DNA of 63,143 nt, filler included, from Nemertoderma westbladi (taxonomy: Eukaryota; Animalia; Xenacoelomorpha): NCBI GenBank assembly GCA_032718475.1. It is 3 parts of 3 records of this genome, joined end to end, with 100 filler letters (N's around TTAATTAATTAA, not from the genome) between each part and the next. Parts side by side here need not be neighbours in the genome. Positions count along the whole stretch, not along the records: positions 24,265 to 50,419 come from JAUCBJ010008386.1; 2 more parts are not named here. One strand, 5' to 3'. Shown here in pieces: positions 1 to 63,143 of the stretch. The notes under the pieces are model-generated. The model was not told where the DNA came from. It did no database searches and was given only the letters and a program-made list of their open reading frames with translations. The translations under genes were made by a program, and so were the position numbers. Positions within the stretch are counted from its first letter, which is position 1. Every line of letters starts with the position of its first letter.

Positions 1-1012
1 CCTCCCATTTCTTTGCTTTTAATCCGTTTAAGCTGAAACTTGGCAGATATGTATTAGACCATTAGCTGTGACTTTCAAAGGAGGCGAATCCATCTGCAGT
101 TCTCCAGTCTGCCGCTAGAGGGCCAAAGGTCTGAAAGTGAAATCGTTGTCGTCGTTACGATTTTGACATGCTAATAACTTTGTCGGATTTAAAGCTGCCA
201 AGTTGAAAATTTGTAGGTATCAATATGAGCTAAAGATGAGATTTTTGAGAGACTTTCAGACACCATCAGTGCAATGGTCTCCCGCTAGAGGGCCACATGT
301 CTAAACATTAAATGCCCTCCCATTTCTTTGCTTTTAATCCGTTTAAGCTGAAACTTGGCAGATATGTATTAGACCATTAGCTGTGACTTTCAAAGGAGGC
401 GAATCCATCTGCAGTTCTCCAGTCTGCCGCTAGAGGGCCAAATGTCTGAAAGTGAAATCGTTGTCGTCGTTATGATATTGACATGCTTATAACTTTGTCG
501 AATTTAAAGCTGCCAAGTTGAAAATTTGTTTTGTTGAAAATCAGTTCAACAGTCACCCGCTATAGGACTACTTTATGCCTGAAAGTGAATAGATTCTCCC
601 GTCTCATTGATTTTAATCAGTTTAAGCTGAATCTTGCCATATATTCTGGACCACATGCTGCGTCTTTGTGGGGGGGGGGGGGGGGGGGGGAGATTTAATC
701 GGTCTGCCGCTATACGACGAAATTTCTGAAAGTGAGATCCGTCTCTCATTTCGTTATCCGTTATTCAAGATGAAACTTGGCCGATGTACGTATGTACTAT
801 TCATCCATAGGCTGTGTCTTTGTGGGGCTGGAGACCCTAATCCATCTTCAGTTCTCACTATACCGCTAGAGTCAGAAATGTCTGAATAGAAATGAAAGAG
901 GTAAAAAGTGATTAGGCGAAATCTGCTTAAAATTTGCTAATACAGTAATACTTTCGAATTAGTACTTAAATTAAATTTAAGTCACGTGCTGCGCGAAGGC
1001 CCCACTTCGTGT
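1..1012 (+). mobile_element. 3' part of a HINE/Helentron-like non-autonomous element with internal ~315-bp tandem repeats
   Basis: The unit at 1-315 repeats at 316 onward and is near-identical to 40890-41460. It ends in CACGTGCTGCGCGAAGGCCCCACTTCGTGT, the same end as at 41731 and similar to 40348. Confidence 0.75.
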
Positions 1013-1396
1013 ACATATATATGTATAACCATCCAATATCTCAAAAACTCACAATCAGGTACGCAAAAATTTTAATAACTCTACATACAAACTCTACATA
1101 AATTTTGGTTGCGCACAAGACTGTATATTTTTTGTGGCGTTTCGATCACGGGGTCACTGAAAAATAGCGGTTTTGAAAATTTAAAGTCGTATTTCACCGA
1201 TTTCAACTCGTCGAGTATGCACCAACGTTTTTATTTGGGCTATTCAGTCATTTGAGAAACATATTTGAGCCTCAGAATCTTTTCAAATATCGCCAATCTC
1301 GCACAGAACGTCGCCAAAATTTGTTAGTCCGGCAAAAAAAACGCACAAATTCGTCTAAAAGAGTAAATTATTTGGTTGCAGAATAATATGATTCAA

Positions 1397-1879
1397 CTAG
1401 AAAAGCCAGCCAGCTGGCTATAAGGAGACCGTCCATATAGACAAACGTAGTGTTAGTTGGGTCCCTCATCATTCATTATCATCAACCTATAAACCATTTA
1501 AACGGCCCAGTGCTTACAATTCAATTACCTGGCCTCCCATCTAACATAGCAGTGAGTAACCTTATAGATTATTGTCATAGGATTCACTGGGAAGAGCTAT
1601 TCATCTGGTGGGGTAATAACAAACTTACAGTTGATGTTTGATTACTGTCTGGGTTAGAGTGAGATAGTAATAAATTTGGCAAGTAATATACTTCTCTGCA
1701 GTTTGGGCTATCCATTCAATAAATAGTAGTAGCTTACTAGGCCCACATGAGTACCAGCAGCTGGTGTTTCTATCGTTGAGTTGATGGCAATTTTCGTGTT
1801 TCCATTTTTGCTCACTCAGGGTACTGCGGTACTGGTTTGAGGGGCAGGTTCGTTTAAAGCCAGCTTGCTGGCTTTCTAG
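1397..1879. mobile_element. Non-autonomous element with inverted CTAG + hairpin termini
   Basis: CTAGAAAAGCCAGCCAGCTGGCT at the left and AGCCAGCTTGCTGGCTTTCTAG at the right are inverted. Each resembles a Helitron-type 3' end (hairpin followed by CTAG|T). Confidence 0.6.
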
Positions 1880-2698
1880 TACAATTATTGGAATAGACGT
1901 ACAATATGCAACTTCCAGCTAAAAATATTCAATAACTAATTTACATGTTCATCTCCAGCGGAAATATGAATGATGAGACTGAAATGAAAATTCCCAAAAA
2001 GTGCATCAAAAGATGGGGGTTCCAATTGAAGCATATAAAATTCGATGCTTTTCAGCAGTAAATTTATTATCAAAATATGGGGAAGCAATCGGATAAACTG
2101 TCTTAATTAACCTTCCTGGGGATTATTTTTTGAATGACAATTAAACAAAATCCTCATTGAGGCCAGGTGGGCATCAGTCGGATTATTGAGGAAAATTGTA
2201 TTTCTGCATCTAAAGGATATGCTACTTACGATTGGAGTGGATGATGGGAGAGTTAGCGGCTCACTCATTCCATTTCTAAACATAACCATAATATTTAATC
2301 GTTTTTACATATGCGTTAACATCTCAACTTTGATTAAAATATCTTGGAAAAAAGCGCCATAGAAATTACAGCATGTTCTAGAAAAGAAATTTCATTTTTG
2401 TAGCTATAGTAGTCCTATATTACATCATTTATTATTTTAAGGCATTCTAAACTATAGGATATGAATGTTGAATTTACTAGCTAATTTGCGTCAAAATTGC
2501 ATAGTAAACACAAACGAATTGGAAATTTCATGTAAATGAAAAATTCAAACATTTTGTGAAAATTATAATCAATTTTTGACTTTTATTTATTTTTTCCTAC
2601 AGACAAAGCAACCACACAAAATTATTACAGATTAAACATTTGATAATCTTAGCTAGGCTACTAGTGTATCAAGTGTCACCTCACCATATTACTAATAA

Positions 2699-3580
2699 TG
2701 GTACTAGTGTGTTATAGGTACACCCCCCCCCCCCCCTCAAATTTTTTTACTAGCTAGTTTTTGCTATTTCTTTTTATGAAAATGTTCTAGAACATGTTAG
2801 CTATTCAAAAATATATATATATATGTTCTAGAAAAAATAGTTTTTGTTCTAGAACAATTAAAAAAAAATTAAAAAAATTAATGTGCTATTTTTATTTTTT
2901 AATAATGTTCTAGAACATGTTAGCTATTCAGAACTAGAAAAAAAAGTTCTAGAACAAATAGTTTTTGTTCTAGAACTGTTCAAAAATATAAATTTTTTTT
3001 TAATTTTATTTAGAATTTGTTTCATATAATTTTTAATCGTTGCTGGCAAGATGGGTTTGGGAGGGGGGGGGGGGGGGGGGGGTAGCTAGTATTTTTTTAA
3101 TAGCTAATTAAAATTAACAAAATTCACTGTATTGAGGTCATTACTGTATATACAGAAATTAATGATAGGCCTATGCTTAGAATACTTAGGCCTGTACTGT
3201 ATAATATTTATTATTTAGCAGACAGCGGGTAATATTTTCTGATCAAATCCAACAGAGCTGAAAATGGGAATTCTTTGTGTAGAAGCTTTCCAACGAAACT
3301 CAGCTAGTTGTTGGGCGAAAGTCAAATCTTAGCTATAGAAATTCGATTATTCTAGAAAATTCACTTTCCTTGACATCAAATAAAACATAACTAACAAAAA
3401 ATAAAATTTGTAAGCTTTTTTTAAAATTTGTTCTAGAACAAAGAATATTTGTTCTAGAACATTTTATTATTTTTTTTTCAAATGTAGGCCTATCTCATGT
3501 TCTAGAACATTTCATAAAAATAAATAGCAAAAACTAGCTTGTAAAAAAAATGGGGGTGTACCTATAACACACTAGTACCA
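2699..3580. mobile_element. Foldback/MITE with long inverted arms
   Basis: TGGTACTAGTGTGTTATAGGTACACCCC at 2699 and its reverse complement ending at 3580. Both arms contain GTTCTAGAAC subrepeats. Confidence 0.7.
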
Positions 3581-3589
3581 CACTCAGAC

Positions 3590-3900
3590 ACTAGCTAGCT
3601 TATAAAAAAAGACACTAGCTACCGTAGCTAGTGTTTTTATAAGGTAGCTAGTAGTGTTTTTATAAGGTAGCTACTGTTTTTATAAGGTAGCTACTGTTTT
3701 TATAAGGTAGCTAAAGTATTTTTATAAGGTAGCTAGTGTTTTTATAATACCTAAAATATCTAAAACATTTATAAATATTTTAGCTATTTTTTTATAGTGT
3801 TGTAAATGCACTATATAAAAGTTTATGGCAATTTTAATAAATGAATCCTCATGTATTTTTAAAAACACTAGCTACCTTATAAAAACACTAGCTACCTAAA
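3590..3900. repeat. ~21-24-bp tandem repeats (TTTTATAAGGTAGCTA-) present in both orientations
   Basis: About 5 direct copies at 3630-3745 and inverted copies at 3590-3620 and 3860-3900. Confidence 0.7.
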
Positions 3901-4929
3901 AAAAATCACGAGCTATCACTCAATCGAATGCCAGTCAACCATCATCCATAAAAAAAATTGAAAAAGCCAATGCGAAAAATTTTACAAAATTTAACAATTT
4001 TCCCTTATGGTCGGTCACACAAGCTATAATGTTGTGCACTGGTGATATCTTTACAAAGGCCTATTATTAGTATAAATTACAGGCAGTAAGTTAAGAAGCC
4101 AAAATTTGACACTGACTGACTGACTAACCATATTACCTGCATCAATTTGGTGTGACTGCTTTGAAAGAACAAAATTAAAATCGAAAAATTTAATATTATA
4201 TTTCACATATTTACTTGCTATGTAATTTTGAGCCCCCAAATTGAACCTCACATTTTTGTGTCTCTGGACAATAAAATCGCGTGAAAATTAAATTTCTTGC
4301 TACTAAACATCGTCTGGACTGTGTGAGAATATCCAAACCAAAAATTGTTATAATTGGCCCCAAAATGGCTCCGTAATGACCAAAAGTGCCTTTTTGCGCG
4401 AAGGGCTATTTCTTCACCAATATTTGTTAAGATTTGTCGAAATTTGGAATATAGGTTCAGAAGAACCCTGCATCCAATTCTTCTGAACAAATTTTGCCTC
4501 AAATGCTTAGGGGCCTTTTTGTAACAAAAAGGCCCCAAAAAAGTGCTTTTATTTTTGGCCTTTTGGATTTAAAAAGACTCCAGGGCATTTCCAACCAAAT
4601 TTGTTAAGAATAAGTATGGAGAAGGGTAATCTTAACAAGTGTACCAAATTTCAACTCATTTCAGTTTAAATTAATTGGCGCAGAAATAGCCTTTATCATG
4701 AAAAACCGTCATTCTGAGATATTATAACTTTTTGTTGGCCACAGCTTTTGCAAAGTCGCCAGTGACGTCCAGGTGGGATCGAACTGGTGACGGTCCTTAA
4801 AGACGGCCATGTACTGTAGGGTTGAGCACAGTGGCAGCATATGATGGTATTGACAGATGGGAGGCCATGAGGAGGTAAATTGCGGACATACAAGGTATCA
4901 GATAGTATTTCCAGGTCTATCTTTTACCT

Positions 4930-5045
4930 GAGCCGCTAGCTGAACGGTTAGAGCGTCAGACTTCCAACCCGGAGGTCACCAGTTCGATCCCACCTGGACG
5001 TCACTGCCGACTTTGCAAAAGCTATGCCCAACAAAAAGTTATAAT
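4930..5045 (+). mobile_element. tRNA-derived SINE head (tRNA-Gly(TCC)-like), not a functional tRNA
   Basis: A-box TAGCTGAACGG, anticodon loop CTTCCAA, B-box-like AGTTCGATCC. The acceptor stem does not pair. An inverted partial copy lies at 4721-4791. Confidence 0.55.
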
Positions 5046-5981
5046 AATATGAAACCACTCATTCACCCATAACACCAATAATAAATGCTGAGATATGGCT
5101 TAAAGTTTAAGGAAAAATTCAAACCTTCCCGCTATTTTAGATCATACCATTTTTCTATGTTCAACAATAACTTTGTCAGAAATGAATGAAATTCAACGAA
5201 ATTTTTCATGCTTGCTAAACATATAACCAGTAAAACAACTTTCTAGCAATTATATTCATATCTGTACCGTGAGAGCCTTTTTTATGAAAAGGGCCCCGTA
5301 CAATTGTAAAATATATTGCTGCTCGAAAGCTTTTCAAAAATCAGACTAGCTCTTACGTTTTGGGTAATAACTTGAGTTTGAGAAAAGATATGAGAAAACT
5401 GCTTGCAGATTTGAAATCTCCATTAAATTCGGCACATGATAGAATAAAACATATTTTATGTCAATTTCCAAAATAGGGGTGTGCTACCTCCTCCCCCTCC
5501 CCCCTTAAGTTATATAGTAAATTCCGTATTCATGAACTGTAGTTTAGAATTCCTTTGACTAGGGTCTTGTAAATATATCTAGGAATTGTATAATAGCAGT
5601 GAATGAACTATAATTCTTGACAATTGTTTACGTAAGTTGTCAATTAATTGTAAATACACACACACTACTGCACTACGTATTAGTCACATTATATAATCTT
5701 GCTCTGTTATTTCTTACTTCGCCGCCCAACACGGCCGTGAATTTAATACTATGGTCTATTGCAAAATATTTACTTTCACTTTATCGTTGCAAATTACCTA
5801 TTACCAACAATAGTGGCGTACCGGTACCGGTACTCTGCTATGACGTCGAACCCAGCGTTTTGTTTCACTTAATTGCACATAACTAATGGAGTCGGGAGGC
5901 TATTGTTATTTTAGCGAAGAAGTTTTATTAATTCGAAGAAAATTACATTGTGCAACATGTAAGGTGGTTCAGTAGTTAGCT

Positions 5982-6129
5982 ATGTCGCAAGAAGCAAAGG
6001 GTGGTGGTAGTAAATATGAACTTCAAATTGTAGATGCCGTAACCATAGTACCCACAGACCAAAGAAACGTAAACCTTGAATCTATTGACGTGAAACAAAG
6101 TACTGACGTCGATATAGACAATCACACTG
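5982..6129 (+). CDS. SLC6 transporter, probable first coding exon (MSQEAKGGG...DNHT)
   Basis: Open from an ATG to a G|GTTAGT donor in phase 1, compatible with the exon at 8026. The N-terminal tail is unconserved, so support is from frame and splice sites only. Confidence 0.55.
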
Positions 6130-7249
6130 GTTAGTTCAAAAGGTTCCCTTAATAAATTATGTGTGACGCCACTGCCGAACAATTTGGAATTTATTTTTCT
6201 AAAATACCAAATATGTTAGATCAAGTGCTCGCGGTCGGTGGAGGTACGATGGCAACCATCGTTGAACTACGGTGGCCCATAACGGACATCATTACAACCA
6301 AAGACTCTCCATAGACCACCATTACCAAACCAATTGTTTGTGGCTGTCACGGCAGCACGGCACTACGGCAGTACGGCAACACAGCATTTGTTTGTTGTTG
6401 TCACAACACTACGGCAATTGTTTGTTGCTGTCACAACACTACGGCAGCACGGCACTACTGTACGGCAACACAGCAACAAATGGTCGTTTCCGCTCGGTTC
6501 AGGTCGTTTTATATTTTAGTATGTACGGACCGCATCGCCGTCCGCCATATTATCATTATCCCAAGAGTATCAAACATTTCTGTTGGGATTGTAGATGGAC
6601 CGTATACAGTAGAGCAGATGGTATAAATACTGTACAACATTCCAATCCTCTCACTTAGTTTTGCATTTGGTACAGCTTGTATAAAATGAATATTTTATTA
6701 GCTGACTGACTACAATCGTTTAATCTCGTAATAAACCATTTAAATAATTGTCTTTTTTTCATTATATTTCATAGTAGGGGTATTCGCCGTTTTTGAACGG
6801 CGATTTTTGTAGATTCGCTGAAAATTATGTCCTATAAAATAGTTTTCACATATCAGTATAATTTCTTGAATGTCGGCCTTCAAGTTTGCCAGAAGTAATG
6901 TCATCTGCATTACCTCCTCCTTACTTGATAAGTCAAAATTTTTATTTTTGGGTAATACTGAATTGTTATTATCGCTTTTATTCTTTAGCTACAAGCGTTT
7001 GAAAAAAAAAGTGCCTCAAGTGATATTTAATCAAATTTACGCCGCATTTATTATTCAACCTTATGCCGGTAGGGTATTATTGGAAGTGATGAAAAGCTGA
7101 ACATGCAATAATTCCAAAAATATGTAACACAATCTGAATATCCTTGAAAAAAGCTGTGATCTGAGCTTTCGAAAGTGATATGGTTTTGTAAATGCATGTG
7201 TGGCTGGCTCTACGTAGCTATTATACAAACTATATGTTCTAGAATATGG

Positions 7250-7600
7250 TGTGGGGCGAGCGACGAAAGTAAGCGAGCTTAGCATACAGGTACCACTAAC
7301 TCAATCGGGTGTGTCTGTTGTTCTGTCGATCTGTTGTTCTGTTGATCTGTCGATCTGTTGTGACCAATTTTAAACGTTAATAACTCAGCCAAATGTTAAT
7401 GAAATTTAACCAAAATTGGTACACATCTAGAGTCTGGCCAAAGTTTATAAATTTTCCAAGTCAAATTTCCGTGTGGCCTTCGAGAAGCTAAGATAATAGC
7501 AGTTAATTAGTTAATTATGTTGATTAGGGTAAAAACAGCATTTCAACCTGCCTCCTTAAAGGATATTAATTATTTTCTAGTATAAGATTTAAATAATTAT
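7250..7600 (+). mobile_element. 5' part of a TGT-ended HINE-like element
   Basis: Starts TGTGGGGCGAG and has a CTGTT/CTGTC microsatellite. It is the reverse complement of ~59740-60048. An opposite-orientation 3' end lies at 7776-7823. Confidence 0.7.
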
Positions 7601-8025
7601 ACTTAAAAATTATATAACTCATTACCCATAACCCATTCCATTATAGTTTTTAATTAGTTCAATAGATTTGCGTTAAGAAATGTGTTTTTAATTTATCTAA
7701 ACGTAATTAAGTTAAAATGCCTTCCATCACTCTAAACTTCCAGTCTCATCATTCCTTGGCATTCTTGATAGGGAAACACGTTCGTGGGGCCATCGCGCAG
7801 GACGAGGGTCAGTTATTAGATACAGACGAACGTATACCAGTTTACTCCACGCGATATAATTATTTATAGTTTACTTTTATCTTCACTACTGATAATATAT
7901 TATTGCTGCACATCTGCTTTGGGGGGGGGGGGGGGGCTGTTGTGGATAATTGAGTATTTAGGAGCAAAAAGAAACCTGTGAAAACCAGAAAATAAATTGA
8001 GGCTAAATCTATCAATTATTTACAG

Positions 8026-8135
8026 AATCATCAGCAGAAAAACCGCCTAGAAAAAGCTCCGCCAATAGTCCGGATGAAACTGCAAGAATTGTTGAATCGC
8101 TAGAAAGTGGCGGCAGAGCCTCCTGGGATAACAAG
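8026..8135 (+). CDS. SLC6 transporter coding exon 2 (...GGRASWDNK)
   Basis: TTTACAG acceptor and AAG|GTAATA donor. Encodes the RxxWxxK motif that precedes TM1 in SLC6 proteins. Confidence 0.85.
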
Positions 8136-8614
8136 GTAATAAATTTATTTTATGACTTATGTTAGTTTTGGTATAACGTACGTTAGTTTTGGTTATTTTT
8201 CACTATAGGAAAATTACTGAAATATTAATTATCACGAAATAAGGGAAACAAGCATGTTACAACGGAACGTGATTATAAACAAAACAATAAATGAAATTCA
8301 CATTCTACAGAATATTTTTGAATGAGATATTGTAGTGATTATATTTTAGAAAAATATAAATTTGAGTGACAAAAAAAATTCAGTGAAAAACCATTTAATT
8401 TAGTGGAAATGAAAATTGTTTCAGTGACAAAGAAACTTGTTTTATTTACCGGCCGCTGACTGGCTGACTGCTAAAGTGTAGAGACTGTGAAAAAATGTCA
8501 CGCGTTTTTCCCAATGAATAATTAAGCATTCATAACGCTCGTGTCTTAACACTAACTAACACTGACTTAGTAGTTCACTACGTTGACAATTAATTACTTT
8601 ATTACCCCATCTAG

Positions 8615-8702
8615 ATACAATACATTCTCGCTGTGGTTAGTTTCGCCGTGGGACTTGGAAATGTTTGGAGATTTCCTTATTTAGCCCAAAAAAATGGAGG
8701 GG
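8615..8702 (+). CDS. SLC6 transporter coding exon 3 ([29 protein letters not shown])
   Basis: Carries the SNF family signature [14 protein letters not shown] acceptor and G|GTAAGT donor. Confidence 0.95.
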
Positions 8703-9002
8703 GTAAGTAAGTTTATTTATGTATATTGGTCCCCCATTAATCAAGGCATTAATTATAATGAAATAAAATTCTTATTTTAAATTAAACCATTTTTTAAGAC
8801 CATTTGGCTCAAGCTGTTACTGCGACTGCGACGATTCCCAATATTAATTAAAGTAAAAAATAAAATAATGTTCCATAAATAATTTATTTACGATTCTGTA
8901 AATTCTGTAGCAATTTCTCAAATTATAGCACAATGAATGATGGGGGTATAGAAGTAGGCCTATTAATTATCTAAAGTTAAAGTTTATATGAAATATCTAT
9001 GG

Positions 9003-12000
9003 TTAATATCGACGACCGTAGAACTCGCGATAACATCTATCCGGGTCGGAATCCGAGAAATCTAGACAGTCGACTATTTTATCGCACACATAATTTCCCG
9101 GAATACACTGATGGCTCTTGTCACACCAGAAGCCCTGGATACGAGCGCAGGACCAGTAGTCTGAGTAGCTGTGGTAGAGATTCATCTCGCTCGGAGACAT
9201 ACTGATACGTTGGGGTGTGCCCGAGAGAGTAGAACCTTGGACTTGCTGACGTCCTTCTTCACGTTCGTTTCCAATGGGTACACTAGTTCGGGGATCTGAA
9301 AAAAAGTAATAGTAAATAAATGGTGAAATTTTAAATAACTCATATATTATTGATACAATATTTCCTACGTTCTATGGGAGTACATTATTCGTAGATGGTA
9401 CTCCCGACTCACCTCGGTTTGTGGTCCTCGGTACTTCGCAGACATAGGCCCTCCTCCTACGGCAGTGGTCGTCCGAGAGACAGTTACCCGCGACGTCGAA
9501 TACAACGCAGTCGGCGCCCTTCCGGACGGTGCCATAGGCGCGGTTGTTCGGCTCATCGGCGCACCAGTAGAGGTCGGAATCCAGCACTGTGTCGTCGGAC
9601 CAGACGAACTGGCCCTCGCTGGCAGTGTCTGCGAGTCCCACCCAGGCGTCCTTGTCTCCGTCGACCTTTGTGATTAGTTGGATGTGCTGGTCGTGGGTTT
9701 TTGGTCGCATCAGGTAGCCGCCGAGTCTGTTACAGTGGCGGGACGCGTCGCTGTGTGTCTTACGATCCAGAATGTAAACTAAGTCGGTTTCCTCTAGATA
9801 AATAAATATAAATGAACAATTAACTCAATCGCAACTTGGCAAATAAAATTGTTTGTTTTGACTTCGTAACAAAATTTTACAAATAATTGATATTTATTCT
9901 TGCGGCCAACCTTTTGGGGGTACGGTAGCTGTGTCTTCTAATCCCTGTAGAACATCTTTAAGCTTATCGATGAAATATTCAGCTGACATTGGGTGGTAGA
10001 TGAACTCATCATCAACCTCGTTTACATCGGCCAACGGCTGTTCTGGGACAACGGGAACTGAGATGTGTGGTACCGGGGGATAAACCTCGCGTTGCGAATA
10101 AGGCGAACATTGTCTCCAATCCTCGTCAGAGAAATCAGCGCAATCCACGTACCTGTAGGATAAATAATTAATTGTATGGGGGTGCACTCTCTGAACCTAC
10201 TTGTTGCACTTCCACTCGTTGGGGGTGCACTCTCTGAACCTACTTGTTGCACTTCCACTCGTTGGGGATGCACTCTGAACCTACTTGTTGCACTTCCACT
10301 CGTTGGGGTTGCACTCTCTGAACCTACTTGTTGCACTTCCACTCGTTGGGGATGCACTCTCCGCTGACTTGGCACACAAATCCATTCATTTGGTAGCAGT
10401 GCAACGGGTTACCGAAGGCGTTAACCAAGCGCAGCTCGCGTTCCTGCATCACGTAATTGTGCGCTGTCGGCGTCTGGATCATTGGCTTGTTGGGGTACCG
10501 AATGTTGTTAACTACCTCCCGACCAAGGTAGTTGTTCTGGGCGGTGGGGTTGAACGTTTCGGCGGTTGGGTTGAAGAAATTAGGGTTACCCATTCGTGGT
10601 GTCATATCGACAGTCTCACACATCGCGTCCATGGGGATACACTTGTGGGTAGTACGGCACCATTGTTTGGTAACATCAGTTGCGCACGTCTCTTCAGCGA
10701 TATCTACAGAAACATTAAAGATAAATTAGAATTGAGTTATTTCTATCATTTACTGCAGCACCCTGCAGGAACAATGAATTAGTATTGCAAATTGAATAAT
10801 AAATAAGTATTTTAATGGATACAAAATATATCAGCGACGTACCTTCAGCACTTTTGGGTTCTTCAGTAGGACAACCGAATTCATCCGCACCACCCATGCA
10901 GTCGGGCTCGTTGTCACAGACGAACATGGGTTTCAAGCATTGTAGAACGCTGGGCTGTTTGTAGCACATGAAGGCGTTGTCGCACAATCGACGCGACATG
11001 CAGTAGCTGGGGCTCGCGTGTCCGTTGCAGGAAACCTGAGTCACGTGCATGAAGTATCCCAAGTCGCCTTCCAACGGATTCCACTTATCTACGGGAATGT
11101 CCCGCCAATTACCACTAGGAATGGAACCCTGAAAGATAAATAATTATACTAAATTATTAAAAATATTAATCTTGACCCAAAATACATAAAAAATTATATT
11201 TTTTAGTTAAAATATAGTTTTTCATACAATCGCTGACTATTTAACTCACGAGTAAATCCTTATGGGGACCCTCTACTTCCCACCATTTGGAATCTCTACC
11301 GCGGCACAAATCGCAGGTTTCTATGAACAACGACTCCTCCTTGGGGTGGACTATGGTTGGTTCGTTCTCCGGGATCACGTAGAACTCGCAATAGTTGACA
11401 GTCCGCAGCCACACCTTGCAGTCCTCCGGTTGGGCCTGCCATAGCAACGGGAGTGGATCCGGTCGGTCGGTAGGGGCGGTGTCTGCTGTCCCGACGTCGG
11501 ATGTCCGGTAGTAGTACGGCCAACCCCAACCGGTTCCGACGCTAACATATGGGTGTGTGTAGGCGTAGTCATAGTAATACGGACGCACCGAGTTCCATAG
11601 AACCTGAAAATATATAAAGGATAAATAAAATCAATAAAGTTATTATTTGGCCAAAATAAACTGAAATTGGCAGCTTTAACACCACATTATTGAGCATTCG
11701 GCATTCACAGGCTGCCACTGCCAAAATTACAATTGTATGGTGAGCGGCTGCAGTACGCAGATAAGATGAATAATTAATTAATCAAGAACAATAAAATTAC
11801 TTTACACTCCTGTATCATTATCACATGACTGAAACACCTGCCAGTTTTCTTGAAGCATCATGCTGTCATGCAATTCAATTGATACAATGGTTCTTGTTTA
11901 TAAAAATTGTAAAATCGTCCAATAGGCTAAATAACAAAATTCGGGCCATATCGGATATGACTCTACTAGTGCACAGACAATTAAATCTAACATCAAATTG

Positions 12001-12206
12001 TCCAGAATTATTATTAATGAATTATAGACAAAATATAATAATTCCAACTTTAATTAGTGAGTCAATAATTAGCATTCGAGAAAACACATACAGGAGAATA
12101 GTAAATAATTAAATGAATGCGTTAAACTTACCGGCCAATGACCAAAAGAGAGTGATGAGTAGCAAACAATGAGAAGTGCCACTCTCGAGAGAGAAGAAAA
12201 CTCCAT
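9003..12206 (-). CDS. Secreted LDL-receptor class A repeat + C-type lectin protein, 7 exons (12206-12132, 11603-11250, 11128-10843, 10703-10328, 10152-9911, 9793-9413, 9295-9003)
   Basis: Signal-peptide-like MEFSSLSRVALLIVCYSSLSFG. All junctions are GT-AG and phase-compatible. LDLa motifs CDNEPDCMGGADE, CNKYVDCADFSDE and CDKIVDCLDFSDSD. CTLD with WVGL and EPN motifs. Confidence 0.88.
10179..10361 (-). repeat. ~41-44-bp tandem repeat (4 copies) spanning the exon-4 splice donor of the lectin gene
   Basis: GCACTCTCTGAACCTACTTGTTGCACTTCCACTCGTTGGGG is repeated. Confidence 0.9.
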
Positions 12207-13151
12207 GGTTAATTACCAAATAGAATAACAGATTCAATAAATAACCCTCAAAGTTACACAGTAACCTAAAGTCAACTTCGGCCTAAACTTAAATATAAAA
12301 TGAGTACTGTGAAAGGGTATATTTGCTTCATATAAACCAACGACTAGTATGGTTGACCTTTGACTGCTACTTATCACCCTTGTGGTATCAGCAAATCACA
12401 TCCAATCAACTCGAACAACCTACCAGGTGAGCTGAGTTGTAGATTGCTATCGCTCTATTATATTGACATTCGGATGCCTAATGTAACTGGTGGTTAATTG
12501 GAATCCATATTACGTTGTGGTAAGGTACACCCCCAGTATACACATTAGTAATTGATGGCGTTGTAGTTGTTATCACCTAAATTGGATGTTGCTCTGGCTT
12601 GTACATTAGCTTGTGCCGACGGTATAGATGGATTATCATTAATTACGATCCCAATTCCATCTCTTTTCAAACTCCAACACCGCACTACTTATTTTCTATT
12701 TGTAATTTTATTATATTGGTATGTGTCCCCTTACCCCCTCAAATTCTTCAAACAGCAACAATTTCTTCCCCATTGACAGAATATTATGTTTACTGGAGCA
12801 GATAACAAATGAAAGTGAAATTACTAAAATTAATATAATATAACAAATTATATTACACGGAAAACAATAGCGCTACTATTTTAAGTCGAAACTGAAATGT
12901 ACACATACAGTTTCGAGAACGAGCGAGGTTAATTACGTATCAAGGGGTTAAAGGGAAATAAAGCTATTGGTTTTCATATAATTCGTGAATTATTATCTTT
13001 AAATTGAGGTTCACTTAACCGCAGCGCACTCCTTCCATGTCGAGTTGGCGTCTCACCTATACAACCGTCGTTCGCTCGAGCTGTTTTTTCACTAGGTTAC
13101 TCTCACGTCATCACCTCGCGAAGGTCAACTACCGGTTATTCCGTAGTTCTC

Positions 13152-13729
13152 CGGGTCGGGTGAGTACAAAACAAAGACCCTCTGTACAAAACAAAGACCC
13201 TCTGTACAAAACAAAGACACTCTGTACAAAACAAAGACCCTCTGTACAAAACAAAGATCCACTGTATCAAAACAAAGACCCTCTGTACAAAACAAAGACA
13301 CTCTGTACAAAACAAAGATCCACTGTATCAAAACAAAGACCCTCTGTACAAAACAAAGACCCTTTGTACAAAACAAAGACCCTCTGTACAAAACAAAGAC
13401 ACTCTGTACAAAACAAAGACCCTCTGTACAAAACAAAGACCCTCTGTACAAAACAAAGACACTCTGTACAAAACAAAGATCCACTGTATCAAAACAAAGA
13501 CCCTCTGTACAAAACAAAGACCCACTGTACAAAACAAAGAGGTAAAGTCGCGTTAGGCCCCAAACAGCCCAGCGTTAGGTGCTATTGCCATTTAAAGGAG
13601 CGGGTTAGTAAAGGAGCAGGTAACAGAGGCGTGTAGGGGGAACCAAAACAATAAACGAAAGTTAACACATGTTACAAGATTATGCAGGCCTTTTAAATGG
13701 GTCTTGGGTCTTTGTTTTGTACACACCCG
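13152..13729. mobile_element. MITE with TSD TAGTTCTC whose left subterminal 20-bp motif is amplified into a minisatellite (13165-13540)
   Basis: TIR CGGGTGAGTACAAAACAAAGACCC / GGGTCTTTGTTTTGTACACACCCG. TAGTTCTC is duplicated at 13144-13151 and 13730-13737. Confidence 0.8.
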
Positions 13730-14041
13730 TAGTTCTCCTCCAATCCTGTTTCCCTTTCAACGGCTGCTGCTCTTACATTGTGACAGACTGGCTAGCCTTT
13801 ACTACCCGGGAATAGGGGGTATGTTTCATAAGTCCAACTGACTGCAGTCATCTTGCTCTCCTTTAGCAGCTGTACCGTATAATAAAATTCGGCACTTGAT
13901 ACCAACTCAATAACAAACTGTTATTATCCTGGTAATCTCCAGGGAGGCAAATCGCTCACGAACTTCGCTGCTGACTCACCCTGTGTAAGTATAACGTTGC
14001 TATTAATTAGTATTACTGGTGGAGGTTTCAACCATGTCGCT

Positions 14042-15461
14042 CAGTGGCGTTGGGGCGAGTCGCCCCGGGCGCAGGCCAGGTTGGGTGCAAACATCGCCCG
14101 CGTACAACCTTCACCCGGGGGAAACCTTCGCCCGCATGGCAATCTTCGCCCACGAGCAACCTTCGCCCAATAAGATTTGTGTTAGTAACCATTTTATTTA
14201 CAAATTGAGGAAAAGGATCAGGTTACAGAGACGGCTTTTTCAAGCCAATATAATAAACGAAGAAACGAGAAATAGGCACTCAAAGATTGCAAGAATTATT
14301 ATTCACTGCAGGCCATTTATTCTATTTAATAAATACACAATATTCTGGAACAATTTGTTTATGTATGATTAGCTATGCAATATAGATATCGTATAGGCAT
14401 TCCGCTGTTGCCTACCAACTCATAAAATAAATAACACGTTCTAGAATATTATGTATTTATTAAATAGAATAAATGACCTGCAGCGAACAATAATTCTTGC
14501 AATCTTTAAACGCCTATATGTCAGCTGTTTCTCAATGAAATTCAGATATTGTTACATATTTGGAATCCTTGCAACGCAAGCTTTATATTGATGTGAAAAA
14601 ATTACGGCTAAAGTGAAGAATGGCAATGATACAGAGGGTGCGATTTCGCAAAAGACACTTTTTTAAAACGCTTATAAATAAAATTTAAAGGCGAAATCGA
14701 AAATTCCGGCTTCATGGTAGCAATCACGGTGAGTTGAACTAGTTTTTTTTTTAAAGAAAAATTTGGGGGGGGGGGGGGGGTCCGTGTCATCAGAAAATGA
14801 CACTATATTACGGGTCATGGTGTATAATGTTATTAATTAAATTAATTAAATGTTATTATTAACAATGCTATTATCAGTAGTTATTTATATCTAGTCAATC
14901 AATATCTATCTAGTCCGATGGAAGCGTCTGCCAAAACCGTAAATATTCATTCCAGAACATGTATTTATTGAACATACACCCCTAGGGTGTATGCAGTTCA
15001 TTAGTGGCACAGGCAGGAGACACAACGTACTGTATAAATTGAAGGTGAGTTGATTCTTTGGTTGTCTGACTCAACGGATGGTGTATCCCAGTGAGCGTAC
15101 ATACATAGTAAGGGCTTCCCTCTTAAATAATGGTAACACAATGCAATATATTATACTGTGTAGTATTATTTTTCCGTGGTTGCGTTATGAGCGTATATCT
15201 CAAACTCAATAGTATTTAGTATTGTAGCTGTGTTGTTAATAATATTCATTATAATTGTATATCTTTGCGGTAATACTTAAATTATTTAATAAATTTATTA
15301 ACCTATTTTTAATTGATTTATTGGCTATTTTAATTTCAAAAAAATATCCGTATATACAGAATTTAATAAAAGTGTAAATAAAAATTACTTTGTATTTCGG
15401 GGGGGGGGGGGGGGGGGGGGGGGTTATTTAGACATTGTCCCGCATTAGCCATACGCCACTG
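14042..15461. mobile_element. hAT-type non-autonomous DNA transposon
   Basis: TIR CAGTGGCGT / ACGCCACTG with a perfect 8-bp TSD ATGTCGCT on both sides. Confidence 0.85.
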
Positions 15462-17372
15462 ATGTCGCTTCAGGCCGAATTAATTTCAATAATATGATGA
15501 TACATACTGGCGCACCATAAACAGTCACTGTGTCGATGTCACGAAGTGGACATTCAGTTCATAAACTACCTAATAAAAGATCTATTACATACAAATAAAG
15601 AACTCATTTCGGGATTTCACTTTAGAATCTCCTTAATAATATATCTTAATATTTCACTTCCTCGCATTCCTTACGCTTGGGAAAAGCTTCCCAACCGAAA
15701 TTTCCCGTAAAATTTCGACAAGGAAAGATAATTACTGAAATGACAGGTAATTAAAAATGACTACCTATCTGCAGGACATCCAATTTGTAACAGCAGGGAA
15801 GGACTGTACGGAAATCGAAGGCTACTAGGCCGACTTGCTGTCGTATTGGAGCCACCCCACATGTAACTAAATTTTAAAAATTTTCAAAAAATCTCCGATA
15901 TTTCTCCAAAGGTACTGATTTTAATCTTTGGTGTTTTCGTTTTCATTGAATCCTTTGGTTACATTTTCAACATTTTGTATTTTTTTTTTACATTTTCAAT
16001 TCGTCTTCATTTTTTCACCCGGGGACGAAAGGTGCAAGTACCGGTAATGAAAAAAACAAGTTAGGTTTGTTATAGATAATTGGACAGAATGGTTAATTAC
16101 GTTAATTAAACGTTAATTAGACGGAAAACTGACGGATAAACAGACAGACAGAACTACGAAAACCCCCGTGACAAAAACCTTAGCTACAGTAGTTTGTGTG
16201 TTTTTTATTATAATTGAACGGGCAACTGGCGGAAAAAACGGACAGACAGCCTAACATGCAGTCAGATTAAATTCCACCAAATGCAAAAATTTACATCGGA
16301 ATCTAAAATCATCGACTAGGAAAACTCCCATAACCAATTTTTAGCTGATGACAGTATTTTATTATAACTGGGCGTAAAACTAACGGACAAACAGCCTAGA
16401 TTCCGCTAAACATATAAATTTACATTGTAATTGTAAATGAAATCTCCGATCAGACTAACCTAACTAACGACCACACAACTCTTCTCAACACCGCTCTCAC
16501 ACCACTGACAAATCTGTTTACAAATTGTGTACAAACTTCAGTAAGATCCACTTCTAAAATCATGGTTGTATCATATTATTCTTACATATTGACGGAGAGT
16601 TTGCGTGGGAAAGTTTAAAAGACATTTTGTTTTACTCATTTTACTCCTATTTCATTTATCGGTCATTATTCCTCACTAAAAATGTATCGCCTCCTCCGAT
16701 CTTTGTCCGATTTAACTATGTGTTTTGTTTGAATGCCTTGTCTCTCCTAAATCCTTAGTTTTTTTCTTGCTACTTTATTTTTTAATAGTTCTCGAGAATA
16801 GTGAGATTGAAGCCTGCGTAGTCTATAAAAATACAAATTTTATGACTTACAGTAGTGTCACGAAAAGTAAAAAAGCCAAAAAAAAATTAATTTGCCGAGA
16901 TTAGATATGCGTTTAGTTTCCCCCGGCTGTCTCCTATTATTTCAACATAAGAGTACCGATTCCGAGTTAAAAAGTCCATCCATCTGGTAACTAACTGGTA
17001 GGGATTAAACTGGGAACCAAAGTTCATAAAATTACACATACCAATGAATCGATTTCAATCAATTTCAACTGGACTGTCTCTTTAAATATTAAATAAACGC
17101 TATGGAATGGCTGATTTTAATTCGAAACTTATTAAAATGTTAGTATGAAAGTAAATAATGATAAATTTAACAATAATGTTGAACCACTGGGTACCAGGTT
17201 GAGGCACCTACAGTACGATAATTAACTGGACAACTGTGCCCAATTAACAGTCAAATTTTACCTTAAAAACTAAAATTGTGGTTTCTATTTTCTAAATTTA
17301 AAAATTATGTCAATAATAGGAAATTTTTAATGCAGTTACAACATAATGTTTTACTTTTTGGAAAATATTTTT

Positions 17373-20300
17373 CCCAACTCCTGTTTCACTTCCAACTCCT
17401 GTCCCACTCCCAACTCCTGCCCCACTCCCAACTTCTGTCCCACTCCCAACTCCTGTCCCACTTCCAACTCCTGTCCCACACCCAACTCCAGTCCCACCCC
17501 CAACTCCTGTCCCACTCCCAACTCCTGTCCCACACCCAACTCCTGTCCCACTTCCAACTCCTGTCCCACTCCCAACTCCTGTCCCACTTCCAACTCCTGT
17601 CCCACTCCCAACTCCTGCCCCACTCCCAACTTCTGTCCCACTCCCAACTCCTGTCCCACTTCCAACTCCTGTCCCACTCCCAACTCCTGTCCCACTTCCA
17701 ACTCCTGTCCCACTCCCAACTCCTGTCCCACTTCCAACTCCTGTCCCACTCCCAACTCCTGTCCCACTCCGAACTCCTGCCCCACTCCCAACTCCTGCCC
17801 CACTCCCAACTCCTGCCCCATTCCCAACTCCTGCCCCACTCCTAACTCCTGTCCCACTTCCAACTCCTGTCCCACTCCCACCTCCTGTCCCACTCCCAAC
17901 TCCTGTCCCACTCCGAACTCCTGCCCCACTCCCAACTCCTGTCCCACTCCCAACTCCTGCCCCACTCCCAACTCCTGTCCCACTCCCAACTCCAGTCCCA
18001 CTCCCAACTCCTGCCCCACTCCCAACTCCTGTACGACTCCCAACTCCTGTCCCACTTCCAACTCCTGTCCCACTTCCCACTCCTGTCCCACTCCCAACTC
18101 CTGTCCCACTTCCAACTCCTGTCCCACTCCCAACTCCTGTCCCACTCCCAACTCCTGTCCCACTCACAACTCCTGTCCCACTCCGACCTCCTGCCCCACT
18201 CCCAACTCCTGTCCCACTCCGAACTCCTGCCCCACTCCCAACTCCTGTCCCACTCCCAACTCCTGTCCCACTCCCAACTCCTGTCCCACTCCCAACTCCT
18301 GTCCCACTCCCAACTCCTGTCCCACTCCCAACTCCTGTCCCACTCCCAACTCCTGTCCCACTCCGAACTCCTGCCCCACTCCGAACTCATGCCCCACTCC
18401 CAACTCCTGTCCCACTCCGAACTCCTGCCCCACTCCCAACTCCTGTCCCACTCCCAACTCCTGTCCCACTTCCAACTCCTGTCCCACACCCAACTCCTGC
18501 CCCACTCCCAACTTCTGTCCCACTCCCAACTCCTGTCCCACTCCCAACTCCTGTCCCACTCCCAACTTCTGTCCCACTTCCAACTCCTGTCCCACACCCA
18601 ACTCCTGCCCCACTCCCAACTCCTGTCCCAATCCCAACTCCTGTCCCACTTCCAACTCCTGTCCCACACCCAACTCCAGTCCCACCCCCAACTCCTGTCC
18701 CACTCCCAACTCCTGTCCCACTTCCAACTCCTGTCCCACTCCGAACTCCTGCCCCACTCCGAACTCCTGCCCCACTCCGAACTCCTGTCCCACTCCCAAC
18801 TCCTGTCCCACTCCCAACTCCTGTCCTACTCCCAACTCCTGTCCCACTTCCAACTCCTGTCCCACTCCGAACTCCTGCCCCACTCCCAACTCCTGTCCCA
18901 CTCCCAACTCCTGTCCCACTCCCAACTCCTGTCCCACTCCCAACTCCTGTCCCACTCCCAACTCCTGTCCCACTCCCAACTCCTGTCCCACTCCCAACTC
19001 CTGTCCCACTCCGAACTCCTGCCCCACTCCGAACTCATGCCCCACTCCCAACTCCTGTCCCACTCCGAACTCCTGCCCCACTCCCAACTCCTGTCCCACT
19101 CCCAACTCCTGTCCCACACCCAACTCCTGCCCCACTCCCAACTCCTGTCCCACTCCCAACTCCTGTCCCACTCCCAACTCCTGTCCCACTCCCAACTTCT
19201 GTCCCACTTCCAACTCCTGTCCCACACCCAACTCCTGCCCCACTCCCAACTCCTGTCCCACTCCCAACTCCTGTCCCACTTCCAACTCCTGTCCCACACC
19301 CAACTCCAGTCCCACCCCCAACTCCTGTCCCACTCCCAACTCCTGTCCCACACCCAACTCCTGTCCCACTTCCAACTCCTGTCCCACTCCGAACTCCTGC
19401 CCCACTCCGAACTCCTGTCCCACTCCCAACTCCTGTCCCACTCCCAACTCCTGTCCTACTCCCAACTCCTGTCCCACTTCCAACTCCTGTCCCACACCCA
19501 ACTCCAGTCCCACCCCCAACTCCTGTCCCACTCCCAACTCCTGTCCCACACCCAACTCCTGTCCCACTTCCAACTCCTGTCCCACTCCCAACTCCTGTCC
19601 CACTTCCAACTCCTGTCCCACTCCCAACTCCTGCCCCACTCCCAACTTCTGTCCCACTCCCAACTCCTGTCCCACTTCCAACTCATGTCCCACTCCCAAC
19701 TCCTGTCCCACTTCCAACTCCTGTCCCACTCCCAACTCCTGTCCCACTTCCAACTCCTGTCCCACTCCCAACTCCTGTCCCACTCCGAACTCCTGCCCCA
19801 CTCCCAACTCCTGCCCCACTCCCAACTCCTGCCCCATTCCCAACTCCTGCCCCACTCCTAACTCCTGTCCCACTTCCAACTCCTGTCCCACTCCCACCTC
19901 CTGTCCCACTCCCAACTCCTGTCCCACTCCGAACTCCTGCCCCACTCCCAACTCCTGTCCCACTCCCAACTCCTGCCCCACTCCCAACTCCTGTCCCACT
20001 CCCAACTCCAGTCCCACTCCCAACTCCTGCCCCACTCCCAACTCCTGTACGACTCCCAACTCCTGTCCCACTTCCAACTCCTGTCCCACTTCCCACTCCT
20101 GTCCCACTCCCAACTCCTGTCCCACTTCCAACTCCTGTCCCACTCCCAACTCCTGTCCCACTCCCAACTCCTGTCCCACTCACAACTCATGTCCCACTCC
20201 GACCTCCTGCCCCACTCCCAACTCCTGTCCCACTCCGAACTCCTGCCCCACTCCCAACTCCTGTCCCACTCCCAACTCCTGTCCCACTCCCAACTCCTGT

Positions 20301-20925
20301 CCCACTCCCAACTCCTGTCCCACTCCCAACTCCTGTCCCACTCCCAACTCCTGTCCCACTCCCAACTCCTGTCCCACTCCGAACTCCTGCCCCACTCCGA
20401 ACTCATGCCCCACTCCCAACTCCTGTCCCACTCCGAACTCCTGCCCCACTCCCAACTCCTGTCCCACTCCCAACTCCTGTCCCACTTCCAACTCCTGTCC
20501 CACACCCAACTCCTGCCCCACTCCCAACTCCTGTCCCACTCCCAACTCCTGTCCCACTCCCAACTCCTGTCCCACTCCCAACTTCTGTCCCACTTCCAAC
20601 TCCTGTCCCACACCCAACTCCTGCCCCACTCCCAACTCCTGTCCCACTCCCAACTCCTGTCCCACTTCCAACTCCTGTCCCACACCCAACTCCAGTCCCA
20701 CCCCCAACTCCTGTCCCACTCCCAACTCCTGTCCCACACCCAACTCCTGTCCCACTTCCAACTCCTGTCCCACTCCGAACTCCTGCCCCACTCCGAACTC
20801 CTGTCCCACTCCCAACTCCTGTCCCACTCCCAACTCCTGTCCTACTCCCAACTCCTGTCCCACTTCCAACTCCTGTCCTACACCCAACTCCTGTCCCACT
20901 TCCAACTCCTGTCCCACTCCCAATA
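17373..20925. repeat. 18-bp minisatellite (CCCAACTCCTGTCCCACT)n, ~197 units, with a 2016-bp higher-order duplication
   Basis: Directly visible. Rare variant units recur at an offset of 2016 bp (e.g. 18163 and 20179). Confidence 0.97.
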
Positions 20926-21654
20926 AGTTCTAACTAAAACAATAATTACTTTATTTTATATTTAAACCCATTAACGTCATGAAAAGAATCTGAAATGAAT
21001 ATTCAACCTTGTGAGTTAGCGTGGTTGCTTCCCATTTCATTCCATTAACAGCTAAGAGATAAAACCCTCGTGTACACTCCGATGTTTAGGTTCAGGTTCA
21101 ACAATAAGACTGCAATAGTCGTGTTATAATGTTATAATTTTGTAATATATTACTATATTTAAGTAATATATTGGTTCGCAGCGAATTCCCCACGAAGCAA
21201 CGTGTATATTCAATAAAGTTGCTCTGAGACTGGTAAGCCCCAACCATCTAAGTTTAACTGCTCTAATTACTTATACCATATGTAACGTCCGCCCAACACG
21301 TCACGTATGGGATAGCTGTCACTTATAAGATTTGACAGTTTTTTTTCAACCTCGACGCATAAATTTTGAAGTAGCAGTCTTTCTGATACAACCCATACAT
21401 GGGAAAAATATCGAAGGAATGGATGTGATGATCTAAATGTGCATCAGTTCGCGTTTTTTTTTATGATAAAAAACCTCCTTCACGTATGGCAGTAATGGGA
21501 CACTTTATTTTGATAATTTTGGACATGATCCCGCAAGTTATTCATGCACTGATTAACTACGATAATTTCCCATCTAACTGAAACATATGGAAGAATGAGT
21601 GTGAGTGTTAACACATCGTTTAATGGCCCACATTTGCCAATTTATAGCCATTAA

Positions 21655-21847
21655 GGCCGCGTTCACACTACCGAGTCAAAGTCAAACGATAAAATGTAAA
21701 ACAAATCACATGAAATTTAATTTTTTCTAGAACGCCCTTATGTATTATATTAGGCCTATATAATGTAATGTATTATTATTTATTATTGCTAGCTCGCTAG
21801 CTATATTTATTTTATTTTGACTTTGACTCGGCAGTGTGAACGCGACC
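21655..21847. mobile_element. PIF/Harbinger-type MITE
   Basis: TIR GGCCGCGTTCACACT...GAGTCAAAGTCAAA and its inverse, with a TAA TSD on both sides. Confidence 0.8.
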
Positions 21848-22020
21848 TAAATTAATCATTTACCGAAAGTCACTTCCGAAGCGCTTTCGGGTTACGGACT
21901 GTTTCACATTTTTTTGCAAAGTAAAAAAACAAAGTTAATTTCTGACATTTTATGAGATTTTAATTAAAATTATTTGTTTGTTATTCGCATATCAAAATAG
22001 AAAGTATCATGATACAAAAG

Positions 22021-23235
22021 TTAATTCCTCTTTCCCCTTTTCCGACATTTTCGCCCAGTTTGCTGCTCAACGTCTCCCTTATCTAACGACGGCTCCTCTG
22101 TTACCCGTTTACGATTGGTTTTGGTAACGGCTCGTTTATTGGGAGATTTATTCGGTCTAATCGGCGAATCTGGGGGCGATGACGACGAAGAATCGGCACA
22201 AACTTGGTCGAAGAGAAGATCTAAATCCGCACTCGCTATCGTATCGTCGGACACGGCAGGGTCTCTACTGAAAGTAACAGTGGGCTGTTTGGCAGTCCTG
22301 CCAGACCGCTGGGTATCGGGCTGCCTCGCCATACACTTCTGTTTAAGTCGCGATCTTCTCCCCCCGATAGAGAGAGTTCTCTCATCCGCGTTGTTTTCGC
22401 CGCCAATAGCAGCGGATCCCGAGTCCACGGTCGCCATAGCAACGGTTCCCCCGTCGTCGGTCGCCATAGCAACGGGTCCCGTGGCGCGCCGCGCATCGCA
22501 GAGCGCCGTTATTGCGTCACCGATCCCGGGGCGGATTAAATCGATGTCCCGCGGCGGTTTCTCCCCCGCGACTAGCTCGCACTTAATGCGGTGGTACGTC
22601 GAGTGGATGGTAGACAGTTCGGAGAGGAGACCCGCGTCCGACAGCTCGGTGAGTGCGTTGGCTTCTGGCTCCTCGTACAGACCGGAGGAGAGAACTACGT
22701 CGCTGGATTCGCTCTCATCCTTTTTGCGTCGACTCAGTGGGATGAGGACTGGGGTGGCTGCAGCGCAGTACTGGAAGGCGGATAGTTCGCAGAGTCGTCG
22801 ATATACAAACTCCGCGTCCCAGTGTCCGTTCGAGACGATGAACTTAATGAGAGACTGGAGATTGCCGAGGGTTTCAGCGGTAAGCCGGATCTTGACGGGC
22901 GCCTCGCAGGGTTGGCTGAGGTATAGAGCGTACAATAGGTACAAACAACCGGTTCGTGCCTGGACGTTGTGCGAAGGGCGGAGGAATTCCGTCGCTACGA
23001 ATAATGCCCTTTCAGTGAAGTAGTACTGCTCCGATGCGGAGCTCAGACCGATAAACACGAGTGGGAAATTCATGTCGCGCCAGATTTTGCTGAAGACTTC
23101 GAATCGAATACTGTCGGTTTCAACAAATTGGTGAAGAAGTTTCTCGCAGTCGGATTTAAAACCGGCTGAAACAAATTGTTTGTTAGAGTAGGTATCATCC
23201 AGCGGAAAACGCTCAGTACAAGGAATCGTAGCCAT
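22021..23235 (-). CDS. SNAPC1: snRNA-activating protein complex subunit 1 (SNAP43), intronless CDS
   Basis: N-terminal SNAP43 domain (DCEKLLHQF..SIRFEVFSKIWRDMNF; RTGCLYLLYALYLSQP..VKIRL) and a basic C-terminus. Confidence 0.9.
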   Translation of the reverse strand: MATIPCTERFPLDDTYSNKQFVSAGFKSDCEKLLHQFVETDSIRFEVFSKIWRDMNFPLVFIGLSSASEQYYFTERALFVATEFLRPSHNVQARTGCLYLLYALYLSQPCEAPVKIRLTAETLGNLQSLIKFIVSNGHWDAEFVYRRLCELSAFQYCAAATPVLIPLSRRKKDESESSDVVLSSGLYEEPEANALTELSDAGLLSELSTIHSTYHRIKCELVAGEKPPRDIDLIRPGIGDAITALCDARRATGPVAMATDDGGTVAMATVDSGSAAIGGENNADERTLSIGGRRSRLKQKCMARQPDTQRSGRTAKQPTVTFSRDPAVSDDTIASADLDLLFDQVCADSSSSSPPDSPIRPNKSPNKRAVTKTNRKRVTEEPSLDKGDVEQQTGRKCRKRGKRN

Positions 23236-23754
23236 TTCAGTTTATTTATGCCGATATATATTAGGAACCGCAGCCTACCGCTAACAGTAACGGTACCGTA
23301 CAGCCGCACAGCAGTAGGTATTTTATTTTAACTGCTGAAATAGTAAAAAAAGTATCGGAAATAATAAGCAAATAATTAGTGACTAAACATCGCCAATTTC
23401 AATAGACCGAAATTAAAATATTATGTTCCGATTGAGAGTTTGCAAGAGTTGGCAGGTTTTTAGGCTTCAGATAAAATACCATCGATTTCAGATTTCAATG
23501 CACAAGATCGAGGACATGAAGACATAAATACACAGGCACTCGGCACTGTATATGAATTTCGGTCAAGTCAACAACAAAAAAACATAAACAACTAATGGCC
23601 AAGAAAGTTCTTGACGATACGTTTTTTTTATCAAAAATTCACTCATCTGCGTAAACATCCTATCGAAAGCTGTAAGTTTACTCCACTGGGGCTTGAACTC
23701 ACGACCTTTTGGATTAGAGACAATGTTTTACAATTTTTTTATATACATCTACAG

Positions 23755-23870
23755 GTGCGTTTATGATACCATACGCTATAATGTTGGCAGTTGAAGGAAT
23801 CCCTGTGTTTTTCTTAGAGCTTTCTATTGGTCAACGATTACGAAAAGGACCGGTTCACGCGTGGAACGAA
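23755..23870 (+). CDS. SLC6 transporter coding exon 4 (GAFMIPYAIMLAVEGIPVFFLELSIGQRLRKGPVHAWNE), SLC6A15-20 amino-acid transporter-like
   Basis: Continues exon 3 in phase (NGG-GAF). TACAG acceptor and GTTAGT donor. No downstream exons were recognised before the gap. Confidence 0.92.
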
Positions 23871-24164
23871 GTTAGTAAACCTTCGCTCATATTAACTGTA
23901 GCTGTTAGTATGCAACTTCGATCAGAGATGTACTTTTACATTTGTTTTAAATTTGCTCGCTTCGCTCGCGTTTTTAAATTAACTTAGAGTCCGATACATA
24001 TTGTATTGTTATATAACACATTCTGCGTAATGATAAAAAGATTATCGGTACCATTGCATTATTTTATGTACGATAAATACACCAGCTAGGCCTACTGGAA
24101 GCAGATAAATACATAACCACCACCAGCTACGATTCTTAGCTTCTGGGGGGCTTCTCTCTTTTGA

Positions 24165-24264
24165 NNNNNNNNNNNNNNNNNNNNNNNNNNNNNNNNNNNN
24201 NNNNNNNNTTAATTAATTAANNNNNNNNNNNNNNNNNNNNNNNNNNNNNNNNNNNNNNNNNNNN
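24165..24264. other. Assembly gap with artificial TTAATTAATTAA linker
   Basis: 100-nt N run with a central linker, identical in design to 50420-50519. Confidence 0.95.
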
Positions 24265-27200
24265 GAGTGTCTTGGTCTCTGGCAGATCATCTTTGATCAA
24301 ATCGAGATCTTTCGCCCCTCGATCTTCCACAGGGATCGACTCCAGAAACTCACGGGAGTTGCTGGTGAATTTCGTTAATCGAAACCCACCTCTTTTTAAG
24401 CACTCTACCGTTCCTTTAGCGACCTCAATGGCTTCCTCAACTGATGGGAGGGACTTCAGATTGTCGTCCATGTATATGTCTCTTTTGATGTTGTCGATCA
24501 CTTCCTTAGAGAATGCCTCTCGGTTGTCCTCTGCAGTAGTACGCACTACCGAACAGGCGTTGGAAGGGCTTGAGATTATCCCAAAGGCCTGGATGGTCAT
24601 CCAGTACTCCACCGGTTTCTGGTTGAGGTCTCCTTCGGGCCACCATAGAAATCGTAGGCTATCTCGATCCCTATCCAACACTTTGACTTGCAAGAACATG
24701 CCTTCTATATCGGAGGCGAAAGCAATCGAATATTGTCTCAATCTTAAAAGAATCCCCAACAAAGATTGAAGTAAGTTGGGTCCGGGTAACAATTCAGAGT
24801 TAAGGGATTGACCCATGTAAAGAGCGGAGCCATCAAACACTACTCTCACTTCATTAGGTTTACCGGGTTTAGGAACGTAATGGTGAGTTAAATAATACGT
24901 TCTTTCAGTCACAGGTGTTTCTTCCGGTACTCTCTCCGCATATCCCTTATTAATGAATTTTTCCAGCTGTGTTTGATACATTGCTTTAGCTGATGAATTA
25001 GCCGTAAGGCGTCGATGGAGTTGCGCGATTCTTTTTTCCGCCAGGGGTCTATTATTGATGAACTTCGGTTCTCTCTTGCGAAAAGGTAAACCGACTTCGT
25101 ATCTTCCTTGATCTTTGAGGAAACGTGTAGTTGTCTCTTGGATCTGCTTGGCCCTTTCCTCTTCCACCGACAAGGCTTTATCGTAGGAATTGGGCTCTAC
25201 CGCCTCTTGCGTAAAGAATCGTACAGCATGTTCATCTCGAGTCTTGGCATTGCAACGTTCAATGACGTCATTTAACTCGTCGTTATAAGCTTCTCGTTCA
25301 GAGGGATAGAGAAGTTGACATAAGTTAACTTGGTTTTGCCAAGCCTCGTTTTCCTTAAGGAGATCGATGGTATTCTCCTCATCAAAAAGCTGGTGAACGT
25401 CGTCGTTATCTGAGGAGTATGGAATTCCCTCAGTTGAATCGTCTCCTTCACTAGCATCATCTTCCCATTCACTCACCTGGCAGACTCTCTCTTGCGGTAG
25501 TCTTTCTCTGAGTGTTCTACGGGAAGGGCCAGTAAAGTACCAACCTACTCTAGTTCTCACCGCATAGGTCTGTAGGGGCTGCGGTTGAGCAGGCCGTTTC
25601 TCTAACGTCTCCAGCGCCTCATGCGCGTTTTGGCCGATGAGTATTTGCACTCCAGGATAATCAGTCTGGAATCGAGGTATGTTAAGATGTTGGATGCTCT
25701 CATCTTCGTCCCAATTATAAAGGTCTGCTTGAGTAGTAGCGAAGTTCTTTATAGCCACCATTTTCACTGACCTTATGCTGTTTTCTCCTAATTCGTCCTG
25801 GGGGGTGGACAATGCTCCTACATAATAATCAGCTGTTATTGTAGATTTCCAAACTTGCATAATGCCTGACATGTTGAGCTTAGTTTGGAACTTGGGTTGT
25901 CCAGCAAATATATCTTCGGCTAGCTCTTTATCGATGAATGTTCCTGTGCTGCCGGAGTCCAGGAGGGCGTTCACTATATAACTCCGTTTAGGTCCGTGCA
26001 CCCTTACCTGCACCACAGGAAACTCTCGGATCCCTACATTGGAAGATGGCTCTTTCCAAGATGGTTGTCGTTCAGAAGTAGTTAGAGTAAAGTCGTTCTC
26101 TGTATCTTTTTCATATGTGAGTGCTCGATACACTGCGGTATTTATCATGTAACAGGATTCGTTTTCGTCGGAGAACTCGTCTGTATAGAATCCTTCCATC
26201 TCAGATTGATCAGTGTCGTTCACATCACTGAATTGGACATGTAGCTCGGAATCACTTACCTGATTCGGACTATTTCGATCGAATTCAGCGTGCAACAAGG
26301 TATGATGTTTCGCACCACACTTTGCACACCTTATGTCAGAGAAACAGGTTCGTCGTTGGTGTCCTTGTCTGAGGCAATTATAACATAACCGCTTATCCCA
26401 CATGACTTCGCGTCTCTCTGTTAATGATTTCTTTAGAAATTCATCACACCTATTCAAATGGTGGATCCCGTCGCACAGCGCACATTTTGGTTTGATGTTA
26501 CTTACCTTGTTTTGAGTCACATTGTGTACACTTGCCTTTTCTTCGGGTTTTCTCACCTGAATTCTCTTGGGAGACGTGGGAGGAGTTTTTCTTACCTGTT
26601 CCCTCCTGTCATTTGTTCGAGACTTGAATTTACTTACCTGATCTTTAGGCATTTTATTGACATAATAAGATCTATCAGTGTCTTTCCCGCTATCTTCTCC
26701 TTGAGAAGTCTGGCTTTCGCCGTCGTCTGTATAACATACTGGTGTTACCTTTCTCCTAGAGACGGGTTTTTCACTTACCTTGTTTTCCGGTGTCTTCTCC
26801 CTAGACAGTTTCAGGAGCTGTAATTTCACTTCTCCATCTAGGAATGACATGAGATCAGCCATGGTAGGGTCTCGTCGTTGTTGTTCCATCATATATAACA
26901 CTTTCTTATCCCAGCGTGTACCTACTCCACCTTTCGGTAAAGTAGAAGCCACTGCTCTAATAACCATAGTGTTCTGATACTCATGAGACTTACCTAGCCA
27001 ATCTAATTGTCTGCAGATCTCCTGGATCTCATCGGAAAACTCGATAATTCCGCTACTAATAAACTTTCGGGGCGCTACTAACTTTGCATATAAGTACCCA
27101 GCGATATTATTCCTATTACCATACCTGATGTTTAGTGTATCCCAAACTTGTCTTAATCCGTCTGGATGTCCAATAAACTTTAACGCCATTAACTTGGGAG

Positions 27201-29715
27201 ATCCTTCCAAGCACTCGATGAGGTATCTAAGTTTTTCTCCATTAGATAGTACAGAGTTCTGTATGTTATCTTTGTAATATTCATTAAAAGGTAACCATTT
27301 CATCTCATCTCCATTGAACTTGACAATCTCTCCCACCTTTACCGCTTGCCGGGCTTCGGTTCTAGCCATTTGACGCGTAAAACTTTCTTGGGCCATCGTG
27401 TTATTTAATATCGAGTTATCGGTATATAAATTTCTCGGATTATGATCAGCTCTATATGGAATATCATTATCAACAGGTCTATAATTACCCTTAATAGGGT
27501 TCACTATAGGAGTTTCAACTTCGCTAGCAGTATATATGCGTGTAGGCTCCACACCTTGCGCATGCGATACTTCAGACCTAACAGGTTGACACATTGTTAC
27601 AGAGGGTGGTGGTATACCCTTTTGGGTATTTACTAATTTATCGCGTTCAAGCGCGATACTTTGCTGCACTTCTTGCAACTCTAGCCTACTTTCCCTTACT
27701 GTGCCCTTGAATTGCTGGACAGTCTCCTGCATCTGCCCGAGCAGGATATCCATCCCCCGCCGTCTCTCGTCCACCCATTCGACCGCCGAAGCGGGAGTCG
27801 CCAACGTTGTAGCGGGCGGACGAGGGACAACGGGCGACAAATTGTGAATATTTCGCTCGGGGTCCAGGACCTGAACTGTCTCCTGGGCAGTTCTGCGGGG
27901 CACAGGTAGCTTAGTGCTATGCAGAGGGAATTTAGAGGTAACTTCAGGGAGCACAGGGGTGTCTATCACCGAAGGGGTGATTTCAAGAACAGGCCTAATT
28001 ATTTCAGGCTCATCTACTATCGTAGGGAGTCTTTCTATTTTAATTATTTGGTCTGTGGGTTCTGTACTGCCTAAGTTGGTGCTATTTAGTTGCCTTCTAA
28101 CAGCTGGAGGCAAATCAGGCAATTTCTGACGGTGGAATGTTCTTTTACGTCTGCTTAGACGAGATCTATTTCCTTTGCCGTCAGTATCGGTAGTATCGCC
28201 TTCCTCAGATGATGTATATCCCTGCCTTTTGGGAGTAGATCGATTCATCATCTGCATATTACTAGCTGTTAACTGTTTATTTATGCAGTCTTGATTCTCC
28301 TGAATGTTTTCCAATTCTAATTGGGTGGTTTCTTCAGCCGCTTTCCGTTCTGCTTCTGCCACTTTTGCCTCTGCCGCTGCCTCTGCCGCTGCCTCTGCCG
28401 CTTTTGCCTCTGCCGCTGCCTCTGCCGCTTTTGCCTCTGCCGCTGCCTCTGCCGCTTTTGCCTTGGCCGCTGCCTCTGCCGCCTTTGCCTTGGCCGCTGC
28501 CGCCTTTCTTTCTGCTTCTGCAGCTACCACTGCTGCTTTCTTTCTGTCTTCTATACGTTTTTTCTTTACTTGTTCTTCTTGAACTCGTGTGATGCGGAGT
28601 TGTTCATCGAATTTAGCCTGATTCGCAGCCCTCATTTCCACATTGATGGCATCCAACACAAGCTTGGTTCCTTCACTATTAGGGCTAAGTCCCTCTAACC
28701 TTCTCCTCAACTCGTCATCACCTAAAAAACGTTGATAGTCTGACAGATAGATGTCAATGGCATCCCTCTTATGCGGTTTCTCTGCCGTCGCTTCACTTTC
28801 CACTTGGGAAAAAGTAGTGTCTGTTGATTCTCCATGGGTTGAGCGCTCCTCTAGCTGAGCTTTCCACTGAGCTGTTCCTTGAACCTGGAGACTCACCCGT
28901 TGAAACCAAGTCTTTACGGCAACTTGCAACGACGTGTCTTGCCTTCGTTTAGAAGCCTCCTCAAAGGCCGATAATATTAGCCTGATTCGTAGAATTCTTT
29001 CTCTAACTTGATAAAGCAGCAATCCCTGCTCTTGAGGTCCTTGAGGTTGTTGAAACAGTTGTTCTTTTAATCGCTCTATAGAGCTGAAGAATCCCTGTGC
29101 GTATCCGGCTGCGGACCTCTTCCACACAGCTGGATCGATGGTTTCCTTGGCTACTCCCATCCGGTGTATGTCTTCCCAGGCAGCTTCTGATAAATCAAAC
29201 GGGAGTCCGGGTCCGGGGAAGTTCCATTGCGACTCGACAATAGACTTCAGTTCTTCACTCGTGTATCCCGCATAACTATCTCTAGTTGACCGTTGACTTC
29301 TCGCCCAATCGATCTGGTGTTCTTCCACCGCGATCAATAACCTAGTGAGTACGGCTGCAGGAAGGATGAGAAGGGGATCCGTATAAACCGCATCCGTCAT
29401 CTCTTCTCCGCGCCCGGGTGTCAGCTCTACAGTATCCTCACTACTGGAGCTGCTGGGCCGCTGAGGAATAAGTTCTTGACTAGCGGGTTGTTGCTGTTCC
29501 GCTGCTTCTTGGTCCCGTTTGACCTGAGCTCGAGTGCCTATGATAGACCTACGATGTTGGACCAGCCTAGGTTCTTTTATTACTACTGGAGGGATGACTT
29601 TCCTCACAGTGGGAGGTGAACTGAACTTACGACTAGAAGGTTCTACGCCTCTATCTGAGTCGCAGATAGTTACATCTAATAAACTGTCTGACAGGTTCTG
29701 CTTAGTATCAGACAT
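24265..29715 (-). CDS. BEL/Pao LTR retrotransposon Gag-Pol polyprotein, truncated at the gap
   Basis: Pao-type Gag core, triple Cys/His knuckles (CALCDGIH, CYNCLRQGH, CAKCGAKHHTLLH), protease LLDSGST, RT motifs RVVFDGS / SLNSELLPGPNL / YMDD. More than 1800 uninterrupted codons. Confidence 0.95.
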
Positions 29716-31069
29716 GTCTATGTATACCGTTGAATGTCTACTGCTGTATTACAGTCTGAGCAAGTCTAGTAACTCAGTATTAACTGTTAGCCTAGTAATT
29801 AATTACCGGTACTGCTACTCAGTGTAGTAGGATATATAATATATTAGAACACCGGTATGCTTATGGTATATATAACTATATAAGTATTATTACAGACTAG
29901 GTTTATCACAGAATACCGGTATAATTTTAGCACAAATATATATAAATATATAATAGGCCTATCGGGAATACCGGTATACAGCTTACAGTTTGTAGTATAT
30001 ATAATTCTGGACTAGAATTAATTACAAGTACCGGTATAATTTCAGCCTAAATTTATTGAAATAAAGATAATAGGCCTATCGTAAGTACCGGTATATCAAT
30101 TATTTTAAATAATTGAATTTCTGAATTTTAAGGGTTACTTGGTTACTTTAACTTACTGTATTACCGTGATTTAAGCAGTAGTCCAACTGATATTGAGACC
30201 TAATGGTTGTATGGCAGGCCTACTATTTATAAATCGTTTGAGTTGATTTATAATATATATATACCCGTTTAATGGGTTTTGTCAATGTTGAAATAAATGT
30301 TATTATTTCTGGGGGGTAATCACTACACAAAGCGGTGCGCTTTTAGTTAAGTGTTACTTATAGGACACTAAAACAAATAATTCTAATTTACCTAAGTTAC
30401 TTATTACTACAAATTACGTACAATTCGGGTGAGATTACAATCTCTAAATAAACACAAAAATTTACAAAAAACACAAAATACTAATTTTTAGGGTAATTTT
30501 ACAAGAAGTCTACAAACCAGCCTAACAAAGGGTTAGAATCTGGTTATTACAACTGACAGGGTACTGCGGTATTTGAAAATAATACGTAGTAGTAAGTACA
30601 CTGCGTTGTCCAGATAGGAAAATACCACCGCCTGACGACCTATAGCCGTATCGCTATAGGTACTACGTTATGTATCACGGAGTGTTCCTACCTAGAAGTT
30701 AATAGAGCTAATCGAACGTGCCTATCAACCACTTTACAACACAAATATAATGCCTACACTAATTACTTTCGGAAAGCACTGTACACTAAACCCTAAATTA
30801 GGTACAAGTACTTGTATAACAAATAATCAGTAGTTAAATATACTTGAACAGCTAAAAGAACCACAGCATCTGCTGGAGTGACCGATGCACAAAATCACCA
30901 GTCTTTACCTACGCCGAGCAGCCCGTGTAGTACCGGGGTTAATTTAACTATAGCGGTATGTATAACAAACACAATTACTGTAGGAACAAACTTGGGGAAT
31001 GAATGTTGCGAATAATCGCATAAACTCTGAATAATAAATATTACGCTACGCGTACAAACCACTCAAACA

Positions 31070-31605
31070 AAATACAGACCGAACACTGACAGACTACTAT
31101 CAAGCCTAAACAAACTACGGTATATGCAGACTCCGAAATGATTAGGGAGTATGCGCTCTAACCCAGTAGTGCGACTTATTCTTTAGTTGGGGGTTTACCT
31201 TACAGCGTTCGCTGCCCCTACTGCCTAACCGTACTTAATCGGACAGATGATCTACACACGCGGTAATCCGTTCAGACCTAATAACAGCCAGACAACTATC
31301 CAGCCTACAAATTATCTAAATAAAATTATACGCTACCCGTACAGACTTACCCAAACAAAGTACAGACCAAACGATGGCAGACTACTCTCAAGCCTAAATA
31401 AACTACAGGACATGCAGACTCCGAAATGATTAGGGAGTATGCGCTCTAACCCAGTAGTGCGACTTATTCTTTAGTTGGGGGTTTACCTTACAGCGTTCGC
31501 TGCCCCTACTTCCTAACCGTACTTAATCGGACAGATGATCTACACACACTGCAATCCGTTCAGACTTAACAGCAATCAGACAACAGCTCAGCCTACAAAT
31601 TGTCT
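31070..31605 (-). repeat. 288-bp tandem duplication in the Pao leader with a conserved ~140-nt structured core
   Basis: Core 31120-31260 is almost identical to 31410-31549, while the flanks are more diverged. Confidence 0.9.
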
Positions 31606-31885
31606 GTACAATCTGATCAGGCTTACACGCCTTCTGTTCAATACTGGCCTACAAACAAATAAAACTTGACAGAAATAAGTTAAAATCTCAATAAAAAACC
31701 AGGGCGGGCCCTCCCTGATTAATTATTAAGGCCTACCGGTATATAATTATCAAAATCGAATAATACTGCTGTACCTGTACTGCTGTAGGTACCGGTCCGG
31801 GTGGTTAGGTAGTCAGGCCTACTGGGTACCGGTTGCCGGTACTTCAGCTTTATTGCCTACTGCAATACAGAAGCTATATCCTTTA

Positions 31886-32525
31886 ATGTTCGCGCTTTTA
31901 GACCTTTGGCAGTTTAACCCACCAAATTAAGATGTCTTCTAGATATTAAATCGGTTTTTAGTCTATGACAAGTATTTGATTCACTACACTAGTCGAAACC
32001 AATCTGTGCGCGATCATTCACCCGCTGGATATTCCCGGGAGATTGGGTTCGACGGCTTAAATTTTATTGCTATGTAAGCCTAATGTATTATTCGACTGAC
32101 AGTATTATATAATCTCTGACAATATTATTCACCTTCGGGAATATTAACAGTTCCTTTAGGACGTGGCGCTTTATCTATATAAACAGAGTTATGACTTAAA
32201 CTACTCACAACGATATGGCTTAATTATAATTCACATATATGGCGCATTCTTTAGGAATTGCTTCTTTAAAAGACTCACTCATACACAATGCTGCACAATA
32301 CTGCACACTAATCTGCCAATCTTCACTGATTTTAGTCACATATAAAAGGAACACAGACTGACTCATGTAGGGTCTATCAAATAACATTAGATTCACTTCA
32401 AACCACTTTAACATAAGTCACAATCGTTATTGGTAACCTTTCTCTCTTACCTTCGGTATATCAAGAATATTGGGTTTTCGGGGTTATTTCTCGTTATTCC
32501 AATATAATAATTCATCAACAAATAT
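31886..32525 (-). ncRNA. Putative large cis-acting structured RNA in the Pao leader, copy 1
   Basis: Colinear homology to 62381-63037 with compensatory changes in several stems. Confidence 0.7.
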
Positions 32526-33121
32526 AATGAATAACCGACAACAAATAGCAGTACACAGTATCGATTGAGCAGGTAATTTTAGCAGTTTCAGCAGTTATTA
32601 AAAGCCGTGTGTCAGCAGTCAGTGTATTCCCAGATCAGTGATTCCATGAGTTTGATCGGTATGTCAGTTAAAGGATATATGCCCTTATAATTAAACCTAC
32701 TAGTGTAAGACTAAAAACTGAAAACACGGAGGTGCCAAAAGCCGGTTCTTAGGCTCTGGGCAAAAAACATAACACTGAACTACTGAGTTTCTGTATATAC
32801 CTCCAACACAGGGACAACAAACGCTCTGATTGGTCAACCTGAACAACGAGAGAACAAAGAAACAAAGAAACGTCGACGTGGCAATATCAGCTGCTAGCCG
32901 TCGTCATGGTAGCGACACTGTTTTCAAAGTATCCAGCTATTGCGTCACGAGATTGTGGATTATGTCCTCTAAAGTACAAATACAGTAAAAATACATAAGA
33001 AATGACTTTTATGTCCTCTAAAACACCAGTACAGCAAGGACACGGTCTTTTTATGCCTGGCAAACCAACTACAGAGTACTTTAAGGGAAAATAACCGGCT
33101 AATTACGCAAAAGCTTTTACA

Positions 33122-35613
33122 ATGGGAGACTTCAATGTTGATCTTTTAAAAATGGATCGCCATGCTCACACACAAGATTTTTTTGCTCCTTTAATTTTTT
33201 TCCAACCATATCAAAACCAACTCGAATTACTGAGAATTCAGCTTCGTGTATTGATAACATATACTGTAATACTATATCCAAAGATACCGAATCTGGAATA
33301 TTTATTACTGCAATCACGGATCACTTACCAATATTCCTACTGGATAACCCATTGCCACTTAATAAGAAACAAAGAACGGAAAAATACATATTAACACGAA
33401 AAATAAATGACTCACTAATAGACAACTTTAATAACTTGTTACGTATTGAAAAATGGGAGGATCCTAACTTAGCCTATGATTTGTTCACAAACACTTTCAT
33501 AAAATTATACAATTCTACATTTCCAATTAAAAAAGTTAAAATAAGAAATATCAATACACCATGGATTAGCGAGGGATTGCAGCGTTGTATCAAACGAAAG
33601 GATAATCTTTATTACCTATACATTAAAAATCCATCGGATGATAATAATAAAAAATTTCGGCGATATAGAAACTCATTGAAAAGTGCAATACGACATGCAA
33701 AAAAAGAATATTTTCAAAACAATTTAGATAAGAATAAGAATAATGCTAGAAATATGTGGAAATCAATAAACTTATTAATAAATAGAAAATCTACCAATAC
33801 GTCCCCAACATTAATTAATCAAAATTCCCGCTCATATGTTGATCCCTCTACCATAGCTACGATGTTTAATGACTATTATGTAAAAGTTGGTTCCAATCTC
33901 GATGCGAATATCCCTCACGCAGATGGTTCTCCTCTGGACTACTTGACTCCACCTAAATTTCCAGAGCGCTTTTCCACATTTACTAAAATAACTGTCAATC
34001 AACTTATTGATGTCACTCGGACACTAAACAAAAAGGCTAGCTGTGGTCATGATGGACTGGCTGGAAAAATAATTATTCCAGTTATACATAGCGTAGCCAG
34101 GCCTTTAGCAAGTATTATAAATAACTCCCTAAATACTGGTTGTGTTCCAGATGCTATAAAAATTGGTCGTATAATACCTATTTTTAAGTCAGGAGACCCT
34201 ACTTGGACAAAAAACTATCGTCCAATTTCAGTTCTACCATTCTTTTCAAAAATGTTTGAAAAGGTCGTTTTTAATCAAATTCTACAATACATAACCAAAC
34301 AGGCAATACTTACAGTTAACCAATATGGATTTCGTCATGGCAGGTCAACTGAACTGGCCCTGCTGAATCTACTGGATATCGTAACTAAGGCTTTAGATGA
34401 TAAGGAATTTAGTTTAGCCATATCAATTGACCTATCTAAGGCATTTGATACAGTTCCACATAACATACTAATTGACAAACTTAAATTCTATGGTATCACT
34501 GACACCCCACTGAATTGGCTGAATAACTATCTCACTGGACGTCAACAATATGTAGAAATTAATAGGACCAAATCTGGACTGCGTACTATTACTATAGGTG
34601 TGCCCCAGGGAAGTATCCTTGGGCCTCTTCTATTCCTACTATATGTGAATGACATAGTCAATGTATCTAACATTTTAAAGTACATTATATTCGCTGATGA
34701 CACAAATCTCATAGTCTCACATTCTGATATCGATAACCTTTTCAAAATGGCTAATTCTGAATTATCCAAAATTTCCAGGTGGTTCCACTTGAACCGCCTA
34801 TCCCTTAATACAGATAAAACAAATTACATTATCTTCAGAGCATCTACTAAACCAATTAACATTAATAACAATACTATTAATATTGACGGGAAATCAATTG
34901 ATAAAAAAGAAGAAGTTAAATTTCTTGGTGTATTACTCGACGAAACACTTTCCTGGAAAAATCACCTGAATATGTTGAAGCGTAAAATAAGTAGAAACTG
35001 CGGAATTATAAACAGAATAAAATGGTTTGCAACACCAAAAATGCTAACCAATCTTTACTACTCACTAATTCATCCTTATTTGTCCTATTGCACATCAGTA
35101 TGGGGTAATAGTATCTGGAACACAAGCACAGACCTTCTTCAACCTAACAATAATGGGCGATCCCATACCAAATGGCGTAAAAAACGACTACGCGGAGTTA
35201 AATTACACTCTGCCTCTGCTGCAATTTTCTCACTCAGTAAACAACAACAGCGTATAATTGCATACATTAACAAACGTGATCCTATTTTTAAACCTATACT
35301 ACTAAAGTCGATTTATACAATACAAATTAGCACGATATGCTTTAAATATATCAAACAAATTCTCCCTAGTAATATTCTCCCCAACCTTTTGACACCGTTA
35401 ACTTCAATTCACTCTCATTCTACTCGCAATGCCCATCTACTTGATAACTGTTACATACCCAGGAGCAGATTAAAAATACGCCAAAGTTCAATTTACCATC
35501 AATCTCCAAAAATTTGGAACACTCTTCCCACTGAAGTGCGACAAGCTCAATCACTACCTATTTTCAAAACAAGAATACGTAACCACATGATTGGTTTATT
35601 GTTAGATACATAA
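33122..35613 (+). mobile_element. CR1/L2-type LINE ORF2 (frameshifted endonuclease remnant plus long RT ORF 33352-35613)
   Basis: GDFN and IDNIY-like EN motifs, NYRPIS, DLSKAFD, GVPQGSILGP, FADD. Confidence 0.92.
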
Positions 35614-36084
35614 AAAGTAATTTTCATTTATTTTTCATAATTTGTCTGCATTAATAATTAAACTAGTTAGTTTAGAGTTAAAGGAACTTAAGAAGTGAGA
35701 GAGGGGGGGGGGATGTTTGTATGAGGCAATATGTTATTTGATTGTCTATGTCTGTCTGCGTAATTTCAAATAGCCTTTAAATGGTACCAAACTTTAGCAT
35801 AATAATATATAAATAGTAAATATTGAAATTTAAAATACATTTAAAATACTAAATAATTTTCATGATTACGATTACATAGTGTAGTACAGTCACAGTAGTG
35901 TAGTACAGTAACTTTTGTAGTATTAATATGGTGTCCGAAATAATGGGTTCAACCCGTCCGGCCTCCATCTGCATGATGAATTCATACTATCGCTTTGTTT
36001 AAGTTTTATATAATTATATTATGATGCATGTCAATATGGTTATGATTTCTTCAAGTAGTAAAAATATACATATCTTATCTTATC

Positions 36085-36440
36085 TTATCTTGCTGCCTTG
36101 GCGGCTTGTTTTTTGCAGTATTGATCAAATTTGAGGTCATTCTGGATGATTAGTGCTAAATCACTACAAGAATTGTTACTAATGATAACTGAATCGTTTA
36201 ATTTGTAAGAACACTGCATATTGTTATTACCTATATCAGTATGTGGATAACAGCACATTTGTGTGCTGTGCAGCAATAGTAAGCTGCCACTCGCGGGCCC
36301 AGTTATTTAGTGTTGCGAGGGTAAGAGTTAGTTTATTGAGATCGGCAGAATTGGAGTACAATTTTACATCATCTGCGAAATGTTTAACTTAGACTGCATC
36401 AAGGATATCGGGAAGATCATTTATAAAAAGTAAGAATATT
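36085..36440 (-). pseudogene. Degenerate CR1-like RT fragment
   Basis: Minus-strand translation LFINDLP...FADDVKLY...DLKFDQYC with stops. Confidence 0.65.
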
Positions 36441-36717
36441 GTCACTGAAAGGTTTTAAGTAGGCCTATTTGGCTATTTACTACTGCGTCTCTTCTGGTAC
36501 CGGTACTGCGGTAGCCGGTAGGTAGACCTGTAGACCGGCAATGTCAGCTTGGAGGCCGTACGCCTCCGCCTCCGCCTCCGAACGTACTAAACATATGTCA
36601 TTAAATTTGTAGGCCCTTCAGCCCTTGTCAAGATTTCAATAAGCCTATTCCAGTATTCATTGCAATTTTGGAGTTTGGCTACACCAGTACACCTTCCATT
36701 GCTGCATTGATAGGCTA

Positions 36718-39246
36718 ATGGATTCACATAACAGAAGTCGACATAGTGATAATCATTCGAGTTCTTCGCGAGATAAACATCGTCATGGCGACAGAAAGAA
36801 ATATCGTCACAGAGAAAGTTCGAGTGAGGACGAGGAACTGAAAGCCAAACTGCGTCAGCGGGAGGAGCGAATACGCGACAAGGAAGTGATGAAATCGTTG
36901 GAGACCCCAGAGGAGAAACGGGCTAGGAGATTAGCGAAGAAACTAGAGAAAGAAAAACATCGTAAGTCTGAGATCGGTTGGGATTCCGAGTTAATGGGAT
37001 ATTCGAATAAAGATAATCCATTTGGAGACGGCAAACTGTTAACCCCGTTCGTATGGAAGAAAAAATATAAAACAGAAGTGGACAAACATGATGAGGAAGA
37101 TGAGGCTGATCCCGATGATATTAACTCTTATAGGATTCAACGGCAGCAGTTGTTGGAGAACCGGAACGAGTTGGAGAAAGTGAAGAAGCGTAGACGGGAT
37201 AGGGAGTTGGAAGTGGCTACAAGGGACAAGGAAGTGGAGATGATGCAACGAGAGAAGGAAATCTCGTTGTTTAAGGAGTGGGAGTCCCAGGAGGATAAGT
37301 TCCATCTACAGCAGGCCAAGTTGCGATCGCGACTGCGCGTTAGCGACGGTCGAGCCAAACCCATCGATCTCCTCGCGAAGTACATAGCGGCGGAGGACGA
37401 TGAGTTAGCGGTGGAACTCCACGAACCCTACACCTTCCTTATCGGACTCACTGTGGGGGACATCGAGGATCTTATAGAAGATATCCGAGTCTACATGGAG
37501 TTGGAAGAAGGTAAAAATGCTGAGTTCTGGAAGGATATGACTTTGGTTGCGAGTAACGAAATGGGTAAACTCAAACGAATCGATCCCAATTACACAGGTG
37601 GTGATGGCGGCGCTGCCCGAGATAGTATAAATTCCTCGGTGTCTGAAGAGATAGGGAAGGTCCTAAGGGGTAAATCGGTGGAACAACTCGACACCATGAG
37701 GGTATCTATAGGGAGGAAGTTGTCTGGGAGTCAGTGCGTTGATGTTAGTTACTGGGAGCAGCTGTTGGGCCAGTTGGATGCCCACATTGCGCGGACTAGA
37801 TTGAAGGATAGACACCAGCAGGTGCTGCAGAGTAAACTCTATCAGTTGAAACAGGAGCAGGGAGTAGAGGGAAGGGTGTTGTTCCCAGTGGAAGGGGGTC
37901 GTGGAGATGGGGGTGGGGAAGGCGGTAGTGGGGTGGGGCTGGGAAGGGAAATTGGTAGTGGGGAGGGGGGCGGAGGGGAGGGGGGCAGAGGGGAGGGGGG
38001 CAGAGGGGAGGGGGGCAGAGGGGAGGGGGGCAGAGTGGAGGGGGGCAGTAGGGAGGGGGGCAGTAGGGAGGGGGGCAGTGGGGAAGGGGGTAGTAGGGAG
38101 GGGGGCAGTGGGGAAGGGGGTAGTAGGGAGGGGGGCAGTGGGATGGGGGGCAGTGGGGAAGGGGGTAGTAGGGAGGGGGGCAGTGGGATGTGGGGCAGTG
38201 TGGAAGGTGGCAGTGGGATAGGGATGGAAGGGGGTAGTAGGAAGGGGGGCAGTGGGATGGGGGGCAGTGGGGAAGGTGGCAGTGGGATAGGGATGGAAGG
38301 GGGTAGTAGGGAGTGGGGCTGTGGGATGGGGGGCAGTGGGGAAGGGGGTAGTAGGGAGGGGGGCAGTGGGATGGGGGGCAGTGGGGAAGGTGGCAGTGGG
38401 ATAGGGATGGAAGGGGGTAGTAGGGAGGGGGGCAGTTGGGAAGGTGGCAGTGGGATGGGGATGGAAGGGAGTAGTGGAAAATATAAATGTATTGACTGGG
38501 ACGAACCCAGTGTTATTGGGACTGGAAAGGCAACGACGGTGAAAACAGAAACTGAAGAGGAACCCTCGAGGGTGGAGGAGTCCCCCATGGAGGAGTACTA
38601 CCGACAGTACGAGAATGGTCGTTACTCCCCAGACCTGATGGACCCGACTTCCTTGCCACGCGATCTGCTAACCGTCTCTCCTGTCGACGACGCTAAACGC
38701 CTCGACGTTAAACGCAGACAGGTCCTCGGGACGGGGACCGTGGCTTCCGACGCCGACACCCAACTGTTCGAGCGCAAAGCGCGGGAGGGCATGGGGGGCG
38801 ACGAGGCCGAATTCAGCGTGGAGGTCTCCACGGAGACGCCGTCCATGCACGTCTGGTCCGATAAGTACCGACCCCGGAAACCGCGGTACTTTAACCGCGT
38901 CCACACCGGGTTCGAGTGGAACAAGTACAACCAGACCCACTACGATATCGACAACCCGCCCCCCAAGATAGTCCAAGGCTACAAGTTCAACATATTCTAC
39001 CCCGATCTCATAAACAAACGCGACACGCCGCAGTACCATCTCACGTCGGTAGCTGGCTCGGGGGGTGGATCCTCCCAGGACTTCGCCATGCTCCGTTTCT
39101 CCTCGGGTCCCCCCTATCAGGACATCGCCTTCAAGGTTGTCAACCGGGAGTGGGACTTCAGCCACAAACACGGATTCCGTTGTCAGTTCACTAACAATAT
39201 ATTGCAGTTATGGTTCCATTTTAAGCGTTACAGATACAGAAGGTAA
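36718..39246 (+). CDS. CACTIN: Cactin, spliceosome C complex factor, intronless CDS
   Basis: [33 protein letters not shown], and the C-terminal domain [23 protein letters not shown]...FKRYRYRR. Confidence 0.97.
37895..38478 (+). repeat. G-rich 15/21-bp coding minisatellite within cactin
   Basis: GGGGGCAGTAGGGAG-type units encoding [15 protein letters not shown], with the frame preserved. Confidence 0.9.
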
Positions 39247-40650
39247 CTTTTGTGGTTTCATTGCACAAACAGCTACAGTTACTAAGGTTAAATGCGATGC
39301 GATTTATTTTAATCATAACAGTTTATTATTATTTATTCTCTCGTAACCTCCAGGTTACGCATCTATTTCTGTAATATCGTTTGGTGACCTCCTCAGATTC
39401 GTTATGCAGTAGAGATGCACCCACTTTAAATGAAAAGGCATGTTGAAAAACCTATAGGAAATCATAATTTTTATAGAAGAATTGAGAGAGAGCAGAACAA
39501 GTATTTAAGTTTTTGAAATATCGCAGTTAAGCTAGAAATAGTTTCATCGCCACATCAATATATAATGTTCAACGAATAGTGTGGAGTTCAAGTATCAATT
39601 ATTATCTGAAATACACAAATTGAACAACCTTTATAAATTATTTATATATTAGGGTGCGCCTTAAAAAAACATTTTTCAAATTGTAATCCCCCTCGGCCTT
39701 AAATTGGTTCCTCTTGATGAAAATTTTAGTTTCATTTTGAAAAATATTGATATTTAGACTTTAGATGTCACCCAAGAAGCATAAACTTATCAGACCAAAG
39801 TGACTCCTTCAAATAGGAAAATCAACAAAAACAATGCTTAACATTACTATAGCGGATTTAGAATAGGCTAGACTCATTTGACCTGCAATGATCTATTTAG
39901 TCGGTGTAAACTGTAAACCCATTCAAAGTTTGGTTGCGGTTTGGCAGCGGTTTGCCGATCTAGAGGTAGAAATATCTGAAAGTAAAAACCTTCTCTCAGT
40001 TCGTCATTGGTTATCCATTTCAACTGAATCTTGGCAGATATACGCGTGCTAGACCGTATGTAGACCATCCATAGGTTGCGTTTTTGTAGAGACAGTGATC
40101 CATTGGCATTGTAGAGACAGTGATCCATTGGCAATACTCCTGTCTACCGCTAGTGGGCTTTGTATTACTATTTATAAACCTATCTTCCTTATATATATGT
40201 CTGGTACATATATTCTAGACCTCAGTTTTTGTAATGTCGATCTTAAATCGACTTAAGGGGACAACTGCTTAGATTTTGCTTATAATTCGTTCGAGTTTAC
40301 ACTAACATAAGTTTATGACACGTGCTGCGCGAAGGCCTCACTTTGTGTAGCACATTATCACTCTAGAGGACCCAGCATACAAATGCAATATCGTGGACCA
40401 AAGAGCCAGAACAACACTCACCATAAAATGTGGTTTCGAGAAAAATGCAAAAAACCTTCTCATTTCCCTCTATATGGATCCCGTCTCCTGATTTTTTCGA
40501 CAGCGGTCTGGGAAGATACAATGACACATTTTATAATAGTGGCTAGCATTCAGAATAAATTTTGTTAATGAAAAAAACTGTTTTTTTCGTTATTTTCCAA
40601 AGAGGCAAAACAACACATACTGAAATTTAACATTAACTCTAGTATCTGTA

Positions 40651-41731
40651 TGTGGGGCGAGCCACGAAGTTGGCGGAGCCTTAGCGAATTGACACTGTTA
40701 GGGGGTGGGTCAATTTATGCAAATAGTTGTCGTCGTCGTCGTTGTCGTCGTCGTTACGATTTTGACATGCTAATAACTTTGTCGGATTTAAAGCTGCCAA
40801 GTTGAAAATTTGTAGGTATCAATGGGACGAGCCACGAAGTTGGCGGAGCCTTAGCGAATTGACACTGTTAGGGGGTGGGTCAATTTATGCAAATAGTTGT
40901 CGTCGTCGTCGTTACGATTTTGACATGCTAATAACTTTGTCGGATTTAAAGCTGCCAAGTTGAAAATTTGTAGGTATCAATATGAGCAAAAGTTGAGATT
41001 TTTGAGAGACTTTCAGACACCATCAGTGCAATGGTCTCCCGCTAGAGGGCCACATGTCTAAACATTAAATGCCCTCCCATTTCTTTCCTTTTAATCCGTT
41101 TAAGCTGAAACTTGGCAGATATGTATTAGACCATTAGCTGTGACTTTCAAAGGAGGCGAATCCATCTGCAGTTCTCCAGTCTGCCGCTAGAGGGCCAAAG
41201 GTCTGAAAGTGAAATCGTTGTCGTCGTTACGATTTTGACATGCTAATAACTTTGTCGGATTTAAAGCTGCCAAGTTGAAAATTTGTAGGTATCAATATGA
41301 GCTAAAGTTGAGACGTTTGAGAGACTTTCAGACACCATCAGAGCAATAGTCTCCTGCTAGAGGGCCACATGTCTAAACGTTAAATGTCCTCCCATTTCTT
41401 TGCTTTTAATCCATTTATGCTGAAATTTGGCAGATATGTACTAGACCATTAGCTGTGACTTTGAAAGAAGGAATTGAATTGAATTGAAGGCTAATCCGTG
41501 TGCAGTTCTTCAGTCTGCCGCTAGAGGGCGAAATGTTTGAAAGTGAAATCTTTCTCCCATCTCGTTATTTATGATCCGTTCAAGCTGAAACGTAGCAGAT
41601 ATGTAGTAGAAGTCGGCCTGAGTCTTTGGTGGGCAGTAAACGGTCTGGAGTCCTCCAGTCTGCCGCTAGAGGGCGAAATGTATAACTAAGTATAATTAAG
41701 TCACGTGCTGCGCGAAGGCCCCACTTCGTGT
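40651..41731 (+). mobile_element. Complete TGT-ended HINE-like element with a GTC microsatellite and internal tandem repeats
   Basis: 5' TGTGGGGCGAGCCACGAAGT and 3' GCCCCACTTCGTGT. The internal repeat is shared with 1-1012. Confidence 0.8.
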
Positions 41732-42199
41732 TGTATTACCTCTAGGATATTATCACAGAAACATAAGAACTCACATCATTCCTCGACTATTGAATGGTGT
41801 TTCTTCTTATAAAGTATGATAGATAGATATTTAAATGTCGCGTCGGACTCACATTACATTTCCATGCTGCTCTATTGGATATTTTTCGCCCCTTGCCAGG
41901 CTTTCTCATATGGTTCCCTATGACGTAATTGCTATACCTAGACCAATTTGGACTAGGATCATCCTCATCGTCACTATAACTACTGTAGATGATGGAATGT
42001 AATTGAACTCTGTAAACTCCAAGTCATCAACATACTCCATTTGTACATCGGTATAACCTGCTGGTGAATTCTCATTTGAGCAAATGTGATTTAAATGGTA
42101 ATTTCTATAAATAGCCCTACTCCGATAATAACTCATTTGAAAGTAAGTAATTATATTAATTTAGATTTGATTCAATACTAACATTATTTAAAAATCAAA

Positions 42200-42267
42200 T
42201 AGATTATGACAAAAGTATCATTTTCGATGACTTGCTTTTGGCCGAAAAGGCTCATCATCAGATCCTA
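42200..42267 (-). ncRNA. Putative Penelope-type hammerhead ribozyme (atypical)
   Basis: Minus strand reads GGAU-CUGAUGA-UGA...UCAUC-GAAA-AUGAUA/UGUCAU-A-AUCUA. There is one extra A in the core. Confidence 0.5.
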
Positions 42268-42689
42268 AAAACGACATTACTGTACCGGTAATCTACATTA
42301 CCACTTAACTCGCGTCAGGTAGTGTGGAATAGTTCATATTAATCAACTTTGTCGCTAATTTAAAAACATATTCCAGAAAAATTTGGCTTATTTTGATTCG
42401 TTTACAATATACAGGAGTTGTCATACATTGCGTGTGGTGTGGGTTGTTTTGCTTCGAATAAGTGTGGCATGTGCATGTGGCATGCTCTAACAGTTTTCAA
42501 CTTTTATGTTGTGAGGGTTGTTCTGGTTTTCCATATCTCCTAAACGGACTGATATACAAGTCTATGATTTTAACAAAAGATGTAGAACGCCACCTTGAGT
42601 AATTTTGGTGAAAAATTTTTTTTTTTGAAAAATTGTGGTATGTGAGGTGCTGGCTCTATGGTCACGATATGTGAATTAGTTCATATTAA

Positions 42690-43530
42690 GAATCTATGGA
42701 CCTTTCAATACCCTAATAGAACCAAAGCACAACTGGATTACATCCTTCTAGACAAAAAGTGGAGAAACAGCTTGATCATCTGCAGGGCATACAGCTCGTT
42801 CAACCTAATTGGTTCGGACCACAGAATTGTGACTGCAGAGATCAGACTTAGTTTGAGAGCCAGCAAACCCAGGACAAACAAGCAAATCAACTATGACTTG
42901 GAGAAACTCAGAACTGACAATGCTGTAAAGGATGCTTACACAGTAGAAGTCCAAAACCGCTTTGAAGCACTTCAGTCAATGGATGAAGGCCAGTCCACCG
43001 ATTCAATATACCAGAATATAATAACAGCCCACAAGGAATCAGCTAAGAGGCATATCCCCCAGAAACCCAAACGAAAACAGTATGTGCCATGTAAGTTCTT
43101 TCGAGCCACAGTGGAAAGTGTATTTTTATACGGGGGTGAGACCTGGACACTGACTAAATCACTTGAACAACGAATTGATGGTTGGTACACAAGACTACTA
43201 AGGGCAGCCCTAAACATCAGCTGGAGACAACACATGACAAACGCCGAGCTTTATGGTACAATACCACCTGTATCAACCACCCTCCGTGAAAGCAGATTAA
43301 GATTCAGTGGGCACTGCTGGCGAAGTAAAGACGAGGTCATACCAGATCTACTTTTCTGGCAACAACTCATGGAAAGCGTAGTCGTGGACGACCGGCCATA
43401 ACATATATAGATCAACTTGAAAGGGATACTGAACTTGGGAGAAACGAAATTGCGACAACTATGGAGAATCGGGAAGCCTGGAAGGATCTCATTTCCACTG
43501 TCCGAGTTCGCTCCACCTAGTAGCAGTAGT
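42690..43530 (+). mobile_element. Internally deleted RTE-clade LINE
   Basis: EN C-terminus (QLDYIL, SDHRIV) fused to the post-RT region (LYGGETWTLT, RLRFSGHCWR), with a TAG-repeat tail. Confidence 0.85.
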
Positions 43531-45610
43531 GGTATTTGTTAATATTATTTGTTATTTTAACGAGATAGTCTTTTTTTGGGAATAGAGATAATTACATTTG
43601 TAACCATTTGGTATAAATTCTCACAATGAGATTATCAAACTACAATCTCATATTGTTTTATCAAATTCTCAAATTGTTTTATCTCATAAGTAGCTGGGCA
43701 ACAATTGAATGCATATAAAATAATATTAGTACATGGGCATTCATACATAATCAAAATGTTCTAGAATGTGGTGTATTTATTGAATATAATAAATGGCGTG
43801 CAGCGTAAGCAAATACACGTACGATGGGCATTTGCGCAGCACCAGACTGCATACGTACCAAGTTTGGTTTAATTTTATCAATGATTGACTCTACTGACTA
43901 TTTGAGTTAAGTACGACATATTTAGTTTTACAATACTCGTGCCCTTCATTGGCCTCGTTGCGCTCATCCTGTTTTGTCTCAATATTTTTATATTAAACGC
44001 AAACTGACGACAATAATATATATGCCATGTCTCGAAACTGTGCGAGTAACTGCTTATTTATGGCAGATGGATACTCGTATCCACTGCAAAACTCATTGCG
44101 TTCGTCCTGTATAAACTGGTCACCAAATATATACCTTACAACATTCCATTATCACTATCAGTACTAAACAAAAGTAGGCCTATATCGTCCATTATACTAA
44201 ACCATGTGGTTTACGGGTAGCCAAAACAATACTCGTTATTGGTAGTATAGTCAACACAGACTCGTATTCATTACAACCCACGTTGTACTGTACTTGTCCT
44301 GTACTGCGAAGTGTAGGCCTAGCACATTATCAAAATACTGGACATAAAACACAAATACAGTATGTTAATTAGCAAAACTTAACTGTAACCAGTTCTTTTC
44401 GTTATAATAACGTGCCACATACTGTAACATACTGTAACCTGCTCCTTTCCCTTAATTGATAATATGACGTTGATATTGGATATTAATTCACCGATATGGG
44501 ATTTGAAAACATTTTTTACTAAAATTCAGAATCTCCAGGTTTATTAAAAATTAAATTGCACCTTAACAATATTACACCAAAAAAGGATCAAAAATATAAT
44601 TCACATTTAAACTAATACTATAACAAAATGTATGGTGGTAGGCACTTTAGGAATATAAAATATAATATGCATAGGTTGTATTTATTGCACGCAATTAATT
44701 CAATTGAGGCAAATCAAAGCACATTAGAGACTACAAAAAAATCGAATCTTGAAATTAACATTTGGATTCTTTTCTATTTTGCAGACCAAGATAATGTTCT
44801 AAAACCGCTTTACAAAACAATTTTTACATAAAGAAACAATTAGATTCGACTAAACTCTGTAACATCATGTTTACACCAAAGTTTCACTGTGCTGACACAG
44901 AGTCCAGTTTGAAGAAATTTGAGTAGAGTTATTAGTTCTCGTGTTATTGTTACATGGTACATGTATATACATGGTACATGCACATGGTTTATGGTATGAT
45001 GAAGTCATGATAAATACTGCTGGTTCTGGCATATAAAAAATATTATGTGAATTTCATTTATTAAATTTTAGTATCTATCTAGACATAATGGGAGAGCATT
45101 GCCATTACGCCATTAGATTAATAACATCACCTTTTACATGCATTGTTTATAACTATATCTGAGGTATATATAACTATATATTCACTTCTGGATATACTAC
45201 AATTACACACCCATTTATTTACATAGCAGAGATAACAAAATATGGAAAGGCCCACAAAATCATTCAATAATTCACTGCACAGTGCATGCCCATCTCTCAG
45301 GTACTGAAATCAACGATAACACAAATGCAATCTCACCATCCAGTGTAAGAAAACTGAACCTTTTGGGATCAAAACAGTGTGAAGAATCGCTTTCATTTCG
45401 TTACATTAATTAATTGAGTCAGATGAGTAAGTACTGGCACTATGAAATGTAACCAGCAAAATATAACAATAACAACAATGGATATCAAACACGCACAGCA
45501 TCACCAGTTTCAAAGTCATCCGGGCTGTTTAATCAAAACAGTCAAGTACAGCTGCATTAGTTTAGTATGAATCTTCTGAATCAACCCCATTCCTTGAGAT
45601 TACCCTTTGT

Positions 45611-47947
45611 TTAGTCCCAGGAATCTCCTGGATCTGTACCAAAACCACCACCTCCGAATCCACCCACATCTTGGCTGGATCCATTGGTCATTCGACTGCC
45701 TCCACCTCTTCGAATATCTCTAGACTCTGAACTGAATGCAGATGTTGTACCGACAGCACTGTATGCCGCTCGTTCCAGGAAGTCTGGAACCTCCTGATTG
45801 GCGTTTTTTAACACCTCCACTAAACTTCTCACCAGAGCAGAATCTTCATCAGCATTAAAGAAGGAAGTTGCGGTCCCTAGATTCCCAACACGTCCAGTTC
45901 GACCAATACGATGTACATATTCGTCAATCTCCTTAGGCAAATCGTAATTTACCACATGCTCCACTTTGGGTATGTCTAGACCTCGAGCAGCCACTGATGT
46001 AGCAACACAAACCGGTTTCTGGCCAGACTTAAAATCACGCAGAGCCTCTTCACGCTCTCTCTGTTCCCTGTCTCCATGAATACTGGTAGTGGGGAAATCC
46101 TTCTGGCACAAAAGACTGGCTAAGAAATCAGCTGTCCGCTTCTTCTCAACAAAAACGAGAACACGATCAGTTGGTGACTTATTAAGAATTTCAAAAAGCT
46201 TGGCTTGTTTATCACTCTGACTATCAGCTTCAAAAAGCACTTGCTTCACATCAGTATTGGCACCTCCAACTCTTCCAACTTTGAGGAACAAATAGTTATT
46301 GAGGAATTCAGCAGCAACCTGTTGGATTTCAACTGGGAATGTCGCACTGAACATAAGCGTAAGGCGTTCACCTTTAGGCATCATACCATGGTTATTAACT
46401 ATCTCCTTGATGTCTCCCATAAAACCCATATCAAGCATTCTATCAGCCTCATCCAAGACAAAGTATTTCACTTTAGCCAAACTAACACGGCCCTCATTGA
46501 CAAACTGCTTTAGACGACCTGGTGTTCCCACCAATAGGTTACATCCTTTTTTGAGTTGCATTGTCTGATGTGCAACACTGACTCCACCATAAACAACACA
46601 AGGTCGAATGATTGTTGAGTGGGAGAATTTCTTAGCTTCATTGAAAATTTGAATGGTCAATTCTCTCGTGGGAGATATTACAAGAGCTTGCGGTTCCTGA
46701 ACTGCAGACATACTCCCTGAAACAAGACCATCTTGCATCATCCCTGTTAAAATAGGCAGAAGGAAAGCAGCTGTTTTCCCACTTCCAGTTTGAGCACAGG
46801 CCATGATATCCCTCTGATTTAAAATATTTGGTATAGCATAACGTTGGACTGGGGTTGGTTTCAAGTAACCTGCTTTTTTAACATTCGATTTAAGTGTGTC
46901 AAGAAGTTGTGCTTGATCAAAGGTATCAATAGGTGATAATGGATTTGCGCCATTGATTTCAACATTGATGTGGAAATATTTATCGAAATTAATCCCCATG
47001 GAAACACCAGTTTGAAATATTCCAGCTTCATCTACTTCTTCAGGAACATATGTCACTGCTTTCGGTTTATTGGGATCATCAGGAATCTCACAGTCCCTGG
47101 CTAAATGATCACCTTGGCACTTATAGCAACCTTTTGATGATGCGGGAGCATTGGGACATTCACGAGAAAAATGGCCCTCCTCTCCACATTTGAAGCAACC
47201 AGTGCCACCCTTCGACGGACTGCCTGCATTTGGACATTCCCGAGCAAAATGCCCATCTTCACCGCATTTTCTGCAGCCAGAAGAAGGATTAGTATTACTA
47301 GTAGTTGCATTGCCTGTACCAAATCCTCCAGAGCCACCAGTGTCTGTTGCTGCTTTCCAATCAAATCCTCCCGACTGGTCCCCACTAGATCCACCAAAAC
47401 CCACACTAGATGAGGCAAAACCACCACTAGAGGAATTTTCTGTACAATCTCTTGACATGTGTCCTTCTTTGTTGCATTTATAACATTTCATTGAGCCACC
47501 TCCCCTAGCTACTTTTTCCTTAGTGCAATCTCTAGACATATGACCTTCCTCCTGACAATTAAAGCACTTATTACCACCACCACCTCCTCTGCTTACTCTT
47601 TCCTTAGTGCAATCTCTAGACATATGACCTTCCTCCTGGCAATTAAAACACTTATTACCTCCACCACCTCCTCTGCTTACTTTTTCTTTAGGACAGTCCC
47701 TGGACATATGACCAGTTTCTTGACAATTGAAGCACTTATTATCGCCACTACCACTATGACTTGCAGAGGACTGAAAGCCCCCAGAAGACTGGAACCCAAA
47801 CGATGGTTTAGATGTAGAGCTAGAAGAATCTCCAAAACTAAAGCCACGACCGGCACCAAATCCACCAGATGAACTGATTGGTCCGTTTGAACTACTACCA
47901 ACTCCGTTCATTCCACCAAAAGACGTTCCTTCATCCCAATCGTCCAT
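45611..47947 (-). CDS. vasa: Vasa DEAD-box RNA helicase, intronless CDS, 7 CCHC knuckles
   Basis: Likely start MDDWD at 47947. Motifs MACAQTGSGKT, PTREL, DEAD, SAT, ARGLD, HRIGRTGR and an acidic C-terminal DSWD. CCHC repeats are typical of invertebrate Vasa. Confidence 0.95.
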   Translation of the reverse strand: MDDWDEGTSFGGMNGVGSSSNGPISSSGGFGAGRGFSFGDSSSSTSKPSFGFQSSGGFQSSASHSGSGDNKCFNCQETGHMSRDCPKEKVSRGGGGGNKCFNCQEEGHMSRDCTKERVSRGGGGGNKCFNCQEEGHMSRDCTKEKVARGGGSMKCYKCNKEGHMSRDCTENSSSGGFASSSVGFGGSSGDQSGGFDWKAATDTGGSGGFGTGNATTSNTNPSSGCRKCGEDGHFARECPNAGSPSKGGTGCFKCGEEGHFSRECPNAPASSKGCYKCQGDHLARDCEIPDDPNKPKAVTYVPEEVDEAGIFQTGVSMGINFDKYFHINVEINGANPLSPIDTFDQAQLLDTLKSNVKKAGYLKPTPVQRYAIPNILNQRDIMACAQTGSGKTAAFLLPILTGMMQDGLVSGSMSAVQEPQALVISPTRELTIQIFNEAKKFSHSTIIRPCVVYGGVSVAHQTMQLKKGCNLLVGTPGRLKQFVNEGRVSLAKVKYFVLDEADRMLDMGFMGDIKEIVNNHGMMPKGERLTLMFSATFPVEIQQVAAEFLNNYLFLKVGRVGGANTDVKQVLFEADSQSDKQAKLFEILNKSPTDRVLVFVEKKRTADFLASLLCQKDFPTTSIHGDREQREREEALRDFKSGQKPVCVATSVAARGLDIPKVEHVVNYDLPKEIDEYVHRIGRTGRVGNLGTATSFFNADEDSALVRSLVEVLKNANQEVPDFLERAAYSAVGTTSAFSSESRDIRRGGGSRMTNGSSQDVGGFGGGGFGTDPGDSWD

Positions 47948-48084
47948 GATGATACCAAAATTTAAACTATCAGAACCGAACAACAGCAATAATAATACTA
48001 AGGATTAGTAAACAAACAAACAGTAGGCCTATATTACAGGGTTATATATTCCATTCTTATATTACATAAGAGCAAAGTAGGACC

Positions 48085-48195
48085 TTATCGCCCCTGGAAC
48101 TTTATCGCCCCCTATTCTGAATTTTTAAGAGCTTATCGCTCCTGGGTCTTTATCGCCCCTGAGTCATTATCGCCTCTGGTCCTTTATCGCCCCTG
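48085..48195. repeat. Short spaced TTATCGCCCC repeats upstream of vasa
   Basis: Six copies of TTATCGCC/TTATCGCT. Confidence 0.7.
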
Positions 48196-48502
48196 TCATT
48201 ATTTACAAGATAAATTCCATTCCCCCAACTTTCCCCTACTTACTCTAAGTCACATATTTCAGGTAAAAGTTTACTGTTATATTTATACTCAAATCGTTTA
48301 TTTTAGGGGAGGCCTACAATTAGAAATATTCATATTCAATTCATATACTACGCAGTACGCAGCCGTTAGGTCCAGTTGTAACAATGATATGGGTTTTCAT
48401 TCAGAAGGACATCGCAGTACTGTTTGGGCACGGGACTTTAAATGCTACAGACGAGCTCTACACAGGTTTTCACCCTTTACTGGTTGATAAATTTGAAGCA
48501 TT

Positions 48503-48705
48503 GGAAGGGTTTACTGTGGAAGATCACCCATGGTAGTGAACACAAACAGGCATGACTTTAGGAACCAGAGTGGAAGGGTTTACTGGGGAAGATCACCCAT
48601 GGTGGTGAACAGGCATTTCTTGGGGAAACAGAGTGGAAGGGTTTACTGTGGAAGATCACCCATGGTATTGAACAGGCATGACTTTAGGAACCAGAGTGGA
48701 AGGGT
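48503..48705 (+). repeat. ~62-68-bp tandem monomers at the 5' end of a LINE
   Basis: GGAAGGGTTTACTG-GGAAGATCACCCATGGT occurs 3 times upstream of ORF1. Confidence 0.75.
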
Positions 48706-48885
48706 CTTTTTGGATTTGGATTGAGTGGTGATGTACAGGTACCGGTACTTCACTTGATGTAGGCAACTGACTGACAGACTGGCTGATCTCCAAAATAATT
48801 AGGCCTAACTCTGAAACTACCGCGATACCGGTAAGACGCTAAACTCGTTGGCCAGCACCGACCCTCCGCACCAACTGTTCACAAA

Positions 48886-49593
48886 ATGACTCGATGGCAA
48901 GACGTAGGTGACGATATTCTGGATTCTCTCGAAATCCTTAAAAACAAATTGAAATCCCTCAGTGGTATCAAAGACGACGTCGCGGCAATAAAAGATACTC
49001 TAAAGATTATCCCCAGCATGATAAAAAACATTGATCATCTAGTCAAAGAAAACAAGCAGCTAAAAGCAGAAAACGAAGAGTTGGCCCAGTACTCTCGCCG
49101 TCACGATATCTTAATTCATGCTGTACCAGAAAACACCAACCCAGATGAAGAACGTTCCGTTGTCTTTGATATTACAAATAAACTCGGAATTCTTCCTTCT
49201 ATGATCGATGTGTTCCACAGGCTAGGCAAGAAAATCAAGGAAAGGGCTGCTGGAGACGGTAAAGTTAAATGTCGCCCTATTATAATACGCTTTCTAGGCC
49301 ACGCTTCTCGACTACAAGCTATCCGGAGTAAAAAATCGTTGCCAAATTCGTTATACGTAACGGAACATCTAATTCCATCCCGTGCTGAGCTGTACAACAA
49401 AGCGCGTGAGCTACAACGTAAACACGAAATACGAGCGGTATATTCATTCAATGGAGTTGTTATGATTCGCATTAAAGAAAATGATTTACCACTGCGCATT
49501 GCGAACCAATCCGACCTTGAGTCGTTGACTACCCTACCAACTAGGAAAACCATTGATCGTCGTAGCCCACCAATCCCAAACTCTTCTGGATAA
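48886..49593 (+). CDS. LINE ORF1-like protein (coiled coil + RRM-like domain; L2/CR1-type)
   Basis: LAQYSRRHDILIHAVPE, HRLG, RPIIIRF, YVTEHL motifs. Confidence 0.8.
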   Translation: MTRWQDVGDDILDSLEILKNKLKSLSGIKDDVAAIKDTLKIIPSMIKNIDHLVKENKQLKAENEELAQYSRRHDILIHAVPENTNPDEERSVVFDITNKLGILPSMIDVFHRLGKKIKERAAGDGKVKCRPIIIRFLGHASRLQAIRSKKSLPNSLYVTEHLIPSRAELYNKARELQRKHEIRAVYSFNGVVMIRIKENDLPLRIANQSDLESLTTLPTRKTIDRRSPPIPNSSG

Positions 49594-50419
49594 TTGTAGC
49601 CTAACTCGACACTGAATGCAGTGTTGAGCGATGTCATGTACTACCCACTTGTACTGTTGCAGCTTCATTTCACCTATTGGTCGTGGGCTATTACTGTACT
49701 ATTGGCTCTGTTAGCCTTTAATTTGTTGTTATTCTATGTAAGCGTACCGGTATCGTAGGTTAAAATTTTTTTTTGAAGGGATAATAATTGAACTTATATA
49801 TGTTTCAACCATAGATCCATTTGGACTATTTAACAGAAAGATAATAATCGCCACAAATGAAAAACACTAGCCCTACCTCTAAGTTCTGAACGGACCAATC
49901 TTTACTTTATTTTATTTTCTTTCTGATGAAAACCTTTATTACGAATAAAGTCAAATTTAAATTAATACCGTTTTTGATTATCCCATTCACATATATATAT
50001 ATATATATTACTGTTAGTTCTAAAATATTTCTTATAATTAATTGATATATTATGTCATGTCAGTCAGGTGTATACGTCATGATTTATAGTGGTTAATATT
50101 ACTACTAACATCATTCGCTTATCATTTCATGTCATCTCACCCGCTTTACTAAACGCCCCATGCATGAACCTTCTACCCCTTCATGCGCGCTCTGCTTCTC
50201 TTAATTTATCTCCTCGGACTACTACTTTAAATGTAATATTTGCGGCCATTCATATCATGCACAATGTGGATCTTACCAATCCAGATGAGATAGAAGCCAC
50301 CCCAATGTCCTATGTCTACTGTATATTCTGTAATTTCGATATATTTCCGTTTTCCGTTGTAGACAATAATGACAGCGACATTTTTCACTATTTTTCTCCT
50401 GAAATAAATGATGACACAG

Positions 50420-50519
50420 NNNNNNNNNNNNNNNNNNNNNNNNNNNNNNNNNNNNNNNNNNNNTTAATTAATTAANNNNNNNNNNNNNNNNNNNNNNNNN
50501 NNNNNNNNNNNNNNNNNNN
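50420..50519. other. Assembly gap with artificial linker
   Basis: 100-nt N run containing TTAATTAATTAA. Confidence 0.95.
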
Positions 50520-50939
50520 GAAGGTCTATAAAAGCGCGTACAGTAATAGTTACGTATTTTCAACCTTGGGAGATAGTGTAGTACCCCCACTGCATTACTG
50601 TTAATTTCCAAGAGAGAGGAGCCTTCGATTTTGCTGCGGTGTTTTGTTTTTTTACGTTTACTGATATCATCACTTTATGTAACACGGCTTGACGCCTTTG
50701 ATTATGGTCATAAACTTAATTATTTGAGTTAATTAACTTTATTAATCACTTATTTAAGTGATTTTAAGTGAGGTTTTAAAACAGATTAATTAACCTCTTA
50801 ACAGAGGTTCAGTGATAGGGACGGCTATTCCTGTGTCAGCCGGAATTGCACCAATACCAACCATATGTATTGTTGTTGATCCTCTAGACCTTCTATGTAA
50901 AAAACAACGTATTGCCTAATAATTTTATGGAAGAAAAGT

Positions 50940-52975
50940 GTCTGAGTCTGTACTCCCAGATATTCTCATTGGCGATTGCTCCTTTGCAGAAGTGAAGGCT
51001 GCTGCAAAGAGCATTAAGACCAATCGTGCCAGTGGAGTAGATGGTGTTCCCCCTGAGGTCTTTAAAATAGCTGAGTGTTTAAAGCTCATCTATCCCATCA
51101 TAGTAGATATGTAAGTACATAACGACGAGAGTCTACTGCTACTGTCTAGACGAGACTACTGCTACTACAGTACTATAATCGGCCTGCTGCATTGAAAGTG
51201 CACATTGAGATGCTACGCAGCCTAACAAAAATATTTTGTCACCACCGTGCAATCCACAATTGGCAAGCCCAATGCATCGTTCATTAAGAATTATATGCCG
51301 GCTTATCAACAAAATTGCACCGCCACAACTCCCTATCACCCATGACTTTCGCGAGATTATCCGCATCTTCAAGGTCAGTGCCCTTTAAGAGGCGTCTCAC
51401 GAAAGTCATGGGCTGTCCACCATGCTTATTTTCTCCATGGGTCTGCCAAAGCACAAGATTATTCACTGGCAGGTGATGGGCTGTCCACCATGCTTATTTT
51501 CTCCATGGGTCTGCCAAAGCACAAGATTATGCACTGGCAGGGGTTTTGGGTTATGTGCTATACTATATTAATATTTGGTCACAACAGCAGTAGAGTAAAT
51601 TAATATTGTGTGTGCATTACCAATAAACTCTAAGTAAGCAAATTACATCCCACTTCCTACAATGGGATAATTCAGCTGGGATTATATTATAATGATAAGT
51701 TAAATGGTGGTGGTTGAAAAGGTTAATATATAACATAAACTGGGGTAATTTTATGGTTATTCATTATGTCCAGTTCCAGTTGTAACTTAAATTTAAAGAT
51801 TAAAATTATATTGACAGTATGCATTAAAAGTTTATACTTTTATTATTTTGTACCTGCGGATAATTACCGCAAATATATCAGCAGGTCCTCACGGCGAAAG
51901 CAATCTTCTGCAAAGCGGGGGCGGCTTTATTCTAGTGTCAAGCTTGGGGAACCAATGATACACCTCCAGTGTTATATAGTATCTGGTTGGATATGTGTGC
52001 ATTGTACATACTTGACACAGTGAACTCAGCGTAGCATTCTTGTGTATGTGCCATCCAGAGATTTGGTGTCCTCAGCAGTTAGAGCCCAGCATGGACTCCC
52101 ATAGAGGAGTACTGGAACTACTGCTGCTCTAAATAATCGAACCTTAAGTTTCCGATTAATTCTCGGTGACTTCCAAATCCTGGAAAGCCTATTCAAGGTT
52201 GCCCATGCCTTTCCCTTACGTATTCGAAGGTCCTCACCTGACTTCCGGATCCATGATCCCAGGTAACATAAGTCGTCCACATGCTCAAGCATACCATCCT
52301 TTGAGCTTATGCTCATCCGGTCAGAGACTTGCTGAGGACTTTCAAAGTTAACTGTCAAAAGTTTGGACTTTTTGTAGTTAATAAAAAGACCAACACTAGA
52401 AGTAGCATGTTCTAATGAGCTGAGGAGCCGTTGGGCTCCCTCTAGTGATTCTGAGAGTACTCCTAAGTCATCAGCAATGTCTAGATCAGTTAGGTACTTG
52501 GCAGGATTTCCTCGGCTTCTGGAGCCAGTAGGTGGAGTTACCATCACATCATCATCATTATGATGATCTAAGGACATGCGTAGAACATAGTCAACCACAA
52601 TTATGAACAAGAATGGTGCAAGTGTGTCTCCCTGGGGGACGCCCCATGACACTTCAAATGGTTCTGTGTCACCATCAACAGTAGACACAAATGTTGTCGA
52701 ACCATCGTATACTGATCTGATTGCTGCAATAATTTCATCAGGAATCCCATATAATGAAAGTATGCTGAACATACGTGAGCGAGAGACTGAATCAAAGGCC
52801 TTGAAGAAATCAACAAAGATAACAGCCAGATGCTATCTGATAGATAGAATACTACTACATCAGTATTCGAGAGTTCGACAACATTTGTGTCTACTGTTGA
52901 TGGTCACACAGAACCATTCGAAGTGTTATGAGGCGTCCTCCAGGGAGACACACTTGCACCATTCTTATTCATTTT
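50940..52975 (-). mobile_element. Fragmented RTE-clade LINE pieces (RT 52026-52816 and 3' end 51139-51540 on minus; plus-strand fragments at 50940-51110 and 52870-52975)
   Basis: DFFKAFDS, GVPQGDTLAP, IADD, YLGSWI motifs and a (TAG)-type tail. Confidence 0.8.
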
Positions 52976-53439
52976 AAGTGTTTTCAAGCCAGCATAGCAT
53001 TTTATGTGCAGCTTCATGTTAATCATAATAAACTATAAGAAAGTTCGAGATGTCAGTTATATTCGATGAAAAAATTCTGGGTTGGAGCAAGTTAAATATT
53101 ATTATTAGTATGTTCATCAAATCTCAAATATATTTCGGTAGCTCAGCGCTATCATTATCAATAAATTACTTACAAATTCTAATATAAATTGCAGAAATTG
53201 ACTACCGTAACGTACTGTTGAAAATTGCACAAAAAAACAGAATAAATCGTTACTAATGACCCCGATTTTAAAGAATATGCGGGCATAAGTACGGAGACAT
53301 TTAGAACTTTACTTAACCTTGTTCTAGAACAAACGGCGTTTCAGTACAATAATTATGAGCACGAATAAATGACACAGTAACTGGTAATATGAATAGTAAC
53401 TGAAAACACAGGGCTGCAAAAAAAACTGTACTGCAAAAG

Positions 53440-56400
53440 TCAGACATACCGGTACCGGTATATGTAATTCATCATCACACTGCACTGCCAGACTGTCTTC
53501 TGTGAATCCCCTGCTGCCTTTGCCGGCAATGGTGGGCAACTACGGCCGCGCATTTTGTGGCCATGTGAAAAACAATGTCCTCGCCTACGTGTGGGCTTCT
53601 CATATCAAAGGTTTTACAAGGGACTGTATAGTTTCTACCGTCCAGCCATGGCCTAAATTCAATGACTCTCTGCATTGCGTGAAGCAAAGCAAACTCTCCT
53701 GGCTTTACTGCCCGACTCCGATAGAGACAAACATAAACAGAATTTTTGGAAGTCTCGCAATAGCGGCGACTCGCTGCGACGCAACCTAATTATCGATATC
53801 CTCGAGGTTTTCGAGTACCAAGGGTTTATCGATATCCGCGATGAAGAATCCGGTTTTCCTGAGTTCATCCCGACTGATCTCACTACTCTTCCACCGTTCT
53901 CGCTGTGTCAGGAGGATGTAGCTCTTCTACTTAAAACGGTTAGTGCTCTGCAAGACCGTTTGGCTGTGGTCGAGTTTACCTGTTCAACACTAGCGTCTAG
54001 GCTGGATACCGTGAGCCATTCGTGGTCCCTAGCCGCGAGTCTGTCATGCGGCCTACCGGTACCGGTAGGCCGCACCTGGCGGCTGAAGCGACATCGTCAA
54101 ACCAGGCGGAGGTGGTGGTTGTCTCCTCCAATGTTTCCAATAATTCCAACCGCTCTGTCCCTGTAGCGGCCGATACTGTGGTAGTCCTCCGCCGGACGAA
54201 GTACCGGTACGTACTTGGTCCGACGTAGCGAAGAGCCCACCGGCGGCTAATCGTATTCCGGCACAGCAGGGGTCAACTACTACGTATTCTGCAATCGGTC
54301 GTAAGGGTAAAGTCGCTAAAGAGAAAGCGATCAACCATACGCCAGCACGCGGTTCCGGTGATCACCAGAAATGACTTCTGCGGCGTCCGCAGCATACCAA
54401 AATGGTGAAGGGGGCTTCTAAGGCCTCTGAATCATTCCCTACGGTTCAGACTACTCGAAGGCTGTACCTAACTGGAGTGTCAGCTGAGGTCGGGCCTGAT
54501 GCGATTGTCGAATACATTAAGAAAACGGCGGATATCGTAATTGAGTGTGTACGTGCTCCTATGTCGAGTCGTACAAGGTCATCGTTTATCATTACGTGCG
54601 ACCAGGTTAATCGGGATGCGCTTATGAATGGGGATACCTGGCCTGTTAATGCTTTGATAAACCTCTACTATCCCCCGAAGTCTACAGGTACTCCGCTTCG
54701 TGGTAAGTCTACAGGTACTCCACTTCGTGGGGAACCCACAGGTACTCCTACTCCTCAGCGTGACGACAATACTCTTACTGGCAGTACTGTTATATGTAAT
54801 GCTACCGGTACTATATGTAATGTAAAACTACTAACACTATTGGTAATAAAGATACTGGTAATTCAAATAATATTGTATCTCCCGCACCAGGAGGTCGTAT
54901 CTCAAAGTAAGTATTTTTTATATTCTATATATTCTGTATATACTGTATATTTATATATGTATTTTTAGATTGATTACATCTTTTATATTGTTAACTAATA
55001 AATATTTGTTCAATGGCGAATTTGAAGGTAAACATAGCAAGCTTCAATTGTAATTCTGTTAGGTCCGCGAGGTCGCTAACAGTTATAAACGAATTATGCA
55101 AAACAAGCAATATTATTATTTTACAAGAACTGCAACTTCCTAAACAGGAATTATCATTTCTTTCCAATATTGACTCAACTAACTTCCTGGGTCGAGGATT
55201 TTCCAGTACCGACTACTCTGAAGGCATACTTCGTGGTAGGCCTGCAGGAGGTCTGGGGTTTTTATGGCATAAATAAATCTCCCACGCCGTGGAGGTAATT
55301 GATTTTAATCATGATCGTATAGCCGGTCTCTCAATTAAATTAGAAAACAGAGAGAAGCTATTAATTTTTAACGTATATTTTCCATATGATTGCCCAGACA
55401 ACCACGATGATTTTAGTGACTGTCTTGGTAAACTTGGTGGACTTTTAGAGACTGAACATTTTACTCAGTGTTGCATAGTTGGTGATTTTAATGTTGATCC
55501 ATCACGTGCAATTTATTCTGAATTTTTAACCTGGTGCAATGTTGTAGTGGCGGATGTTAATATGTTATCCAGTGACAGCTTCACTTACGTGAGTGATGCC
55601 CATGGTACTACATCGTGGCTTGACCACGTTGTATGTTCCCAATCGCATTTATGTTTAATAGACTCTATTAAAATTGAGTACAATCTTTCCGAACGCGATT
55701 ATATGCCCATCGTCATGCAATGGCGCGCAGCCGTTGTCCAAGCGACTGCGTGCTGCAATGACAGTAATTGTTCCAAAGTTTACACCACTCGCAATGACTG
55801 GGATAATAATATGAACGATATTAATGGTTATGCAGGCAGAGTAAATGAGTTACTTGGTGCTGTTATTAATAATAATAATCTATTTAACTGTAACGAGCCG
55901 TCCTGCCAGTCTCATCAGTCGGACATTGATGATCTTTATCAGCAAATTGTTAAAGTTCTTCTTCAATCCAGTGAAACATTTATTAAACAAAATAATAAAA
56001 ATGATTCATCCCATGGGCACAAACACATTCCTGGTTGGAATGACCATGTGAAAGATAAATATAATCAATCTAGGTCAGCCTTTACCCTGTGGCGCAACTG
56101 TGGGGCCCCTCGGCAGGGACCTATTTTTGATGAGTACGCATGTTGCAAAGCTCGCTTTAAACTTGCTCTGCGACAATGCAAGAAAAACGAATCTATTATT
56201 CGGAATGAAAAAATTGCTGAAAGTTTCATTTCTGACTCTTCAACCAAAGACTTTTGGTCTCAAATCCGTAGCCACAAGGACACGTTCGTGGGGACTTCGC
56301 GCAGCACGTAGTCGGCAAGCCTTGGCATACGGTTCATATAGAGCAAATGGGGCATGTCTAGTTTGGACCCAATATCCCATGCTATAAATGTATTCATTCG

Positions 56401-58320
56401 ATATACAATCATATGTTAATCCGCTAGGTGGTGTCAAATTGTTATTCTGCAATTTCGTACTTACCAGTGCAGCACTGTACAGCAGTACCGTACCGGTAGG
56501 CCTATGTCATTACTTCTGAGTCTCTAGCGGATCCCCAATTAAATGTCTTAACTTTTCAATTTCGTAAAAGATAGACTTCATGATTCTCTACAGGCCACCA
56601 AAATTTCAGCTCAGGAAAATGAGGCCTTCTCGAGAAATTTAACATTTTCTAAAAACCACATAATCTGTCGTAGCTGACGTCAGACTGCATGATTTTTCAC
56701 CAAACTTTACAAACTTTCTAAACTTTCTCTCTACTACTTACCTACTAAGTTTGGTTCAATTCCGAATGAGCGATGCCGAGAAATTCGCGTTCAAACATTT
56801 ACCAGACAGACGGACGGACAGACAGACAGACAGACGGACATGCCCCATTTGCCCTATATGAACCGTATGCCAAGGCTCGCCGACTACGTGTCTCGCCCCA
56901 CACTAAAACGCCCCTTCCTAATAAGGTAGGCGGTTGCTGTGGCTCTACTGATATTAGCAATATGTGGATGAATCATTTCAAAGAGTTATATAACTGTGTG
57001 GCTGATGATAACGGCAGTGCATCAGTTGATAGCCGTTTAGGTGACATTTCTAAGTTTGGTTTCTCTTCGGTATCTTTTAAGGAAGTTGTTGATGCTATTA
57101 ACAGCCTTCCTACTGGTAAGGCCACTGGCCCTGATGGACTGTCTGCTGAACATTTCTTATATGGCTTCGGCTATAATCTAGTATGTGCAATCTGCATTTT
57201 AGTTAATGCCGTATTCATTCACAGTTATTTGCCGTCAGCAATGATGGAGTCAACTCTTATACCATTAGTTAAGGACAGAACCGGTGACCTTACCAGTAAG
57301 GATAATTATCGGGGCATTGCCCTTTCGACTATATTCAGCAAGCTTGTTGAAAAGGTTATTTTGGTTCGATGCATAGAGTGTCTTGCCACCGCGAATAATC
57401 AATGCGGCCTTAAACCAAAGTCAGGTACCGAAATGTGTCTGTACACATTAAAGGAGATTGTAAATTATTATCTGGCCCACAACTCGTGTGTCTATGTCTG
57501 TATGCTCGATGCCTCCAAGGCATTCGACCGCGTTAACCATTATAACCTTTTCAACAAACTACTTAACCGTGGTGTACCTGTTTATATAGTTTGTCTGATT
57601 AAGTTCTGGTACCGCACTCAATTACTGCAGGTATGCTGGGACGGTGTGGTCTCTACCTCATTCCATGTAACCAATGGCACTGGACAGGGGAGAATTCTTT
57701 CTCCGATATTCTATAATATCTACGTCGATGACCTCAGTATTATCTTTAATGCAAGCGGGGTAGGCTGTATGATTGGATCCACTAGAATAAACCATTTACT
57801 GTATGCAGACGATCTGTATAACTCCATTATTTTTAGTGTGAAGAAAACGAAATGTGTGTACTTCATTCCGAAATCATTCTCTCTAACGAGTTGCACTAAA
57901 ATTACATTATATGGAGAATATATTCCTATAGTGGATTCTTTCAACTATCTCGGACATATTATTACTTGGCGATGAACCGACCAGTATCTCACTCTCATTC
58001 GGCACATTAAATCTGCCAATGCTGTGTCATATTCACAGCAGATCTGTACGTACACAGCCTTTTTAAACGGGTCAGTGAATCTCAGAATGATTTGGTGCGA
58101 ACCATTTACTCTGCTTGCAGACCATTCTCACGGTTTTTCGTTTCGTGAAACCGTCACTTTTAAGACTTATTATTATTTTTTAGTATTTTCATATGAATGT
58201 GTATATTTTGTGCTGTACGTAGGCCTACTGCATACTGTAATGTAGTAGGTATTTGTTATGTTGTTCTGTAGCTATGTGCCTCCTGGTGCGGAATAAAGAG
58301 TAAATAAATAAATAAATAAT
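53440..58320 (+). mobile_element. Near full-length decayed CR1/L2-type LINE (ORF1 ~53540-54700, EN from 55013, RT to 57975, (TAAA)n tail)
   Basis: ILQE, GRPAGG, GDFN, WLDH, NYRGIAL, LDASKAFD, YADD. Contains stops and frameshifts. AATAAA and (TAAA)4 at ~58290-58320. Confidence 0.88.
56280..56902 (-). mobile_element. TGT-ended HINE-like element inserted in LINE ORF2
   Basis: Family termini, ~55-bp subterminal inverted repeat and GACA microsatellite. Its removal rejoins the ORF2 frame. Confidence 0.88.
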
Positions 58321-58444
58321 TATTTTTACCGACAGTGTAAAGGACTCCCAATGGGTAACCCAGTTTCCCCTGTACTCAGTTGCTTATTTATGTATAGACT
58401 TGAACATTTGGCTAGGGAAAGGGGTTTTCTGCCACACATATGGT

Positions 58445-60048
58445 ACACGTTCGTGGGGCCTTCGCGCAGCACGAGGCCCAGTTATTAGATACAAATTAAA
58501 ATTGAGCGACTGTATCACAAAATCAGGTTTTGAGAAATTTACCCACACCACCAATCAATCAAAGAAAGGGGGACTGTACGTGTTCACCCCCTTTAATCCC
58601 CCCCCCCCCCCCCCCCCAACCTTCCCAACCACCAATACATAACCGGGACATCTACCACCCACGGAAGGGTAGCACGAACTTATTTCCAATCGCACGTTAA
58701 ATATGCAAAGCCAGGTGGTTTATAGGAATATAATAAACGCAGTACTCGTTTTCATTATAAGCCTCTTTGCGTTCGTCCTGTTTTGTATTTAAATATATTT
58801 CTTAAACGCAGGCTGACGATATTTATAATAATAATAACTAGGGATGCGATCAATATGTGAAGCCAGGTGGTTTATATAATAATTTAGTCAACGAGGTACT
58901 CGTCTTCATTATATGCCTCGTTGCGCTCGTCGCTTGTCCTGTTTTGTCATAAAATATTTTTCCTAAACGCAGACTGACGATCTTTATACAGTTATAACTA
59001 TGCGAAGTTTCGAAACTGTGCGATACATCTATGTTGAGATGTGTGATATGTGGAGATGTGTGATACAACGCCAACGCATCTTATGCCGATGTAGTAATAA
59101 TATTATATAATTGAAATAATATTAAATCAATGTACACTCTTAAAGCTGCAGCGAAAAAATGTAGCTAATTTCCTAGGTTACATATAAAATAATAATATTA
59201 TTTTTAAGAACATTAATTTTACTACTTTGCAAAAATTCAATTAAAAAATAACCAGACATATACATTGTGGAATAAACTATTTCAGATAAGCCTACACAAC
59301 AGCCATGCCATGGATGGTATTTATGTTATTATATCTGTCATTTACCTGAGATAGCAATACAACACTTATAGTAGAGTCAATACAGGAAGGATGTTGGGAT
59401 GTTGGAATGCTGCCTGGGCTGGAATAGCAATACTGGTTGCCTATTACAATTTCTCTCTGGTTAGTCTACAGCCACAACTCCAAGCTAGCTCCACACCAGC
59501 AGAGACATGACCAATAATCATTCCCAGCAACTAGCTGCTGCCTTACACACACATCCTTCCATCTTACCAGCATGTTAGCCAATAAATGAGCAGTATTTAA
59601 TGAGAATCAATTTTTTATGACGTTTTAATTACTTTAGATCAATTAAAGACACAATTAATAAAGCAAATCACTTGAACTAATTAAAAACTATAATAGAATG
59701 GGGTATGTGGATTACATCTGTATAATTTTTAATTATAATTATTTAAATCTTATACTGTAAAACAATTAATTTCCTTTAAAAGGCAGGTTGAAAATGGTGT
59801 TTTTACCGTAATAACTTAATTAACTAATTAACTGCTATTATCTTAGCTTCTCGAAGGCCACACGGAAATTCTACTTGGAAAATTTCTAAACTTTTGCCAA
59901 ACAACATGTGTACCAAGTTTGGATAGATTTCATCAAAGATTGGCTGAGTTATTAACGTTTAAAATTGGACGCGACAGAACGACAGAACGACAGGTTGATT
60001 AATGGTACCACTACGCTAAGGCTCACTCACTTCGTGGCTCGCCCCACA
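58445..60048 (-). mobile_element. TGT-ended HINE-like element (possibly with nested repeats)
   Basis: ACACGTTCGTGGGGCCTTCGCGCAGCACG at the left and CTTCGTGGCTCGCCCCACA at the right. Confidence 0.75.
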
Positions 60049-60686
60049 GGTATGTGGACGATGTTTGGTGTCTGACCAACAAGAACAATATTGATAATTT
60101 ACTTAAATGTATGAATAGTTTACACCAGGACATATCTTTCACTGTAGAGCAACAAGACACCCACGGTAACTTGCCCTTCTTAGATGTTTTAGTCTCAATT
60201 TCGAATGGTTCAATTAAAACTACAGTATACCAAAAACCAACCCATTCTAACCGCTACCTAAACTTTTCGTCCAATCACCATCCAAGAATAAAACAAGGAA
60301 TTTGCTCCGCACTATTTTTCAGGTCAAACAGATTATGTTCAACCACAGTGGCTAGAGACCAAATTCAAAAAGACCTAAATGAAACCTTCCAGAATAATGG
60401 CTATCCCACTAGGGTTATTTATAACACTAAACGCCGAATTAATGCGCGCTTTAGTAACCCTAACCCTAAACAAACCCCGAAGGACAAATTAGAATTTAGA
60501 ATAGGTCTACCATACATTACTGGGTTAACAGAAAACTTAGAAAGAATATGTGCATGTTATGGGGTGGATACATACTTTATGTCAGGGCGGAAGCTCCATT
60601 CCTATTCATTGAAGGGACATAAACCAAAGTCCGTCCCAAGGGGGGTGGTCTATGCGATCCCATGTACATGTGGTAGGTTATATTGA
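60048..60686 (+). pseudogene. Penelope-like element fragment (RT C-terminus to start of GIY-YIG)
   Basis: RYVDD, LPFLDV, VYQKPTHSNRYLNFSSNHH, GVVYAIPCTCGRLY. Confidence 0.9.
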
Positions 60687-62376
60687 AAAATATCGAGACA
60701 TGAAAAATATCGAGAGTAAAAATAACGCGAGTAAAAACATCGAGTGTTGAAAAATAACGATAATATCGAGAGTTCAAAAAATATCGAGAGTAAAAATATC
60801 GAGGGTAAAAATATCGAGAGTAAAAATACCGAGTGTTGAAAAATATCGAGAGTAAAAATATCGAGAGTAAAAATATCGAGTGTTGAAAAATATCGAGAGT
60901 AAAAATATCGAGTGTTGAAAAATATCGAGAGTAAAAATATCGAGTGTTGAAAAATATCGAGAGTAAAAATATCGAGTGTTGAAAAATATCGAGAGTAAAA
61001 ATATCGAGTGTTGAAAAATATCGAGAGTAAAAATATCGAGTGTTGAAAAATATCGAGAGTAAAAATATCGAGTGTTGAAAAATATCGAGAGTAAAAATAT
61101 CGAGTGTTGAAAAATATCGAGAGTAAAAATATCGAGTGTTGAAAAATATCGAGAGTAAAAATATCGAGTGTTGAAAAATATCGAGTGTTGAAAAATATCG
61201 AGTGTTGAAAAATATCGAGTGTTGAAAAATATCGAGTGTTAAAAATATCGAGTGTTGAAAAATATCGAGTGTTGAAAAATATCGAGTGTTGAAAAATAGC
61301 GAGTGTTGAAAAATATCGAGAGTAAAAATATCGAGTGTTGAAAAAGATAGAATGTTGAAAAATATCGAGAGTAAAAATATCGATAGTAACAATTTTTTTA
61401 AATAAGGGTTGTATGATAATTTTTTACTAAAAATGTTCTAGAACAACAATATTTATCAACATTTGGTAGCTTATAAGGTACGTGTTCTAATATAATATTA
61501 AACAATATTTATAATATTTATCAAAATTTATAGCTAGCACTTCTTTTATAATATTTATTAAAAAAATAGCAAAAACTAGCTAGTATAATAAATCTGGTAA
61601 ATGGGTACCCAAGGTGTATTACATAATGCCATTCACTTGCACTGTTGTAACCCATGCACTGCAATATTGTTCCATAATTCTAAATAAAATGCTCAAGTAA
61701 AATGCAATATTTTTACTCTCGATATTTTTCAACACTCGATATTTTTCAACACTCAATATTTTTCAACACTCGATATTTTTCAACACTCGATATTTTTACT
61801 CTCGATATTTTTACTCTCGATATTTTTCAACACTCGATATTTTTCAACACTCGTTATTTTTACTCTCGATATTTTTACTCTCGATATTTTTCAACACTCG
61901 ATATTTTTCAACACTCGATATTTTTACTCTCGATATTTTTACTCTCGATATTTTTCAACACTCGATATTTTTACTCTCGATATTTTTACTCTCGATATTT
62001 TTCAACACTCGATATTTTTCAACACTCGATATTTTTACTCTCGATATTTTTCAACACTCGATATTTTTCAACACGCGATATTTTTACTCTCGATATTTTT
62101 CAACACTCGATATTTTTACTCTCGATATTTTTCAACACTCGATATTTTTACTCTCGATATTTTTCAACACTCGATATTTTTACTCTCGATATTTTCCAAC
62201 ACTCGATATTTTTCAACACTCGTTATTTTCGATATTTTTCATCTCGTGTTATTTTTACTCTCGATATTTTTTAATCACGTTAATTTTCAACACTCGTTAT
62301 TTTTACTCTCGATATTTTTACTCTCGTTATTTTTACTCTCGATATTATTCAAGTCTCGATATTTTTCACCATTACC
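60680..62376. mobile_element. Foldback-like element: two inverted ~680-bp arms of 15/17-bp AAAAATATCGAG repeats around a ~320-bp spacer
   Basis: 60684-61385 is mirrored by 61706-62368. Confidence 0.85.
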
Positions 62377-62380
62377 ATGT

Positions 62381-63037
62381 TGTTCGCGCTTTTGAAGACC
62401 TTTAGCAGTTTAACCTGCCAAAATTTATATGTCTTTTAGTTAATTAAAACAACTTTAGCATACGACAATATTTTATGCTAATACACAAACATTACCCGAA
62501 GTCAGCCCATGCGCGATCATTCACCCGATGGATCTACACCCGGGAGGCTGAATTCGGCTGCTTAAATTTTATTATTGCAGCGTAAGGTTGCAAGGTTGCA
62601 GTGTAAACTTACTGTATTATTCGATAGATCGTTAATAATTAATTCCTGACAGATATTATTGGCTTTCGGGAAATATTAACAGTTCCTTTAGGACGTGGCG
62701 CTCTATCTATTTAAACAGAACTAGGACTTATACTAAACGCAACGATACTGCTTATGATTAAAGTATAAAGCGTATTCTTTAGGAAATACTTTGTTACCAA
62801 TCACAATCATGCACACTATTCTGCCGACCGTCAGTATATTTGATCACACATAAAGAGAGCAGTAATTGACTCATGTAGGGTCTGCTAAATAACATTAGAT
62901 TCAATACACACCACATTAATATAAATCGCAATTGTTATATATAGCCCGCCTCTCTAACCTGTAGTGTATCAAGAAAATTGGGAAATTTGGGTGATTTATC
63001 CGTATTATCCAAAGAGCAATATTTCCATCAACAAATA
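62381..63037 (-). ncRNA. Putative large structured RNA, copy 2 (probably the leader of a related retroelement)
   Basis: Diverged homolog of 31886-32525 with covarying stems. Confidence 0.65.
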
Positions 63038-63143
63038 GGTACAATTAATAACTGACAGTAAAATAACAGTACAAACAATATGATTAATGCAGTTAAATTA
63101 AGTAAGTATGTTAAGATGCGTTAAGATTCGTTAGTGAGTAGTT

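Follow-up and report, generated by a model that had tools for sequence, protein, structure and literature searches.

Genes and a BEL/Pao Element in the Window

The window analyzed here is the whole stretch of 63,143 nt from Nemertoderma westbladi (GCA_032718475.1), and all positions count along it. Besides a BEL/Pao element, it contains the genes vasa, cactin, and SNAPC1, plus several LINE pieces, while no tRNA gene was found in it. SNAPC1 (22021-23241), cactin (36643-39246), and vasa (45611-48004) each consist of one uninterrupted frame; vasa includes six CCHC knuckles, and a glycine-rich repeat lies within cactin (37660-38670). A lectin/LDLa gene (9000-11630) seems to contain short introns. 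Two tandem arrays were recognized, one made of some 196 copies of an 18-bp unit, in which the C skew is extreme (17250-20940), and a 16-bp satellite in two inverted blocks (60770-62370), which adjoins one of the two LTR copies described below. The features of the element are listed in Table 1.

Table 1. Positions of the BEL/Pao element, its LTR signals, and its predicted RNA structures in the window.
Feature	Position	Strand	Remarks
gag-protease-RT frame of the BEL/Pao element	24265-29715	-	DUF1759 match, translation, RT homologs
True leader, 2171 nt, nearly AUG-free	29716-31886	-	
Splice-acceptor-like pyrimidine tract and CAG	31860-31873	-	ends 27 nt past the LTR
Position of the primer-binding site, without TGG	31875-31886	-	not a tRNA 3'-end site
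5' LTR (copy A), about 1031 bp, TG...CA	31887-32917	-	imperfect 6-7 bp terminal inverted repeat
Candidate pseudoknot, or a switch, pairing 32013-32008 with 31895-31890	31890-32013	-	6 invariant pairs
Hairpin (b) and 4-bp enclosing stem	31900-31937	-	near the LTR end
Helix (a), inner CCCG/CGGG stem and invariant loop	31992-32053	-	just 3' of AATAAA
AATAAA poly(A) signal	32063-32068	-	sole one in the LTR, also present in B (62573)
Most conserved block (93%)	32116-32185	-	TATA-like box at 32181, 29-nt invariant run, weak hairpin
Hairpin (c), CUAAA loop	32244-32261	-	one double change
Candidate intron-like segment, 77 nt	32374-32450	-	AG/GT donor, CTAAT branch-like motif, YAG
Candidate self-primer	32668-32679	-	exactly complementary to the 12 nt right after the LTR
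Copy B, 3' or solo LTR of a sister subfamily	62381-63143	-	5' end at or beyond the window edge

The Gag protein of the element contains DUF1759 (PF03564, E-value 1.9e-11), and three Cys-His boxes are visible in its translation. Protease and RT follow in this order, with the motifs LLDSGS and YMDD, and the frame is interrupted past the YMDD motif by an assembly gap at 24264. The RT has 791 homologs; among the 120 listed, the identity is 41-48%, PF05380 is found on nearly all, and the named hosts are urchins, corals, bivalves, and fish. The element belongs to BEL/Pao by its proteins (Gag, protease, and RT), in agreement with the earlier note on this DNA. Its RT forms a long branch with no supported neighbor, the nearest of 22 loci standing at 47%. 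Viral contigs gave no match to the RT alignment.

LTR and Leader

The sequence under study is present in two copies, A and B. It had been placed in the leader of the element, but it lies in the LTR: the homology between A and B stops exactly at ...GAACA (31887 and 62381), where the repeat also ends. Public contigs aligned on copy B diverge into three continuations at 62379-62381, and the summed contig depth, which does not equal copy number, steps at the same place. Over copy A, contig depth falls at about 32930, and the TG at 32917 and the LTR 3' end together make up an imperfect inverted repeat. From this fall and the mirrored TG we infer a 5' LTR end at 32917, hence an LTR of about 1031 bp whose 3' 640 nt or so make up the conserved stretch. 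The LTR thus has TG...CA ends, the 3' one fixed by the homology stop and the contig joints. Copy B is followed by satellite DNA rather than a leader and is therefore a 3' or solo LTR; a second LTR of the copy A element was not found within the window. From one run, 38330 contig pieces matched copy A, and with tens of thousands of such pieces the family is highly repeated. The conserved stretch is almost certainly the 3' two-thirds (about 640 nt) of the LTR of this high-copy BEL/Pao element.

The true leader contains 3 ATG vs 33-42 expected (P about 3e-11). The depletion is seen on the sense strand only, the antisense strand being normal, and the same test on nine control stretches gave P from 0.035 to 0.94. 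The LTR keeps its AUGs, with nine in 32679-32153 of A and four in the last 311 nt of B, and the AUG purge begins at the LTR end. This distribution suggests that ribosomes would scan from an entry at or just past the LTR end. Splicing to the acceptor-like site beyond the LTR would give such a boundary; acceptor-like sites occur at 3.6 per kb in control DNA, so the site at 31860 is weak alone. The bolder reading is an IRES at the LTR end, which would place the AUG boundary at the same point. The leaders of relatives that were checked mostly have less than 160 nt to the first ATG; the leader here is 2.17 kb long. The leader also includes a tandem 290-bp duplication with 88% identity (31026-31605, minus strand), and its repeat unit 31605-31315 folds as a long rod (z -3.2).

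Conservation between the Two Copies

Copies A and B align at 70% over 749 columns (31887-32582 with 62381-63102, E-value 5e-87). The colinear diverged homolog reported earlier is thus present, and all the strings cited from the two copies were found in place. The conservation is block-like: there are 8 invariant runs of at least 12 nt vs 1.9 in column shuffles, a number reached by 1 of 2000 shuffles, and the longest run is 29 nt. Only 3 of the 11 indels are multiples of three, the differences have no codon phase, and the longest ungapped block (197 columns) has stops in every frame of both copies; a protein-coding frame fails to explain the conservation.

The conserved stretch has no match in Rfam at gathering score or useful E-value, including the IRES, ribozyme, and retroviral cis-element families, which upholds the earlier view that it belongs to no known family. 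An exact scan with the longest invariant block found no match in viral or metagenome contigs. Among 89 related loci, blastn and nhmmer searches with both LTRs gave only short hits at chance level. With a covariance model of the 3' domain, A and B were the sole matches. The fold described below seems family-specific.

Several of the invariant blocks resemble signals of transcription and splicing. The most conserved block has the highest contig depth in the alignment on copy B and is a possible core promoter with a start near 32152. The hairpin at 32150-32116 in R has a pair probability near 0 in both copies. The intron-like segment is 77 nt in both copies without gaps (62958-62882 in B), vs about 80-120 nt by eye for apparent host introns nearby. 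Its AG/GT donor pattern occurs at 0.03 per kb in 32 kb of control DNA, and the donor -3 base varies only between C and T. We take the motifs in these invariant blocks to be a CTAAT branch-like motif with a T tract, and YAG with an AP-1-like TGAGTCA. Among the contig joints listed, neither an intron-less LTR copy nor a spliced joint was found, and the predicted spliced junction has no useful complement in the element. The remaining invariant blocks are hairpin (c), the run from the TATA-like box to 32142, AATAAA, and the LTR end. We infer from these motifs that the upstream invariant blocks are probably promoter and splice signals.

Predicted RNA Structure at the LTR 3' End

The evidence for a fold comes from two full sequences, A and B. 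Helix (a), which starts 10 nt after AATAAA, has 12 pairs, among which four are changed on both sides between the copies, one is changed on one side, and none is broken. One contig, seen in two runs, has a variant at 62547 in this helix, which makes a U-G pair on the minus strand and an A-C mismatch on the plus one. In helix (b), three of the 8 pairs have one-sided changes, all of them G-U on the minus strand, and the pair probability of this hairpin is 0.99-1.0 in both copies. Helix (c), whose strings were likewise found where the earlier note had them, has 6 pairs including one double change, and in four runs both of its partner sites, 62773 and 62788, are variable in similar proportions, the variation being the same as the A-versus-B change. 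The pairing-preserving changes proposed for these helices are therefore real features of the two copies, and the strand-specific G-U pattern supports the minus strand as the folded one.

Among 261 shared helices of at least 5 bp, three double changes occur only in the inner arm of (a). Some helix with three double changes appeared in 12 of 60 column shuffles, and an equally G-U-poor one in 1 of 60. In paired columns, 16 of 19 differences are transitions vs 64 of 135 elsewhere, with the helices chosen from the same two sequences. Other long-range helices, having one or two double changes, did not exceed their frequency in shuffles (5 vs 3.5 for at least two) and were dropped.

All six pairs of the candidate pseudoknot between the loop of helix (a) and the LTR terminus never vary, hence they speak neither for nor against it; the duplex has -11.8 kcal/mol. 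Nested folding of A chooses the loop-to-terminus stem (0.98) and that of B chooses helix (a) (0.4-0.7), a difference that would fit either a pseudoknot or a switch.

Taken in full, the conserved stretch has a folding z of -1.1 to -1.2 on either strand and in either copy. The 3' domain (186-197 nt) has z -3.9 in B, where it beats 200 of 200 shuffles, and only -1.4 in A, while the upstream 453-460 nt have z -1.2 and +0.3 in the two copies. On the minus strand, 120-nt windows with z of -2 or lower within the stretch are confined to the 3' 210 nt or so; on the plus strand, a few scattered ones have z -2 or lower. The single fold of about 650 nt claimed in the earlier note is not borne out, as the signal lies in the last 190 nt or so and the majority of the invariant blocks coincide with ordinary signals of an LTR. 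What stands is local RNA structure under selection, indicated by the covariation in helix (a) and the minus-strand G-U pairs, and the RNA fold in the last 190 nt or so of the LTR is very probably real.

One further pairing was considered. The invariant 11-nt block 32085-32095 is exactly complementary to 31756-31766, 120 nt past the LTR end (13 bp, -15.5 kcal/mol); since 27 of 50 shuffles reach 11 nt somewhere in the leader, it is kept as a lead only.

Primer Site and Likely Self-Priming

The Belpaoviridae profile gives an 18-nt primer site for tRNA-Arg or tRNA-Gly and LTRs of 0.2-1.2 kb; it describes the replication of BEL/Pao elements as poorly understood and the elements as tRNA-primed (PMC8742986). 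Such a tRNA-Arg/Gly site was not found here: there is no TGG after the copy A LTR or in the nine relatives scored. The bases following the LTR have instead an exact 12-nt complement inside the LTR itself, and the conserved stretch sits between the two segments, in what would be a loop of 781 nt. Both the absent tRNA primer site and the intra-LTR complement are features outside the earlier note. When the match is anchored at the first base past the LTR, 0 of 100 shuffles reach 12 nt (expected 0.0014). The primer/primer-site duplex has 15 bp with one bulge (-16.6 kcal/mol), and the cost of forcing it is 0.8 kcal/mol.

The same arrangement was looked for in related loci. Nine of the 89 have an LTR end fixed from two LTR copies and were scored; 15 of 24 inspected repeat pairs stayed unscored, their LTR end being missing or unclear or the pair duplicating a scored family. 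The allowed offset was raised from 3 to 4 nt after L022 and L086 had been inspected. Each primer site was compared with its own LTR, which gave matches of 12, 12, 10, 8, 11, 11, 11, 9, and 11 nt, that is, a complement of 9-12 nt in eight of the nine distant relatives; L082, with 8, is inside the control range. In swapped controls, matches of at least 9 nt were found in 2 of 88 and of at least 11 nt in 0 of 88. In seven of the nine, the match spans the junction of a canonical GT-AG intron of 71-451 nt in the LTR (L022, L027, L030, L037, L073, L084, and L085), and in one it is 11 contiguous nt. L022, L030, and L082 apparently have more than one intron. In L084 and L085, which are near-copies, the exon end and the primer site change together. 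Nine BEL/Pao elements among the related loci (L081-L089), several with both LTRs, come from assemblies labelled bacterial and are probably host DNA in bins.

The loop between primer and primer site is 44-251 nt in the relatives vs 781 nt in the window element, and their U5 regions have z below -2 in one of nine only. Since these relatives likely self-prime with a short and mostly unstructured U5, and the fold is absent from the 89 loci, self-priming in this group needs no such fold.

Two other leader starts, found at loose contig ends of one run, are homologous to that of A and have a different primer site. Eight of their first nine bases form a complement to 32152-32145 (expected 0.02 in 640 nt), a segment 29 nt below a second TATA-like box in both copies, and the two starts are also similar to the sequence that flanks A's own primer. 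The subfamilies may use two starts and two primers, much as Tf2 has two starts (PMC5341516), or all of them may use the upstream site with co-changing sequence.

Judged from sequence, it is likely that the element primes reverse transcription with its own RNA instead of a host tRNA. In the open literature searched, descriptions of BEL/Pao self-priming, LTR introns, and LTR RNA structure were not found, and term searches of PMC3118150 and PMC554778 gave no mention of a primer site.

Proposed Role of the Fold

The favored reading, held with moderate confidence, is that this is a BEL/Pao LTR without a tRNA primer site, likely self-primed, and that the predicted fold of about 190 nt serves that step on the genomic RNA. 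An unspliced transcript starting upstream of 32679 would contain the primer, which would pair with the primer site and close the 781-nt loop. The U5 helices and the loop-to-terminus pairing would hold the LTR end for cutting, by RNase H as in Tf1, and for packaging, and helix (a) may also dampen the adjacent poly(A) signal. If an LTR donor were spliced to the acceptor-like site past the primer site, the folded, AUG-rich region would be lost along with the poly(A) signal and the primer site, and the product would be an AUG-poor mRNA for Gag-Pol. Among the functions suggested earlier for this RNA, a role in packaging or reverse transcription is the likeliest, and on balance the fold probably serves priming or packaging. 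The concentration of structure at the LTR 3' end near the primer site counts for this, while the z of -1.4 for A's 3' domain alone and the nested fold of A, which disfavors helix (a), count against it.

The fold could also be real and serve RNA processing only, by hiding or presenting the poly(A) site or by binding an export or packaging factor, unrelated to priming. The HIV poly(A) hairpin and the HTLV Rex element are likened to this. Helix (a), so close to the only AATAAA, would cover the expected cleavage site, and the relatives self-prime without a comparable fold; but an invariant loop complementary to the LTR terminus, adjoining the primer site, is left unexplained, and this role by itself is rather unlikely.

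A more ambitious alternative regards the stretch as an autonomous large RNA machine, either an LTR-end IRES for the 2.2-kb AUG-poor leader or a ribozyme that frees the primer. The AUG purge does start where the candidate pseudoknot ends, C/U-UAAA loops recur, the primer needs a 3'-OH, and the fold has no known family. However, 450 of the 640 nt give no fold signal, the acceptor-like site past the primer site explains the AUG boundary equally, and Tf1 uses RNase H. Both strands were scanned with core patterns of the hammerhead, HDV-like, and twister ribozymes and of group I and group II introns, without a hit. Such a machine is quite improbable. Decidedly improbable, too, is the boldest model, in which the LTR would carry an undescribed pseudoknotted RNA device that cuts the self-primer without RNase H, or switches between priming and ribosome loading onto the AUG-purged leader.

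That A and B are two merely related LTR subfamilies, with blocks that are DNA-level promoter or integrase signals and hairpins due to chance, is very improbable: the 12 of 60 shuffles above and a 6-nt LTR-end complement in 71 and 129 of 500 shuffles would allow it, but the double changes of helix (a) without a broken pair, the transitions in paired columns, the 200 of 200 shuffles beaten by B's 3' domain, and the strand-specific G-U pattern tell against it.

If the favored reading of a self-primed LTR with a fold serving genomic RNA is correct, the folded U5 and the AUG-purged leader would be a case for sorting one LTR transcript into genome or message. The sequences point to tRNA-free self-priming in a branch of BEL/Pao from marine invertebrates, and in most relatives the primer would be assembled only by host splicing. 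This opens the start of reverse transcription in an entire retrotransposon family to direct testing. The surprise of finding a structured R-U5 region here is limited, since many LTR elements have one.

Comparison with Known Systems

The HIV TAR and poly(A) hairpins and the HTLV RxRE are examples of structured retroviral R-U5 regions, and retroviruses, like Ty1, are tRNA-primed. A pseudoknot has reportedly been described at the Ty1 5' end. The element resembles these 5' ends in its R-U5 hairpins by the poly(A) signal and in a long-range candidate pseudoknot near the primer site, but it has no sequence or Rfam similarity to them.

Like Belpaoviridae (PMC8742986), the element has a DUF1759 Gag, three Cys-His boxes, protease, and RT in one frame, and an LTR length within the range. 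Unlike them, it has no TGG site; its primer site is complementary to its own LTR, its leader is 2.2 kb long, and its RT sits on a long branch. The tRNA-Arg/Gly site in the ICTV profile is taken as descriptive, BEL/Pao being defined by proteins.

The closest parallels are found in Tf1, Tf2, and Tj1 and the Tf1/sushi group. In Tf1, the first 11 nt and an RNA structure are used for RNase H cleavage (PMC7175516); for Tf2, two transcription starts are described, the alternative of which can exclude the primer (PMC5341516). As in these elements (PMC7175516, PMC4600332, PMC5341516), the primer site here finds its complement in 11-12 nt of LTR RNA from the element itself, and structured RNA, here predicted, lies between primer and primer site. 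Unlike Tf1/sushi, the element has BEL/Pao proteins, not those of a Ty3/gypsy chromovirus, and a 781-nt loop, and in its BEL/Pao relatives the complement is split by an intron. By this analogy, drawn here from sequence, the element likely works like Tf1 and is not a Tf1/sushi member. Taken together, this is a BEL/Pao element that likely primes itself and whose LTR end is very probably structured.
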